A DNA stretch of 64,000 nt, taken from Scyliorhinus canicula. Taxonomy: Eukaryota. This document shows positions 1 to 64,000 of the stretch, piece by piece. The translations under genes and the position numbers were made by a program. The notes below the pieces were generated by a model, which had not been told where the DNA came from, made no database searches, and worked only from the letters and a program-made list of their open reading frames with translations. Numbering within the stretch: position 1 is the first letter of the stretch; the number at the start of each line of letters is the position of its first letter. The DNA lies in NCBI RefSeq assembly GCF_902713615.1, contig NC_052159.1, positions 109,545,877-109,609,876 on the forward strand, read 5' to 3'.

Positions 1-879
1 TAAAATTTGATGCTTTTGGGTGAGAATAGTTTGAAATTGAAGAAATATCTTACCACTTACTTCAGCAAAATAAAATAAATTATCAATAAGCACTGTGTTC
101 AAGTTGTGGGAATGTTTTACTTGAATTGCTCAGGATTTCAGAACTCTGGAATTTTTTCCCAATATAAATTGAACAAAAGACAGTGCAGCACAAGGTCCAA
201 TGATCGGATGCAGTACTGTACACCCTACTTCAAGCAACACACTTCACAACAGACATCCACAGTACATTCACACTATTGGTTTCTGACATATGGCTGAGCT
301 CAGAGAATAAAAACTTTGCTGTGAGATGGTAGTGCTACAGATGGTTAACTTTGTGGAGGATGAGGGAAATAGCGAACATTTATATCTAACTTCTCTTTCC
401 CATTGCCAGACTGGGCACTGGGCTCTTCGAACAAACCGAAACAAATTCATTGTCCTGTTCCATCCCCAGAGCCCTGCTTTAAAGGATCCCCATTCTTCAT
501 TCACAAGGTGCAATAGTGTCTGCCTCAAATTTCATTCTCTTAATGCCAAATATAAGTTGGCAACTCCCTCATCTCCGATGTATCAACCACAAAAAAAATC
601 TTTCCCATTCACTCTCTCAAAATCTTTCAGAATTACAAAATGGTATGCCAATAAGAAGTGAAAGAAATCCGAACTATATAGATCATGCTTTATTCTTTTG
701 TTGCTGTTTTTAAAATGGACTTTCTGATGAACGCATAAGGAATGTAGACTAAGTAAAGGAAAATTGCCATAATCCCAGATGAACATAAATTGATTTCCCC
801 TTTGAGGGCGAGAGCTGAGTGGTGGTAAGTTAACTTGAGGATCACCTGGTGGTAAGTTAACTTGAGGATCACCAGAGGA

Positions 880-1250
880 CAGTAGTAGTCTAAAGGGTGC
901 AGGGGTGCAAACATTCCAAGATTGTGATGAGGAAAATTGTCCACAGCAGTATGTGACAAGTTCAACAAGAAAAGATGCATCTTGGACCTGATTTTTGGAA
1001 ATGAGGTGGACCAGGTAGATCAGGAGTCAATGGGGGAACATTTAGAAGACAGCGATTATTGTATCGTAAGGTTTGGGATGATGGGAGAAAAGGAAAATAG
1101 GCTATTCAGAGTAAGAATAATTAAATGGAGAGGGACAACTTCAATGGGGCAGGAATGGAGCTTAGCCGGACAGACAGGAATGAAAGGTTGGTGGGAAAAG
1201 CTGTAGCTGAACAATGGGCCACCTTTAATAAAATGGTTTGGGCACAGTCA
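880..1250 (+). mobile_element. CR1-type LINE ORF2 endonuclease fragment
   Basis: ILDLIFGNEVDQV..GEHLEDSDYCIVRF resembles the CR1 LDL..N..GEHL.SDH..V.F motif. Confidence 0.7.
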
Positions 1251-2202
1251 AGGTCCTGCCTTTTCTCATTTTTGCATAGAGTGCTGGCTGAGGCCAGAAA
1301 ATTGACGTGCAGCTTGCTAGCTGCTAGCTAGCTGCACAACAGGTTTTTCTCACCACATTTTGTAGCATGCTATGTGGAAAACAAATGGAGGTGTGGCCCA
1401 TGTCGTCATGCTGGTAGGGGGGAGCTGGAAAAAGCCGGTAATGCTGGGAATTCCGAGATCAGGGTGCCTCGATCTCCAAATTTATAAAATGACCGCCCCC
1501 CCCCCCATTCAAACGGAATTCCCCCCTCCCCATACGCACACGGCTAACCACCCCCCACCAACCCATGCCCCCCCCACCCCATGGACATGCACAACCACCC
1601 CACCCCCCCCCTCCCACCATGGATCTTCCTAGACGGGTCCTCAGCACTGCCCCCGGAAATGCCCCAGTGCTAAGGGCAAGCCTGGAGGAAATACAGGGCA
1701 ATGTCCAGCCATGTCCCTCTCCCCCTGGAACTATACTTAACTGTATGCCCCCGGTGAGTTCCCTTTACCTGTTCCCCAGTTTTGAAAACCAGTTGTAAAC
1801 CTCGCCAACATGACAATACATCATCGAGGGGGAAGTTCCTATTGTGGAGAAGCCTGCTAATTATATTTAAATGCATTGAAATGAGTAGCTGGCGGGATTG
1901 GGGAAAATTGGAAAACAACATCATGCCGCCGAGATTCTCCTTTTCCAGCTCTCACGGGATTTAGTGCTCACATTTCCATTTGCCCTTGCGGCGAATACGG
2001 GTGCAAAATCCCCCTCCCCAAGGTATATTCTCTCAAAAGGCAAATGTTGGCCAAACAAATCCAGTGCTCCCTAAAGGAACAGGGGGATACAAATTAAGAT
2101 TAAAAATTTTAAAAGGTGCTTATGACAGACGTCATGTAGAAAATACAATTCAGAACCAAGTGGAATACAGAAGGGATTCAGGAGAGCGCTGGAAAATCAT
2201 AT

Positions 2203-2683
2203 TAGAGAAGAGATTCACAAGGATGGTTCCTGGGATGAAAAACTTCAGTTATGAGGGTCGATTGGAGAGGTTGGGATTATTCTCCTTGGAGAGATGAAGA
2301 TTAAGAGGAGATCTGATGGGCATGTTCAAAATCATGAGGAGGCGGGACAGAATGGGTAGGGTGAAACTGTTTTGGCTTGTAGAAGAATCGAGATCGAGAG
2401 GGCACAGATTTAAAATGATTTGCATAATTACAAATATGTGTGAGAAAAACGTTTTTCAAACAGTGAGTGGTTCGGGTCTGGAATGCACTGATTGGAAGTG
2501 TAGTGGATGCGGATTCAATCGAGGCATTCAAGAGGGTATTAGATGATTATTTCAATAGAGACAATATGCAGCTGGATGGGGTAAAGGTAGGAGACTGGCG
2601 CTAGGTCATAATGCTCGTTTGGAGAGCCAGTGCAGACACAATGGGTCAAATGGCCTCCTGTGCTGCAGGAATTCTGTGATTCT
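2203..2683 (+). mobile_element. CR1-type LINE 3' end
   Basis: KRFTRMVPGMKNFSYEGRLERLGLFSLE, followed by the tail ...ATGGCCTCCTGTGCTG...ATTCTGTGATTCT. Confidence 0.85.
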
Positions 2684-4020
2684 GCTCCAAGTCCCATAAC
2701 CACAGGATTGGCACTTCATTTTGGATGCTTCCAACATGAGTTACAAGAACAAAATAATCTTTCCCTCATCATCGTAGATTCTCACACTCAAGTGTGCGGA
2801 CATTGTAATCAGAAAACCAGGGGACACGCAGATTGAAACTTTTATTCCTGCAGAAGTTTTCACAAATCTATCTCACACCTGGGACTGTTCGGGTTCATTG
2901 CAAAGGCGGATCACTGAGGGAACAATGGATGCCATTTGCGCCTTGATAAGCATACCCCTCAAGCAGAGTGAGAGGATCAGTCCAGACAATGGCTTCCCCG
3001 CACAAGATCTGTAACATGGATGGCAATTCTTTCGAAAGCTAATAGCTGGGACGTTATCAGTCCTGAAACTAGAGTTGGGCCCAGAGACCAGACAAACATT
3101 CCTTTTGAAATCATTGTGGAGACAGAAGGTCGCATAACTCGAGTGACCATTTTAAAATCCCTATATTTTTTTGAGAACTGAGAAACCCTCAGTCTGCTTA
3201 TCTAATGCTAATTGGAAAGAGCTCCAGCAAATCTCCCTGCTGACCAAGCAGCTGTCCACTATCTTTCAACTCCATGAAGCCTGATTGATTTTAAAAGTCT
3301 CTGTTCATTGCCTGCCAAGAGGTCTAAGCACTGAAATCAACATAAGTGCTTCATCAACATTTGTTTGAAGAACTTTTGAGCGGCTCTCTCCAACCAGGGA
3401 CTCACCAACTCTGAACACTGATACAAGCAAACTTTAACTTTCCAAACTCTGGAAATCATGTGAACTAATATTCATTTCTGCGGCTCTTTTGATACTGTTA
3501 TTCATTATTGTAAAACTCCCCCTCTTCCATCTTCCTTACTGTATGTGTCTGTGCAATTCACACCTCCGCGTTTGCATGTGAAGTAAACTAACCTTCTGAA
3601 TTAATCCTAAAGAAAGTTTGCTCTGTGACACTTATAAAATTAGACCACATGAACTGAGGGTTTGGGAAAAGGCGTCACATTCTACTTTAAATATAATTCA
3701 TAAATATCCTTGCTTAGGGATAGATGGGGAGAGGATAAAGAAGCCAGTTTTGCTTCACTCCTGTCCGTAACAAACTGTGAATTAAATCTCTTCCTAGCCA
3801 TCACTACTTCAGTGGGTATAACCTATTGGAATAAAGAGCCTTGGCCGACTACAGGTGCGGGCTCAGACTATGCCCTGCTCCCATATCTCCAGGGAAGACC
3901 CAGAAACTTTGGGCAAAATAGGATGCTATGCCAGATCTATGCCATGGCAAAATGCCAGTGGCAGTATTAAAAGGACCTTGGGCCTCGGAATAGGAAGACA
4001 ATTCTCAGCATCACCACATT

Positions 4021-4441
4021 GGATTGGTTTGGATTTGTTTATTGTCACGTGTACCGAGGTACAGTGAAAAGTATTTTTCTGCGAGCAGCTCAACACATCA
4101 TTAAGTACATGAAAAGAAAAGGAAATAAAAGAATATACATAACAGGGCAACACAAGGTACACAATGCAACTACATAAGCACCGGCATCGGATGAAGCATA
4201 CAGGGGTGTAGTGTTAATGAGGTCAGTCCAATAGAGGGTCATTTCGGAGTCTGGTGACAGTGGGGAAGAAACTGTTTTTAAGTCTGTTCGTGCGTGTTCT
4301 CAGACTTCTGTATCTCCTGCCCAATTGAAGAAGTTGGAAGAATCAGTAAGCCGGGTGGGAGGGGTCTTTGATTATGCTGCCCGCTTTCCCCAGGCAGCAG
4401 GAGGTGTAGATGGAGTCAATGGATGGGAGGCAGGTTCGTGC
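4021..4441 (-). mobile_element. LINE 3' fragment, Rex1-like
   Basis: Minus strand ends ...CACGTGACAATAAACAAATCC; upstream sequence looks like LINE ORF2 C-terminal coding sequence. Confidence 0.55.
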
Positions 4442-5029
4442 AACTGGCAGAATGCCGTGGCAACAGGAAGATGACAGGCATACCACTTCCACGCTCCATC
4501 CTGATTCTTTGGCCCTGTCCCATCTCCCACTCCCCTAATGCAGGCCCAATAGAATTCAGGTCATTGGAAGAGCAGAGCAAACATCTGTTCAACGCCCTCT
4601 CCCATTAAAATTAATAATGTCCAACTGACATTTTCAGTGAAAAAATTAGCTGTTAAATACTCAATTCTAGTCAACATGTAATTATAATAGGGAGGTTGGC
4701 CTTTTGTACTTTGTACTAATTTTTCTAATTTGTTAGGGGATGGTAACCTTTACGTGGAAGACTTAACTAAGTCTCCTCTTGTTGGTTCCAGAACTTTAGC
4801 ACTCGGGTTTGGTTAGACCTATGCGTGAGATCTTCTGAATCTCCCCGGGGCCAAAAAAACCCAGCAAACTTTCAACGAATGGCGCGATGTTTCTCGGCGC
4901 TGCAGACACCGAGAAACAATCCGCTAAACGTGCCATTCAAGCGGACTTTAACTCAAGTCCGCTGAATCGAGTCCTGTATTTCAATCTCACTCCACATATA
5001 TTGTGGCTCATTTAAAAAATATATATTTT

Positions 5030-5367
5030 GTCATGGCATGTGGGCATTGCTGGCAAGGCTAGTATTTGTTGCCCATGCCTAAATGCCCTTGAACCCTTGA
5101 ATTGATTGGCTTGCCAGGCCATTTCAGAGTTAAGAGTGAACCACATTGCTGTTAGTCTGGAAACACAAGTCGGCCAGGCCAGGGAAGGATGGCAGATTTC
5201 CATTTCTCAAGGACATTAGTGTACCAGATGGGTTTTTACAACAATCAGGGTTAGTTTCATGGTCACCATTATTGAGACTAACTTTATACTTCGTATATAT
5301 TATTTGAATTTAAATTGCTCTAGCTGCTGTAGTGGGATTTGAACCCACATCCCCAGGGCATTAGCTG
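5030..5367 (-). mobile_element. Old tRNA-derived SINE with L2-type tail (SacSINE1-like, tentative)
   Basis: Reverse complement of the CTGGTTCACTAAT...GGAAGGAAATCTGCC...GGGCAACAAATGCTGG core also seen at 17900-18060. Confidence 0.6.
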
Positions 5368-5938
5368 GACACCGATTTTGTGATATTTTATGTTGTTGCA
5401 TCAGCCATGAGTGATGGAGATTGTCTAGTTGTGAATGGTTTGCAATTGCCCAAGATCATGTAGATGGCCTGACTGAGCCACATCACAGATTCTTTTGACA
5501 GGAAGCAATTGCACGTCTCAAAGACTAATCTCTTTTTCAGATCTTTAATAATGTCCCTCTGATCGGAACACAAGTTCCAGTAACGCAGCAGTAAACAGCA
5601 TTTGGCAATCAGTAACACCCATACAGCTCATCAAGTGTCTCGCTGCAATCCCAGATCAAATCTCCTGCTGAAATGTTGTATAGAAGTCTGATCAATTCAC
5701 TGAAATCTCCTGCTTCTGGAACTGCACATTCTGAATATAGGATAACATTTTCATCATGGACCATAACAAGGGCGGGTTTCCCTATGCGGTGCAACACCAC
5801 AAATGGGCAAATATTTGCAGTACCATGCTATCATAGATCTCTGAGTAATTGGCATCAATATTCATTGCAATGTGGACTGCTTGCCCATCTCCTTGGTTAA
5901 AAGATGGTACATGAAATTAAACCTAGGGTAAAAGCATT

Positions 5939-6431
5939 GGGCTGGATACTCCATTGGAAGGATCCTCTGTTGCGACGGCAGCGCACCTACACCCGCAGGT
6001 TTCCCGGTGGCATGGGGTAGCCACAATGGGAAACCCCATTGGAAGGTGGTGGGAACGGAGAATCCCGCTCTGGCAAGGGAACGCCACCCATAGAGTCATA
6101 GATGTTTACAGCATAGAAACAGGCCCTTCGGCCCAGCTTGTCCATGCCGCCTAATTTCTATCACTAAGCTAGTCCCACTTGCCCACACTTGGCCCATATC
6201 CTTCAATACCCACCCTGCCCATGTAACTGTCTAACTGCTTTTTAAAAGACAAAATCGTACCGGCCTCTACTGCTGTCTCTGGCAGCCCGTTCCAGATGCT
6301 CACCACCCTCTATGTGAAGAAATTTCCCCTCTGGTCTCTTTTGTATCTCTCCCCTCTCTCCTTAAACCTATGCCCTCTAGTTCTAGGCTCCTCTACCTTT
6401 GGGAAACCCAGGAAAACCCAGAATTCCGCCC
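5939..6431. mobile_element. PIF/Harbinger MITE (TSD ATT) with a CR1 3' fragment inserted at 6091-6405 (-), TSD ACCCA
   Basis: Terminal GGGCTGGATACT / GAATTCCGCCC with ATT on both sides; shares CCACAATGGGAAACCCCATTG with 46838-47007. Confidence 0.75.
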
Positions 6432-6654
6432 ATTACAAAACAACGGCAGTCCCATCAACTAAATTATTAAGCTAAAAGGGAAATAAAGGAATGCAGAACT
6501 AAATGTTCCCTGATTGTGATTCACGGACCATTAATAGATTGTTAATCAGGTTGAAGTAAACGCATTGAAATATTTCTGATGCCCTTTATTGTCCAATTTC
6601 TAAGCATAGTTAGTTTGTTTTTCATTATCCAATTACATTTAAGTAGACAGAGGG

Positions 6655-6981
6655 TAATAACATAAAACATACAATGCAGAAGGAAGCCATTTGGCCCATC
6701 GAGTCTGCACAGATCCATTTAAGCCCTCACTTCCACCCTATCCCCGTAACTCAATAACCCCTCCTAACCTTTTTGGTCACTAAGGGCAATTTATCATGGC
6801 CAATCCACCTAACTTGCACATCTTTGGACTGTGCGAGGAAACCGATGCACCCGGGGGAAACCCATGCAGACACGGAGAGAACGTGCAGACTCCGCACAGA
6901 CAGTGACCCAGCAGGGAATCGAACTTGGGACCCTGGTGCTGTGAAGCCACAGTGCAAACCACTTTTGCTACCATGCTACCC
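6655..6981 (-). mobile_element. HE1/V-SINE
   Basis: tRNA-like head, V-domain TGCACGTTCTCCCCGTGTCTGCGTGGGTTTCC, and CR1 tail. Confidence 0.9.
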
Positions 6982-7289
6982 ATAACATCTTATGTTCTGG
7001 AATGTAAGTTGGGTGGTGGGAGCAGGAATGAGGGCGACTTCTGCCTGTGGATGGGACTGTTGTCCATGGGCTGCACAGCTCATTACATATGCAAATGTGA
7101 GGAGCATGGCGAATTTTGCATTGGGGTGGGCAGGAACTCGCTGTTCCCCCCTCCCCCCTTGCCACCAGGCGTCAAAGGTCCTGGTGCCACGTCTAAAGGG
7201 CAACTGGACAGCCATTCACTCACCGTGAGCCAGGTGGTCCGAAATTTGAATCCCTCATGATTACCCAGAGTAGACTATAGGTGGCCCAA

Positions 7290-8390
7290 TGGCTCGCTGC
7301 AGATTCTCCGACGTGGGGTGGTCCTGTTTCCCAGGGATGGACGCAGAAGGCTCTCCTGTCTGACCACAATGGCCTGGGTGAAGATTGCAGCAGAGGGTAG
7401 TGGCTGTGGAGTCCATAAGAGAACTGTCCAGCTGTGTGGAAAAAGGATGAATGCTCTGCTGCACTCTGTCAGGGTAAGTGACAGTCTACTGACTTCAAAG
7501 TGACACTCATAAGGACATCAGGTAGTGAAAGTGCAAGTGGAGAGGGACGTCTGACAGGAGATTGCATTGCAAGGCATAGCAGGTACACTGAATGTGTGGC
7601 TACCACGTCATGTTCTCAACGGCCTATTAATTGTAGGACATCCTCCTTGTTAATTATTATGGGGAAGGGCTCAGGAGCTGCTATAGGCATGTATGCTCCT
7701 AAATTGGTCATACTCCAATTAGGATGATGCTCAACGCTTCAGTCTGTCTGCAGAACAAGAACATGCACAAGAGTTAGTTGGCCCGGACCAGTGTTGGACT
7801 GCTGGATATTCAAGTCCTAACTGCCTTTGAGGACCAGGCCATCAAACCGGCTGGGGAGGACTGGGACTGTGCTTGCGCCCAAGGTAAACAGGACTCATCC
7901 AACAAGTCGGTGAGGATGCATCCAGTCTGCAGTTGGCACTGTCCAAACACAGCAAAACATTGTTTAGATAAGGGAGCATCCACTAAATCTTTATCTTCCA
8001 AATTTCAGATACCAGCAAGAAAAGGAAGGGGAAAAAGGCACACCACCCACAGCACCATCTCCAATCCAACCTTTGAGGATGACTCTCAATCCGTAGAGGA
8101 TGCACCATCACAGCATTCACCTGCACCCTCCATCAATGCAGATACAATCACCTTGGTGGGTGTGTGTTCTGTAATAGGCTTGGAGTCGTAATCTGGTGAG
8201 CATACCACTGACATTGGTCCACAACTGACTGAGGAAGTGATTCCCAAGGTCTCTGAGCTCAGAGGGCCTTTAGAGTCTAGGCCCCTGCTGAGCCTAATGC
8301 AGATGATAAGCCTCTGGACTCGACCATAATAGATCTGATGGAGATGCAGAGACAGGCAGACGAACTTCAGTCAGAGATGCCATAGGAATA
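7290..8390 (+). pseudogene. Decayed Harbinger Myb/SANT-like DNA-binding protein gene
   Basis: VLFPRDGRR...AWVKIAAE....RTVQLCGKRMNALL matches the W..IA....RT..QC.KR.NDL pattern, followed by donor GTAAGT (~7473) and further exon-like segments. Confidence 0.6.
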
Positions 8391-8747
8391 AGAAAATAAA
8401 GATAAAGGTATTTTTAAGGCACACAGATAACATGAGGGCCCAACTTTGGAAATAATTTTGACACTCAGAAATAGATGTTCACTTGCACTGTTTGGAAAGG
8501 TCCTGGATTCTCATCTTGCTGCTAGTTGCTTCAATGGTTACGGATATTTAAGGGTGTTGAACTCGGTCTCCCGTCAGAGTCCAAAAGTGTCCTGCTATGC
8601 TTTTCTCAGATTATCAACATTGAATATTCTGACATGGACAAGCTATGGCATAGAAAGAGACCACTCAGCCCATCCTATCTGCGCCAGCCAAAAAAGATAG
8701 AACAGAACAAACCAGCCGCTCATTTCAATCCCATTTTCCAGCACCTG

Positions 8748-9399
8748 GGCCGGGATTCTCACTTTTGGGGACTAACTCCCCATGACGGATAAAGGGTGAG
8801 AATCACTCCGGACTTTTTCCTTGAAAGTCCGAGGTGATTCTCCGTTTTACAGGGGGCATGAGTCCCACAGCTCTGGCTGCTGGCGGGCACTGTGTCCAGA
8901 GCGCGCGGCCACGCATGCGCATGGCGGTCGCAAGCGGGTCCGCGCATGTGCATGGCAGCCCACCTCGGCGCAGATGCCACCAACATGGCAGAGCCACACA
9001 GCGGGCCCGCGCGGAGTAAGGTAGGTCCCTCACAGATCCCGATGGCCCGCCGATCAGTGGCCGCTGACCGTGGGCCTGGCCACCGCTGAGGCCACCCCCC
9101 CCCGGAGTCAGATACCCCCGTCCCCCACCAGGACCACCACCGCGGCGTAGGTCCGAGCTCCCGCCGGGTGGTACCAGATCTAAACCACGCCGACGGGAGT
9201 TCGGCCGGTCGACAGCCGAGAATCGCCATGGGGGCCTGTTCCAACGGCCCCCAACTGGCGCCGCATCGACCGCACGTGCTTGACTGGTGGGTCCGCGGAG
9301 AAACACAGAAATGCCGTCGCGCCGGATTTCCGGCGTGAATGCTATTCTCTGACCCCAGCCGGGAGCGATTCCGGCGGGGAGAGTCGGCGAATCCCGCCC
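8748..9399. mobile_element. GC-rich PIF/Harbinger MITE inserted in a CR1 fragment
   Basis: TIRs GGCCGGGATTCTC / GAATCCCGCCC; CR1 minus-strand sequence on both sides (8645-8745 and 9400-10110). Confidence 0.75.
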
Positions 9400-10110
9400 C
9401 TAATCTGTAGCCTTGCAGGTTATTTCAAGTGCAGATCCAGGTACCTTTTAAATGAGTTGAGTGTTTCTACCTCAAACACCAATTTAAACAGTGTATTCCA
9501 GATACCCACCACCCTCGTGCCCTCTCCACTCCTTTTACCAATCACCTTAAATCAGTGCCACCTGGAAATTAACCCCTCAGCAGGGGAAATAAGTGTTTCC
9601 TGTCTCGGCCCTTCATAATTTTGTACACCTCAATGACGTCACCCCTTAGCCTCCTCTGTTCTAAGGGAAGCAACTCTTGCCTATCCAACATTTCCTCCTA
9701 CCTGCAATTTTCAAGCCCTGGCAGCCTTCTTTTAAATCTCCACTGCACTCTCTCCAGAGCAATTATGTCCCTCCTGTAATGTGGCGACTAGAACTGTACA
9801 CAAAATCCTAACTGTGGCTGAACCAGTGTTTTATCTAGTTCCAGCATTAATTTCCTGCTGTTCTATACATCCCTGCTGTCGTATTCAATGCCTCATTCAA
9901 TAAAGGAAATATTGCATATACTTTCTTTACCACCTTGTCCAATTCTCCTGCCACTTTCAGGGACCTGTGGACACACACACACCAAGGTCTCTCACTTCCT
10001 CAATATCCTCTCGTTTATTGTGTATTCCCCTGCTTTGTTTGCCCTCACAAAATGCATTACCTCTCACTTTTCCAGATTCATTCCATTTGCCACTTTTCTG
10101 CACCTCAACC
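9400..10110 (-). mobile_element. CR1 LINE 3' fragment
   Basis: Similar to the 29305-30100 CR1 end (CCAAAATGCATTACCTC, GAACTGTACACAA..). Confidence 0.7.
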
Positions 10111-10124
10111 AAACCAGGAATATA

Positions 10125-13100
10125 GGGCAGGATTCTCTGATCCTGAGGCTAAGTGTTGCCACAGTCGTAAACACCATCGCGTTTCTCGACGGCGTCAACA
10201 TGCCCTCAGGAGCAGTGATTCTGACCCCTCCAGGGGGCCAGCACGGCACTGGAGTGACCCACGCTGCTCCAGCTGCCGATCCCGGCGTCAGATGGGTGCC
10301 GCGGGCTTTGCGCATGCGCAGTGGGACAGGCGCGACTGCCGTGTGATTCACTATCAATTACGACAAGACGAGTGTAATCAAGGCTTCATTACACAGAGAT
10401 GTGTAGCCTCCCACAGCTGCTGCCGAAATGGCTGCAGCTTGGAGAACCCATACATTTATACTCCGTCTCCTGGGCGGAGCCAGCAGGCAGGTATCTACCC
10501 CCGTACCTGTAGTACAGGAACCTTACCGTAATGCCAATATGTACAATATAATGTAAGTGGTGACTACCACAGTCACCCGCTGTTAAAAAAGAGTCCAGCG
10601 GGGGTGGTGGAAGACTATTTACATGCAGATGTTCAACATTTTAGGAAAAGTTTACAAATTCAGACGATCGGGTGCCTTGCTCCTTTGTTGCGAGCGCCGC
10701 AGTCCTGGTGGCGATGCAGGTGTCGGTTCGGTCGGCGGTGATTCCGGGAGCGTGTCGACCTCATCTTCATCCCTGGGTGGGGCCAACGGGAGGACGGATC
10801 GTCCTGGAGCGGGGGCTTGGTGAGATGTGCTGGGGGGAGGGAGGGTGGCGCCGGGGCGGGAGGGGGTGGACCCAACTGGGGCCAGGTCCCTGAGGGAGAC
10901 TGTGTCTTGGCGGCCGATGGGGTTCGCATGAAGTAGCTGTACCCTCTTGACCAACGGGTCCGCCTTGTGGAGCCGTACGTGCTTGCGGAGGAGAACGGGA
11001 CCCGGAGCTGCCAGCCATGTTGGGAGCGAAACCCCGGAGATGGATTTCCTGGGGAAGGCAAAGAGACGTTCATGGAGGGTTTCGTTAGTCGCAGTGCAAA
11101 GGAGCGACCGAATGGAGTGGAGGGCGTCGGGGAGAACCTCCTGCCAGCGGGAGGCTGGGAGATTCCGGGACCGTAGGGCCAGCTGGACGGCCTTTCAGAC
11201 CGTCTCATTCTCCTGCTCCATCTGCCCGTTTCCCCGGGGGTTGTAGCTGGTCATCCTGCTCGAGGCAATGCCCCTGTTGAGCAGGTACTGGCGCAGCTTA
11301 TCGCTCATAAATAAGGATCCCTGGTCGCTGTGGACATAGGCGGGGAAACCGAACAGAGTGAAGATGGTGTTGAGGGCTTTGATGACTGTGGCAGACGTCA
11401 TATAGGGACATGGGACGACGAAGGGGAATCTGGAGTATTCGTCGACCACATTAAGAAAGTATGTGTTTCGGTCGCTGGAGGGGAGGGGCGCCTTGAAATT
11501 CACGCTGAGGAGTTCAAAGGGGGGGGGGGGGGGAGGCCTTCACCAGGTGCGCTCGGTCTTGCCGGTAGAAGTGCGGTTTACACTCCGCGCAGACCTGGCA
11601 GTCTCTGGTGATAGCCCTGACTTCCTCGATGGAATAGAGCAGATTGCGGGCCTTTACAAAGTGAAACAAACGGGTGACCCCTGGGCGACAGAGATCGACG
11701 TGCAGGGTCCGGAGTTGGTCCACTTGTGCGCTGGCACATGTACCTCGGGATAGGACATCGGGGGGGCTCATTGAGCTTACCGGGGCGATACAAAATCTCA
11801 TAATTGTAGATGGAGAGCTCGATCCTCCACCTCAAGATCTTATCATTTTTGGTCTTGCCCCTTTGTGTATTGTTGGTCAGTTAGGAGAGGGAATCTCCTG
11901 CCGGCCAGGTAATGACTCCAGTGTCGCACAGCTTCTACTATGACTTGGGCCTCATTCTCGATGGAGGAGTGCCGAATTTCGGGGGTATGAAGGGTGCATG
12001 AAAACAATGCCACGGGCCTGCCTCTGATGCATCGCTCTCGACTTGGAAGGGGAGCGTCTCGTCGACCGCTTGCACCGCGGCCTTGGCGATGCCGGCCTCG
12101 ATACGGTTAAAGGCCTGGTGGTCCTCGGCCATCAGTGCGAAAACTGTGGAGTGAATGAGTGGGCGGGCCTTGTCCGGATAGTTAGGGACCCTTTGGGCGT
12201 AGTACGAGAAGAACCCCAGGCATTGTTTGAGGGCCTTGGGGCAGTGGGGAAGGGGGGAGTTCCATGAGGGGGCGCTTGCGATCAGGGTCGGGCCCTAGAA
12301 CTCCATTTAAACCACATAGCCGAGGATGGCTAATTGGTTAGTGCTGAAGACACACTTCTCCTTGTTGTAGGTTAAGTTAAGTAGTTTGGCGGTGTGGAGG
12401 ATTTGGAAGGTTAGCGTCGTGGTCCTGCTGGTCGTGGCCGCAGATGGTGATGTTATCCAGGTACGGGAAGGTGGCCCGCAGTCCGTGCCGGTCAACCATT
12501 GGGTCCATCTCCCGTTGGAAGACCAAGACCCTGTTAGTGACGCCAAATGGGACACTAAGGAAGTGGCAAAGGCGGCCGTCTGCTTCAAACGCGGCGCATG
12601 GGCGGTTCGCCTTGCAAATGGGGAGCTGGTGGTAGGCAGATTTCAGGTCCACTGTCAAGAAGACCCGGTACTGTGCAATCTGATTGACCATATCAGATAT
12701 GCGTGGAAGGGGTACACGTCGAGCTGCGTGTGCCGATTGATGGTCTGACTGTAGTTAATGACCATCCTTTCTGTCTCCCCAATTTTCACAGCTACCACTT
12801 GAGCTCTCCAGCGGCTGTTGCTGGCCTCGATAATGCCTTCCCGTAGCAGCCGCTGGACCTCAGACCTGATGAAGGTCCTGTCCTGGGCACTGACTGTATC
12901 GTCTGCTCCTGGTGGCGACGGGTTTGCAATCCTGGGTGAGGTTCGCAAACAGAGAAGGCGTGTCGATCTTAAGGGTCTTGAGACCGCAGACAATAAGGGG
13001 TGGTAGGGATCCGGCAAATTTCAGGGTTAGGCTCTGGAGGTTGCACTGGAAGTCCAGGCCGAGTAGCAAGGCAGCGCAGAGGTTGGGTAGGCCGTAGAGC

Positions 13101-14973
13101 CGGAAGCCGCTGACCTCTACACCCTGGATGGTGAGGGTGGTGGTGCAGTACCCCGGATCGCCATGGAGTGTGATCCGGAGGCCAGGGAGATTTTCTGGTT
13201 AATGGGGTGTACCGTGAGGGAGCAGCGCCTTACCGTATCGGTGTGGATGAAGCTCTCAGTGCTCCCAGAGTCCAGAAGGCATGATGTCTCTTGCCCATCA
13301 ACCTTTATTGTCGTTGACGCGGTCGCGAGGTTGTGCAGTCGGGACTGGTCGATCGTGATGGAGGCGAGTCGTGGCTGGTGTTGGAAGGCCCCTGGCTGGA
13401 CGGCGGTGGTTGCAGGCAGTGAGTGGCCCGATGAGGTGCCCGACGAGCAGGGGTCCTGGGTCGGGGAAGATGGCGGCACCCACGGGGCGCACGTGGCGGG
13501 TGCCATTGAAGATGGTGAAGTCCACGGGCCGCACGTGCCCTGAGGCAAACAAGATGGCGGCACCCACAGGCCGCACGTGTTGTGAGACGAGCAAGATGAC
13601 GGCGCCCATGGGCCGCACGTGGTCTGAGGCGAGGAAGATGGCTGCGCCCACGGGTCGCATGTGGGAGGTGCAGGGACAATAGCGGCGATCGAGCGGACCT
13701 GTTCGCTGGCGGGGTCCATGATGCCCAGGAGGGGTGGGCCGTGCAGTCGGGGGCGTGCGCCTGTACATTGCGGGAGGCAACTATTAGTGAGATCGCGAGT
13801 TTCTTGGTCGCCGCGAGGTCGAGGGTAGCCCCTTCTAAGAGGCGCTGGGGGATGTAAGCTGACCTTTTGCCTGTAACGAAAGCGTCTCTAATTAGAAGTT
13901 CAGAATGTTCAACGGCCGAAACGGCCTGGCAATCGCAGTCCCTCGCCAGGGCATGCCAGAAATCTTCCACGGACTCACTTGATGCCGCGTGGACAGGAGG
14001 TGCCTGGCGTAGATTTTGTTGGGTCTGCTGAGTGTAGTTCTCCTTCAGTAGCGCCATGGCCTCAGCGTAGGTAGGTGCATCCCGGATGAGGGGAAAGATA
14101 TCAGAGCTCAGCCGCGTGTACAGGATCTGGAGCTTCTGTCCCTCTGAGGGTGGTTCTGTCGCACATCCGATGTAGGCTTCGAAGCAAGCTAGCCAATGTG
14201 CGAAGGCCGACTTGGCGTTATCTGCTTGAGGGGGCAGCTGCAGGCGATCAGGCTTGATGCGGAGATCCATCATTGTAAAATCTCTGCGTAATAAATTAAT
14301 GTACTATCAATTACGACGAGACAAGAGTAGAGTGTAATCGAGGCTTTATTGGGCAGAGATGTGTAGCCTCCCACTGCTGCTGCTGAAATGGCTGCAGCTC
14401 GGAGAGCCCACACATTTATACTCCGCCTACTGGACGGAGCCAACAGGCAAGGATCTACCCCGTACCTGTAGTATAGGAGCCTTACCGTAATACAACAGTA
14501 GTGACTAACACACCACGCATGCGCGGTGGCTCCGTTCTCCACGCCGGCCCTGACACAAGATGGCATAGGGCTACAGGGGCCGGCACGGAACAAAAGAGGC
14601 ACCCAGTCCGAGAGGCCAGCCTGCTGATTGGTAGGCCCCGATCGCGGCCAGGCCACAGCGGAGGCCCCCCCTGGGGTCGGAGATCCCTCCCCCACAAAAA
14701 GGCCTCCCCCAGATGCATCCATGTCAATGTTCCGTGGGGTAAGAGCAGGTGTGGACTGCGCCTGCGGGGCTCAGCTTTTGTGCGTGACCGCTCGGCCCAT
14801 CCTGGGCCGAGAATCGCCGGGGGAGCCCCATAGAGCTGCCCCCGACTAGCCCCGCCGATGCCAATGGCGCCGGTTCTCTGTGCTCCGGAGAATCAGCGGA
14901 CCGGCATCTGGGCAGCGTGGCGCGATTCGCGTCGGTCCCGCCGATTCTCCGGCCTGGTGTGAGAATCCCGCCC
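10125..14973. mobile_element. PIF/Harbinger MITE (TSD ATA) split by a Gypsy insertion
   Basis: ATA-GGGCAGGATTCTC ... GAGAATCCCGCCC-ATA. Confidence 0.8.
10344..14512 (-). mobile_element. Ty3/Gypsy LTR retrotransposon A, full-length but frameshifted (LTRs 10344-10571 and 14297-14512)
   Basis: gag MDLRIKPDRL.. (14273), PR LLDSGS, RT VDLKSAYHQ..PFGV..YLDN, RNase H ESDAS, IN CQVC..FKAPLP..HSDQG..GNGQME. Flanks CCGTG/CCACG. Confidence 0.9.
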
Positions 14974-15514
14974 ATAATTCTGGAGACAACAGTTATCCTC
15001 TTCACTATCAACTATGAGGCCGATTTTTGTGCTGTCTATAAAGGATGAGAATGCTTAAGTGCTGGCCATCATTTGTAAGAGTGTGGCCTGGGAACACATT
15101 ATACAATCCACCACCTGCTGCTCACCAGGCTCTGAGCTCGAAAAATGATGTCTGCACAGAGTGTGCAGCAAAGTCATTGCAATTCCTGTTGCTTTTTCTC
15201 TGCTGAGAGATGTGACTGGTTGTAAAAGGTCCTCAAAGGGAATTTTCCAGGCTACGTGAGTGGTAAGGAAGACTGTAGATGCAGTGTGAGGGTTAAAAGA
15301 GTGAAGCTGTACACTGTACTCTGACAATTGAAAAACAGAGGCCTCCCGAGATGTCAGGAGAATGATGGGTTGTGCTTGTCCAATTATTCCTGGCTTTCTT
15401 TATTCAATTCTAATGTTGAACTAACGTGTAGATTAAGGCTGCAAGTAAGGAGGAAATGGGCAAGTTGGCCATAACTGCAGGAGTGATCGAATGGAGGATT
15501 AAAGAGGTATATAT

Positions 15515-15840
15515 GCACAGTGGTTAGCACAGTTGCTTCACAGCTTCTAGGTTTGATTTGGGGCTTGGGTCACTGTCTGTGCGGAGTCTGCACGTTCTCC
15601 ATGTGTCTGCGTGGGTTTCCTCCGGGTGCTCAGGTTCCCTCCCACAGTCCAAAGATGTACAGGTTAAGTGGACTGGCCATGCTAAAAAATTGTCCTGAGA
15701 GTCCAAAAAAGGTTAGGTGGAGTTACTGGGTTACGGGGATAGGGTGCAGGTGTGGGCTTAAGTAGGGCTCTTTCCAAGGGCCGGTGCAGACTCGATGGGC
15801 TGAATGACATCCTTCTGCACTGTAAATGCTCTATCTATGA
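15515..15840 (+). mobile_element. HE1/V-SINE
   Basis: Head, V-domain and CR1 tail. Confidence 0.9.
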
Positions 15841-17194
15841 CCTCACATGGAGAATTGTTTGGCCTGCTTGTTTCCTTATCAATGGTAGGATTAGATCTCA
15901 CATAAACGGATTGCAACCAAAGTGCACCAGACATCATTGAAGACCAAAGGATTCTCCCATGAGGAGTTCAAGTAGAATGGGACTGCGTGCTGAATTGTGC
16001 TGACGACTGTGAGGCTATCTATGTGACGCAGGAGGAACCCTCACAGGTCTCTGCAGGAAAGATGTTTAAACTGGGCTGGAGTGTACAGAATGACCAAACG
16101 CAGTTGCACATTAATACTAAGACCATTTAGGACTGAGATGTGTAGGATACTCTGCAATCGGATTGCCTGGAGTGATTGTTCCTCCACACCACACAGTGCA
16201 GTTGATTCACTGATATAGAGTGGACTCCAAATTTATTTTGATACTTTTTGGGATGGTAAAGATGTCCAGGAATATGGCGTTACTGAGGGTGATTGACGAC
16301 TGGGGACCTGTTACAAGCATCAAGACAGGACCACGTGGAGGAGCAATCTTGAGGAGCCAAATTATCTGCTAATGGTGTTCTTCCCTGTGTACCCATGTTT
16401 CTGGTTCCATCCGAAAGGGCTCTCAGCAAGGCCTGTCCTCGCTTTGGGACCAGGTGTGAGGGTGACATGAGTAAGATTTCATGTTGTTTTTAATATGCCT
16501 TACATAGGGACTTTGACAGACTTTGCAAAAAATCTCTTTTCCACTTATAGGTGCCAGATGTCGTGGGAGAACAGAATGCGGTGCAGCTTCCTGTGCATGT
16601 ATTCGGTGCAAGGGCTCTGTATACTAGCAGACTCTGATGCCTGCACAAAATCCACCCACCAGAAGGGCAAGCTGAAAGTAGTGCAAATCAATTGAACTAT
16701 TCAGGCACATGAGAGCAAAGTGTAATGTTCCAAAAGGGAGTCAAGGCCTGCCAATCAGTAGAGGATATAAAACTGAAGAGTAAAGAACAGATATCGGCAG
16801 ATTAGTCTGCCTGCAATTTGTTTGCTATTCGATTGTCACAGGCCTATCCGAAGCCTGCCATGTACTCTTGCAAAGGCCTCTACATGTGCCTCCGTAACAT
16901 CTTGGCCTTTGTCATCACCATCCCCTTCTCCATCCTCATTGTCAGAGGAGACATCTCAGTTTTCCATGTCTCCTCAACAGTACATCCCACCTTTGTTGCA
17001 CAAGGTTGTTTAGTGTGCAGCAGACAATGATGATCCTTGACACTTTCTGTGGAGCGTATTGGAATGCCCCACATGAGTGGTCAAAACATCGAAACCTCAA
17101 CTTTAGGAGGCCTAATATCGCCTCCCTTGTGGAGGCATGTGCAACAATGTAACTCTTCTCACAGGTACTCTGCAGATGTTGAACTGGTTATCAA

Positions 17195-18080
17195 CAGGGG
17201 TAGACAGTGGCATTGCAGTAATGTTGCTGGACTAGTAATCCAGTGAACCAGACTCATGCTCTGGGGACCATGGTAGAATTTTAATTTAGTTAATAAATTG
17301 GTGGCACAATCTATCAGCCTCGCTGTGTTCGACCCGGGACGCAATGAGGCTGGTAAATCACACAAGAGGCCTCTCGCAAGATTTACTGGCCTCGTCACAC
17401 CTCGCGAGATCAAACGAGGTCATTGAGGTCGGGACCCAGATTTGCAAATTTAAATGAGCAATTAGTCTCACTTAATTATGTCCACCGAGCGCCCGAGACC
17501 TAACGGCCTCACCTCAGAGACCCCGAGCTGGCGCTATTTAGCTAAAAACATGAACCAGGCATACCAGCAGTTGTCAGGGGTCTCCCAGGCAATCGGAGGC
17601 CTCTGGGTGATTGGGATCTGGGGAAGGTGGTATCCTGGCACCTCTGATGGCACTGCCAGCCGAGCACCACCATCCAGGCACCCTGGCAGTGCCACCCGGA
17701 GCTTGTTAATGCTGGAAATAGGAAAATGCATCCTCGATGGGGCATTCCTCGCCGAGGCCCAGAATTGATGCAGAGTCCCGTTTAATTGCGGGGTCATTCT
17801 TGGCGCTCTAGCGTTCATCACAAGTTTGTTTCATTTCCATTAAATCTTGCTCCTGGGATTTATAGCTCATCTTAGTAATGGTAACCATGCATAAACATCT
17901 GGTTCACTAATTTCCTTTAAGGAAGGAAATCTGCCACCCTTACCCAGTCTGGCCTATATATGACTCCAGACCTAGGGTAATGTGGTTGATTCTTAACTGC
18001 CCTCAGTTAGCAAGTCCCTCAGTCCAAGGACTATTATGGATGGGCAACAAATGCTGGTTGTGCCAGTGCCACTGACATCT
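17195..18080 (+). mobile_element. Old SINE (same family as 5030-5367) interrupted by a Harbinger-like MITE at ~17300-17853
   Basis: Head GGACTAGTAATCCAG at ~17230; core resumes at ~17870. Confidence 0.55.
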
Positions 18081-20327
18081 TCTGGGAATGTAACTCTTAT
18101 CCCCAGCCCTGCAATCACTAAGGTCCTTCAAAAACGTGGAACACCTGGAAGTGGTTCAAAATGCAGGAATTGTGAGAGCTCCCTGGGGACTGAGCAGAAA
18201 AATGCAGGACATCTCAGCTGCATGTTCAAAGAGTAGAAAACTTTCCTGTTGATGAATGTGACCAGCTATTGCCAGGGAGCTCTCAAAGCCACATGTATGC
18301 AATTAGTGGCCCCTTGCACTTACAGAAAACCTAGCCTGATGCTCTTGCAAGGATCCAAGTTGGATTTGACAAATTCTTAACTTCTCTTGAACATGGCATC
18401 CATGATCTCCCAGAAACACTTGTCTATCACTGACTGAGAAATGAAAGACAGGCTAAGGATTGCCTCCAAGTCCGAGATTCCCATAATTCAACATGACTTG
18501 TTTCTCCAATGGATCAATCCACATTCTGTTTCATTTGCTTTCTATTGTCTGTACTTCCTACTGCTCCGGTATTCCCAGACATTTCCTACCAAGTGCTGAT
18601 TAGGCCTTATTCCATTTAGCATATTGGATTCACCAATATAATACTTATTCATTGTTACTTGGTCAGGAGAGATGGCAATGCTGGTATGATCAGATTTGTT
18701 GTCCATCCCTGGTTGACCCAAAACAGTTGTGGTGGATCATCTCCCCGAATGGGCAGATCGTCTCCTGGTGGTGTTCCAACAGTGGTGTTAGACAGGGATT
18801 TACACGATCTGACCCAATGTCATTGCCCAGTAATATTGAATATTGAGAAGGTTTTAAAATGTATTGCTCCAGTCTAACTTTTGACAATACAGTAATACAA
18901 TCAAATAAGTCTGAAGACTGGAACGTATTATGAGATGACATTTCTCAAATGAATATTCAACTCCAGATTAAACAGATGCATTTTCTGCTCATTATGTCCT
19001 TTTCAGCTGCTTCCTCTATTCCCCCCGATGCACCTTTTGACACTCTCCATTTCCAGCCTACTATTGGCTCTATGCTTTCTAGTTTTACTCCCCTGCCTGC
19101 GCGCTGTTGATCAAAAGACTATGTTGCTCATTTTCTAATTCACAGTTATTACTCCCAGTTGGCAATTTAATGACAGCAGTTCATGCCACCCACCATACAC
19201 TGATCCATATTCAACATTTTCCAAAACAGTAAATGCAGGTTATAAATGGACAGAATATATTGCATTAACACAACACATGCAAGACACAGACAAACTTAAT
19301 AATATATATGTAAAATCCAAAAGCACTAAGACAAGGTTCACAAATCTCAGTTACTGCAGATGGCATTAGTGTTTGTACTTCATGTCATGTTGTTGTTCAA
19401 TTTTCATTAAACTACAGTCATGTTATATAATCTATCTGTCAATAATGATTATCATTGTTTATTAACAGACCGATTTCACTGCACAAATTATAACTGCAAA
19501 ATGCTTTGTGGTGATTGTCCCTTTAAGGGCAACACAACAGAAAAAGATCACCTGGCTTGGGGGACCAATTGTGATTCTGAGTCGGGATTCTGAGGTGGTG
19601 GGGAGGGGGGGGGGGGGGGGTGGGGGTGGGGGGGTAAAGTCCCCTTATGCAGGAGATGTGTGGGGAGTTAGCTACAGCCTTGTGGCTACTAAACAATTTT
19701 TATTAATAAATACCTTTTGTGTTCATTAATGGAATCTCTGAAAGTGCATCTTTACATCTGGCGATGAGGATAAATTCTCATGAAGTTGCCCCTGGCCCAA
19801 CACCTTTGAGTCTCCTGTTTTAATGTAATCTAAAAGAAATACTCCCCAGAATGCCTATTTTTGGGTGAATTGACCCATTTGAGATATTGCCAGACCTGAG
19901 AAATGTAGAATCAGACAAGATGTGTGAGCAAGGAGGCGAGCATGGCAAGACCCCTGGGTTAAAATCAACAGGAAGGGTTGTTAAATGCAGAAATGTACCT
20001 CCGCATGCATTGTAGATGGGATGTGACCAAGAAAGCTCAGTGCATTAGAAAGGCTGAGGGACAGAAGCAGAACAAATCTGAGTTGGCTGGCAGTCAACAG
20101 ATTATAAAACGTAGAGTGAAAAAAAAGAGAAAAGAGTCCTACAAACTATGGCTTAATCAAATTTAAGTTCCAAAAAACAGAGTTGCTGCAGAGATTTTTT
20201 TTTAAAGAGCAAGCAGGAAGGAGTGCTTTAAGTAAGAGAAATGCTCCAAGTGAACTGCAGTGAGGTGACTCAAAGTGCAGGAAAATCAAAAAGCTGAGTA
20301 ACAGGCTCCCAATGTGCGGGATCCGAA

Positions 20328-20635
20328 TAATAATAATGATTGCTTTCACAAGTAGGCTTACATTAACACTGCAATGAAGTTACTGTGATAAAATCCCCTA
20401 GTCGCCACATTCTGGAGCCTGTTCGGGTACACAGAGTGAGAATTCAGAATGTCCAAATTACCTAACAACATGTCTTTCAGGACTTGTGGGAAGAAACTGG
20501 AGCACCCGGAGGAAACACACACAGACACAGGGACAACGTGTAGACTCCACACAGACAGTGACCCAAGCCGGAATCAGACCTGGGACACTGGAGCTGTGAA
20601 GCAACAGTGCTAACCACTGTGCTACCGTGCCTCCC
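20328..20635 (-). mobile_element. V-SINE with an alternative (non-CR1) tail
   Basis: HE1 head and V-domain joined to GAATGTGGCGACTAGGGG..CACAGTAACTTCATTG..AAGCCTACTTGTG. Confidence 0.8.
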
Positions 20636-21119
20636 AGAAATAGAGGCTACTGGAGTTACATGGCATCAATCGCTTCATTGACAAGCTTCAAGCAAAAGAA
20701 GAAAAGTTCTCAACCTTCTACAAAAAGGAAAAAGAAGACAAGTTGCCAGGTTTTAAAATCAAAGGCCCCTTCAGACTTTGAGTGCGAGTGAAAGCGGCAC
20801 ATCAAAAAAAATAAGAAATCAAACTTTCTAAACAGCCAGAAGACAAAAAACTCCAGAGACTATTGAAATTACTTTCCTTCATTAAAAGTGGAAGTTCTAA
20901 AAATTCAAAAAAAGAGCAGCCCAGTTTGCGCCAAAACTCCCAAAGTGTGGGAAAAACACAGAGAGAAAGCCAACAGCTGCTGACAATGAAGTAAAAAAAG
21001 GATGACAGTCTTAAAGCAGTAATACCCTAAAAGAGGTAATGTATTGAAAATGACAATGTACTTAAAACAATTACCACAATAAGGAACAAATGGTTATGGA
21101 CAAGAAAAAAAGAGAAGAC

Positions 21120-21600
21120 CCCAGATAGAGATCAACTTGCAAGAAGTCAATAAACAATAAAGGTCTAAAGGAAGATGAAATGTAAGGCCTCAGAGGAGAC
21201 AATAAAGACCTCATGGGAGGGGCAAGGAAATACTTCAAAGTGGGAATAGAGAGGGCAATAGAAGATCCCAGGAAGTGTGCATAGGACCCCAGAAGGAGGA
21301 CAATGAAAGACCCAGAAAAGGGGCAATGAAAGACCCCAGAAAAAGGACAATGAAAGACCTAAGAAGGGCAATGAAAGACCCCAGAAAAAGGACAATTAAA
21401 GACCTAAGAAGGGCAATGAAAGACCCCACAAGGACAGCACCCAAAACCCTTAGAAGGAAGGCAATAAAAGACCCCAAAAGAAGGGCAAAAAGTACCCCAA
21501 AAGGAGAGAAATGGAAAACCTCAGTAGGAGGGCAATGGAATAGCCCAGAAGGAGGCAATGAAAGACCCAGAAAAAGGGCAACAAAAGATACTCAATGGTG
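21120..21600. repeat. Degenerate ~21-bp minisatellite (AGAAGGGCAATGAAAGACCCC)n inside the LTR element
   Basis: Many imperfect copies; produces the repetitive ORF ..AMKDPRKRTMKDLRR.. Confidence 0.85.
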
Positions 21601-22085
21601 AAATGAAGGCCAATGTGAGAAATGCAGAATGGAAAGAAGTCAACATTTTGTCAGAGACAGACCTGACCGACATGAAGCCAAAAGTGTTTGGCTGAATGTT
21701 AAGGCAAGTGGAAAAGAAGATTCATTTGTGAAATGTATGAGTCGAGTGAAGAATTGGATCAGAACATAAGAGCTCAAAGAAGGAAACTTGACAATGGAAA
21801 CTTAACTGAAGAGGTAAAAATTTTGAAAATGACAGCAGATTCAGCAATTTAAACCCAGAAAGAAACAGATTATGTGCCAGAACAAGGTTGCTGAAATGAT
21901 CATGCAAATGGAAAGCACAAAAAACAATAAAATAGTGGATGAAAAATATGCTAAATTGAAATGCTGGAAAGGGAAGAAACTTTATCACGCAACCTAAGTG
22001 ATGAAACAGAGCACTGTGACCATTCCTTCACACATGACAGAGCAAGATTTTGAAAGAACTGTCAAGACAGAAGACTTTGTTGTTT

Positions 22086-22705
22086 TGTGATGATATGTGC
22101 CTGCATGCATTATAATGTAAGGTATTCGGCAGAGCAAGGCTCATGTGGGACTGGAGAGTGGCACTGCACATCGAGTGATGTATATAGTCACATGGTCAGA
22201 GAAATGTCCAGGACAGAATTTGGTAAGCAGCAAGCCTGCATGGAACAGCTCCTTGGAAGTCTGTATTTGGAACTCTACATAGAACCATTGAATTCCTACA
22301 GTGCAGAAGGACGCCATTTGACTCATCAAGTCTGTACCAACCCTCTGAAAGAGCACTCTTATCTAGGACCACTACCCCGCCCTATCCTCACAACCCCACC
22401 TAACCTGCACATCTTTGGGTTGGACACTGAGGGACAACTTACATAGCCAATCCCCCTAGCTGGCACTTCTTTGGACTGTGGGAGGAAACCGGAGCACCCG
22501 GAGGAAACCCACACTGACAAAGGGAGAACGTGCAGGCTCCGCACAGATAGTCACCCAAAGCTGGAACTGAACCCAGGTGCCTGGAGCTGTGAGGCAGCGG
22601 TGCTAACCACTGTGCCACCCCATAGTTAAAGCCGAGCAATAAAAGTCTGTATATTTAAACACAAAAGCCTCAGGATCTCATCAATGAGCCATCAGCACTG
22701 CAACA
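22086..22705 (+). mobile_element. Probable solo LTR interrupted by an HE1 SINE
   Basis: TGTGATGATA...AATAAA...GCAACA ends with a TATA-like TATATA inside. Confidence 0.45.
22277..22620 (-). mobile_element. HE1/V-SINE
   Basis: Head, V-domain and tail. Confidence 0.88.
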
Positions 22706-23405
22706 TAGAAAATCCCATATTAATTACATAATCTGAAACTTCAATAGTGGCTGAAGTTAGATCCCTGGAATTATTGTCTCGGAGTCTAGACCATGCCATA
22801 CCAAGTAGATATGGAAGGATGGATCGTTCATGAACATGTGGACCACTTTAGGAATGGAGTAAAGTTCTAACAGTCAGTGTTGCCATCAATAAATATTTTC
22901 AAACCCGTAAGCACCAAAGTACTTGATTGACATGTTATAGACATAACTGATGTCTCCATGAAAGCCAGCAGAAATGAATTGCCTGTGCCAGAATTGCTAC
23001 CAATAATTGCAGTTCCTGTGAATGTCAATCCTGTGGAAGTATCTCAGACCCCAGAATCATGCCACCCTACAAGGAGCAGAAAACCTCAGAAAGACTCCAT
23101 ATATAATTGTCCAACTAATGTTTAGTTAGAATTAAAGACTGGGTAAATTAGTTGTTGAAGGTTGTATAAAGGAATTAAAGGGGAGGGACATGGTTAATGT
23201 CCCTTTAAAGGAAATACAGCAGAAAAGGGTCAGCTGGCTTGCGGGACCAATTGGATCTCAGCGTGGAGAATCACATCAGGCGGTGGAGTCCCCTTAGGCA
23301 GGAGACCCATAGCAAGCTAGCTACAGCCATGTGGCTGCTAAACAATTCTTATTAATAAATTACTTTTGTGTCCATTATTGAAGTCTCTGTTGATTAAACT
23401 CTGTT

Positions 23406-23750
23406 GCATGGTAGCATGGTGGTTAGCACAATTGCTTCACAGCTCCAAGGTCCCAGGTTCGATTCCCGGCTTGGGTCACTGTTTGTGTGGAGTCTGCACG
23501 TTCTCCCCGTGTCTGCATGGGTTTCCTCCAGGTGCTCCGGTTTCCTCCCACAGTCCAAAGATGTGCAGGTTAGGTGGATTGGGCATGCTAAATTGCCCTT
23601 AGTGTCCAAAATTGCCCTTAGTGTTGGGTCGGGTTGCTGGGTTGTGGGATAAGGTGGAGGTGTGAGCTCCGGTGGGGTGCTCTTTCAGAGGGCCGGTGCA
23701 GACTCGATGGGCTGATTGGCCTCCTTCTGCACTGTAAGTTCTATGATCTA
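23406..23750 (+). mobile_element. HE1/V-SINE
   Basis: Head, V-domain and tail. Confidence 0.9.
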
Positions 23751-24338
23751 GAGTATGATTCCAGAGTGAAGGCAGCCAGAACCAATAAGTTATTTTGCCC
23801 AAAGGATGAAAGCAGGCTCTAAATGAGTGCTGTGCAAGTAGGACATATGTATGTGAAAGTCTAGACTTAGCATATAACTTTTGGACTAATTGATAATTAT
23901 TATGATTTGAACTCGCCTACAAGCATGTATAAAAACCGGGTTTAGCACTCTTCGGCCCAATTACTGTAGAGTAGTAAATGTGGGCTACTCACACCCACTT
24001 CTACTGAATATGTGGAGTGTTCAGAGGCAAAAGTAGAGGGCACACATCTTGGATGTAGCACAGGAGGCCCTTGTGGAGAAGATTCAGAGGAGAACAGATG
24101 TCCTAAGCCCAAATAGGTTAAGGACTCCACTTCACCTTCCTGACTCTTCTGTCCATCTTGCACAGCAGCTGGTGTTGTTCTGACTGGCCTTATGTCCTCT
24201 TCTCATCTAAATAAAGGGAGAATCTTAGCAAGATGTCAATACCTAAGCACTCCCTCCCTTTATCCTGGTGACTACTATATGGTGGAATAGTACGGCACTT
24301 TGTCTCTCATGTGTGTTTAATAAATTTTGCTCAAGTAA

Positions 24339-24690
24339 GTGTACCATGTACAGTATTGGTCTTATTTAAGGACGGATGAAAATGCATTGGAAACAGTTCA
24401 GAGAAGGTTTGCCAGGCTAATACTTGGAATGGGTGGGCTGTCATTTGAGGAAATATTGAACAGGCTTGGCTTGTATCCACTGGAGTTTAGAAGAGTAATA
24501 AGCGACTTGATTGAAACATATCAAATCCTGAGGGGTCACAACGAGGTAAATGGGGAAAGGATGTTTCCTCTTGTGGAAGAATCCAGAATGAGGGATCACT
24601 TATTAAAAGTATGAAGTCATCCATTTGAAATGGAGCTTAGGTGAAATCTTTTTACGCTGATGTTGTAAGTTTTGGAACTCTCTTCAGCTT
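24339..24690 (+). mobile_element. CR1 LINE ORF2 C-terminal fragment
   Basis: ALETVQRRFARLILGMGGLSFEEILNRLGLYPLEFRR. Confidence 0.85.
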
Positions 24691-26235
24691 CATAGGCAAA
24701 AATAATGGTTTCTAGTTAACATGCCTCCTTCTCTGTGTATCCTGGATGGGGGCTGCTTCATTGTGACGTTCAGCACTGCTCCAGAAGACCTCCCTCGTGA
24801 CGCGCTATTGACTTATGCTGGCTCCAGAATAGCTGCGGGTATAACCCATAGGGGAGACCTTCAGCTGACTAGAATCTGAGAGTAATGCCAAATAAATCTG
24901 CAATCAAACTTCTCCTTTGGCAACAAATGTAAATCAGTCTCTCTCTGACATGTAACTTTTCTCACAGTTATCATTTGGAGTTTCCTTCATTTACATAACA
25001 ATGCCTTGCATCATTGTACTGATTTCTCAAGAGTAAAACCAAAAATTTGTTTTAAAAATGCATGTAACAACCTTCCTGTTGCATAACTGCATCATAATTC
25101 CCCAACTCTGCCGAGTCCCTGCTATCCCATCTTCCTAACCCTATCAAGTGGCATCAAATTCTGAGCTTAATTGCTGCTGATTTTAGCAGGAACCTTCGGG
25201 CTTTGAGGTACTATATTCTTGTCTTTAGCTGTTGATTATTTCCCCTTTAAGAAGAAAGTAGAGAGAGTAAAGACATTCTGTATATCGCTGTCTGCAATTT
25301 AACCTTAGTTTCAGAAGACATTCCTTAATGAGGGTGAGAACAGGTGGTGGAAATGAAATGCCGATCATGTGAATCTTCTGACTTCCTTATGTGTTCAGCT
25401 GTGAGTAAAGGAACATTTGTAGGAGAAGGAAGTGGATCTGAAGGGTGTTATGGAACCTGCTGCAAATAGCTGGTAAGTTGCAAGTGGTGTAGAACACATT
25501 GAGAGTCAGGTGGCTGCAACAGGGAAACATGCTTCTGTTACGTACAGGGGATGTGAGATAAACTGGAACTCCCAATTCCCTTCCCTTCTGTCTGTAATCA
25601 GTATGGTTTATTTTTGAAAAGGTATGTGTTCCCAAACCCAGTTAGTGTGTAAGTCACCAGCAGCAGACTTTTGTGAGTTTAAAAAAATAGGATTATTTAT
25701 TCACAAACTCACCCCGAAAAATCTAAACATGACATCAGTCATACACTCATTGAAGAAACAGACAATGAAAGAAGGTAATGCATTTTACAGTGATCAAACA
25801 ACAGAATAGTTAATAGTTCACATGTCTTTGCGAGTCTGGTCAGGAAGGGAGTTTTTCATTCTCTGGAATTGTAGTTCAAGTAAGTACAGATGGCTGGGGT
25901 CAGATTCAAATTGACTGCAGGTTTCTTTCAAACTGAAGATTGTTCAGCAATTCTTGTAGACATACTGTTGTTATGTATAGTGTAAGGTCTAATGTATTTG
26001 CAGGTCAACTTGGAACTTTTGGAATCAGGCCAGGGAGGTTTTTGGAAACATATTTTAAGCCTCAGGGTTCTTGAAAGGTGAAGATTCCCAAACTTTCTCT
26101 TCAGTTGTGGTCTTGTTGGCATTTGGGGACAAATGAGTTTTGTCTCAGAGGCTTAGTTTTGATCACATGTTTACTGGTCATTAATATACAATGGAAGGTA
26201 GACTGTGATCTTTTATACTTAATTTGTGGATAACT

Positions 26236-26460
26236 GGGCAGCACAGTGGCGCAGTGGTTAGTATTGCTGTATCACGGTGGTGAGGTCCCAGGTTCGATCC
26301 CGGCTCTGGGTCACTGTCCATGTGGAGTTTGCACATTCTCATGTGTATGCATGGGTTTCACCCCCACAACCTAAAGATGTGCAGGGTAGGTGGATTGGCC
26401 AAACTAAATTGCTCCTTAACTGGAAAAAATGAATTGGGTACTCTAAATTTATTTTTAAAA
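26236..26460 (+). mobile_element. Short HE1-related SINE
   Basis: GGGCAGCACAGTGGCGCAGTGG...GAATTGGGTACTCTAAATTTA. Confidence 0.88.
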
Positions 26461-27649
26461 ACTAACATTTTTGGATAACTGGCCTCGTCAGCTTTTCTTT
26501 GTTATATTGCAAACCTCGAGACATCTAGGTGCCTTGATTTTTTAAAATTAGGGATGGCTCAGGAACCCTGCCCACCAGGTCCCGATTACAGGATTCCGAA
26601 CACCATTCCTGGGGTTTCTAATTTTCAGCTGTACCTTTTCAGGGAGAGGGCTGATTCGGGTCAAGTGCAGACACACTGCACACCTGACTGGGCGACTCTA
26701 TTGCCGTATAGTCACGTCCTAATCCTGTGCAATTTCCACGGAGTCAGACCAGCTTTTCAAAGTAATTATTCATAACACCTCAGAGGTGTCATGCACCATA
26801 ATTTGCAGCTTGGATTTTCATTCACAGGTCAGGGAAAACTCCTAGCTCACACTTCCTGCCGAGGGGAAAAGTGTCCACAAGGATTTTTTTTTATCATGGG
26901 CAGGAGGGTGTGGGCTGCAGTCGGGCCAGCTGACTGGGAAAATGTTTGAAGGGAACCACAGGACCCTCTGTGTGTGGAGGTGGGCTATTCAAAAGATTTT
27001 CTCAGTTATAATAGATACAAAAGGCCCTCCACCGCTCACCGTCCTCCCCACAAAATTCCCATACCCCATCTCATACCCCCAAGTACATTATGTTTCATTG
27101 TACCCCATGCTCAGACATGCCTTACAAATAGCCCCTGTGGCTCTTCATGCCTTCTGTGCTAATCCGTATTACGCTTATGCCTATTCAACAACTATACACT
27201 GTGTCAAAGCAATGAATCATATAGTGAGAGTAGGATGCATAAAAAAGCCTTCAATAAGGCAATTCATTCATAAAATTAACCTTTGTTACAGCCCAATAAA
27301 AGTGGCATTCTTCCAAACCCTTTAAAGTTCCAATTGAAGAAAGAGCAAACACATGAAATCTCTTCATCTTGTATGGATGGACATTGTGAAATTGACAGAA
27401 GAGTTCAGTAGGTCAGAGCTGTCAATAAATCAATGGTTTATCTGGGGCACATGTGTTTTGGCACTCTAATGTGTAAATGGGCCTCTAAATCAAAAATACA
27501 AAACGAGGCCTATCTGAGACCCCATAAAACCATTAGCAACTCATAATCTGCTCAATTTACCCTGCAAGGTCCTGATGCAAACATATGGATATTTGTTCCA
27601 AAATTGGGAGAGATGTCCCACATTTAGTCAAGCATGGTTACACATTATC

Positions 27650-28520
27650 ATTTGCTACTCAGACACTGAAACAGTCCACGTCCACATGCAGCAAGATCTG
27701 GACAACATTCAAGCTGGGCTGATGAATAACAGTCGTTCCTCCCAGGTGCCACACAGTGATGTTTCCATCAAGAGGGAATCTAACCATCTCACATTCATTT
27801 TCAATAACATTATCATTGCTGAATTCTCCACTATCAACATTGTGGGGGTAACCTTGACCAGAAGCCTAACTGGAACACCCTGTGTCTATAAATTCTGTGC
27901 CTCCGAGAGGAAGTAGACACTCACTTACTCAAAGCTCTTTCACCAACTACAAGGCACAGGTCATGAATGTGATGGAAAGGGGCAGCACGGTGGCACAGCG
28001 GTTAGCATTGCTGACTCATGGTGCCGCCGTCCCAGGTTCGATCTCAGCACTGAGTCACTGTCCATGTGGGGTTTGCACATTCTCCCCATGTTTGCGTGGG
28101 TTTCGCCCCCATAACCCAAAGATATGGTAGGAGGATTGGCCACAGTAAATTGTGCCTTAATTGGAAAAAATGAATTGGGTGCTCTAAATTTATAATCCTA
28201 TCTCGAAATCTATCAACCTCTGCTTTGAACATGTCTCTACTTGCCTTGAGAGCAGTTTCAATAATACTCAATCAATCTGGCACCATCCAGGATAAACCAG
28301 CCTGCTTGATCATAGTGGCATAGCATAGTAGCAATAGTGTGTACCATCCAAAAGGTACACTGCAGAGATGTGCCAACCTCCATCAACTGCACCCAAATTT
28401 CTGGCCTCTTGCCACCTGCAAGAACAAGGGCAGCAGATGCATGGGAACACCACTATCTTCAAGCTCTCCTCCATGTCACAGGACATTCAGACTTGGCACT
28501 ATATTGCCACTCTGAGCCAG
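27650..28520 (+). mobile_element. L2-type LINE fragment containing a short HE1 SINE (27979-28193, +)
   Basis: MQQDLDNIQA.., YKAQV..VME interrupted by the SINE. Confidence 0.65.
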
Positions 28521-29304
28521 AGACACACATCAAATCGACAAATAATTTTCAAACATTGAAATTGCATTTGCCACATCTTTCCTTAAAATGTTGACCCAAA
28601 ATGGCTTGACAGAGGGGCATCTATTGCATCAAAATCAACTTTGTTTTTAAATCAATTGTCTGATTGACAGCACAACTGGTAACGAATTTGTGGATTTACC
28701 CAGTGCTCATAGTCATGTAAAACACATCCAAATTGCATATCCTAACACAATGATGCACGTTAGGCAACTACTTCAGAACAGTCCACATCCCCTCAAAACC
28801 TTGCTAATGCAATAAGACTTTATTATGTTTAAACCTCAACCATTTATTGTTAACCCATAAATATGTATTACCATACATGGCTTCAGTCTCCATTCTAGCT
28901 CCTTCCAGGCTCTACTCCCAAATCATCTCTCTACATCATACCATGGGTGGGACGTTCTTCTGTTCCACAGTAACCTTTGTTCTGCTAAACACCTTTATAC
29001 TACAGTGGCATGCTGCTACACTTTAAGCGCACGTATAGTCGCATTGACAGAACCTGGGTCTAGCTGCTGTCTCATACAGAACTCGATGACTGCTCAAGAA
29101 ATTCATCCAATCACTGCGAATAAATCCATTTATTCCTGACCATGCTACAGCATTCCATCTGAGCAGCAGCCCAGTGGTGTTTATGTTCCCCTTTTGCTGC
29201 TGTGAAAGCATCAGGAATAGTGACCCATTCCAATCAATTGTAGCAATGTCTAGTTGCTGATTTAACTGTTGAATTGAGCAATCCGCCACATTAAAAGTTA
29301 CTCT

Positions 29305-32300
29305 GAACAAAGAACGAAGAACAAAGAAAAGTACAGCACAGGAACAGGCCCTTCTGCCCTCCAAGCCTGTGCCGACCATGCTGCCCGTCTAAACTAAAAT
29401 CTTCGACACTTCCTGGGTCCGTATCCCTCTATTCCCATCCTATTCATGTATTTGTCAAGGTGGCCCTTAAATGTCACTATTGTCCCTGCTTCCATCACCT
29501 CCTCCAGCAGCAAGTTCCAGGCACCCACTACCCTCTGTGTAAATAAACTTGCCTCGTACATCTCCTCTAAACCTTGCCCCTCGCACCTTAAACCTATGGC
29601 CCCTAGTAATTAACCCCTCTACCCTGGGAAAAAGCCTCTGACTATCCACTCTGTCTATGCCCCTCATAATTTTGTAGACCTCCATCAGGTCGCCCCACAA
29701 CCTCCGTCGTTCCAGTGAGAACAAACCGAGTTTATTCAACCGCTCCTCATAGCTAATGCTCTCCATACCAGGCAACATCCTGGTAAATCTCTTCTGCACC
29801 CTCTCTAAGGCTCCACATCCTTCTGGTAGTGTGGTGATCAGAATTGAACACTATACTCCAAATGAGGCCTAACTAAGGTTCCATACAGCTGCAACATGAC
29901 TTGCCAATTCTTATACTCAATGCCTTGGCTAATGAAGGCAAGCATGCCGTATGCCTTCTTGACTACCTTCTCCACCTGTGTTGCCCCTTTCAGTAACCTG
30001 TGGACCTGTACACCTAGATCTCTCTGACTTTCAATACTCTTGAGAGTTCTACCATTCACTGTATATTCCCTACCTGCATTAGACCTTCCAAAATGCATTA
30101 TCTCACATCATGTTCTATAATAGTGTAGAGGGAATTTAGAGGGGTTTCACAGCACGGCGCAACACCGAGGGCTGAAGGGCCTGTACTGCACTGTAATGTT
30201 CTATGTTCTATGTTCTATTTGTCCGGATTAAACTCCATCTGCCATTTCTCTGCCCAAGTCTCCAAACGATCTAAATCCTGCTGTATCCTCTGACAGTCCT
30301 CATCACTATCCGCAATTGCACCGACCTTTGTGGCGTCTTCAAACTTACTAATCAGACCAGTTACATTTTCCTCCAAATCATTTATATATACTGCGAACAG
30401 CAAAGGTCCCAGCACTGATCCCTGCGGAACACCACTAGTCACAGCCCTCCAATTAGAAAAGCACCCTTCCATTGTTACTGTCTGCCTTCTATGACCAGTT
30501 CTGTATCCATCTTGTATGAGGGGCCAGTTCTGTATCCACCTTGCCAGCTCACCCCTGATCCCGTGTGACTTCACCTTTTGTACCAGTCTACCATGAGGGA
30601 CCTTGTCAAAGGCCTTACTGAAGTCCATATAGACAACATCCACTGCCCTACTTGCATCAATCATCTTTATGACCTCGTTGAAAAACTCTATCAAGTTAGT
30701 GAGACACGACCTCCCCTTCACAAAACCATGCTGCTTCTCACTAATACGTCCATTTGCTTCCAAATGGGAGTAGATCCTGTCTCAAAGAATTCTCTGCAGT
30801 AATTTCCCTACCACTGACGTAAGGCTCACCGGCCTGTAGTTCCTTGGATTATCCTTGCTACCCTTCTTAAACAAAGGAACAACATTGGCTATTCTCCAAT
30901 CCTCCGGGACATCACCTGAAGACAGTGAGGATCCAAAGATTACTGTCAAAGCCTCAGCAATTTCTTCTCCAGCCTCCTTCAGTATTCTGGGGTAGATCCC
31001 ATCCGACCCTGGGGACTTATCTACCGTAATATTTTTCAAGACACCCAACACCTCGTCTTTTTGAATCTCAATGTGACCCAGGCTATCTACACACCCTTCT
31101 CCAGACTCAACATCCACCAATTCCTTCTCTTTGGTGAATACTGATGCAAAGTATTCATTTAGTACCTCGCCCATTTCCTCTGGTTCCACACATAGATTCC
31201 CTTGCCTATCCTTCAGTGGGCCAACCCTTTCCCTGACTAGCCTCTTGCATTTTATGTACGTGTAAAAAGCCTTGGGATTTTCCTGAACCCTGTTTGCCAA
31301 TGACTTTTCGTGACCTCTTCCAGCCCTCCTGACTCCTTGCTTAAGTTTGTTCCTACTTTCCTTATATTCCACAAAAGCTTCATCAGTTCCCAGCCGTCTA
31401 GCCCTGACAAATGCTTCCTTTTTCATTTTGGCATGGGCTACAATATCTCTTGTTGTCCAAGGTTCCCGAAATTTGCCGTATTTATCCTTCTTCCGCACAG
31501 GAACATGCCAGTCCTGAATTCCTTCCACTGTTCCCGAAATGCTCCCCTACTGAAACTTCGACCACCTAGCCGGGCTCATTCCCCAATACCAGGTCCAGTA
31601 CAGCCCCTTCCCTATTAGAACAGAGAACATAGAACATAGAACACTACAGCGCAGTACAGGCCCTTCGGCCCTCGATGTTGCGCCGACCTGTGAAACCATC
31701 TGAAGCCTATCTGACCTACACTATTCCATTTTCATCCATATGTCTATCCAGTGACCACTTAAATGCCCTTAAAGTTGGCGAGTCTACTACTGTTGCAGGC
31801 AGGGTGTTCCACACCCCTACTACTCTCTGAGTAAAGAAACTGCCTCTGACATCTGTCCTATATCTCTCACCCCTCAATTTAAAGCTATATTGTTTTAAGA
31901 AGCCCTCCTGGATGCTCCTTACAAACTCTGCCCCGTCCAAGCCCCCAGCACTAAGTGAGTCCCAATCAATATTGGGGAAGTTGAAGTCTCCCATCACAAC
32001 CACACTGTTGGTTTTACTCATTTCCAAAATCTGTCTACCTATCTGCTCCTCTATCTCCCGCTGGCTGTTGGGAGGCCTGTAGTAAACCCCCAACATTGTG
32101 ACTGCTCCCTTCTTATTCCTGATCTCTACCCATGTAGCCTCGCTGCCCTCTGACGTGTCCTCCCGTAGTACAGCTGTGATATTCTCCCTAACAAGTAGCG
32201 CAACTCTGCCACCCCTTTTACATCCCCCTCTATCCCGCCTGAAACATCTAAATCCTGGAACTTTTAGCTGCCAATCCTGTCCTTCCCTCAACTAGGTCTC

Positions 32301-33980
32301 TGTAATGGCAACAACATCATAGTTCCAAGTACTAATCCAAGCACTAAGTTCATCATCCTTACCTGTTATACTTCTTGCAGTAAAACATATGCACTTCAGG
32401 CCACCAGACCTGCTGTTTTTAGCAACATCTCCCTGTCTGCTCTTCCTCAGAGCCATACTGGCCCTATTCCCGAGTTCTCCCTCAATGCTTTCTCCTTCTG
32501 ACCTATTGCTCCGATACCCACACTCCTGCCATTCTAGTTAAACCCTCCCGTGTGACACTAGCAAACCTCACGGCCAGGATATTTATGCCTCTCCAGTTTA
32601 GATGCAACCCGTCCTTCTTATACAGGTCACACCTGCCCCGTTAGAGCTCCCAGTGGTCCAGATAACGAAACACTCCTTCCTACAACAGCTGTTTAGCCAC
32701 GTGTTTAGCTGCTCTATCTTCCTATTTCTAGCCTCACTGGCACATGGCACAGGGAGTAATCCCGAGATTACTACCCTAGAGGTCCTGTCTTTTAACTTTC
32801 TGCCTAGCCCCCTGAACACCTGCTGCAGGACCTCATGCCCTTCCTGCCTATGTCATTAGTACCAATATGTACAACAACCTCCGCCTGTTTGCCCTCCCCC
32901 TTCAGGATGCCCGCTACCCATTCGGAGGCATCCTGGACCCTGGCACCAGGGAGGCAACATACCATCCTGGAGTCACTTTCACGTCCACAGAAGCACTTAT
33001 CTGTGCCCTTGACTATAGCGTCCCCTATAACTATTGCTCTTCTGCGCTTTGACCCTCCCTGCTGAACATCAGAGCCAGCCGTGGTGCCCCTGCTCTGGCT
33101 GCTGCTGTTTTCCCCGATAGGCTATTCCCCCCGACAGTATCCAAAGGGGTATACCTGTTCGAGAGGGAGACAACCACAGGGGATTCCTGCACTGACTGTC
33201 TGCCCCTTCTCGTGGTCACCCATTTCTCTGCCTATACCTTGGGTGTGACCACATCTATATAACTGCTATCTGTGACGCTTTCCGCCACCTGCATGCTCCT
33301 AAGTGCATCCAACTGCTGCTCCAACCGAACCATGCGGTCTGTGAGGAGCTCTAGTTGGGTGCACTTTCTGCAGATGAAGCTATCCGGGATGCTGGAAGCC
33401 TCCCGGACCTGCCACATCTCACAGTCAGAGCCCTACATCCCTCTAGTAAATTAGTAAATTAAATTTAAAACAATTTTTTTTAAAGTTACTGTTAACTATA
33501 TGTTTTCTAGCACTAGATTTCTACTATAAATGTGAAAGCTAAATATAGTACTCTCCGATCTCTGGCTTAGGTACCCCTCTAAATTCTAATTAAGTAATTA
33601 TGTTTAATTAGTTTAACAATGCTTGATTTTTTAATTTAGTGTAGATTCCCAACTAGCCAATCAGGTCACAGCTTTACTGTGATGTCACTTCAGTATCCCC
33701 CCCCCCCCCCCAACCCCACACACACACACACAATTTGAAAAGGTAATAAAAATAAAAATGAATAAAAATCACTTACCTTCCCAGGTTCTCAGATGCTCTC
33801 TGGTTCTATCCCTTCTGATTAAAAGTTACAGGCCAGAAGAAAGAGATAGAACAAAACAGTAGGGAAAAAGCACCTTCTCCCACTCTGCACCGAATTACCT
33901 CACTGCACCAAATTACCAAGTTCCAAATTCCCACTCTGGATGTGTCTCACTCCGGCTGTGTCAACTTCACTTGCGCAAAG
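29305..33980 (-). mobile_element. Near full-length CR1-clade LINE: ORF1 (Cys/leucine zipper plus SGNH esterase) and ORF2 (endonuclease, RT); disrupted
   Basis: ORF1 FICRKC..LEQQLDAL and RVVISGLLPVP; [12 protein letters not shown]; RT QHGFVKGRSCLTNL..GVPQGSVLGPLLF; (TTCTTTG)n tail. Nested LINE 3' fragments at ~30108-30216 (+) and ~31616-31886 (-). Confidence 0.92.
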
Positions 33981-34581
33981 CTGCATAATGATGTTTATTC
34001 TATTGTCATTTTATCCACTGTGCTGTTCCCCAAAAGGTAAAATAAAATAATAGCTTGGGCCGTACCTGAGGCAACAGTGACTGATTGTGGTGAGCTGTCA
34101 TTATGGCCTCAAGCCTTCAGAGGTGCACAAATTTAAATCAGCAAGCATCTAAGTTATGCCAATTTTCTTCAAGTATTCCTCCATTTGCATTTTTCCATGA
34201 ATGACTGATTTGAGATGATTTGTATCAAATCATCTCTCCACCAAAGTTGCAATATTTTGTTCTCCTCTTGGACAGAAATGCTACTTATTATTAACTGAAG
34301 TATCCGCACACCCGATAAACTGTTTTAGACTACTGCCTGCAAATTGTCTTCAAATTTCAATGAGTGATTTCAACACAGTCGCTGATTGATTCTGAGCTAT
34401 GGTTATTTTAAAATCATATTTATTCCTTCGGCAGTACTACCCCATGGAACATCGGAGCAGCGGTAGGCCATTCATCAAGCCTGCTCTGTCATTCAATATG
34501 ATCGTGTCTGACCATCTGCATTTTCCCCACACTATCTCCATATCCCTTCATGTCCTTGGTATTTATAAATTTGTCAATATC

Positions 34582-34841
34582 TATCATTTAGTGCAGAAGG
34601 AGGCCATCTGGCCCATCAAGTCTGCACTGCCCCTCCGAAAGAGCATGCTACCAAAACCCACAATTCCCCGCCCTATCCCTGTAATCCCATGCATTGATCA
34701 TGGCCAATTCACTTAACCTGCGCATCTTTGGACTATGGGAGGAAACCAGAGCACCCGAAGGAAAACCACAGTCACCAAGGCTCGAATTAAACCCATGTTG
34801 CTGGTATTATGATGCAGCAGTGCTAAATACTGTGCCACCGT
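34582..34841 (-). mobile_element. HE1/V-SINE (internally deleted)
   Basis: Tail plus partial V-domain and head. Confidence 0.8.
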
Positions 34842-35367
34842 ACTTGAAATATATTTAATAACACAACTTTCACAGCCTTCTGTGTAAGGCATTCCAAAGA
34901 ATTACAACCCTCTGAGGAGTTACTATTCCCCAGATTACAAACATGTGCTTGAGCCACTGATTTTTTTCTTATCTATTCTACTCCAGCTCCAAGTATGTTG
35001 GGTATATTGACATCATCAATACCCAACTGCCATTTTAACTATACCATCTGCTAGGAACTATACCATCTGCTAGGAACATGAAAGGGAAACTCTGTTAGGG
35101 ATCCTTGCAGGCTTCTATTGGCTTCACTCATTCTGATCAAGGAACCCAGCAACCTCCCTCCCCCCCAGCAACCTCCCTCGCCCCCACCCCCACACAACCC
35201 CCCCTCCTCCTCCCCCACACACAACCCCCCTTCCTCCCCTCTCCCCCACACAACCCTCCCCTCCCCCCCCCCCCACACACAACGCCCCTCCTGCTCTGCT
35301 CTGCATGAACAAGTGCCAGACAGCACGCCAGCAGGATCAAGGAAATAAATACAAATGGGTGATCACT

Positions 35368-35588
35368 AAATAAATTTAGTGTACCCAATTCATTTTTTCC
35401 AATTAAGGGGCAATTTAGCATGGTCAATCCACCTACCCTGCACATCTTTGGGTTGTGAGGGTGAAACCCACGCAAACACAGGAAGAATGTGCAAACTCCA
35501 CATGGACAGTGACCCAGAGCCGGGATCGAACCTGGGACCTCGGCGTCGTGAGGCAGCACGGCTAACCCACTGTGCCACCATGCTGCCC
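35368..35588 (-). mobile_element. Short HE1-related SINE
   Basis: Reverse complement of the 26236-type SINE. Confidence 0.88.
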
Positions 35589-36096
35589 ACAAATGGGTGA
35601 TAATGACCAGTTTGCATCTATTTAGCATGCCCAGCGCACTATGATCAGCGCTCCCATGATTCTCTGGTCCCTGTGATTGGGAATCACGTGGGCGATGTCC
35701 ACCTGTGGTCTCAGCAATCATGGACCTGCCGTGGTGGACCTCAGGGTGGGCCAAGGGGGCAAAGGCTGCCCCTTGACACACCGCAAGGTCCACCATGGCA
35801 AGGTCATGATTGTAGAGACCATCTGAGCCCATTCCACCCCCAACCCAATGCAAATCAGCCCCGAAATCCCCCCCCCCCCCCCCAACACCGCACAGCACCC
35901 CTCAACTCCCAGATTGCCTGGGTGTCTCACCGCCCACTCCCAACTACGGCGATGACCCGACCCGCACCCTCCCACCCCTCCCCCCCAGGGACTGCTGTAA
36001 TAGGAGCCCCTCCCCACAGAGACCTCTGTATTGGGTGACCTCCCCACCCCGCCACAGTGAGCCGTTGCCTAAGAGAATTCCCTCCACAGACCCCAC

Positions 36097-37681
36097 TGTG
36101 GTAAACCACTGTATTGCATTGTATTGCGTTGTTACATGCCTGGGCTTGTCCCGGCTAGCTCCGCCTGTGGCTCCTCCCCTCGGGCTCATGTATAAGGGTG
36201 GCGAGTCTCCGCCTCTGACCCAGTCGGGATCAGAGGTCAGGAGGCTTGCTGTTTCGTGTATTAAAGCCTCAGTTGCATTCAAAACTCGTCATGTGTTTAT
36301 TGATGGCATATCAATTTAATACACTAAACTTCTAAGATGAACTCAACGCTCAAGTCTGATTGCCTGGAGCTGAATCCACAGGCAGCTGGTGCCACAGAAA
36401 CATTCGAGCACTGGCTAAGCTGCTTCGAAGCGTACCTCGGATCCTTCACCGAAGACTTCACAGATCTTCAGAAGAAGCAGATCCTCCATGCACGGGTGAG
36501 CCCACGAGTCTTTCTTCTCATCAGGGACGTCCCCTCGTATACGGAGACAATAATGCTGCTGAAGGGACAATATGTGAACTCCGTTAACGAGGTGCTAGGC
36601 ACCTCCTTGCCACAAGATGACAACGCCCTGGGGAATCACTTGCAGAATTCCTGAGTGCTTTGCGCGTACTCTGCCGGAACTGTAATGCCAGGCCATATTG
36701 GCTACTCAGCACGCGGAGCTGCTGATCAGAGATGCATATGTCGCAGGCATGAAATCAAACAATATCCGCCAGCGATTACTAGAAGGTGGTACACCCGGCC
36801 TCCCAGAGACAGTGGAACTCTCAAACTCACTTGAGGTGGCCTCCCAGAACATGCAGACTTACACCTCTGACCGCGCGGCACCCTCGTGGACCTCGTGGAT
36901 GCAACCATCATCTGACCCGGGCGCGACGCAAGCCTGTGCCGCTCAGCGGCCCGCCAACGCCGGAGGCTGAAGGTGCTGCTTTTGCGGCCAGCTTAATCAC
37001 CTCAGACAAAGCTGCCCTGCATGGAACGTGACTTCCAGCAGGTGTGGGAGGATGGGCCACTTTGCAAAAACCTGCCAGGCCCGATCACCCCCGAAAACCT
37101 CTAGGCCCATCAGCGCTGCCTGCTGCCTGTCGGGGCCGCCCCAGCTGCCGAGCCACCCACCATGTGCAGCCCATGGGTGCTGCCATCTTCGCTGCCATGT
37201 TCAATTTCGGCTGCCACGTGCAACCGATGGGGGCCACCACCTTAAACGCATTCTCCTCCCGCCACGCACTGCCCAGAGGGGCCGCCATCTTGGATGCCAT
37301 CGCCAAGGCCTCCCGCCACGCGCGACTCATGGGGGCCACCGTCTTGGGACCACTCCGCAGCCTCCCGGGAGCCTGGCTCACCCGACCATACGCTGGCCGC
37401 CGCTACCTCCGACCGGCCTACCAACCGCCTTCCGAAGCTCGCCTCCATCATGCTCGACCAGCTACCGGCCTCACCACCTCACAAAGTCTACGATGACCGT
37501 CCGGATGAATGGGCACGAGATGGCCTGTCTTTTTGACTCGGGGAGCACAGACAGCTTCATAGACCCAGATACGGGAAGGCGCTGCTCCAGTTCAGGATCA
37601 GAGGCCAGGAGGCTTGCTGTTTAGTGTATTAAAGCCTCAGTTACGTTCATCACTCGTCGTGTGTTTATTGATGGCACATCA
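36097..37681 (+). mobile_element. Gypsy element B (related to A), internally deleted: 5' LTR 36097-36313, gag-PR, partial 3' LTR 37587-37681
   Basis: gag MNSTLKSDCLELNPQA..FEHWLSCFEAY, knuckle relic RCGRMGHFAKTC, PR LFDSGS; CCCCAC on both flanks. Confidence 0.85.
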
Positions 37682-37889
37682 CCCCACCCCCACACACACA
37701 GACACCTCTCCCACAGAAAGGGACCCCTGTCTGGAGGTGAGAGAACAGTCCAGACAGAGGTTGTGGGAAGCATTATAGCTGTAATATTTATTTTCTGCTC
37801 CAGGTTTCCATCCCTTAAAGGAGAGCAGCTGGGCCCACATCTGGTTCCCACAGATCCACTATTTGTAATCCATTCATGGCTTTCGAGTA

Positions 37890-38160
37890 GTGATTGACAG
37901 CTCGTGAAAACCATCTGCAACTCACGGATGCTCTTGCAAGCTGCAGTTTGGGAAATGCCACACAGGTCCCCGCTTCAGTCCTGAAAGAAACCAGTTGCAT
38001 AAAAGTTCAGAACTGCGGTGACCTTCACGGCCACCTGGAGTGGGTGACCTCCTTCTCCACATGTACCAAGTCCGTGAGGATGGTGCACAGGTGTCACACT
38101 GTCTCTTTGTTGAGACGGAGTTTCCAGTGACACATGTTGTCCATTATCTCCTCGAAAGAC
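37890..38160 (-). pseudogene. Harbinger DDE transposase relic
   Basis: LRLNKETV..HPLQVAVKVTAVLNFYATGFFQ..GDLCGISQ is typical of HARBI1-like transposase N-termini. Confidence 0.7.
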
Positions 38161-40442
38161 CAATGACACCTTGGGCCATCGCTTGTGTCCCCTCTGGGTT
38201 CCCCTGGGCTCCCCCTGGGCCTAATGGGCAGCCAGGGCTTCAGGGTATGTGGTGGTCCCCTACACATGGGGTGCCCTCGACAGCCTGCGTCGATGCTGCT
38301 GCGGCCTACTCCAGCATTTGCTTGCCTTGGCTGCCCCCAGCACCGGCAGGGCAGCTCCTGCGGGACCGACAGCACAGCCAAATTGTTATATCTCTAAGGA
38401 ATTGGACAAGGAGAAATCAGTTAGGGCTTCCACCCCGGGACCCACGAGTCCTTCAAGCCTCCCCCACCCTAATGTGTTCCCCCTTCTCTCGAGAGTGCCA
38501 TTCAGTGAGACAGTTGTGCTGGAAATACTCATTCTGCACACTCACCCCCGGACATAGCAGGAGCTCCTATACCCAAATCCAGACCCCTGCCGCGCCCCCC
38601 CCCCCCCCCCCCCCCACCCCAATGACCCCTGATCCACACACTTACCCTATTGTTGAGTATTTGATTGTTGGCTGCTGCCTCTTTGTTGCTGATGCTTCTA
38701 GAATTGGGACAAACTGTTCAGGCTTCAAAGTTTGATTGAAATGCGATGCGATAATCATTATCTGAGACATGGCATGTGTACCCATGAGAAACCACTTGAG
38801 AATATTGTTCATTAAACGGTCAGCAGTATCAATGATTTGAAAATCAACCATGTAACATTCCACATATCTCAAAACAGGAAGGAAACATCAATACAAATCT
38901 ACATCAGCTCATTTTCATAAAAGATTCCAAACACACGGTATCACCCTCATAGGTTCCTCAACAGAAACAGAGAATAGGCCTGAGAATGTGTCATCACGTC
39001 CAGACCTCTGTCGTAGAAATGATCTGTCCATCAATGTGTTACTTGATCCATGTATCAGTGCCATTCTCCGTCCAGGAGCCTCAGTTGTGCAGGCCCTCCC
39101 ACATGGCCCAATCTCACCGGAACCAAACCCTGGCATCCACATATACCACCGGCACTCAAGGTGCAGTTAAACATCCTTGACCTCCAGTGTGTTTAAGCCA
39201 TGATGACTTTAACCCATGACTCACCACACCAGCAAAAAAAGCATCATCAAACTGTGAAAGCATTTCATCAATGGCATCATCAGGTGGCCCATTTGGATCA
39301 ATGTCACGCACTAGCTCCCGCAGCGTCTTCTTGCTTCAAACCGGATTGCCTTCTGGACGCATATGTTCCCCCTGATTCCGGCGTTCCAGGACTCAGGTAT
39401 CTTAGAAAAACATTATCCTTCTTTCCGGCTACAGAAAAGGAAGGAAACAGCAACTGCAGCCTCGAGTCATCTGCAGCCACCAGCAGGAGCAAACAGCAAA
39501 CACAACCTGCAACTGTGAAGTGCTCTCACAACTAACAAGGCCAATTCCTCATCAGCAATACCCTTCAGCTGTGAAACTAGACAGGGCTCACAGTCAAAGG
39601 GAGTTAAAGTAACCTGCAGTACGAAACAAGAACAGAGCACCATCTTGGAAGTGCTTGGTAGGACAGATAGGCAGCAGCTGTAGTTAACCCTGCTGTCGGA
39701 ATCCTCAGTATTTAAAGGTGGCTTGAAGGCCTCACAGATGAAAGACAGCTTCCCCCCCCCCCCCCCCCCCCCCACCACCAGTCCAGGAGTGACCCCCCCC
39801 AACCTGGGACACTTCAAACCTCCCAACCTAGCCCAACTCCTGAGATTGCACCCAGCCCACCCAGAGAACTGGAGCAGCAGCTCCGGTGCCCTTGAGCTGC
39901 ATGCCCGAAAATGGAAATAGCTACTCACCTCCTCACATTCCCCTCAGCAGCCATTGCACCTCCATCATGTTTTTAAACTGGAGTACTAAATGATGCCCGT
40001 ATGATTTCTCATTGGGGAGCCAGTTAATTCCCGGGAGGCCTTTGCATTTGACTTCAATCTCGCTACTGAGATGGATATGAATGTAAAAGAGGATTGATGA
40101 TACGTTTGTTATATTTGGGTAAGATCTGGAACTCACCATCGTGAGCGAGCCGCTTAGATAGCAAACTGATTCGCGCCTACCGTGAATCTCAATTTTGGCT
40201 TTTGCCGCTATATAACTGGCACGCCCAAATCTGCGCCTGGTCCAACACAGTGGTTAAATTGTGCCCACAGTGAAAGCAGACAAATCAAAACCATACTGCA
40301 TATCATGGGACATAAACAGCATTAACCTGACCAAAGCATTCTTTTCTTCAGTTAAAGACAGCTACTGGGCTCAAATGTATTTTTGTTTTCTTCCCAGACC
40401 TCTTAGTTTCTCATATTGTTGTTAAATCTGAAGTACTTCCAT

Positions 40443-40625
40443 CTGGTTTAGCTCACTCGGCTAAATCGCTGGCTTTTAAAGCAGACCAAGCAGGCCAGCA
40501 GCACGGTTCGATTCCCGTACCAGCCTCCCCGGACAGGCGCCGGAATGTGGCGACTAGGGCCTTTTCACAGTAACTTCATTGAAGCCTACTCGTGACAATA
40601 AGCGATTTTCATTTTTTCATTTCAT
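40443..40625 (+). mobile_element. Short tRNA-derived SINE (second family)
   Basis: CTGGTTTAGCTCA..GGTTCGATTCCCG head plus the GAATGTGGCGACTAG tail; further copies at 45330-45502 (-) and 53060-53226 (-). Confidence 0.8.
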
Positions 40626-41499
40626 CTGTGGAAAAAATGAAAAATGCTATCATCTTTCAACGTTGCATTAAAAAATCCATAATTCATAGTGCAGCTGCCT
40701 TAATCCAAATTTCTGCCCTGAATATTGCAATTTTTACTTTACTAATTGCCAATTAAATAATTGAATATTCATCCCATGCTTCCAAGTGTAGAAACAGTTT
40801 TCAAAAATGTAATAATTTCTACTATTTAATTTCAGGCTAGTGTTATCCAATACAAATTATTGCCTATTCACTTCCACAAATCTTACTGGAAAATATGTTT
40901 TATACGCTCCATGTACTTTACGTATGAATACTTATTTATGTATACCCACATATTGTAGATACCAATAAATGTATTTCACCTTTATATTTACTTGGTGAGT
41001 ATCTGCACCATTATGCATCTCAGGACGTTATATATATGACCAAAAAACATATGCGTTCTCTACTCTTAAACCTATTAACAAATGCTCAGAAAGAATTCAA
41101 GTTCAGATGTGTGCGTTGTGTGACTGAGTTGTATATCAGCCATGTTTCATTAATCAGAAACCCAATTATCCAGACCTGGAATCCCAATAAGCCACATGCA
41201 ATATCCTGACAGATAGGCAACCACCAAGTTGATTGGCGAATAATAGTCTATTAAAATAATAACTATATACAGAGAGTGAGTTAAGAGGCTACCATGTTTC
41301 CAATCTCCAAAATCCTCACAAACTGGGAAAACCATGTTCCGGCCCCAGGGTTCACGCACTCCAGCCCTATTGGCCAATCATGTCACATGACTCTTCTCGA
41401 ATGAGCCCCTTTAAAGGGGCACACTGCAACACCACCTATGGCTCATAACTTTACAAAAAAAAAATCCCCTAATGACCCTATGGAGATTACACTTACTGT

Positions 41500-41830
41500 G
41501 TAATCACTTACATAGTGCAAGTGTTCTTTTCTCCATTCCAAGGGACCAGAACTCCAAACACTTGTGGGTGAAACAATGATTTACTTGCACTTCTCACAAA
41601 GGTTCTACTGTATTCACCCCTCAACACTGGTGAATGCAAATGTAGATGGTTGCTTTGCTGAACACTTCTGAGCAATCTTCAAGCTTACCATTTAAACTCA
41701 TCAGCCCAATCCCACTCTGTCATTTCTTTGCATCTGATGCTATTCCAATGATGCTCAAAGCAAGCACGAGGAACAGCATCTCAACTTTCTATTTATTGCT
41801 TTCAAGCCTTAAAATTTAGTCTGATAACTT
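41500..41830 (+). mobile_element. Penelope-like GIY-YIG endonuclease relic
   Basis: FTCTS..YCI..FAEH..KHEEQHL pattern. Confidence 0.5.
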
Positions 41831-43902
41831 TAAACCTTGACGACTGCTCTCATTTTCTTGGACAGTAGGTGCTGATAATGGAGGATAGCTGCACCAGAGC
41901 CATTGGGAGTGGAGAATACATAGACTAGTGCTTGACATAGGTGTTGAATCTGCCATAAGTAGAACGCACAGACGCGAGTAGAAATTACAAACAAGGGTTA
42001 TTTCAATACAATTCTAATACTCCTCTCCCCTCCCATTCATTGTAAATGTGTTTCAATTGGATGTAGGGCTGGATTGTATGCTGAGGTCGGGCTCCCCATG
42101 CCCATGTGTAAGTGTCAGGGACAAGCTGACCTCCACTTGACCGACTCACCCTGCTCTAATTTGTCAGCCAATATGTTCTTTAATTATAATGAGGCGAAGC
42201 TTCCACCACTCTCCAGGAGGGAGTTCTGCCTGACGGAGCTGTTGGCCAACTGGAAGCTCGAAGTGCTGCAAAACTGGCAGTGGTGACTTCCGGTACTGCA
42301 GGAGGCCAGGTAGGTAGGACAATCATGGATAGTCCGACACCCAGGTAAGTCTTGAATCTCTCTGGTGCGAGGCTGGCAGAACCTGGTGAGCTGGGTGTGG
42401 GGCACGGGAAGAAGTTGGATGCAGGGAGCATAAACATAGGCGGTCGCCATGGGCGGCCTGACGACACCCTGGGCTACTGCGCGGTCACTTCCAGTCCCAC
42501 TTAACCCGGAGTCGCAACACAATTGAATTGACCAATAATTCTGATTAAAATACCTGGAGTCTTTGGCCCTTGCATGCCCAATAATTACAATCACCAGGTT
42601 AGTAAATTTAAAAACAATTACTTTTTATTTCTAACAAGAATTATAATGAAATACGCAGAAAATTCAATTGGTTAACTATTATCTGATTCCTAATCTCCCA
42701 CTTTAACTTGTACCCTCCCCTACCCTTTACATACACACACATAAGACAAACAAACACAGAGGGGAGGAGAGGGGTAAAAATCATAAGGAAAAGGAACAAG
42801 AGTGTTTCTTTCAGATGTTGTCCCTAAGCAGACCTCCTTTCATATAAGCTTCAGATCCAGGTCTCTGTTTGCAGCCTGTAAAGATTTCACGGCAGATTCA
42901 TTCATTCAGGTTCTCTTTAGGTTCAGAAATACAGCAACTCACAGCCTTTCTGGAGAGGGAGAAGAAAGAAGGAGAAGGTTGTTTCCCCTGAGTGTCTCGG
43001 ATTCAAACTGAGCTATTTGTGTCTCTGAAGATCATTCCACCCAAGTAGGATCTAATCACCACCTATTACCAGGAAGAACATGGCCTTTTGTCAAATTAAT
43101 TGGTCACCAGCCAACCAATCGAACCAAGTCCCACCCTATCTATCGGGTCCATGGATCAAAAATGATAACGGCAAAAAATAAAGGGAAAATAAAGGAATAA
43201 GGTCCATCACAAAGGACCCTTATACCAGCCTCCCAACTCTGGCTGAGTATATTCCTGAAGGTTTCACCACATAGCCACCCATTTTGAACCATGTCTGCAC
43301 CATTCTCTTGCTACTAGTCCATTCCTTAGGTTCGTTGCTTTCCCACGCCAAATAAAAGGCAACATGCTTCTTGTGGGAATCTCGGTCCCGACGCTAGTGG
43401 GGGACATTTGCCCGACGCTAGATTCCCCGCTACATTGGGCACTCCGCTACTGGCAGCAGGTTGCAGAGACTCCAACCCCAGATGGGTGAGCCTGGGGAAG
43501 AATTTGGAATGGCAACAGGTAAAATGAGCAGCAGATAAAATTTGGCCTGTTAATATTAGAGTTTGGGGATTTAGGAGTGAAATCAGGAAAACCTTTTTTT
43601 TGAATCATGAAGTGTTGGGAATTTTTAAAAGAATTCATTCATTGGATGTGTGTGTCACTAGTTAGGCAGCACATATTGCAATATTATCCCTTGAGATGTT
43701 ATTAGGCACTTCCCAAAAAAGACTAAGGTTACTGGGTCAATTCAAATTTTCAAGACTGATATTGCTCCATTTTTGTGAATTAAGTGTTTCGAGAGATGTG
43801 GAACAAAAGCAAGTAAATGAGGTGGAGGTAGAGCACAGCCATGGTCTAATTAAATCGGTGATGGGCAACCTAGATTAGCGTGTGGGCCACATGGGCAGCA
43901 TT

Positions 43903-44930
43903 GGGCAGCACGGTAGCACAAGTGGATAGTATTGTGGCTTCACAACGCCAGAGTCCCAGGTTCGATTCCCCACTGGGTCACTGTCTTTGCGGTGTCTGCA
44001 CGTTCTCCCCATGTCTGCGTGGGTTTCCTCCAGGTGCTCCGGTTTCCTCCCACAGTCCAAAGATGTGCAGGTTAGGTGAATTGGCCATGATAAATTGCCC
44101 TTAGTGACCAAAAAGTTAGGAGGGGTTATTGGGTTACGGGATAGGGTGGAAATGGGGGCTTAGGTGGTGTGGTGATCACAAGTTAACTAGATGCAATACA
44201 ACTGAGTAAACACTAGAGGGAGCACGGGAGAGCCATACAAATACACCGGGACAGGAAGTGAGGACACACTTCACAGAAGGCAGAACTGGTAGCAGGACAC
44301 GGACACACCAGCTAGTAGCATTTGAGGTAGCCGTAGGTTAAGCTCTGAAGAGAGAACGAGTTCACAATAAAGCATCTTCTCCACATTTGAGACTACGAGC
44401 TTTATTAAGACTCGAGGAACAACACATGGTACCCAGGAGTGGCTTCAGACGCTTACTACAGGACAACTCAGTGGCTGGTGATCGTAGATTGACTAGATAC
44501 AATACAATTGAGCAAACACTAGTGGGAGAGCTATAAATACACCGGGACAGGATGTACAATTTTCTTTAACGATGTACAGAAAATATGTAAAGAGAAAAAG
44601 GGGGATGTGGTGATCACAAGTTAACTAGATGCAATACAACTGAGCAAACACTAGAGGGAGCACGGGAGAGCCATACAAATACACCGGGACAGGAAGTGAG
44701 GACACACTTCACAGAAGGCAGAACTGGTAGCAGGACACGGACACACCAGCTAGTAGCATTTGAGGTAGCCGTAGGTTAAGCTCTGAAGAGAGAACGAATT
44801 CACAATAAAGCATCTTCTCCACATTTGAGACTACGAGCTTTATTAAGACTCGAGGAACAACACAGGTGGGTGGGTGCACACTCGATGGGCTGAATGGCCT
44901 CCTTCTGCACTGTATGTTCTATGTTGTATG
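43903..44930 (+). mobile_element. HE1/V-SINE split by the TRIM
   Basis: Head and V-domain at 43903-44167; tail at 44865-44930. Confidence 0.88.
44168..44864 (+). mobile_element. TRIM-like miniature LTR retrotransposon (697 bp)
   Basis: 259-bp LTRs at 44168-44426 and 44606-44864 (2 mismatches), TSD GGTGG, PBS TGGTACCCAGGAGTGG (tRNA-Leu-TAA-like), PPT AAAGAGAAAAAGGGGGA. Confidence 0.92.
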
Positions 44931-45329
44931 TGCAGCCCTCGATCATCTCAGTGGGCCGCAAGATTGAAATCAGGCTTGTTCACTCACCATGTCCTCATGA
45001 ATAAGCCAACTATTTCATCATGGGCTAAAGAAAATGCTTAACCATTTATATATTAATAGAATTTCAAATGGTGAAAACAAAAGTAATGTTTACACTTTGG
45101 ACGCAGAGGGATCGCACAGCTCTCACAGTATGTTGTGAGCAATCAGCACACACTTCACGTGCCCTTGCTTTACATGCGTATCACTTCAGTTATGTCAGTA
45201 GGAAAAAACCACACAGTTGGAAATCAGTGGAATGTGGCAACCCTACGCTTGGGCAATGATCATCAAAATGTCTTGTGGGCCATGCTCAGAACCCAGATGG
45301 CCCGTATGTGGCCCCAGGAACACAAAATT

Positions 45330-45502
45330 AATAACAATAATCACTTATTGTCACAAGTAGGCTTCAATAAAGTTACTGTGAAAAGCCACTAGTCGCCACA
45401 TTTCGGTGCCTATTTGGGGAGGCCAGTACGGGAATTGAACCCACGCTGCTGGCATTGTTCTGCATTACAAACCAGCTGTTTAGCCCACTGTGCTAAACCA
45501 GC
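45330..45502 (-). mobile_element. Short tRNA-derived SINE (second family)
   Basis: Reverse complement of the 40443-type SINE. Confidence 0.78.
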
Positions 45503-46837
45503 ATTTAAAATTAAATGGTGGGAATGGCTTAAGAGACTGAATGCCCTTCTCCAATCCTTCTGTTTGATCATCCAATTTACACATTTTTCTCAAGTCCACA
45601 TATTTACACACCAGCACTATGATGCTATTTGAGATACTGGAACAGCTGAAGTACTGTACCAAAAGTGCAGTGATTATTTACTGCCCGGATTTCACAATCA
45701 CTATTTCCTTCAGAACCTTCAAAGGTGCCTTGAAATGGAAAAGAGTGACACCAATTAGCCCACTAAGCCATCTTTCATCCTTCACCTGACAGAAGCACTC
45801 CCTCCAACAAATGGTTGTGTTGGACAGTTTTTATTAGAATGAACTGAACCACTCACGAAATCTTATCTGATAGCGACTCCCTAATGTCTGCCCTCTACTC
45901 TTAGAAGAACAAGGGCAACAGGTGCATGGAAACTCCATCAACTCCAAATTCCACTCAGGGGTGGAATTCTCCCAAGCCCTTGCCAGTGAGGCGCAAAATT
46001 GGTTTTACGCAGTGTGAATTTCCCAGAGGATCTTGCTCTGGTACCCGCCATGGCAGATCGGGAAACCTGCTGGAGGCCAGTGTAAAACTGGGTTGCATCC
46101 CGCTAATGGAATGTATTTCAAGCACTAAGTGCATTCCAATCACTCAAGCGTGTGATTTCACTGCACTTGCCTCTCTTCGATGTGGTCAGTGGTTACATAC
46201 ATTGGGGTTTCACCATGTAGGCCACTGAAGCATGAAAGGATATGAATGGATCACAGCTGCAGATGTTTTTTACAAGCTGTCAATCACAGACCACTAGACA
46301 AAAGCTATGAATGGCCTGCAAATTATGCAGGCACAGCTGCTGTCCTTGGAGGAACGGACACATGGAGCTGCAAGGTAAGTATTACAGCTAAATGCTTCCT
46401 GCTGCCCCTGGCTGGACTGCTCTCTCACTTCCAGCGAGTGGTCCTTTTCTGCATGGTGGGAGGGGACAGTCTGTGTATGGGGAGGTCTGTATATGGGGGG
46501 GGATCTGTGGAGGGGGTTCTTTTAGGCAGGGGAGCCTTGTAGAGGTCCCTCGATTAGAGGGATCCCTGTTGGGAGTCCCGCTATTACAGGGAACCCTGGG
46601 GCAGCGGGGGGGGGGGGGGGGAACAGCAGGGGTGGGGGTGGGGGTGATGGCCGACCATGGGACCTCGCTATCCAGCAGCCCGCTCTGGATGTTGGCCCGA
46701 TAGCGGGATTCTTTGGGAATCCTTCGGATTCCATGCCGTGCATGAATTTGCATGGCATGGGACACTGAATTCCATCCTTCTTTATGGCCACAAGGGGATT
46801 GTAAAACTGTACAATTCAGCTCTGGCAGGAGAACATA

Positions 46838-47007
46838 GGGCTGAATTCTCCACCGTCGGGATTCTCCATTTTGCCGGTAGCCCGTGGGTTTCCCGACGGC
46901 GTGGGGCTCCCCACAATGGGAAACCCCATTGACCAGCCGGCGAAATGGAGAATCCCGACGGCGTGCTGAACCAGAAAGCTGGTGTAGCGGGACAGAGAAA
47001 CCCACCT
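46838..47007. mobile_element. Hairpin MITE nested in a larger Harbinger-like element (~45958-47149)
   Basis: CCGTCGGGATTCTCCATTTTGCCGG / CCGGCGAAATGGAGAATCCCGACGG inverted repeat. Confidence 0.75.
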
Positions 47008-47599
47008 TCTTCCAAATGGAGAATCCTGCTCAATAATGAAGTTGGGGTTGGAAGATACGGTGTGTTTTCCCGTTGGGCCTCCACAGCGGGAAACACTCCC
47101 TATCCCTGTCCCCACCATTGAATTAGTCCCTGATGGGAGAATTCTGCCCAAAGTCCCACACCATCCTAACTTGGAAATACATCATCATTCCTTCAGGGTA
47201 AAAATCCCAGAACTCCTTACTTAATAGGTTTGTTAGATTAACTTCACCACAGGGACAGTAGTAATTCTGTAAAGGCTCCACACTTCTTTCTCAAGGGAAA
47301 GTATGGATGGGTAATAAATGCTGGCCTTGCTAACAATGTCCACATTTCAAGAATTTAATGAAAAGGCACTTAATAGCCTTGAATAGATCTGTCCCTTGTT
47401 GCCTTCTGGAATAGAATCACACAGAATGAGGTTCCACCAATAGTAAGTTGCAAACCTTTTTGGAAATCCTTCAGAAAAGCAAAACGTCAAATAAACATTG
47501 GCTCTATTTGGCGTTCGACTTTCCCTTACTTTTCAATCGTTTTATGTCTGCTATTGTGAATGTATCAAGGACCCGACACAGATTAGTCAACATTATTTG

Positions 47600-50500
47600 A
47601 TTGCAGTGTACATGGCAGGTACACCAACTTTAACAGAAGGGAAGCCTTAAAGATTTTCATAACTGCAGTGGAGATTGATGTACTAATATTCCAACTTCCT
47701 TGAACATTTTGGAACAATGTAAGTAACATATGGAGGAACACAAAACAAAACAGCAAAATATTTTGCAGCCACATCAAAACGAAGGAAAGCTGGTGATGTG
47801 AATCGGTACATTAAAGGACAGACAGAATAATATCACAGGTAATAATGGACAGGTAGCAGAAACATTAAATAATCATTTCACTTTGGTATTTACTAGAGAG
47901 ATAGAACAGGTGGATAAGACATTGGATGATGAGTTGAGTAAAAAGGTAAACGCATTTTTAAATTAAAAAGGAGATGCATTAATTTAACTTTTAATAAAAG
48001 TCATAGCAGATAAAAATACTGGATGGATCGCATCTACCTATTTCAGCGGAATCGAGAGAAGAGATAACAATGGCAATACTGCACGAAAGGAATAATTTTT
48101 GTGTCACATCAGTGGACTGACAGATAACTAAATTAATAGCTATATTGAAGAAAGGGGATAGAAGGTCTGCAGAGAATGATAGATCAGTCAGCATAACATC
48201 AGTGTTCAGGGAAAAGGGAAACAAAATCTAGAACTCAGAAATATCACAGGAGGAATTGTCAGCATGGATTTCAAAAGAAAATTTGCTTGACCAATCTTAT
48301 TTAATTGTTTGCAATCACAGAATCATAAAATTTACAGTGCAGAAAGAGGCCATTCGGCCCATCGAGTCTGCACCGACCCTTGGAAAGAGCACCCCACTTA
48401 AGCCCACACCACCATCCTATCCCAGTAACCCCACCTCATTTTTTTTGGGCACTAAGAACAATTTAGCATGGCCAATTCACCTAACCTGCACATCTTTGTA
48501 CTGTGGGAGCAAAACCTGAGCACCCGGGAGGAAACCCACGCAGACACGGGTAGAACATGAAGACTCCACACAGACAGTGACCCAAGCTGGGAATCAAGCC
48601 TGGGACCCTGGCGCTGTGAAGCAGCTGTGCTAACCACTGTGCTAACGTGCTGCCCATGGTACCTTCCTTTTTGAGGAAGTAACAGAGACTGCAGACAATG
48701 GTAAAGCAGTAGATGTAATTCATGTGGATTATTTTAACCTTTGACAAGGTTTCCCATAAAAGACTAATGAATAATGTCAGAAAACACAGAGTTGGAGATA
48801 GGAAGCAGAATGAACTGTCAACTGACGTCAAGGCAGAAGGTAGAAGATGGGAGCAAAGAATAGTTATTCGAGGGTGGTTAGTGGTATTCCACAAAGGACA
48901 CAGCTGGGACCTCCACTGTTCACAATTCGCACTTGGGCTCAAGAATCTAAAACAAAATTTCTAAATTTGTGGACGACACCAAATTGGGCCTGGGGCTGAC
49001 GGAATGCCAGTACTGAGGAAGACTGCAAATAACTTAGAGGACATTTATAAATTTGCAGAATGGCAAAATAGTTGGAAAATGAAGTTCAGCACAGAAAAAG
49101 TGAAGAGATAGAATGCTTGAGAGATGTAAATCTCTGTGGTTTAGAGGAAAAAATAAATCTCGAATACAAAGACAATCAATACATTTGTGTCACAGGTTAT
49201 CAAGGCTGTTTTTGAGAAAAACACCACAAAACGTTTTGAGAGGGATAGAATTGAAAGATTCAGAAACTAAGCTTAATCTGTATTGGACCTTAGTCAGACT
49301 ATAGGGATGGAGTTAATGCAGTCGTTCACAGGCCTACCTGGTCGCCAGACCTGCTGAATCATTGGAGAGACCCCACAGCAGTATCTTGGTTGTGGCAAAA
49401 CCTCCCTCAATACAGGTAGAAAGGGCTGATGTAGGATTCCCAGCCACCCAAGATGCCAATTAGATTCATTAATGAACTAACAGACACATTATATGGACTG
49501 ACTGGACCACAATTCAGTGGTGGCTCAGGATTAACTGGGAACCGCACGGCTTTCCTGTGCATCCTGAAGGCTGCCCAGAAAGCCATCTCCAAGAGGACCC
49601 CTCAGTATCAGTTATTATGTGCATGATTAAGCGACCTTGCATTGAAAGAGGGGGGCAAGAGGAATGGCACTAAAAGCCACCACACTGGTCTTGTCTCTGA
49701 ACCCCTTGCCCCTCCCTCCCCTGATGCACATGTTGCCTATCCCATCACTCACCTCAGCAAACCTGAGCCTCTGTTGGGTTGTCTCCCATCTGTGCTGCCT
49801 ATAATGCAGATCAGATAGCCTCTGATTGCTCAGCAGTTCTTGGCAGGGAGAGATTTCACTGCTGAGGTTCTGAATCCTGGAGAGAGCCTGACAATAGCCT
49901 TAAAAGCACTTACTACCATTCGACCTCCCCATGTAACTCTCAGACATTCCCCACCAGTTCTCCGGCGGGTGGGCTAGACTCCCATCGCCCATATTAATTC
50001 CAGTCCTTGGAATACTCTGTCCAGTCCTGGCCATCTTACTATAACAATGATGAAGGGGCACTGGAGAGAGATTTGCAAGGATATTATCAGAAAAGCACAG
50101 ATTTGTTTTTATTTATTTATTTACAGGATGTGGGCGTCGCTGGTTAGGTCAGCATTTATTGCCCATCCCTAGTTGCCCTTCAGAAGGTGGTGGTGAGTTG
50201 CTTCTTGAACCGCTGCAGTCCTTGAGGTGTAGGTACACCCACTGTGCTATTAGGGAGGGAGTTCCAGGATGTTGTCCCAGCAACAGTAAAGGATTTGCGA
50301 TATATTTCCAAGATATACATATAAGGTGATGGTCAGTCTGTGTCTCTCCTTGAGAAAAGGTTGAGCTCTTTAACATTTTGAAAGGTTTTGATAGAATGGA
50401 TACAAAGGTGGGGAAGAGCCGAGATTGAGGTCACCAAGAAATCCAATCAAGAATTCCAAAGAAACCTCTTTACTCCTGAAGTTGAGATTATGGAACTCAC

Positions 50501-50680
50501 TCCCCCAGGGAGTGATTGAAATGACTGCTATGGGTGCATTGAAGGGGTGCTAGATGAGCATGTGAGGGAGATAGGAATAGACGGTTACACTGAGATGCAT
50601 GGGTGAGGAAGGGTGGGAGGAGGCTCGACTGCAGGCTGAATGTCAGCATGGACCAGTTTTGTGCTATGTATTTTATGTAA
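47600..50680 (+). mobile_element. Old, fragmented CR1 LINE with nested insertions
   Basis: Relics TFDKVSHKRL, SKFVDDTKLG, LNLYWTLVR and a 3' tail near 50650. Confidence 0.6.
48316..48655 (-). mobile_element. HE1/V-SINE
   Basis: Head, V-domain and tail. Confidence 0.9.
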
Positions 50681-51872
50681 TCCCGTTTTATCACAACTGG
50701 AAAATAATTTCAAGGGAATTTCCAAATGTAGAAATGCTAAATCAAATAAATCTTTCAGATCCTTGAAGAATGTAATTATTTCAAGAGATGCCGTGGAACT
50801 GCATTTAACAGACCTTTGTTTCCAACTTACACCTTCAATATTAAACCAGAACAAAACATTCTCTGCATGTTTTAATTTGATACAGTTACACATAACGAAT
50901 AATAGACTCCTGGCACTGATTTAAAAGATTAACTCAACAAAATATTCTGATGAGGACCTAGAACTGTGACAATGAAGGTCCAACTGTCAGCCCATTCATG
51001 CACAGAATATTAAGATTAAATATTATTCTGTTCCTTACAATGCTGGCAATATTTCAGAGAGATTGTGTTTCTTGAACTGTGAGTATAGAGCTGGAGCCAT
51101 GAATATAAAATGAAGCAGACACAAATAAGATTTGAGATAAAAAGTGAAACCTTGCCCTCTACACAGGAATGGTGAAAAGTTTAACTGACTTCCAGCTTGA
51201 ACCATTAATGTTCCAGCAGTGAACGTGTTTACAACAAATAGTTTATCTTTAGAATACCAAAACATACCAAGATTTTTCACAGGAGTGTAATCAGTCAAGA
51301 ATTGACAAGAAACACAGAAGAAGATATTAGGACACCTCAACAGAAGCTTGGGCAAAATTGCACACATTAAGGGCGGTTCAAAAGAAAAGAGAGCAGCTGA
51401 GAGGTTCAATAAAGGCAATACTGGAGCTGAAGACCAAGCCAGCTGGAGGCACAGCTGCCAACTGCAGAGTGAAGGAAGTCAAGGCTGGGTAGATACGTAT
51501 TCAGCAATGGGAATGAGCATGGGACAGCGGTTGGCCTTTCCACCCAATATGGGCAAGGGTTTGTCAGTGGCTAAACTTTCCGCCAAACTGCAGAAAAACT
51601 GGCTATTAGCTTGCAGAAGTCAGTGCTACTGGAATCACAAAACTGACTATTTGCCTGCTTACGTCAGCACTAATGGAACCTGGAATCACAACAGCCGCAA
51701 TGCTTAACCATCTACTCCTCACTGTTTCTAATACCTTTTTTGAACTCATTTACTTTGAAGTAAATTCTCGCTTCTAATCTGTATGAATGTATATGCGTGT
51801 GTTTTAACATTTTCTTGCCTTTAATGGTTAATAATCTCACACTAAATGTAACTCAAGAAAACCTGGTGCGAC

Positions 51873-52174
51873 CAGCAGCACGGTAGCACAAGTGGATAGC
51901 ACTGTAGCTACACAGTGCCAGGGTCCCAGGTTCGATTCCCCGCTGGGTCACTGTCTGTGCAGAGTCTGCACGTTCTCCCCATGTCTGCGTGGGTTTCCTC
52001 CGGGTGCTTCGGTTTCCTCCCACAGTCCAAAGACATACAGGTTAGGTGGATTGGCCATGCTCAATTGCCCTTAGTGTCCAAAAAGGTTATGGGGATAGGG
52101 TGGAAGTGAGGGCTTAAGTGGGTCGGTGCAGACTTGATGGACCGAATGGCCTCCTTCTGCACTGTATGTTCTAT
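51873..52174 (+). mobile_element. HE1/V-SINE inside an old LTR-like sequence
   Basis: Head, V-domain and tail; TGGTG on both sides. Confidence 0.88.
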
Positions 52175-53059
52175 GGTGAAATCGGCTCCTTTTAAAACAT
52201 ATACATTGGGTTGGGAAAAAGTATTCTGCAAAGGAAGGGATCCATTTTACATGAATCTTATTGTGACCTGTGGAGGGGATTGAATAAAGAAAGAGTTCCA
52301 GCTGATCCCTCCGTACCCGGGGCATAACAATTTGGGGTGTTCCAAGCCGGACGGTAACAAATTGAGGTGTCTCGCCGAGGTTAACTAATTTGGGAATCTC
52401 GCCTGGGGACTATTGTACACTGGTAAATCTAGAAATAGTGCAGATGAGAGAAATCTGGCCACAGCTAGGTTGGCAAAGTCCCCCTGCTCTCAGATCAGTC
52501 TTTATTAATATTCTTGAAGGTGCAAAAAAAATTTGTAAAAAGTGATTAAAGACCATACAGACATTGCCACCTTCCCCAGAAGAATCTACTGATGCACTGG
52601 TACGTTGAACCACAGCGCTGGTGGCAGATCTGTTCAGCTGCCTCTGTACCATCTTGATTTAGCTGGCATAAAAGACATCAAACTTTTCAAAATCTGAACT
52701 TTTTAGATCGGACGCCTGAAAAATCCAACATAAAATTGTGGACAATTTGGTTGTGAACAAGCTGAGTAATTAACAGCTTGTTAACTTTGTTTTTCAAAAC
52801 TGGCTGGCAGGCTGTTAATTTCAGCACGCACCTGATTTCCATAATGATGTTGGGTCGGTGACCCGGCATCATCACACCAGATTTCATGTGAGCACACCTA
52901 ATTGTGTTAGCCGCCTAATTTCTGAATGTAAAATGCACCCTAGAATTACACATCCTGCATCCTGTCCTGATGCCTACTGCCTACTGTGCCTGTGCAGCTT
53001 TAGCAGGCAATCTTTGGTAGGTCAATAGCTCCAAAACCCAGAGGACATCTCATCTGTCA

Positions 53060-53226
53060 AATAATCGCTTATTGTCACAAGTAGGCTTCAATGAAGTTAC
53101 TGCGAAAAGCCCCTAGTCGCCATATTCCGGTGCCTGTTCGGAGAGGCCTGTACGGGAATTAAACCCGCGCTGCTGGCATTGTTCTGCATTGCAAGCCAGT
53201 TATTTAGCCCACTGTGCTAAACCAGC
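53060..53226 (-). mobile_element. Short tRNA-derived SINE (second family)
   Basis: Reverse complement of the 40443-type SINE. Confidence 0.78.
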
Positions 53227-55119
53227 CTCTGAGAAATGAGCAGCCTTCCTGAAGCTCACAGAGAGTACATCACACAGGAGTGAAAGGAAGCATATGAGAA
53301 TGACTTGATAGTTGTACAAGGGATTCACTTGGGTATGAGTTGGAATGTTTAAGGCATTGTGTGTATGTTTATCGAAATGAATCGTGTACTTCATTTGAAT
53401 TCTTCTGGTCTTTACTTTGTTGCATTCCAAATTTCAAGTCGGCAGTAGTCTTCAGGTGAACAGTTTGGATGATGAGATGTAATGATTCAAATTTTGACCG
53501 TGGGAATAATTTGTATTGGGAGTTTTGAGCACCACAGGATTCATGGTCTCACTACTACATGGTCTCAGATTAGCTGTAGCATGCCTGTATGAGGTGACCA
53601 TGGGCTGCTTTAACAGCCAGGTGAGTGGCTTTAGGCATCTGGATGCTACAACTCCTCCTATTCCTCCATGGATATTGAGCACTCTACACCTTCCTCTTTT
53701 GCATCTCCACTCAACTCTACAGCATGATGTTGTGCAATTACCGTTCTCAAGCCCCTTGCATCCTGAAGAACACTCCCGCCCCAGATCTGTCCAGATACCT
53801 AAATTGCACCATCACCTACCCATGACTTGCTCAACAATCATTCTTGCGGAGACTTGTTTGGTACCTTTCTTCAGCATCAGTGTTAGGGCTCCTTACAGTG
53901 TTCAGTGTCATCAGTCAGATCAAAGAGTTCCCCCTGTCTCCAAGGAGCCATTCACTCACATTGTTTGAAGCAGCAAAAACCCTGTGGGAGATGTAACTGT
54001 GAAGGTATCATGGCAGCTTCTGGGATATCCTGCACAGAAATGCATGAAGACTTCTTGAGCTCACACACCAGCTGATTCTAAATGGCAAATACTCCAGGTT
54101 GACTGGAAGGTGTCTGGATGGCCATTCAGGGCTGTGGTAGAAACTACCGATGCTGTCGGTATTGGTGTTGCAGCTCCCGATGCCATGCTCCAGGTGTAGG
54201 AGCTGTTCCCGTGCTGAAATGAAGGCTTACAGCAGCGAAGTTCAGATCAAGGTGGGTAAAGTCCAAGGTAGGTGAATTAACTCCCAAAAAGTTGGAAGTC
54301 ACTTCAGAACAGTGAAATCTGTCTCTTAGAACAAGTGCTGTGAGTCAAATCCATTCACAAAGGCATTGATTTGCCAACTGTGATTAAATGTATTCCTAGG
54401 GGTTTCATCACATGGCTTGCTCCCAAGCTCAGCCATTTGTCAGCCAACACATCCACCCTTGTGACACTCTTCCTTCCTAGGCCAATCAGAAAGCAAAAAG
54501 ACTCATTACCAATTGGATGCTTGACGTCAGTTATAGAGCCTTCTTATCCCTATTTTCACTATTTTAATCTCTGGTAAAGAGAAATGATCAATGAACATTT
54601 TTTAACAATCCATCTTTTTTGTTGGCCTGATGCTTTTCACTCGGATTATGCATGGCGGTTTCCTGGAGATTGATCTTGAATTCCTGTTGCCTGCAGGCCA
54701 ATTCTGGAGGGTTGGCAACCCTCCAAAGGCAGGCCCAGAAATGTGAAATTTACTGTTTGAAGGCTTTTCAAGTCCATCAGTTTCATCAGTCAATTAATGC
54801 TCACTGTGCTCTCACCTTGCTGACCCTTGTAAGTTCCACAGAGCTCAGCAAACCTGTGCACCAGCTGTTAAAAGCAGAATTCTGGGTTAATGACTCAACT
54901 AATTAATTCATTAAATATTTAAGTGACTGACCCAATAACTCCACAGGGTTTCATGCTCAACCTTCAAACGTGCCCCAGTTAAACCTGGTAGTGGGTGGGA
55001 TCATGTCAGGTTCCTGAGCCACCACAGGTGTTGGGGAAATTAGCACCCCACATCCCGAACTATGGGGTCCACACCCCCCCCCCCCCCTTCCCCCCCCTCC
55101 CCCCCCCCCCAACCAAGAA

Positions 55120-55340
55120 GACCACTATCATTACGGTGCCAAAGATGAAGCAGGCAACGTGCCTCAATGTCTACCGCCTGGTGACCTCGACATCTATCAT
55201 TGTGAAGTTTTTTGAGAGTTGATCATGAGACACATCAACTCCATACTTCCAGAATGCCTTGATCTATTGCACTTCACATACCACTTCAACCGGTCCACAG
55301 CAGACGCTATCTCCCTGGCCCTACACTCATCCCTGGAGCT
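55120..55340 (+). mobile_element. Rex1/Babar-type LINE RT fragment; target of the ERV insertion
   Basis: Decayed translation TIITVPK..TCLNVYRLV.TSIIVKFFE / LDLLHFTYHFNRSTADAISLALHSSLE, cut exactly at the LTR start. Confidence 0.75.
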
Positions 55341-56924
55341 TGTTTTTCTAATTTCACCTATATGTTTTAGAATTCCCCTTATACCACAGACCTTAAGGGC
55401 CAATATTCTAAAACGGCGAACAGGGAACTCCCTCCCTGACTCCAGTACAGGCCTCTGTGAGTGCTATTCGGGTCAAACTCTCCTTTCAAGTTATCCCCCG
55501 GTATACTCATACCTTCACTGAAGAATTTTACTTACTTACCCCTTAATCGCATCGATGTCCCGGGTCCTGCGTTCTTAAGGAAGTGAAGTAAGCTAATAAC
55601 CACTTTTTCAGGTTAAATTATTTTATTATTAACATACTCTTTTTTATCTCATTAAATTAAAAACATTATTTACTTTTTGATGTTGTCTGGTTGGTTGGTG
55701 AGGCCTTCAGACTCTCTCTCTCTCTCTTTCACTTTCAAGTCTCCTGGTCATCTCTCCTGGTGCAGTTTTCTCTTTTTCTCCTCTTCTTCCTTCATTGGCT
55801 GCTGGGCCGCTTCTCTCCTGGGCCTTCCCGTTCCTGGGCCGCTGCTCCTGCTGTCCTTCTTCCTTCTTCGGGTGCCGCTGGTGTTCTGCTCCTGGTGTTC
55901 TGTGGCGTGGTTCCTTTTGTGCCTCTCTTCTTGCCTCATGGGGAGAGAGGAGGAGTCTGAAGCCCGCGCTGTTTTCTTTGTTCCAGCTGTTCTGGAAGCC
56001 CGCGCTGGCTGATCTCTGGCTCGAGATCGGGACCTCCGATAAGGATCGGACTTCGGGTCTTAAAGGGGCAGTCCATCACCATTTTCCAACAACACAAAGA
56101 GATTTTTAAAAACTTTTTTCTTTTGCCTTTCTCCTGCTGCAGGTTGTAATAACCATTCTGATAGACTGAAATTGCTGCCCACAGTTTCTGTGCCCTTCAG
56201 CTGCCACCAACCTCTTGTGGGATCTTTCCCTGCACTCTCCCCGATCAGATGTTGGCAGACCTCTATGTTTCAAATGACACATTCTGTATTTTCCAGAACA
56301 CCCCGTCTTGACATTTGAAACATTACTATAATTTGGTTTATTGTCCCCCCCATCCAATTGTACTAACCTACATCCCTGATCATTGTCATTTGTATGCATA
56401 TCACAGACCAGTGTCAATACGAGTCTTGTTTTCCGTTCCAGATTGGAATGTGGTAATTGTGATATCTTGTACCCCCCACTGATCCCCTAGTCTTATTAAT
56501 TTAAAATGTTCAATTGATCCTGCTTGTATTCCTAACTTCCCCATTAATGTCTAACATTGTCGTGAATCATGTAAGTCTGCCAACCCCTGGTTTACATGAG
56601 AGAACATCTTTCTGACAACGTGTATATTTTTCATTTCAGCATTTACAAAACCGCATTGAACCGTCTCTTTTTTTTTCTTCCCAAACAAATTCTCCCTATT
56701 GTTCTATACATAGTAAAATTTTTATCTTATCTTAACACCTTATTCATTACCTAACCAATAGACTGTGTGTTACACTTTACATATTTTCAACTGTTAACAA
56801 TTTAATATCAATATCGAAACATCGCTTCTTGGCTTTTGGAACAATCATTATTACATACTAAACTAACCCTCTATTAAAACATTCACAGTTTAGAAATGCG
56901 GATCAAGTTATTTAACGACACACA
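55341..56924 (-). repeat. 3' LTR of the foamy-like ERV (~1584 bp, TG...CA)
   Basis: 55341-55678 equals 63662-64000 except for a 1-nt indel. The U3 boundary is inferred from the minus-strand PPT GAGAAGGGGGG-TA-TGTGTG at 56937-56919. Minus-strand AATAAA at 55627-55622. Confidence 0.75.
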
Positions 56925-56937
56925 TACCCCCCTTCTC
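56925..56937 (-). promoter_or_regulatory. Polypurine tract of the ERV
   Basis: Minus strand GAGAAGGGGGG-TA followed by TG, downstream of pol. Confidence 0.7.
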
Positions 56938-57369
56938 ATATATATACAACAGTCCCTATCAATTTACATGAAAATAAAAAAAATTTTCTTATCAACGATT
57001 ATAGCTCTTCAATGCAATATTGTTTTGTTGCATTGGTAACAATTTTCCCGCCGTAGTATCAAGCTACTGAAATTCTTAACCTATTATCATTGATCATATT
57101 GGGGTTCCTCGTCAGTCGCTGCTATCTGCTGCCGAGACCTTAATGATTCCACTGCGTAGTACATACCCCATGGAGACCACAGATCATCCATCAACTAATG
57201 TCCAGTTAGAGATGTCTGACCGGGGGTTTCACTGTCCAGTTATAATTTGATATTCTAATTTGTTTCTAACCCGTAAAGTTTTCCTCCGGGTTCTGTCATT
57301 TAATTCCCTCAAATTTGTAGCCAATTATATCATTAGTTTCCCCCCAATCCTGTCGAACAGATTCTTCTC

Positions 57370-57451
57370 TGGAGTGTAGTTCTCTTCCTTCTTGCGAACT
57401 GGTTTGTTATTGGAGTGTAGTTCTCTTCCTTCTTGCGACCTGGTTTGTTAT
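57370..57451. repeat. 41-bp tandem duplication between pol and the 3' LTR
   Basis: TGGAGTGTAGTTCTCTTCCTTCTTGCGA(A/C)CTGGTTTGTTAT twice, one mismatch. Confidence 0.95.
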
Positions 57452-57657
57452 TAATTTTTTCCACCTGAAAAAGCAAATGAACAGATCAAGGGTGGAGAGG
57501 GCCCTATTCTTTAATTCGGATTATCCCAGAAGTGCCCTCTCCAGGACTTCCGGATTCCTTTTGCCATCATTTCTTTTTGAACTGGTTTATATTCCATATC
57601 CTTGATGTAGTCAAGCCTCCTTCTGTCATTGCACCCCTGAGTGAGATTCGAAGAATC

Positions 57658-60600
57658 TCAAACTCCTCTGATGCTCACTGGGTCGTGTGTTTCAAGCGTG
57701 ACACAATTTCTTTTGCTCCAGACACCATGCTTCTCTAATTCAATTGTATGTGTACCCAGAATCTGAACAATCTTGTCTTTACATTTTACAGTCTCGCGAA
57801 TGATTTCCCCCGCAGTCTTAGTTGGTAACTTCACCCAAACTTCGTCTCCTACTTGATAATTCCCAGATTCACTTGGGTCTCCTTGTCCCTGGGGGACAGA
57901 GGTTCCAAGATTGCTATTAAGATCAAATACTATTCTTTCAATGTCTTTATCCCAGCCTTTATTATTCTGATTCTTTATGATCCAATCCTTTACTTTTCTT
58001 ACAGACCTCTCAGCCATTCCATTACTCTCAGGTGCATATTTCACGGCCCAATTGATTGTTATTCCTCTGTCAGCACAAAAGTTAATAACAGTATTGTTTC
58101 TAAAGTGTGGCGCGTTGTCCATTCGGATCGATTCTGGTCTACCTCTGGAGGTCATCATTTCTGCCAATACCCTTTTGGTTGTGGCTCCATTTGCTTTGCT
58201 GGTTGCTCTAAGGTCAATTTCTCCCGTGCAGCTATCAGCTTTGACTAAAAAATACAAATTACCTTTGCTGCTTCTGGGAAAAAGTGGTCCTGCATAATCT
58301 AATGACCATTCCTGCATCGGTTTCTCAGTTTTTATGCTCCCATATGTTTTATTTCCTCTCTGTCCTCCACAGGCCATACATCTCTCACATTTTCTCCTTA
58401 CTGCAGTTAAATGTTGTCTCCAATAGGCTATTTTAAGTCCCAACTTCTTCAACTCCCTTGCGACTACAACATGACCCCCATGTCCCGTGGCTTCATGTAC
58501 TTGCTTAATTATCATTTGATGGTCGGCTGCTGAGTTCCCAAGAGTCCCCAAGATTATTGTCCTAAGTCTGGCTAATTCATCCACTTCCTGATTCCCCTTA
58601 CACAGTTCCCCAATTCCTTTTGTGTGTGCTTTTTGATGAATTGTCTGGATCTCCATATCGGCTAAAATTTTATCTATCTCTTCCCACTGTTCTTTCTGTT
58701 CCAGTAGTTTATTTCTACCGTTCGTCCAACCGTTTAGTTTCCAAAACTCCAAATCTTTCTCCAATCCTTGCTGCACGAAAAAGCTATCGGTTACAACGGT
58801 AACTTCCTGCAGCTTTCGCTGGTGACACTCCTTTAACCCTTGCAATACTCCCTCTACCTCAGCTGTCTGAGCTGATCCAATGATTATTCCCTGTTCCTCC
58901 ACTACTATGTTTCCTGAATTTTTTAAAATGAATGCCCATCTGGCTTGTTCTTCGTCCTTCTTGACTTTACTACCATCAGTATATAATACCCAAGCATTCA
59001 CCAACTCCGTTTTACTAACTGGCTCATCAAGTTTCTGTCCCTTTTGAATGTTATGAACAAACATTAAGTCAGGGTTTAGAAGAATGGTTTCCCATCTTTC
59101 CCATCGAGCTGTATTCGCGCCTTGCTGGCAAATCTGTCTCTTGGTTAGCTCCTTTAACTCCAAAAACTCAGTTGTGACATAAATTTTCTTACCACCCGAC
59201 AAGTTTTCTATCTCTGCTATTCTCTTTGTTATAGCTGCTAGACATTTCTCGATGTTTGAAAACTTTTGTTCAGCTCTCGACCAGTTTCCTGTCAGATGTT
59301 TGATAGGTGTCTGATTGCTAAGATTAGCAAGTACCATACCATATCCATTTTTATATATGTCTAATTTAATGCTTAAATCATCCTCTTCTTGTCTCCCAAC
59401 TAATGACCCCGATATCGCAATTGCTGTCTTTAACTGATCTAACCCTCTCTGGGCCTCGCTGGTCCAAATAAAATCCCCTTTCAAGGTTTGATAAATGGCT
59501 TTAGCATAGAGACTGAAGTCCTTCACTACTGGCCTTAGATATCCCAACATTCCCATTATTTTTTGAACCCCTTTTTTCGAAACCGGCGCAGTAATTTCAG
59601 CTATCTTCTTCCTCATTTCAATACTGGCCTCTCTACCTTCCTTCGATACTGAATAACCCAAATAGTTGACTTCGCTTCTCCCAATTTGACATTTCTTTAG
59701 CCCTATTTTAAAGCCTGCTTCACCAAGTGTCTTAATGATCCTGGCCACTCTTTCCACATGTTTGTCCTGATCGTCATCTCCAATTAATATATCATCGATA
59801 TATACTAAGGCCAAATCATCTTGAATCAGCTCCCTGATTATTGCCTGAAAGTGATTTGGAGAATTAACATATCCCTGTGGAAGTCTACAATATACATAAT
59901 GCTTAGTTCCAACGGTGAATGCTGTTTTTTCCCTGCTGTCTGGGTCTAATGGAACACTCCAGAATCCATTCGCCAAATCTATACTAGTTAAGTAAGTTTT
60001 TCCCGCGACTTGCTCTAAGGTAGCTTGTGGATTTATTAAATATCTCTTGTCCTTCTTTGTGACTTTATTTAAAGCTTTGTAATTTGTTACCATTCTAAAT
60101 GTACCATCTGGTTTTCTTACTACCTGAAGTGGACTATTTGTTGAGGCATATGTGACCCCTTGAATAATCCCCTGCTGCTCCAATTCCTTGATTATTATCT
60201 CCAGCTCGCTCTTAGCTCCTCTAGGCAAAGGATACTGTTTTTGAGGTCTGTGTTGTCCCCCGTGAATTGTGTGTTGAAATTGCTGGCTAAGCAAACCTGT
60301 GTCATTCTTACCTATCGCTAGGTTTGCTCCCATCAGTACTTCTTCCATCTTCTTCCAAGCTTCGTCATTTAAAATACTTTTCTCTTTCTGTTTCCTTATT
60401 TCCTCCATGTTATCAATTGGTTTTAATATCCTTATTTTTCCAGTATCTATTTTTATTAAATCTTTCCCTGCCATCAGATTATCAGTTCCTGATATTGCCA
60501 GTAATTCTCCCAATCTAACTTCTGGTCTAATATCCTTATTCCCTAATGCTCCTTCTACTATGTAATTCTTTCCTGTCGGATTTCCAGCTTCTTCCCTTAT

Positions 60601-62946
60601 CATTGATATCTCAGCCCCTGTGTCCACTATACATCTTTCCCCCTTGTATACTACTACTAATTCTCCTTTGTCTGTTTCTGTTGTTAGATTTTGTATAGCC
60701 TGTTTAAGGGGAGAAGCCGAATCCTGTCCATATATACCGGGGCCTCCTCTGCCTCCTCCTCGGAATCCCCCTCGCGAGCGTCCCGGATACCCTTCTGATG
60801 GTTGATATCTACCTTGCTCAATCCTCCCCTGACCAGCTGCTCTTCTTCTCCTATCCTCAATGAATCTGTCTCTTTCCTCCCGACTGAGGGCTAGGAATTG
60901 TCCCCTTGGTAAATAATCTAGATTTTGTGGTGGAGGTGGCCCTTGTGATCGCAAATTATACCCATGTTGTGGCATTGCTGGTTGTGCTGGATTTTGTTCC
61001 GATTTGTCAGGTATCTGTCGGTTTGGTGGTCTAATCTGAGCATTTTGTGTTGAAACATTATTTTGGGCAGCTGCTCTTTTTTGTTCCCCTTTTGTGTGTT
61101 TATCCTTAAATGCTTTGCCTGCCAAATCAAATTTAACCAGTTCTCTTCCTATTTCTCTTCTAGAGGTCGTTAACAGTATTATTGAGAGGCTTTTTCCTCC
61201 TGGAATCTTGGGTCCTAATTCCCTCAGGAATCTGACTACATCGACCCCCTCTTCCTTATTAACCTCATATATTCGGTCGATATATGGTGTGAGGTGTTCC
61301 CCTGCATATGCTGCCTCTGTCATCTCTTTCATTAAATTAGCTCTCTCATTTCCCAAATCTAACTCACTTATTAAATCTGAGACTTCGCCTGTAACTATTT
61401 CTCCCACTGTATGTAAATCAATTAATTTGGTGGATTCTCCTGATGCCCCCATTTTCTTCGCTAACTGTTTTAACCTCTGTGAATACTCAATTCTACTCTC
61501 CCCATGTTTCTTTGGGCCTGCTGTCTTCATTACGGCTGCTACTATTTTATACGGTACCATGCCTCCCTGTCCTTCCTCTGGACCTGGTGTAAATGACTGA
61601 ACTATTTTCTCACTTCTGGGGCATGGTGTTCTTAAAGGGGCACCTCTATCTGGGTCCCTATATTCGGAGAAATGTATCCGTCGTCGTACCGGTTCTTCCT
61701 CAAAATAGGGGGTACTATGTTGTGCAAACTCTTCCACCGATTCTATATATTCTTCAAACCTTGCACTTGGTACTTGGCTATCTCGTGGAGCATAACTTGC
61801 CCTATCCATTGGAGTAGGAGCAGTTTTTTGGGGTCTTGGACGATTCTGTATCCTTTCCTGTGGTCTTAATGCTGCTATTATCTGGCCTTGTGTTTCTGTG
61901 CTGTTCCTTACCCTACTCATGGCTCTTCCGAAACTGTCATACCCTTTGCTCATTTGCCAAATTTTAGCTTTGGGGGTAACGTTTGGTAATTCTAGTAATT
62001 TCGTAGAATCAATTTGTTGACTTCCTCCTAATATTTCTCCTATTTTAAGTCCCCTAGCTGTAACCTCTCTTTCCCATCCTTCCTGATCTCTATGGTGTAC
62101 CATTTCTGCTTCTGGATTATAAATATAATACGGTACATCCTTATTTACTGGTCGATAAGAGGAAGGTTGTTGTTGTTTCCAGTGATCGCTATAATCCCCT
62201 ATTTCTAATGGTTTAGAATTTTTTCTATTCCCTATTCCTCTCTTTTGTTTGACTATTTCCTCATTCTCGGATGAGGATGATAATTCTTCCTGTCCCATCA
62301 CAGGAGGCGCCATAATCCCAACTATGCCTTGTTCCTCTTCACTTTCTTGTGGTTCAAAGAAATGATCGATAAACGCTTCTTTCTTATGTGTGGCAGATTG
62401 CTGAGGCCAATTTTCTTCCTGAAACAGACTTGGCTCTGGGTATTGAAAATTGTATCCCGTTGGGAAATTTTCACAGGGGTCCGAATTCTCTCGGCTATCT
62501 GATTCTAGGCCTGATTCCTCGTCACTTTCCATTTCTAATGGTTCATTTTTCTGCAGTTGTTTTATATATTTGCCTACCACTTCAGAGTTACTTTTGGGTT
62601 TACTAGGGATCTGTATTATTTCTGTCCTGTTTACTCCGTCAATGATTTTAATCAGTTTGGAACACACTTTGCCCACTTGAGCAGCTGCATGCTTCTGTCT
62701 GTGTCCAAATACGATTAGTGATTCAGCTCGCTTTTCAAATGCAAACTGACAAAGTGCTTTAAGGACCCTGACTGAATCTGTATATTGCAGGGCTTTTGGC
62801 ACTCTAACAAAGAGGGAGATATCTCCGTCTGGATACATATCTCCTGTCCAGGATTTCTTTTGCTCTTTTAATTTCTTCCATTCCCTTTTCATTTCTACAT
62901 TTCTCTTGACCGTATCCCAGGGCATGAGAATTACCCTAATTGCCAT
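57658..62946 (-). CDS. gag-pol: Gag-Pro-Pol polyprotein (1762 aa): Gag ~62946-60690, PR ~60670-60440, RT ~60300-59400, tether, RNase H ~58990-58565, integrase ~58530-57658
   Basis: The ORF track starts at a GTG (62991); the first ATG is at 62946 in Kozak context AAAATGG. Motifs: PR VDTGAE (60616-60624); RT IDLANGFW (~59959-59982), LPQGYVNSP and YIDD (59791-59802); RNase H YTDGS, AQTAE, TDSFFV, GNQEVD; IN H-x4-H...CERC, LDYAGP, MDNAPHF, NGMAER. No internal stop or frameshift. Confidence 0.95.
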   Translation of the reverse strand: MAIRVILMPWDTVKRNVEMKREWKKLKEQKKSWTGDMYPDGDISLFVRVPKALQYTDSVRVLKALCQFAFEKRAESLIVFGHRQKHAAAQVGKVCSKLIKIIDGVNRTEIIQIPSKPKSNSEVVGKYIKQLQKNEPLEMESDEESGLESDSRENSDPCENFPTGYNFQYPEPSLFQEENWPQQSATHKKEAFIDHFFEPQESEEEQGIVGIMAPPVMGQEELSSSSENEEIVKQKRGIGNRKNSKPLEIGDYSDHWKQQQPSSYRPVNKDVPYYIYNPEAEMVHHRDQEGWEREVTARGLKIGEILGGSQQIDSTKLLELPNVTPKAKIWQMSKGYDSFGRAMSRVRNSTETQGQIIAALRPQERIQNRPRPQKTAPTPMDRASYAPRDSQVPSARFEEYIESVEEFAQHSTPYFEEEPVRRRIHFSEYRDPDRGAPLRTPCPRSEKIVQSFTPGPEEGQGGMVPYKIVAAVMKTAGPKKHGESRIEYSQRLKQLAKKMGASGESTKLIDLHTVGEIVTGEVSDLISELDLGNERANLMKEMTEAAYAGEHLTPYIDRIYEVNKEEGVDVVRFLRELGPKIPGGKSLSIILLTTSRREIGRELVKFDLAGKAFKDKHTKGEQKRAAAQNNVSTQNAQIRPPNRQIPDKSEQNPAQPAMPQHGYNLRSQGPPPPQNLDYLPRGQFLALSREERDRFIEDRRRRAAGQGRIEQGRYQPSEGYPGRSRGGFRGGGRGGPGIYGQDSASPLKQAIQNLTTETDKGELVVVYKGERCIVDTGAEISMIREEAGNPTGKNYIVEGALGNKDIRPEVRLGELLAISGTDNLMAGKDLIKIDTGKIRILKPIDNMEEIRKQKEKSILNDEAWKKMEEVLMGANLAIGKNDTGLLSQQFQHTIHGGQHRPQKQYPLPRGAKSELEIIIKELEQQGIIQGVTYASTNSPLQVVRKPDGTFRMVTNYKALNKVTKKDKRYLINPQATLEQVAGKTYLTSIDLANGFWSVPLDPDSREKTAFTVGTKHYVYCRLPQGYVNSPNHFQAIIRELIQDDLALVYIDDILIGDDDQDKHVERVARIIKTLGEAGFKIGLKKCQIGRSEVNYLGYSVSKEGREASIEMRKKIAEITAPVSKKGVQKIMGMLGYLRPVVKDFSLYAKAIYQTLKGDFIWTSEAQRGLDQLKTAIAISGSLVGRQEEDDLSIKLDIYKNGYGMVLANLSNQTPIKHLTGNWSRAEQKFSNIEKCLAAITKRIAEIENLSGGKKIYVTTEFLELKELTKRQICQQGANTARWERWETILLNPDLMFVHNIQKGQKLDEPVSKTELVNAWVLYTDGSKVKKDEEQARWAFILKNSGNIVVEEQGIIIGSAQTAEVEGVLQGLKECHQRKLQEVTVVTDSFFVQQGLEKDLEFWKLNGWTNGRNKLLEQKEQWEEIDKILADMEIQTIHQKAHTKGIGELCKGNQEVDELARLRTIILGTLGNSAADHQMIIKQVHEATGHGGHVVVARELKKLGLKIAYWRQHLTAVRRKCERCMACGGQRGNKTYGSIKTEKPMQEWSLDYAGPLFPRSSKGNLYFLVKADSCTGEIDLRATSKANGATTKRVLAEMMTSRGRPESIRMDNAPHFRNNTVINFCADRGITINWAVKYAPESNGMAERSVRKVKDWIIKNQNNKGWDKDIERIVFDLNSNLGTSVPQGQGDPSESGNYQVGDEVWVKLPTKTAGEIIRETVKCKDKIVQILGTHTIELEKHGVWSKRNCVTLETHDPVSIRGV

Positions 62947-63372
62947 TTTCGGATTTTTAGTTCTGTTCCTGGTTGTCCCTTTCAGGTGCACTCTGAAATT
63001 AAGGATAAGTACCCTTTCTGGGCCCTATCCAAGGCTGACCAAGGCACTATCTTCCTGCTCTAGTTAAGGGTCGATTGATTATTGGTTTCTGAATATAAGC
63101 GTCCCTATTTTCCAGAAAATGTCCGCACAATCCGCCTTACTCTGAGGATGATTTATTCTTTAGCCCCTTTTACCAGTAATGGATGCAAGATTTTAGTGCT
63201 ATCACCAAAATGTCTTGCAGACTTTTTCTCAGGGTCAGTATCTTCTAGTCTACTGATTTTCACACCCAACCTGAGCTTCAGTCCCCTCGATCCACAGAAT
63301 ATCCTTACAAAAGCCAATCACACCTGACTTTCCAAACTAAACTCGGCAGGTAAAGTTTGACTCACACATAGA

Positions 63373-63642
63373 CTAGAAACTTCTAATATTCTAGCCTTTT
63401 TGCCGGTTAGAAACTTCTAATATTCCACCCGTTTCTTGGGAACTAGAAACTTCTAATATTCTAGCCCCTACTCTGCTTAACTAGAAACTTCTAATATTCT
63501 AGCCTCGCTTTACCTAGAAACTTCTAATATTCTAGGCTTTTCTTGGGAACTAGAAACTTCTAATATTCTAGCCCCTACTCTGCTTAACTAGAAACTTCTA
63601 ATATTCTAGCCTCGCTTTACCTAGAAACTTCTAATATTCTAG
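63373..63642. repeat. Leader array: 8 x 22-nt CTAGAAACTTCTAATATTCTAG with 11-16-nt spacers
   Basis: Units start at 63373, 63407 (variant), 63443, 63481, 63514, 63550, 63588 and 63621. Units 3-5 recur as units 6-8 with a 107-bp period. Confidence 0.97.
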
Positions 63643-63661
63643 GCCTCCACGCTGGGCGCCA
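63643..63661 (-). promoter_or_regulatory. Primer-binding site, tRNA-Lys1,2-like
   Basis: Minus strand reads TGGCGCCCAGCGTGGAGGC versus the Lys1,2 PBS TGGCGCCCAACGTGGGGC (one G.U pair, one bulged A). Confidence 0.85.
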
Positions 63662-64000
63662 TGTTTTTCTAATTTCACCTATATGTTTTAGAATTCCCCT
63701 TATACCACAGACCTTAAGGGCCAATATTCTAAAACGGCGAACAGGGAACTCCCTCCCTGACTCCAGTACAGGCCTCTGTGAGTGCTATTCGGGTCAAACT
63801 CTCCTTTCAAGTTATCCCCCGGTATAACTCATACCTTCACTGAAGAATTTTACTTACTTACCCCTTAATCGCATCGATGTCCCGGGTCCTGCGTTCTTAA
63901 GGAAGTGAAGTAAGCTAATAACCACTTTTTCAGGTTAAATTATTTTATTATTAACATACTCTTTTTTATCTCATTAAATTAAAAACATTATTTACTTTTT
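63662..64000 (-). repeat. 5' LTR (U5 and part of R) of the foamy-like ERV, truncated by the window
   Basis: Direct repeat of 55341-55678; ends ...AAAAACA immediately before the PBS on the minus strand. Confidence 0.92.

Follow-up and report, generated by a model that had tools for sequence, protein, structure and literature searches.

A probable low-divergence copy of the catshark foamy-like retrovirus family ERV-Spuma.0-Sca with gag, protease and polymerase in one uninterrupted frame

ORF calling and Pfam identified a single uninterrupted gag-pro-pol ORF on the minus strand of the window (the whole 64,000-nt stretch of DNA analysed here) at 57658..62946, comprising 1762 codons and a stop at 57658-57660. 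The product is 1762 aa long from the first ATG, or 1777 aa from an upstream GTG, and the chance of meeting no stop over 1762 codons, calculated from the base composition, is ~1e-55. The first-pass annotation had described this ORF as free of any stop or frameshift between gag and pro and as having all catalytic motifs intact, and both statements were confirmed. The proposed layout, like all features below, lies on the minus strand and would run from an LTR (~0.96 kb) through a Lys-like primer-binding site (PBS), a leader with a hairpin-repeat array and gag-pro-pol to 1.36 kb of non-coding sequence, a G-run ending GGGG/TG and the second LTR.

Pfam detected the domains RVT_1, RT_RNaseH_2, RNase_H and rve, and the element has the retroviral Pol order of protease (PR), reverse transcriptase (RT), tether, RNase H and integrase (IN) with intact catalytic residues, which line up with those in the Pol of feline foamy virus and of nine fish relatives. 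The protease (~residues 752-860; 60367..60693) has its active-site DTGA at residue 775, at the aligned position of DTGA/DSGA in the fish relatives and of the PR motif in feline foamy virus. The RT with its tether/connection (~residues 880-1300; 59047..60309; Pfam RVT_1, 6.8e-32, and RT_RNaseH_2) carries YIDD at 1049. In the same alignment, RNase H (~residues 1318-1460; 58567..58995; Pfam RNase_H, 2.6e-20) retains the DEDD residues D1324/E1363/D1387/D1456 in invariant columns, and the integrase (~residues 1470-1700; 57847..58539; Pfam rve) retains both the HHCC residues H1484/H1489/C1520/C1523 and the D,D35E residues D1550/D1610/E1646.

By sequence comparison, the Pol of the element belongs to the foamy virus/fish foamy-like clade, in agreement with the lineage first proposed for it. 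The best solved-structure match was foamy virus PR-RT (7kse/7o24; E 5.6e-81, 276 bits), with Ty3 (147 bits, E 3e-42) as the second-best RT, MLV at 101 bits and HIV at ~50 bits. The best integrase structure was that of PFV (E 5.8e-14), and the protein search recovered feline foamy virus Pol (P0082; E 1.2e-79). A neighbour-joining (NJ) tree of RT and connection placed the element, Scyliorhinus torazame, feline foamy virus, the Logan contig L005 and teleost foamy-like sequences in one clade, apart from 21 Gypsy-like sequences, in 100% of 200 bootstraps; the tree was built without orthoretroviruses, and the exclusion of those groups rests on the bit scores against solved structures. A Xenopus sequence (P0238) fell outside the core foamy clade in this tree.

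A single gag-pol ORF and the lack of env are also found in many Gypsy elements and, with Ty3 RT next to foamy virus among the structural matches, the locus could in principle be a Ty3/Gypsy-type LTR retrotransposon (Metaviridae) that was never derived from a retrovirus. Grouping of the RT with Ty3/Gypsy had been named in the first-pass annotation as evidence against a foamy origin; when checked, the RT did not cluster with Metaviridae, and the Pfam arrangement and the structure matches contradict such an identity as well. Foamy virus PR-RT matches far more strongly, over a region that extends through a separate RNase H domain, a tether (RT_RNaseH_2) together with a true RNase_H is the retroviral arrangement, and the element has a Lys-like PBS and a GGGG/TG border. 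We regard a Metaviridae origin as vanishingly improbable.

Within the foamy-like clade, the fish and amphibian ERVs, elephant-shark included (CmiFLERV, DrFV, AciFLERV; PMC5512871, PMC5210030), share with the element the Pol clade, a PBS of Lys type (Lys-like in the element), GGGTG at the border between polypurine tract (PPT) and LTR, and a Gag that lacks a Cys-His box and has a G/R-rich C-terminus. Their Pol is only 29-37% identical to that of the element, and those with full genomes differ in having env-like and, in many cases, accessory ORFs as well. In the relatives L001 and L003, gag occupies another frame than pol and 3-6 ORFs follow downstream. Mammalian foamy viruses (P0082; PFV 7o24, 3l2q) provide the best-matching solved PR-RT and IN structures and have the same PR-RT-RH-IN order, a long LTR, a Lys-like PBS and a GR-rich Gag C-terminus without zinc knuckle, with a Pol ~26% identical to that of the element. 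They differ in needing Env for budding and in carrying tas/bet and an internal promoter, none of which is present in the element.

The first ~750 residues of the ORF (60697..62946) are Gag-like, an assignment suggested by position, composition and one weak match. This part starts MAIRV and so has no Gly2, contains no Cys-His box (no CX2CX4HX4C motif), and comprises a helical block (~440-625), a tail rich in P and Q and a single GR-rich box (~715-745). The lack of both the Cys-His box and the N-terminal Gly, pointed out at first reading, was thus borne out, and the G/R-rich C-terminal box (residues 715-745) that accompanies a Gag without Cys-His box in the foamy-like ERV clade is present in addition. 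No Gag homologue was returned by Pfam (including Gag_spuma), by the PDB sequence search or from a large protein database. BLASTP aligned residues 492-695 weakly and colinearly with the C-terminal end of L003's gag-position ORF (pairwise E 9e-4), and a local phmmer comparison gave marginal matches only. AlphaFold models of residues 440-640 and 1-135 reached a pLDDT of 53 each, and their Foldseek matches (calmodulin, designed proteins, kinases) were uninformative.

The 3' LTR is best estimated at ~960 nt (TG...CA; 55341..56300) from the repeat, the GGGG/TG border, the family consensus and the element length, and contains AATAAA at 55627. Only 55341-55678 of it is repeated inside the window, and we infer the LTR start. 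Of the 5' LTR, the last 339 nt (63662..64000, recognized by the repeat with 55341-55678) are present and the remainder lies past the window end, so the window itself cannot fix the LTR length. Over this overlap the one difference between the two LTRs is a 1-nt indel within a run of T, which accounts for the 338/339 identity noted previously.

The first-pass annotation had placed the LTR start at 56924, which gave a 1.58-kb (1584 nt) LTR. No GGGTG motif, a trait of the PPT/3' LTR border in foamy-like ERVs (PMC5210030), is found at 56924. A GGGG/TG border lies instead at 56304-56299, at the LTR start implied by the printed consensus of the catshark family ERV-Spuma.0-Sca, in which the LTR begins a few bases past the homologous border motif; as far as that printed text extends, 56924-56301 corresponds colinearly to internal family sequence. 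With this border and this colinearity, the longer LTR is not supported, and the LTR is probably ~960 nt from 56300, with a spacer of 1357 nt. The element would therefore measure ~9.28 kb, which fits the usual length of 9.1-9.4 kb of the published loci (PMC10699275).

Directly after the terminal CA of the 5' LTR lies an 18-nt, tRNA-Lys-like PBS (63644..63661), as identified from its sequence. It agrees at 16/18 positions with the Lys PBS that PMC4261875 prints for foamy virus, a mammalian reference rather than a shark tRNA, and at 15/18 positions with the PBS of L005:893-910, so that the PBS noted at first pass may be called Lys-like; no tRNA genes for comparison occur within the window. Repeat detection and folding of the 5' leader (62947..63643) revealed an array at 63372-63647 in which a 22-nt hairpin-forming motif occurs seven times in exact and once in diverged form (z -5.95), and this array is also printed in the ERV-Spuma.0-Sca sequence (PMC10699275). 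No Rfam family was found in 55000-64000. A "Rex1 fragment" had been suggested in the flank; ten flank ORFs were without a Pfam match.

From the pol stop to the LTR (56301..57657, 1357 nt) the sequence is non-coding as judged by ORF scan, Pfam, tblastn, TRF and family colinearity. It contains a 41-nt tandem repeat at 57354-57452 (TRF) and, at 56301-56310, a short polypurine end formed by a G-run. No ORF of more than 47 aa was found on its coding strand, where each frame has 28-33 stops, and neither Pfam on the ten longest ORF pieces nor a tblastn search of the element with every downstream ORF from L001, L003, L005 and L006 (nothing below E 0.1) revealed an env remnant or any other match. Accessory genes (tas/bet) between pol and the LTR were likewise absent. 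The element thus lacks env, as first described, and the earlier statement that no long ORF follows pol stands, although the length of ~730 bp given for this spacer does not with the revised LTR start. The sequence after pol runs colinear with that of the published family consensus, so that env appears to be missing from the family as a whole and not to have been lost in this copy.

The element is probably a low-divergence copy, integrated in the germline, of the foamy-like ERV family that Song et al. 2023 published from Scyliorhinus canicula, the small-spotted catshark, as ERV-Spuma.0-Sca (PMC10699275). Probes derived from the window matched the printed ERV-Spuma.0-Sca sequence in the leader and in pol (2/6 pol probes), and within the clipped printed text, read by eye, the two are colinear through leader, gag, pol, post-pol region and LTR. 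Exact probes gave 0/18 matches in the post-pol region and 0/6 in U3 of that printed sequence, a test too insensitive for non-coding sequence against a clipped consensus; non-homology of the post-pol region, which the 0/18 might have suggested, was dropped, the printed text itself being colinear. Sizes agree as well (gag ~750 codons, pol ~1000 codons, element ~9.2-9.3 kb), and both have the leader hairpin-repeat array, gag and pol in one frame, and young copies. The published LTR is 866-869 nt compared with ~960 nt here. The authors report that neither a Gag nor an Env domain was detected (PMC10699275), and the third "env CDS" is labelled by position in their paper; the homologous stretch of this copy is the one with 28-33 stops per frame. 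The published "env" therefore has no ORF in an otherwise intact copy, and the family appears env-less.

The closest proteins to the ORF come from Scyliorhinus torazame (87-89% identity), in keeping with the shark host predicted from the sequence. An exact look-up of the 1762-aa ORF gave no match, the Gag/PR/RT junction piece, used as query, brought up P0059 alone, and no sister copy was found in scans of metagenome and viral contigs. The element is not new: foamy-like ERVs of sharks have been in the literature since 2017 and the catshark family since 2023, zero-LTR-divergence copies included (PMC10699275). This copy is exceptional only in that gag, protease and polymerase read as one uninterrupted frame.

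The family lists 39 LTR-paired loci, 11/39 of them with zero LTR divergence (PMC10699275), which suggests recent activity. For the copy in the window, zero substitutions in 338 nt of LTR correspond to an age of no more than ~9-20 Myr at literature shark rates. The "very recent" insertion claimed at first reading is thus supported as to low LTR divergence, with an age limit, from 338 nt, of only ~9-20 Myr or less. The near-identity of LTRs could also arise by gene conversion or repeat collapse, and the copy might then be older than it appears or partly a product of assembly; the short comparison (338 nt), the slow shark rates that permit ~9-20 Myr and a multi-copy family that invites mis-assembly all leave room for this. 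Nevertheless, an unbroken 5289-nt ORF is hard to retain through long neutral decay, the window has neither N runs nor a second copy, and the layout is colinear with the printed family sequence throughout. An older or partly artefactual copy is accordingly very unlikely.

The boundary between Gag and Pro is where the copy and the published family part. In the published annotation, gag and pol of ERV-Spuma.0-Sca lie in one frame, 123 nt apart (ORF coordinates, PMC10699275), implying an in-frame stop at the Gag/Pro boundary of the consensus; this stop is known from one published consensus annotation only, and artefacts can enter a consensus built from decayed copies. The copy has a sense codon where the annotation implies the stop, and the in-frame gag/pro stop is absent. 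A fusion of separate gag and pol frames, as envisaged in the first-pass annotation, is not what the comparison indicates, given that the published frame is already one, nor does the idea that, in this element, a foamy-type genome lost env and joined gag to pol agree with a lack of env that appears family-wide. Between residues 658 and 782 there is no in-frame Met; with one frame for gag and pol and without an in-frame ATG close to where PR begins, Pol would be made only joined to Gag. Foamy viruses make no Gag-Pol fusion and express Pol separately, from its own mRNA and start codon and in another frame than gag (PMC3705263), a rule that the copy, with gag and pol in one frame, does not follow.

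Precedents for an in-frame gag stop exist among class III ERVs, namely XtERV-S of Xenopus (PMC8278194) and OVEX1 of chicken (PMC2717909). Both resemble the element in having gag and pro-pol in one frame, a Gag without zinc finger, a G/Q/R-rich motif and class III affinity, but differ in having kept the in-frame readthrough stop and in the presence of env. The shared frame and the annotated stop suggest that the family could use readthrough-type expression, as do gamma-/epsilonretroviruses and XtERV-S. At the Gag/Pro junction of the copy (60577-60744) no stable structure was predicted by pseudoknot-free folding (MFE z-score -0.18).

Alternatively, as was originally proposed, the single Gag-Pro-Pol ORF may be the family's normal, selected design, that of a foamy-lineage virus turned into an autonomous intracellular retrotransposon, of which this copy is perhaps active. 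Consistent with this are the intact 5.3-kb ORF with all its motifs, the near-identical visible LTR ends within a family with many zero-divergence copies, the absence of env and of a readthrough-type RNA structure at the junction, and the foamy-like L005/P0098, in which one 1687-aa ORF joins a Gag-sized N-terminus to PR-RT-RH-IN. Making only Gag-Pol usually impairs particle assembly, as is known from general retrovirology, and activity is not readable from sequence. Moreover, the published consensus annotation splits gag from pol with a spacing that fits a single stop at the Gag/Pro boundary, and the related class III ERVs rely on such a stop (PMC8278194, PMC2717909). A selected single-ORF design is possible, although we consider it unlikely. 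With one published frame split by a stop and with the class III precedents, a copy-specific variant is a likelier account of the stop-free ORF than a designed fusion, and the balance favours a derived mutant, the very outcome named in the first-pass annotation as contrary to its own interpretation.

The copy, most likely a variant of uncertain autonomy, would make the full Gag-Pro-Pol fusion only. For the family, we propose that the 5' LTR drives transcription, that Gag and Gag-Pro-Pol are translated and then processed by the protease, and that tRNA-primed reverse transcription and integration follow, with spread taking place inside germline cells either without an extracellular phase or with an envelope supplied in trans. 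Pol would be made solely joined to Gag, whereas true foamy viruses make it separately. The env-less ERV lineages IAP, MusD and ERV-L spread as intracellular retrotransposons (the "superspreader" concept) and are likewise multi-copy LTR elements of retroviral origin with young copies; they belong to other retroviral lineages and hosts, and for the catshark element the mode of spread is a proposal.

The record adds annotation and evolutionary detail of use to students of ancient retroviruses, and no new kind of system. In the Logan contig L005, a single gag-pro-pol ORF occurs in a second genome, one more similar to foamy viruses, and a shared gag/pol frame in a basal foamy-like lineage, with Pol made as Gag-Pol, would bear on the time at which the foamy expression strategy originated. 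It is conceivable, if rather improbable, that this shark branch is an env-less family still multiplying in the germline with Pol made only within Gag-Pol, and that the stop-free copy is a working single-ORF form and not a dead variant. Were this branch indeed env-less with Pol only as Gag-Pol, separate Pol expression would have arisen later, toward the tetrapod foamy viruses.

The element is a real, well-preserved foamy-like provirus without env. Its gag-pro-pol ORF (57658..62946, minus strand) comprises 1762 codons counted from the first ATG in the ORF listing, and translation bore out the uninterrupted frame described in the first-pass annotation. A stop-free run of this length has a chance of ∼1e-55 from base composition. 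Pfam matches within the ORF were RVT_1 (6.8e-32), the RT_RNaseH_2 tether, RNase_H (2.6e-20) and rve. An alignment of the Pol part to nine fish relatives and to P0082, the Pol of feline foamy virus, showed the expected residues in every catalytic site checked, in agreement with the earlier description of intact motifs: DTGA at 775 in protease (PR), D990 and YIDD 1049 in reverse transcriptase (RT), D1324, E1363, D1387 and D1456 in RNase H, and H1484, H1489, C1520, C1523, D1550, D1610 and E1646 in integrase (IN).

The foamy-like character of Pol, also proposed from the first reading, was supported by comparison with all solved structures. The best match was foamy virus PR-RT (7kse, 7ksf, 7o24; E 5.6e-81, 276 bits), spanning RT, connection and RNase H, with weaker matches to Ty3 (147 bits), MLV/XMRV (∼101 bits) and HIV (∼50 bits); PFV integrase was the top integrase structure for IN. 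Among 1.84 billion proteins, all scanned with HMMER, feline foamy virus Pol was recovered (E 1.2e-79), and the only close relatives were two Scyliorhinus torazame gene models (87–89% identity), which points to a catshark-like shark as host. When RT plus connection was analysed by neighbour joining (41 sequences, ∼411 columns, 200 bootstraps), the element grouped with S. torazame (100% bootstrap), and both fell in a clade with feline foamy virus, every teleost foamy-like sequence and contig L005 that was separated at 100% from 21 Gypsy-like sequences. Contig L006 and a class III sequence from Xenopus lay outside this core clade, and support for the element's place within it was only ∼0.4. Because no orthoretrovirus was among the tree sequences, the exclusion of orthoretroviruses rests on the structural bit scores.

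The closest retrievable non-shark Pol relatives (31–37% identity) were contigs from marine metagenomes in ENA (L001/L002 and L003/L004), one of them with a TARA label. These are large, apparently intact foamy-like genomes with gag-position ORFs of at least 944 aa and 1387 aa; a weak Macro-domain match falls in the longer one. In these genomes pol lies in another frame than gag and is followed by 3–6 further ORFs without Pfam matches. L005 (Logan ERR6050772 contig, 10956 nt), strongly foamy-virus-like, has a Lys-type primer-binding site (PBS) at 893–910 and matches foamy PR-RT (344 bits) and, over the full length of the latter, PFV integrase (208 bits); its ORF at 1014–6077 (1687 aa) joins an N-terminal part of ∼520 aa to PR-RT-RH-IN, and three more ORFs (365, 202 and 469 aa) lie downstream.

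Judged by sequence, the element belongs to ERV-Spuma.0-Sca, and its novelty is low. This family was described from the small-spotted catshark by Song et al. 2023 (PMC10699275), with 293 elements and 39 LTR-paired loci, mostly of 9.1–9.4 kb, 11 of which have zero LTR divergence. Window-derived probes were searched in the supplement sequence of that paper, and the printed sequence was then read by eye. In the portion of the supplement available, the 22-nt leader motif and 2 of 6 pol 12-mers were matched, and the order LTR end and PBS region, leader, gag, pol, post-pol and LTR was colinear. The host is probably S. canicula or a very near relative.

The visible LTR ends (55341–55678 and 63662–64000) are, as first noted, near-identical, differing by a single 1-nt indel in a T run. 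The repeat terminates in CA and is followed by an 18-nt PBS (63661–63644, minus strand) that has two mismatches in 18 to the foamy virus Lys PBS as given in PMC4261875. The LTR itself was probably mis-delimited in the first-pass annotation: the 3' LTR start proposed in it (56924, following a purine run) lies in a stretch that, with the next 620 nt, is colinear with internal sequence in the available part of the published consensus. There, the published LTR starts a few bases past a motif reading GGGG|TG at window 56304–56299, a border type that, according to PMC5210030, all foamy viruses and fish foamy-like ERVs share. With this border we estimate an LTR of ∼960 nt (only 339 nt of the 5' LTR falling inside the window), an element of ∼9282 nt, in agreement with published locus lengths, and a post-pol spacer of 1357 nt. 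In the same partial source, the published LTR (866–869 nt) appears to start with unit two of a short duplication absent from the window copy (PMC10699275). Directly after the PBS, the leader carries an array of the 22-nt motif (63372–63647, minus strand; seven exact copies and one diverged), likewise found in the published sequence as available. Each copy can fold as a small hairpin (array z −5.95), and the array may be a packaging/dimerisation or protein-binding element.

No coding-strand ORF longer than 47 aa was present past the pol stop. The spacer has 28–33 stops per frame, its ORF pieces gave no Pfam match, and it showed no similarity to any downstream ORF of L001, L003, L005 or L006; the env-less reading thus holds. 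Since colinearity with the family consensus extends through the spacer, which is also of similar length, the missing env appears to be a trait of ERV-Spuma.0-Sca and not something deleted from this copy alone. The published 'env CDS' (6989–8314) was named by position, its authors finding no Env domain (PMC10699275), and the matching stretch (window 56301–57657) is plainly non-coding in an otherwise intact copy. A purine-rich-cored 41-nt tandem repeat (2.4 copies) lies there at 57354–57452.

Across the window, neither N runs nor another copy of the element occurred. The flank at 52000–55340, annotated earlier as a Rex1 fragment, yielded ten ORF pieces without a Pfam match; it contains a 37-nt C-rich homopolymer run (55074–55110), ∼230 nt from the LTR end. 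A non-LTR retrotransposon (∼30218–32291, minus strand), with ORF pieces matching Exo_endo_phos endonuclease and RVT_1, sits in a strongly negative GC-skew block (28–40 kb). A GC-rich block (10000–14300, GC 0.56–0.59), which may be a CpG island or exon, holds a 322-aa ORF without a Pfam match (13305–14273, minus strand).

The N-terminal ∼750 residues lack a Cys-His box and Gly2, and comprise a helical block, a P/Q-rich tail and one GR-rich box, features that fit foamy-type Gag (PMC3705263, PMC5210030). Pfam, solved-structure, protein-database and fold searches showed no homology for this part, apart from weak, colinear similarity to the ORF that L003 has in gag position. Pol ORFs of the relatives begin 10–25 residues ahead of DTGA; here, the frame runs on from Gag with no in-frame Met at 658–782, so that Pol could only be made joined to Gag. 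This would be the opposite of the defining trait of foamy viruses, in which Pol is made without Gag (PMC3705263). The ERV-Spuma.0-Sca annotation places gag (1538–3796) and pol (3920–6865) in the same frame, 123 nt apart (PMC10699275), a spacing to be expected if one in-frame stop stood at the Gag/Pro boundary and pol were counted from the next ATG; the total span differs from the window ORF by only 39 nt. An in-frame gag stop, interpreted as stop-codon readthrough, also occurs in the class III ERVs XtERV-S of Xenopus (PMC8278194) and OVEX1 of chicken (PMC2717909), whereas the window copy has none. Less probably, the published stop would be a consensus artefact and gag-pol fusion the family norm; that such layouts exist is shown by L005, another foamy-like genome, in which gag-pro-pol is a single ORF. 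In the simplest reading, the family would normally make Gag and a readthrough Gag-Pro-Pol, and the window copy would carry a sense codon where the family stop would stand. The single stop-free ORF reported earlier is present, and the 'fusion' most likely represents a readthrough-type layout altered at one codon. The Gag/Pro junction showed no significant RNA structure, and Rfam gave no match.

The label 'very recent' suits the divergence but is imprecise as an age: with no substitution in 338 nt, the 95% upper bounds are ∼9 Myr at 5e-10 and ∼20 Myr at 2.2e-10 per site per year, the two rates that published work applies to sharks (PMC10699275; PMC4422223). The 5.3-kb ORF, still intact, favours the younger ages in this range. 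If it makes only the fusion protein, the window copy may depend on sister copies.

What the first reader, a model, noticed from the sequence alone, without database searches (positions are those of the whole stretch)
60735..60966. Foamy chromatin-tether motif (GYNLR) and Gly/Arg boxes at the Gag C-terminus
Seen: QHGYNLRSQG (YNLR at 60949-60960), then RRRR..GRSRGGFRGGGRGG, and no CCHC knuckle. Established: prototype foamy virus Gag uses GGYNLRPR, with an arginine anchor, to bind the H2A-H2B acidic patch, and uses GR boxes instead of zinc fingers. Inference: nucleosome tethering is conserved back to cartilaginous-fish foamy-like elements.
Basis: partly seen in the sequence, partly recalled or inferred. 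Interest (0 to 1): 0.7.

Follow-up and report, generated by a model that had tools for sequence, protein, structure and literature searches.

The report
Foamy nucleosome hook in shark retroelement
A young, high-copy foamy-virus-like element in a shark-type genome carries the same short capsid-protein motif (GYNLRS) that mammalian foamy viruses use to grip host nucleosomes, and it is predicted to dock on the host's histones the same way, which would extend this known trick to the fish branch of the family.

Summary
On the minus strand, GYNLRS (60963-60946), an Arg run and a Gly/Arg box end the Gag of an env-less foamy-like endogenous retroelement; there is no CCHC knuckle. The family has at least 150 copies, 4-bp target duplications, a tRNA-Lys primer site and a GGG|TG junction. 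It matches the published ERV-Spuma.0-Sca, whose paper does not analyse Gag motifs. RT groups it with fish foamy-like ERVs, next to true foamy viruses.

GYNLRS is letter-identical to the motif in one simian foamy Gag and is kept in 75 of 80 copies. Its shared changes are synonymous only. A model with the host's own H2A/H2B scored 0.70 (best control 0.00) and reproduced the prototype-foamy contacts, possibly from memory of the solved structure.

Limits: the rest of Gag shows no detectable foamy homology and QPQRYG is missing. Two teleost gene models lack the motif, and an unrelated Gypsy integrase has RYNLR, so convergence remains possible.

Side finding: older copies end gag with TGA in frame with pol, while most young copies, this one included, have a fused Gag-Pol frame.

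Verdict: a known mechanism, plausibly extended to a new branch.

The parts
60946..60963 (-). GYNLRS chromatin-binding-site-like motif (ORF residues 688-693; Y689 and R692 match PFV Y537 and R540)
   Evidence: interface residues 687-693 and 696-698 in the model
60808..60852 (-). Arg run and Gly/Gln/Arg-rich stretch (RRRRAAGQGRIEQGR)
60736..60783 (-). terminal Gly/Arg (RGG) box, likely nucleic-acid binding; deleted together with the protease in a subfamily
60727..60729 (-). gag/pol junction codon: GGA in this copy, TGA in older copies
60730..62946 (-). gag (739 codons from the first ATG); no Pfam or PDB match; helical central part in a low-confidence model
57658..60726 (-). pol in frame with gag: protease (DTGA 60624-60613), RT (YIDD), tether RNase H, second RNase H, integrase
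60700..60716 (-). candidate phase-0 splice acceptor just after the gag end (pyrimidine tract + CAG); speculative
   Evidence: no RNA joint seen
63644..63661 (-). tRNA-Lys-type primer-binding site (2 mismatches to the foamy site here, perfect in many sister copies)
63373..63648 (.). leader with 8 copies of a ~28-nt repeat at 33-38-nt spacing
63662..64000 (-). 5' LTR, 3' part (runs out of the window)
56301..57657 (-). 1.36-kb region between pol and LTR: no env frame (longest stop-free frame 62 aa); ends in polypurine tract AAGACGGGG
55341..56300 (-). 3' LTR, 960 bp, TG...CA

Best explanation
GYNLRS ends the Gag of an env-less fish foamy-like endogenous retroelement and likely is a working counterpart of the foamy-virus chromatin-binding site, probably inherited from a common ancestor. 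Predicted mechanism: R692 inserts into the H2A E61/D90/E92 pocket, Y689 and L691 pack on H2A Y57/A60 and H2B Q44/V45, and S693 contacts H2A E64. Gag still bound to the viral cDNA/integrase complex would thereby hold it on chromosomes of dividing germ-line cells and bias where new copies integrate, while the Arg run and RGG box would bind nucleic acid in place of zinc knuckles. Shown: motif, position, element class, copy conservation, intact host acidic patch. Modelled: the histone contacts. Inferred from PFV: mitotic tethering, effect on integration, role of the GR boxes, shared ancestry.
For: Exact motif, expected 5e-5 times in this Gag. It is identical to GYNLRS in a simian foamy Gag (L221); it lies 76 residues from the Gag end against 99-111 in the 5 foamy Gags with YxLR, and a sixth has YFFR. 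It is the best segment in the Gag-Gag profile comparison, though weak (probability 1.5%, P 0.033). The element is foamy-like: best PDB hits are foamy PR-RT (276 bits, against 147 for Ty3 and 101 for MLV); 4-bp TSD in 9 of 9 copies with both ends found (10 tried); RT groups with fish foamy-like ERVs at 96/97. GYNLRS is kept in 75 of 80 covered loci and Y689 in 80 of 80. Variants shared by 3 or more loci are 4 synonymous/0 non-synonymous in residues 687-700, against 8/18 in the flanks (Fisher p 0.018). Host H2A has E56, Y57, E61, E64, D90, E91, E92. Complex model: score 0.70, best of 3 controls 0.00, runs agree in at least 65% of contacts, partner pLDDT 57; that mark was reached by 51 of 78 solved and 2 of 108 mismatched pairs. 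The contacts match those described for PFV (PMC9040877, section read).
Against: No binding experiment. The model may pass from memory of the solved PFV/LANA-nucleosome complexes, peptides are outside its calibration, and no anchor-mutant control was possible. The rest of Gag has no detectable homology to foamy Gag, so ancestry rests on 5-6 residues and position. QPQRYG is absent (also absent in coelacanth and tuatara elements, PMC6669660). Two teleost foamy-like gene models have no YxLR near the Gag end (the models may have cut it). An unrelated Gypsy Pol carries RYNLRRR at its integrase end. The selection test is small, its window was set after seeing the model, and 6 of the 80 loci were picked by the motif pattern. 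The fish+true-foamy RT clade has only 86/88 support and the shark branch is long.
Confidence: 0.62

Rival explanations
1. The motif does bind the acidic patch but arose independently in this lineage, as similar short anchors did in herpesvirus LANA and IE1; other fish foamy-like elements lack it.
For: Acidic-patch anchors are short and recur in unrelated viral proteins (PMC9040877). A Gypsy Pol has RYNLRRR. There is no other Gag homology. Teleost gene models lack it. Teleost foamy-like Gags are described as having GQR rather than clear GR boxes (PMC5210030).
Against: The match covers G-Y-N-L-R-S, beyond the Y and R that are invariant among foamy viruses, some of which read YPLR or YFFR. It has the same protein, position and GR-rich context, in the clade next to foamy viruses.
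Confidence: 0.25
2. The motif is a chance or vestigial word in a disordered tail; the element reaches chromatin through integrase or the basic GR boxes, and the copies are too young for their conservation to mean much.
For: Copies are 94-100% identical in DNA near the motif. Rare variants in the motif region are mostly non-synonymous (3 synonymous, 11 not), as expected after insertion. YxLR alone is not rare (0.11 expected). The model can pass by likeness.
Against: Expectation 5e-5 for a motif named beforehand. No shared non-synonymous change, while the flanks have 18. The motif is retained in a subfamily that lost the RGG box and protease.
Confidence: 0.13

Closest known systems
ERV-Spuma.0-Sca (Song et al. 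2023, PMC10699275; parts 1-2 of 4, passages and supplement table rows seen)
   Same: Same family by LTR start motif, LTR size, gag and pol in one frame separated by a stop, and a ~1.3-kb post-pol region; the paper lists 293 elements and places them with AciFLERV/AliFLERV.
   Different: The paper's text has no 'chromatin', 'nucleosome', 'glycine' or 'stop codon'. It labels the post-pol region 'env' without an ORF or Env domain; I find no env frame there. Its pol start, about 41 codons after the gag stop, would fall behind the protease DTG. It does not report the fused-frame copies.
Prototype foamy virus Gag chromatin-binding site (GGYNLRPRTYQPQRYG; PDB 5MLU as cited in PMC12125541; passages seen, also PMC6042332, PMC9040877)
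   Same: GYNLR core, Tyr and Arg anchor, C-terminal GR-rich context, no Cys-His box, same predicted histone contacts.
   Different: No QPQRYG and no Tyr in register with Y549; Gag otherwise unalignable; element lacks env and carries gag and pol in one frame.
Coelacanth CoeEFV, tuatara ERV-Spuma-Spu and stork ERV-Spuma-Cbo (alignment legends in PMC12125541, PMC6669660)
   Same: Endogenous foamy elements with conserved Y and R; CoeEFV and Spu also lack RYG and are high-copy.
   Different: CoeEFV is placed with tetrapod foamy viruses (PMC5512871); this element belongs to the fish foamy-like group, which is not among the taxa named in those alignment legends.
Teleost foamy-like ERVs (AciFLERV, AliFLERV, ZFERV-2/DrFV; PMC5210030, PMC5512871, passages seen)
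   Same: RT clade and motifs, tRNA-Lys primer, GGGTG junction, 4-nt TSD, no Cys-His box.
   Different: Described with env, accessory genes and separately expressed pol; the related Pols P0003, P0005 and P0008 have a Met before the protease. No chromatin-binding motif is reported for them in the passages seen.

Membership tests
Foamy-virus Gag chromatin-binding site | Invariant Tyr and Arg (YxxR) in the Gag C-terminal domain | tested here: met
   Y689/R692, GYNLRS identical to L221
Foamy-virus Gag chromatin-binding site | Arg anchor in H2A E61/D90/E92; Tyr/Leu on H2A Y57/A60 and H2B Q44/V45 | tested here: inconclusive
   model passes (0.70 vs 0.00) with these contacts except that D90 is not listed; may be recalled from the solved complex
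Foamy-virus Gag chromatin-binding site | Downstream QPQRYG reaching histone H3 | tested here: not met
   absent; also absent in CoeEFV and ERV-Spuma-Spu (PMC6669660)
Foamy-virus Gag chromatin-binding site | Nucleosome binding and mitotic chromosome tethering lost on Arg substitution | not testable with these tools
   needs bench work
Fish foamy-like ERV (FLERV) | RT groups with teleost FLERVs | tested here: met
   96/97; P0003-type Pols identified as Aci/AliFLERV-like by motif comparison; long branch, and AU does not reject shark+true foamy viruses (p 0.119)
Fish foamy-like ERV (FLERV) | tRNA-Lys primer site, GGGTG PPT/LTR junction, 4-bp TSD, dual RNase H, no Cys-His box | tested here: met
   the window copy itself lacks a TSD
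Fish foamy-like ERV (FLERV) | env gene | tested here: not met
   post-pol region 1.3-1.66 kb with longest frames 55-161 aa in the window and 9 copies; no Pfam hit; read as loss
Spumaretrovirinae proper (mammal to coelacanth clade) | Pol in its own frame with its own AUG, from a spliced mRNA | tested here: not met
   gag and pol share a frame; no Met between the gag end and the protease DTG; splicing neither shown nor excluded
Spumaretrovirinae proper (mammal to coelacanth clade) | Gag with foamy N-terminal and capsid domains | tested here: inconclusive
   no Pfam, PDB or profile match; single-sequence model pLDDT 48, no fold hit
Lokiretroviruses | RT motif RCPFG..NSP and own clade | tested here: not met
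   this RT reads RLPQGYVNSP; compared by eye with the supplement of PMC7947760; no loki sequence was in my tree

The most novel reading that the evidence does not exclude
The Gag acidic-patch tether is ancestral to the whole foamy plus fish-foamy-like clade. It has been kept by a shark element that lost env, became a germ-line retrotransposon, and then spread with a natural in-frame Gag-Pol fusion after its older form made Pol by a Gag-AUG splice or UGA readthrough. That would be a natural counterpart of the engineered PFV fusion, with hundreds of insertion sites on record.
Probability: 0.33. Interest if true: 0.68.

Novelty: new member of a known kind. Interest (0 to 1): 0.48.

Why it matters
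Foamy Gag tethering to the nucleosome acidic patch is documented from mammals to coelacanth. Finding it in the neighbouring fish clade would move its origin to the base of the foamy-like retroviruses (early Palaeozoic by the title of PMC5512871). It also supplies one of the few recognisable features in fish foamy-like Gags, which are otherwise unalignable. Because the family is young, env-less and numerous, its insertion sites allow a computational test of whether such a tether shapes germ-line integration. It is an extension of a known mechanism to a described family, not a new system. I found no paper noting the motif in a shark or ray-finned fish element. One paper on cartilaginous-fish foamy elements, recalled by DOI, was not held and could already show it.

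Tried and rejected
Gag relatives in other species: none. One hit only, a 79%-identical 52-residue match in a protein that NCBI names as small-spotted catshark. The metagenome scan gave 32 distant matches (best-segment identity mostly 20-34%), not followed. Atlas: this Gag could not be read; stored relative P0046 gave no usable hit. PDB search with the peptide found nothing. Fold of the central Gag was low confidence with no match.

My first reading of 2.3-kb LTRs was wrong: sister copies show LTRs of about 0.85-1.0 kb, and the window copy has an extra duplicate of its 3' region upstream. Foamy Env profile hits in the genome (5 matches, 4 loci; stricter first look) lie elsewhere; two sit beside RTs only 27-29% identical to this one, so they did not test the motif. 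Searching with a teleost RT returned mostly this family, and the 2 new top loci that covered the Gag end were members too. Of 4 pattern hits with other codons, none matched the element's proteins.

No structure behind the TGA (z -0.17). No RNA holder on record; contigs of guessed-RNA runs cover gag-pol unspliced and show no splice joint, which is no evidence either way. Lesbats 2017 was not held, the supplement of PMC5210030 was not searchable, and the sequence cell in the supplement of PMC10699275 was cut; these may bear on novelty and on teleost Gags. One search fetched an unrelated paper through a misremembered id. Lokiretrovirus and Gypsy identity were considered and rejected.

Full report
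Observation. The finding lies on the minus strand inside one stop-free frame, 63024-57658 (1788 aa). YNLR is at 60960-60949, preceded by G and followed by S; RRRR is at 60852-60841 and GRSRGGFRGGGRGG at 60783-60742. There is no CCHC pattern. By composition GYNLR is expected 3e-4 times in the 739-aa Gag and GYNLR[S/P] 5e-5 times, while YxLR alone is expected 0.11 times.

The element. Behind the GR box the same frame holds a DTGA protease, RT, a tether RNase H, a second RNase H and integrase. Best PDB matches are foamy PR-RT-RH (E 6e-81, 276 bits; Ty3 147, MLV 101). The LTR is 960 bp (55341-56300), preceded by AAGACGGGG|TG. Of 10 sister copies tried, 9 had both ends, and all 9 have a 4-bp target duplication. 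Paired LTRs are 97.9-100% identical. The primer site is of the foamy tRNA-Lys type, with two mismatches here and perfect in many sisters (73 genome matches, control 0; 20 inspected, all of this family or its deleted derivatives). Between pol and LTR lie 1.3-1.66 kb with no env-sized frame. The window copy has no TSD and carries a duplicate of its 3' region upstream, so it is a tandem or recombinant. The motif region has 150 scored matches of 265 candidates in the genome, at 90-100% identity. The family corresponds to ERV-Spuma.0-Sca of PMC10699275 by LTR start and layout; the only database relative of Gag is named as a catshark protein.

Placement. In an RT tree of 31 rows, the element groups with fish foamy-like Pols (96/97). 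That group joins exogenous foamy viruses at 86/88, apart from other retroviruses and Gypsy. The branch is long, and holding it with true foamy viruses is not rejected (p-AU 0.119). An earlier tree without orthoretroviruses put it at the base of foamy plus fish rows (92/92). By eye its RT shares motifs with ZFERV-2 and Aci/AliFLERV and not with lokiretroviruses (supplement of PMC7947760). [quoted passage not shown]

The motif against foamy viruses. Six exogenous foamy genomes were retrieved. Their Gags read GYNLRP (3), GYNLRS (1), RYPLRP (1) and RYFFRP (1); in the five with YxLR it lies 99-111 residues from the end, against 76 here. All continue with QPQRYG or a near variant, which this Gag lacks. 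Y537 and R540 are described as invariant, including in coelacanth, tuatara and stork elements (PMC6042332, PMC12125541, PMC6669660). RYG is missing in the coelacanth and tuatara elements too. Outside the motif no Gag homology was detectable.

Conservation in copies. Of 90 loci examined, 80 covered the motif: 75 GYNLRS, 2 GYNLQS and one each of GYDLRS, GYHLRS and GYNLWS. Changes shared by at least 3 loci were 4 synonymous and 0 non-synonymous in residues 687-700, against 8 and 18 in 111 flanking codons (p 0.018). The window was chosen after the model, 6 loci were picked by the motif pattern, and shared variants are not independent events, so this is modest support. A subfamily (8 of the 20 loci, with 2 more loci ending at the same place) has a microhomology-bounded deletion of about 360 nt that removes the last GR box and most of the protease but keeps the motif.

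Model. Host H2A and H2B were taken from the genome; the acidic-patch residues are intact. With residues 680-711 as partner (no Arg run included), the score was 0.70 in three runs, best of three controls 0.00, contact agreement at least 65% and partner pLDDT 57. That mark was reached by 51 of 78 solved and 2 of 108 mismatched pairs; peptides are outside that calibration. Converting numbers (chain 1 +12; chain 2 +26 for the literature's H2B numbering, inferred from the sequence), the contacts are: R692 with H2A E61, E92 and H2B E102/L103/H106; L691 with H2A A60, E61, E64 and H2B V45; Y689 with H2A E56, Y57, A60 and H2B Q44, V45, E110; S693 with H2A E64. This matches the PFV description (PMC9040877). 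Because the PFV complex is solved, the pass shows likeness, not binding.

Mechanism. Most likely Gag uses this motif as PFV does: it holds the cDNA-integrase complex on nucleosomes of dividing cells and biases integration, and the Arg/Gly boxes serve nucleic-acid binding. For an env-less element this would act during intracellular spread in the germ line (inference). I put working tether with shared ancestry at 0.62, working but convergent at 0.25, and non-functional at 0.13. For convergence: an unrelated Gypsy Pol ends in RYNLRRR, two teleost gene models lack YxLR near the Gag end, and PMC10699275 infers cross-class jumps for this family.

Gag-Pol arrangement. 59 of 150 scored copies have a TGA in the region; in the 23 placed it sits at the codon after the GR box. 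On an 800-nt tree of 68 loci (36 GGA with one locus fetched twice, 23 TGA, 8 deleted, 1 unread; 4 loci did not align), the divergent copies are TGA or deleted, apart from one GGA locus, while the young clade mixes GGA and TGA. GGA therefore looks derived. No Met lies between the stop and the protease DTG and no structure follows the stop. A crude scan finds a phase-0 acceptor 9 codons after the stop (among the top 3 of 115 sites; its AG|G kept in 70 of 71 matches) and a phase-0 donor after gag codon 4 (among the top 7 of 122; in 11 of 20 gag starts). No RNA joint was seen, so Pol expression in TGA copies stays unexplained. [quoted passage not shown]

Verdict. Real feature, known kind of motif, described family, new link. 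No held paper with GYNLR concerns a fish element by its listing (6 listed), and the family's paper has no such analysis. Interest 0.48.

Noticed in passing
window 60727-60729 and sister loci L032-L050, L139-L176: Gag stop (TGA) in older copies versus in-frame Gag-Pol fusion (GGA) in most young copies; no Met before the protease, so Pol expression in TGA copies is unexplained (readthrough or a splice 62934 to 60700).
   Followed up: partly
L136-L138, L140, L141, L145, L146, L148, L174, L175: Multi-copy subfamily with a ~360-nt microhomology deletion removing the last GR box and protease, fusing Gag to RT; keeps GYNLRS.
   Followed up: partly
L051, L053, L054, L058, L061-L063, L070: Short non-autonomous derivatives (LTR-PBS-leader, scraps of gag start, protease and integrase end); contigs like them are deep in guessed-RNA runs, some with a poly-T end near window 60450.
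   Followed up: partly
window 63373-63648: Leader array of 8 repeats (~28 nt, 33-38 nt spacing) with a near-palindromic core; copy number varies between copies.
   Followed up: no
L031:1622-2955 and 3328-3393: Upstream of the 5' LTR the window copy has a duplicate of its own 3' region, then a Gypsy-like scrap and a 66-bp repeat of the left flank (55274-55339); no TSD.
   Followed up: partly
L088:1415-1927: 171-aa Cys-containing frame between pol and LTR in an older copy; possible accessory-gene remnant, no Pfam hit.
   Followed up: partly
L177/L180, L186, L178, L179: Decayed elements hit by the Foamy Env profile; two have RTs 27-29% identical to this one, with a snakehead-retrovirus-like motif in L180.
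   Followed up: partly
L157 (middle): Unrelated frame reading ...AKAKSKQATKGGYNLRSQ, Lys-rich; may be chance (25 control matches for the pattern) or another acidic-patch-like motif.
   Followed up: no
P0015 residues 986-992: RYNLRRR at the integrase end of a Gypsy Pol, a candidate independent acidic-patch anchor.
   Followed up: no
window 11015-14303, minus strand: Decayed Gypsy-type gag-pol element.
   Followed up: no

Follow-up and report, generated by a model that had tools for sequence, protein, structure and literature searches.

Eight hairpin repeats with variable spacers beside the primer-binding site of a foamy-like endogenous retrovirus in a catshark: a candidate RNA module of the viral leader

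What is a run of eight short, self-complementary repeats, set apart by dissimilar spacers, doing in the genome of a shark? The repeats lie near one end of the window analyzed here, a stretch of 64,000 nucleotides of Scyliorhinus canicula DNA (NCBI RefSeq assembly GCF_902713615.1, contig NC_052159.1, positions 109,545,877 to 109,609,876 of the forward strand) in which the count of N is 0. An initial annotation made from the letters alone had called them a CRISPR-looking array in the leader of a provirus and had offered several functions for them, ranging from Gag-binding RNA hairpins to transcription factor sites in DNA. We examined the array itself, the element that carries it, the RNA it would encode, and its relatives.

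Allowing up to 3 mismatches, the 22-mer CTAGAAACTTCTAATATTCTAG (plus strand) occurs 8 times in the window, always inside 63373-63642, where shuffled sequences lead one to expect 0.00 copies. Seven of the eight copies are exact, and the remaining one, at 63407-63428, is a variant with 3 mismatches. Tandem Repeats Finder (TRF) described the array both as a period of 38 in 7.8 copies and as a period of 107 in 2.5 copies (93% matches, score 463), and a repeat search returned unit start-to-start distances of 34, 36, 38, 33, 36, 38, and 33, together with a 107-nt duplication within the array at 96% identity. Spacer lengths in plus-strand order are 12, 14, 16, 11, 14, 16, and 11 nt. The initial annotation had listed the eight 22-mers, these spacer lengths, and the 107-bp duplication, all of which were recovered by the mismatch count, TRF, and the repeat search. 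Read in the direction of the minus strand, the array is composed as follows.

63373-63642, minus strand: stem-loop array of eight 22-nt units (TRF, repeat search, 22-mer count)
63642-63621, 63609-63588, 63571-63550, and 63535-63514, minus strand: units 1 to 4 in RNA order
63502-63481, 63464-63443, 63428-63407 (the variant), and 63394-63373, minus strand: units 5 to 8 in RNA order
Between the units, minus strand: spacers of 11, 16, 14, 11, 16, 14, and 12 nt in RNA order
63408-63621, minus strand: two full 107-bp higher-order copies (63408-63514 and 63515-63621), each with three units and three spacer types (repeat search, TRF)

The ends of each unit are self-complementary over 6 bp, with a 10-nt loop between them. 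This geometry and the constancy of the loop held over all eight units, as first described, with the upper stem and loop invariant in 8/8; invariance of the full stem and loop would be expected equally of a DNA site. When flanking bases are included, the stems extend to 8-10 bp in minus-strand RNA versus 6-7 bp on the plus strand. The variant unit, which had been said to pair still, does so over 5 contiguous pairs and 3 flanking pairs, but a G/A mismatch separates the two sets. Every unit also holds three UAG and two UAGAA motifs. The four spacer types, for their part, resemble one another no more than their shuffled versions do (P = 0.06-0.88).

The array sits in a provirus of about 9.3 kb that lies on the minus strand and is bounded by near-identical LTRs. 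The order of LTR, primer-binding site (PBS), and gag on that strand bears out the earlier placement of the array in the 5' leader just after the PBS; the two had been said to abut, and the array does follow the PBS directly, but with one C (63643) in between. The remaining features of the element, in RNA order and all on the minus strand, are listed below.

63662-64000, minus strand: U5-proximal part of the 5' LTR, cut by the end of the window, a repeat of 55341-55678
63644-63661, minus strand: PBS of 18 nt, read from the sequence, beginning with TGG right after the terminal CA of the LTR (63662)
62947-63372, minus strand: stretch of the 5' UTR that runs from the array to the gag ATG, depleted of ATG (1 ATG versus 8.8 expected, P = 0.0008)
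57658-62946, minus strand: gag-pro-pol, one unbroken ORF of 1762 codons (ATG 62946, stop 57658-57660)
60742-60774, minus strand: RGG box within gag-pro-pol (motif search)
60613-60624, minus strand: protease DTGA within gag-pro-pol (motif search)
59650-60120, minus strand: RT within gag-pro-pol (Pfam)
58567-58995, minus strand: RNase H within gag-pro-pol (Pfam)
58030-58326, minus strand: integrase core within gag-pro-pol (Pfam)
56301-57657, minus strand: internal non-coding sequence from the pol stop to the 3' LTR, with short ORFs only
55341-56300, minus strand: 3' LTR, with its U5 end at 55341 and identity with the 5' LTR proven for 55341-55678 only
About 56292-56300, minus strand: probable upstream edge of the 3' LTR, set by a TG at 56300 and by the published ERV-Spuma.0-Sca, whose opening line, in its available part, maps to about 56291

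The LTR direct repeats at 55341-55678 and 63662-64000 (339 bases) are identical save for one indel. By the available part of the published family sequence the LTR would be about 960 bp long, with the 5' LTR extending past the end of the window. Near-identical LTRs make this a young insertion, and the divergence of the spacers must therefore be older than the insertion itself. The gag-pro-pol reading frame is open from 62991 to 57658, with 0 stops and 0 frameshifts, and matches RVT_1, RNase_H, rve, and RT_RNaseH_2 in Pfam. Downstream of it, the region 56301-57657 contains no env-like or accessory ORF, the longest ORF there drew a blank in Pfam, and a 41-bp tandem repeat is present in 2.4 copies at 57354-57452.

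Comparison of Pol with PDB sequences by phmmer favored foamy viruses, with matches to foamy PR-RT at 1.9e-81 and 2.8e-78 and to the PFV integrase at 2e-14, while Ty3 (2.8e-43) and MLV RT (2.8e-29) were both weaker than foamy PR-RT. Gag had no match among Pfam and PDB sequences. Its three RGG repeats span residues 725-735 of 1762 and precede the protease by about 40 residues, and a search for a CCHC (zinc knuckle) pattern in Gag found none. On these motifs Gag is of the foamy type, with a Gly-Arg motif and without a zinc knuckle, as has been described for foamy viruses (PMC7828637, PMC5874298). Foamy viruses express Pol from its own mRNA and carry env and accessory genes, whereas the catshark element has a continuous gag-pro-pol ORF and no such genes, and it reads as a gag-pol-only derivative. 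Taken on its sequence, the element is a young, recently integrated, env-less, foamy-virus-like endogenous retrovirus (ERV) of the catshark, of the class III, Spumaretrovirinae-like kind.

The PBS of the element has a partial counterpart elsewhere, in that its first 8 bases are common to the PBS of a relative in the fish Coilia grayii (L001, at L001:9584). Most fish foamy-like ERVs use tRNA-Lys as primer (PMC5210030), and ARAGORN found no tRNA gene in the window. An exhaustive HMMER search identified two Scyliorhinus torazame proteins as the nearest (P0042 and P0056, 87-89% identity), and a search with Gag identified two from S. canicula (P0198 and P0199, 81-84% identity); the exact protein of the window was not found among recorded proteins. 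Word-index protein searches with the element returned distant Ty3/gypsy-like matches only. Within the window, blastn and tblastn detected no other copy or fragment of the element; a scan of metagenome and viral contigs with the 22-mer gave 0 matches, and no relative turned up when metagenome contigs were scanned with Gag.

A foamy-like family placed in the foamy-virus clade, ERV-Spuma.0-Sca, has been published from S. canicula with 293 elements (PMC10699275). The window element appears to be a member of this family, since the LTR, leader, array, and gag start of the printed sequence match the window at about 95% in its visible lines. The sequence, as far as the available part of supplement 1 gives it, is 9220 bp long, similar in size to the window element at about 9.3 kb, with an LTR at 8352-9220 (869 bp) and ORFs at 1538-3796 and 3920-6865 (PMC10699275); where the consensus thus has two ORFs, the window copy carries gag-pro-pol unbroken in a single one. 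The text of that paper makes no mention of the leader, PBS, or array (PMC10699275). The element family is already published, while the array itself is new to description.

If the array is to act in RNA, it must be transcribed, and the composition of the leader speaks to this. The 712-nt leader from the PBS to the gag ATG contains 1 ATG versus 15.7 expected. This depletion, which is also seen in the part downstream of the array, implies a transcribed, ribosome-scanned 5' UTR that includes the array. Scanning would not be stopped by hairpins as weak as -7 to -11 kcal/mol, and the array is thus compatible with translation. Its location in the 5' UTR, between the PBS and the gag ATG at 62946, fits that of leader packaging and dimerization elements.

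Folding of the leader, a check suggested in the initial annotation, returned the eight hairpins in the sense RNA. The sense strand folds at -101.4 kcal/mol (z = -5.5), with a centroid that keeps all eight hairpins, versus -68.5 kcal/mol (z = -2.2) for the antisense RNA, and single units yield hairpins of -7.0 to -11.3 kcal/mol in sense versus -3.6 to -7.0 kcal/mol in antisense. When the 821-nt leader is folded, the seven canonical units have pair probabilities of 0.58-0.97, and the variant unit drops to 0.00 and 0.39 at its two outermost pairs. An Rfam cmscan of 54500-64000 on both strands gave 0 matches at E <= 1.

The bases that flank the units vary in a manner that preserves pairing on one strand. 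Among the eight units, the two flanking pairs are formed in 6/6 distinct rows of the alignment as G-U, G-C, or C-G, the first being G-U in 4 rows and G-C in 2, and the second G-U in 3 rows, C-G in 2, and G-C in 1. Paired cells make up 85% of the sense-strand counts (reached by 0/500 shuffles) and the covariation score is 0.253 (reached by 3/500 shuffles), shuffle counts that by the tool's own warning are not probabilities. Sliding the 3' partners gave far lower pair counts for the sense strand. On the plus strand the flanking pairs are broken in 3-4 of the 6 rows and the covariation score is 0.067, a value reached by 128/500 shuffles. RNAalifold, unaided, predicts an 8-bp stem. These pair counts and the RNAalifold prediction agree with the earlier claim that the flanks pair on the minus strand through G-U pairs that would fail on the plus strand. 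The sample comprises 6 distinct paralogous units of one array and one published family consensus, and because the rows are paralogues within one array the covariation is suggestive, not proof, of hairpins in the sense RNA.

With regard to genome dimerization, no palindrome lies within the 10-nt loop itself, and the only self-complementary string is AAUAUU, which consists of A and U only and straddles stem and loop. A classical kissing-loop dimerization site is unlikely given that the loop is not self-complementary. Cofolding gained -9.1 kcal/mol, and a gain of this order may come out of the energy model for any array of hairpins.

The published family sequence provides a second view of the array. 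This sequence is the authors' consensus, with about 30 of every 40 bases covered and our counts made by eye, and the comparisons that follow apply to its visible bases. After its PBS it carries eight units in the same order and with the same spacer types as the window; absence of the array from sister copies had been named in the initial annotation as grounds against a function, and the same eight-unit layout is there. Compared with the window, the family sequence is short of 4 nt in its first spacer and 1 nt in its second, and one flank base differs between the two arrays. In the variant unit, position 1 is U in ERV-Spuma.0-Sca and G in the window. The family version thereby has a U1-A22 pair in place of the canonical C1-G22, with both sides changed and the pair kept, as well as a G3-U20 that pairs in sense RNA only. 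Judging from these visible bases, the G/A mismatch of the window variant unit is private to this copy or its subfamily. In all, within the covered part, the window and ERV-Spuma.0-Sca differ at 1 of 137 unit bases and about 7 of 150 adjacent leader bases, and the 65 spacer bases hold 3 events; Fisher's test gave P = 0.056, or P = 0.017 with the canonical units alone.

More distant foamy-like relatives offer some indication of how such an array might arise. L001 is a young provirus with 1200-bp LTRs that are 100% identical, a gag-pol fusion ORF of 2206 aa, and 33% Pol identity to the catshark element. Its PBS at 9584 runs into a 57-bp repeat in 2.2 copies, with a unit that starts with the last 9 PBS bases and forms a hairpin closed by CUAG...CUAG around a 10-nt loop. 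The likeness to the catshark element thus extends to a tandem repeat at the PBS, CUAG-closed hairpins, a 10-nt loop, and a young provirus, but the L001 repeat has only 2.2 copies of 57 bp, a long AU-rich stem, no contrast between unit and spacer, and an unrelated sequence. Since this repeat begins inside the PBS, the edge of the PBS is a place where repeats arise, and mis-annealing in strand transfer, as described for LTR retrotransposons (PMC7004042), would be its simplest source. The PBS-adjacent stretch may accordingly be viewed as a hot spot of repeat formation in two distant fish foamy-like lineages. No leader array was present in L004, L005/L007 (Scortum barcoo), L006, or L002/L003, the four families with readable leaders, and a post-PBS array as a general feature of foamy-like ERVs is ruled out by these four. 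The origin by reverse transcriptase slippage that had been proposed for the catshark array is plausible in light of the PBS-starting repeat of L001, but the spacers of the window do not resemble the PBS significantly, and a derivation from its 3' end, of the kind seen in L001, found no support (P >= 0.22).

We tentatively read the array, at slightly less than even confidence, as a cis-acting RNA stem-loop module of the leader that was expanded by strand-transfer errors and that provides multivalent candidate sites for Gag or for genome linkage. In genomic-sense RNA, each 22-nt unit and its two flanking pairs would make up a stem of 8-10 bp topped by an invariant 10-nt loop. The units would have been multiplied by strand-transfer or template-switching errors beside the PBS during reverse transcription, after which selection would have held the units identical as the spacers drifted. 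One RNA would then present many equivalent putative sites to the element's own RGG-box Gag, or alternatively, or in addition, the hairpins might link two genomes by RNA-RNA contacts; in either role the array would be a counterpart of the foamy-virus CAS-I and of the foamy 5' leader dimerization site. Gag binding, packaging, and dimerization are candidate roles, suggested by the position of the array and by the foamy-type RGG Gag. A constrained module is favored by the identity of the units beside the dissimilarity of the spacers, by the covarying flanks with their sense-only G-U pairs, and by the same array with its compensatory pair in the visible family sequence. Homology-driven template switching copies whole periods and makes no new spacers, so that the contrast between identical units and unalignable spacers points to selection on the 22-mer in the replicative history of the lineage. 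The module looks conserved and probably acts in viral RNA.

The same layout, a conserved core with variable spacers, is also typical of site arrays in DNA, and the units could be such an array, bound by a host factor of transcription or chromatin and serving downstream of the promoter as enhancer, insulator, or heat-shock- or STAT-type response element, on the model of the Su(Hw) sites of gypsy. We consider this reading unlikely. It would account for the invariance of the whole 22-mer, loop included, and for a post-PBS position like that in gypsy. The initial annotation had pointed to heat-shock-like and STAT-like motifs, and GAAnnTTC is indeed found in every unit (8 in the array) and TTC-N4-GAA in two spacers. 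A heat-shock element, however, requires three contiguous alternating nGAAn/nTTCn pentamers, which no unit has, and the trimeric forms GAAnnTTCnnGAA and TTCnnGAAnnTTC each occur 0 times in the array, so this candidate was rejected. The half-sites are moreover 10 bp apart, while unit spacings of 33, 36, and 38 bp follow no helical phase, and the covarying flanks, like the variant unit's change from A-U to G-U, are sensible only for sense RNA. Such pairing evidence serves equally well a reading in which the hairpins are RNA sites for a host factor, acting in nuclear export or stability of unspliced RNA in the manner of constitutive transport elements, or a scanning brake that balances translation against encapsidation. 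The UAG and UAGAA motifs of each unit, the ATG-depleted leader that is scanned through the array, and hairpins weak enough to leave translation possible are all in keeping with this idea. Yet neither an Rfam transport element nor any other family matched, known transport elements are mostly near the 3' end, and nothing links the loop to a known host protein, and we regard this role as quite improbable.

The array could also do nothing. As a leader minisatellite, it would be a neutral by-product of strand transfer or slippage near the PBS, tolerated by a flexible leader, with units that are alike through recent duplication and template switching. The 107-bp copies are 96% identical, and part of the array is thus young; the lengths of the first two spacers are not the same in the window as in the visible part of ERV-Spuma.0-Sca, which signals turnover; and most related families are without an array. 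Tandem repeats are common in the untranslated parts of LTR elements, where they have been ascribed to abnormal strand transfer (PMC7004042), and in ZFERV 9 direct repeats fill a 517-bp region for which no role is known (PMC3382231). What speaks against neutrality is the combination of identical units with spacer types that cannot be aligned, a pattern that homology-driven switching, making no new spacers, would not produce. Changes in and beside the units preserve pairing, and the eight-unit layout is common to the visible ERV-Spuma.0-Sca sequence, which is about 5% different elsewhere in the leader. We consider a purely neutral origin decidedly unlikely.

The RNA-module reading can be taken one step further, to a proposal that is rather doubtful. 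The array might be a natural, selection-maintained multimer of one protein-binding RNA hairpin, the native counterpart of engineered MS2-type arrays, which would give a low-specificity RGG Gag specific, high-avidity capture of its own RNA, with a copy number tuned by strand-transfer errors at the PBS. If true, a simple modular signal would be at hand for studying how foamy-type Gag achieves its packaging specificity, a matter that has long been ill-defined. How a foamy-type Gag lacking a zinc knuckle selects its genome is poorly understood, and an eight-hairpin leader is a clean, countable candidate signal. The element is young and has hundreds of copies in catshark genomes, making conservation, copy number, and covariation measurable from sequence alone. 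Even if the array were neutral or a DNA site, it would be a useful marker of ERV-Spuma-Sca subfamilies.

Among known systems, the closest parallels are in the foamy viruses, where Gag binds nucleic acid via Gly-Arg-rich sequences and CAS-I is located in the 5' UTR (PMC7828637), and where the SII dimerization palindrome of the 5' leader region has a CUAG center as printed in section 11 of PMC5874298. CUAG closes both arms of every canonical catshark unit. The catshark array shares with CAS-I and SII a leader element upstream of gag, a foamy-type Pol and Gag, and a CUAG-centered self-complementary motif; however, SII, compared here by its printed description, is a single palindrome, whereas the catshark motif is split over two hairpin arms and occurs eight times with spacers. 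Shen and Steiner (2004) reportedly placed the repeat region of ZFERV between the 5' LTR and gag. It consists of 9 consecutive direct repeats over 517 bp, outside the LTRs and genes (PMC3382231). ZFERV is thus, like the catshark element, a fish ERV with a direct-repeat block, but it has a longer period (about 57 bp), belongs to a different retroviral class, and has no reported layout of hairpins and variable spacers. The 5' UTR of Drosophila gypsy contains an array of Su(Hw) sites, a dozen short conserved cores with variable spacers just after the PBS. That array works in DNA, where a zinc-finger protein mediates its action, and has cores that form no hairpins, unlike the catshark array, whose strand-specific G-U pairs point to RNA.

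The likeness to CRISPR that gave the array its first description is one of layout only, in that partly palindromic repeats alternate with dissimilar spacers. CRISPR arrays belong to prokaryotic loci: their repeats measure 23-47 nt, each spacer is unique and all are of similar length (about 21-72 nt), and cas genes usually accompany them. The catshark array is in a vertebrate provirus without cas genes and has 22-nt units and unequal spacers of 11-16 nt, three of them duplicated; its spacers bear no sign of foreign DNA acquisition, and a CRISPR array was rejected. Tandem repeats and structured signals in retroelement leaders are already known as kinds. What is new here is the combination: identical short hairpins that alternate with unrelated spacers, right after the PBS of a shark foamy-like ERV, with strand-specific covariation.

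The leader of the foamy-like, env-less provirus, which carries the stem-loop array, is strongly depleted in ATG triplets, with 1 present at window positions 62947-63662 compared to 15.7 expected. Upstream ATGs in the leader are limited to one that lies across the LTR/PBS junction (63662) and one directly past the array (63369), and the ORFs opened by both are very short and terminated by UAG.

Within the array, the first and second spacers are identical between both 107-bp higher-order copies. Compared with the window (63572-63620), the published S. canicula family sequence (ERV-Spuma.0-Sca, PMC10699275 supplement 1) has shorter spacers in the first higher-order copy, by 4 nt and 1 nt, a difference that hints at ongoing homogenisation or turnover in the array, or at consensus or text-capture errors.

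Further features of the window and of relatives of the element.
Window 57354-57452: second tandem repeat of the element, 41 bp x 2.4 with 88% matches, non-coding, directly past the pol stop.
Window 30215-32291, minus strand: decayed non-LTR retrotransposon with reverse transcriptase (RT) and endonuclease matches.
CM090581.1 (Coilia grayii) 8384-25166: L001 provirus, ~16.8 kb.
CM090594.1 (Coilia grayii) 5276-5420 and 20138-20282: 71-bp x 2 perfect duplication in each LTR of the L004 provirus.

The second tandem repeat of the element is purine-rich on the minus strand, with AAGAAGGAAGAGAA present twice. At its 5' end the element extends past the window; ∼230 bp beyond the element's 3' end is a long C-rich run (poly-C broken by T or A) at 55068-55112.

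Separate ORF pieces of the non-LTR retrotransposon match RVT_1 (RT, 5e-21) and Exo_endo_phos_2 (AP-type endonuclease, 9e-8), and GC skew is strongly negative across the surrounding 28-40 kb. Two further minisatellites occur in host DNA at 21285-21588 and 13467-13663, one a purine-rich repeat of 24/45 bp where the AT skew is 0.40 and the other a 42-bp GC-rich repeat within overlapping long ORFs (13117-14273) for which Pfam returned no match.

Among the foamy-like relatives, the L001 provirus has 1,200-bp LTRs that are 100% identical and a gag-pol ORF of 2,206 aa, and it is apparently very young. A 102-bp x 2 tandem repeat is also found in the gag coding part of L001 (10735-10938). L004, another foamy-like provirus, likewise has 100% identical LTRs (813 bp), and their 71-bp duplication may represent a doubled promoter or enhancer block.

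The contigs L002 (1-15402) and L003 derive from ENA metagenome assemblies, one of them from TARA Oceans, and lack the leader array. They carry a complex retrovirus-like genome in which every ORF is open, comprising a gag-like ORF of 1,387 aa with a weak Macro domain match, a Pol of 1,033 aa, and three additional ORFs of 514, 1,088, and 472 aa. The same Pol sequence was found again on several contigs and samples, and it shares 31% identity with the Pol of the window's element.
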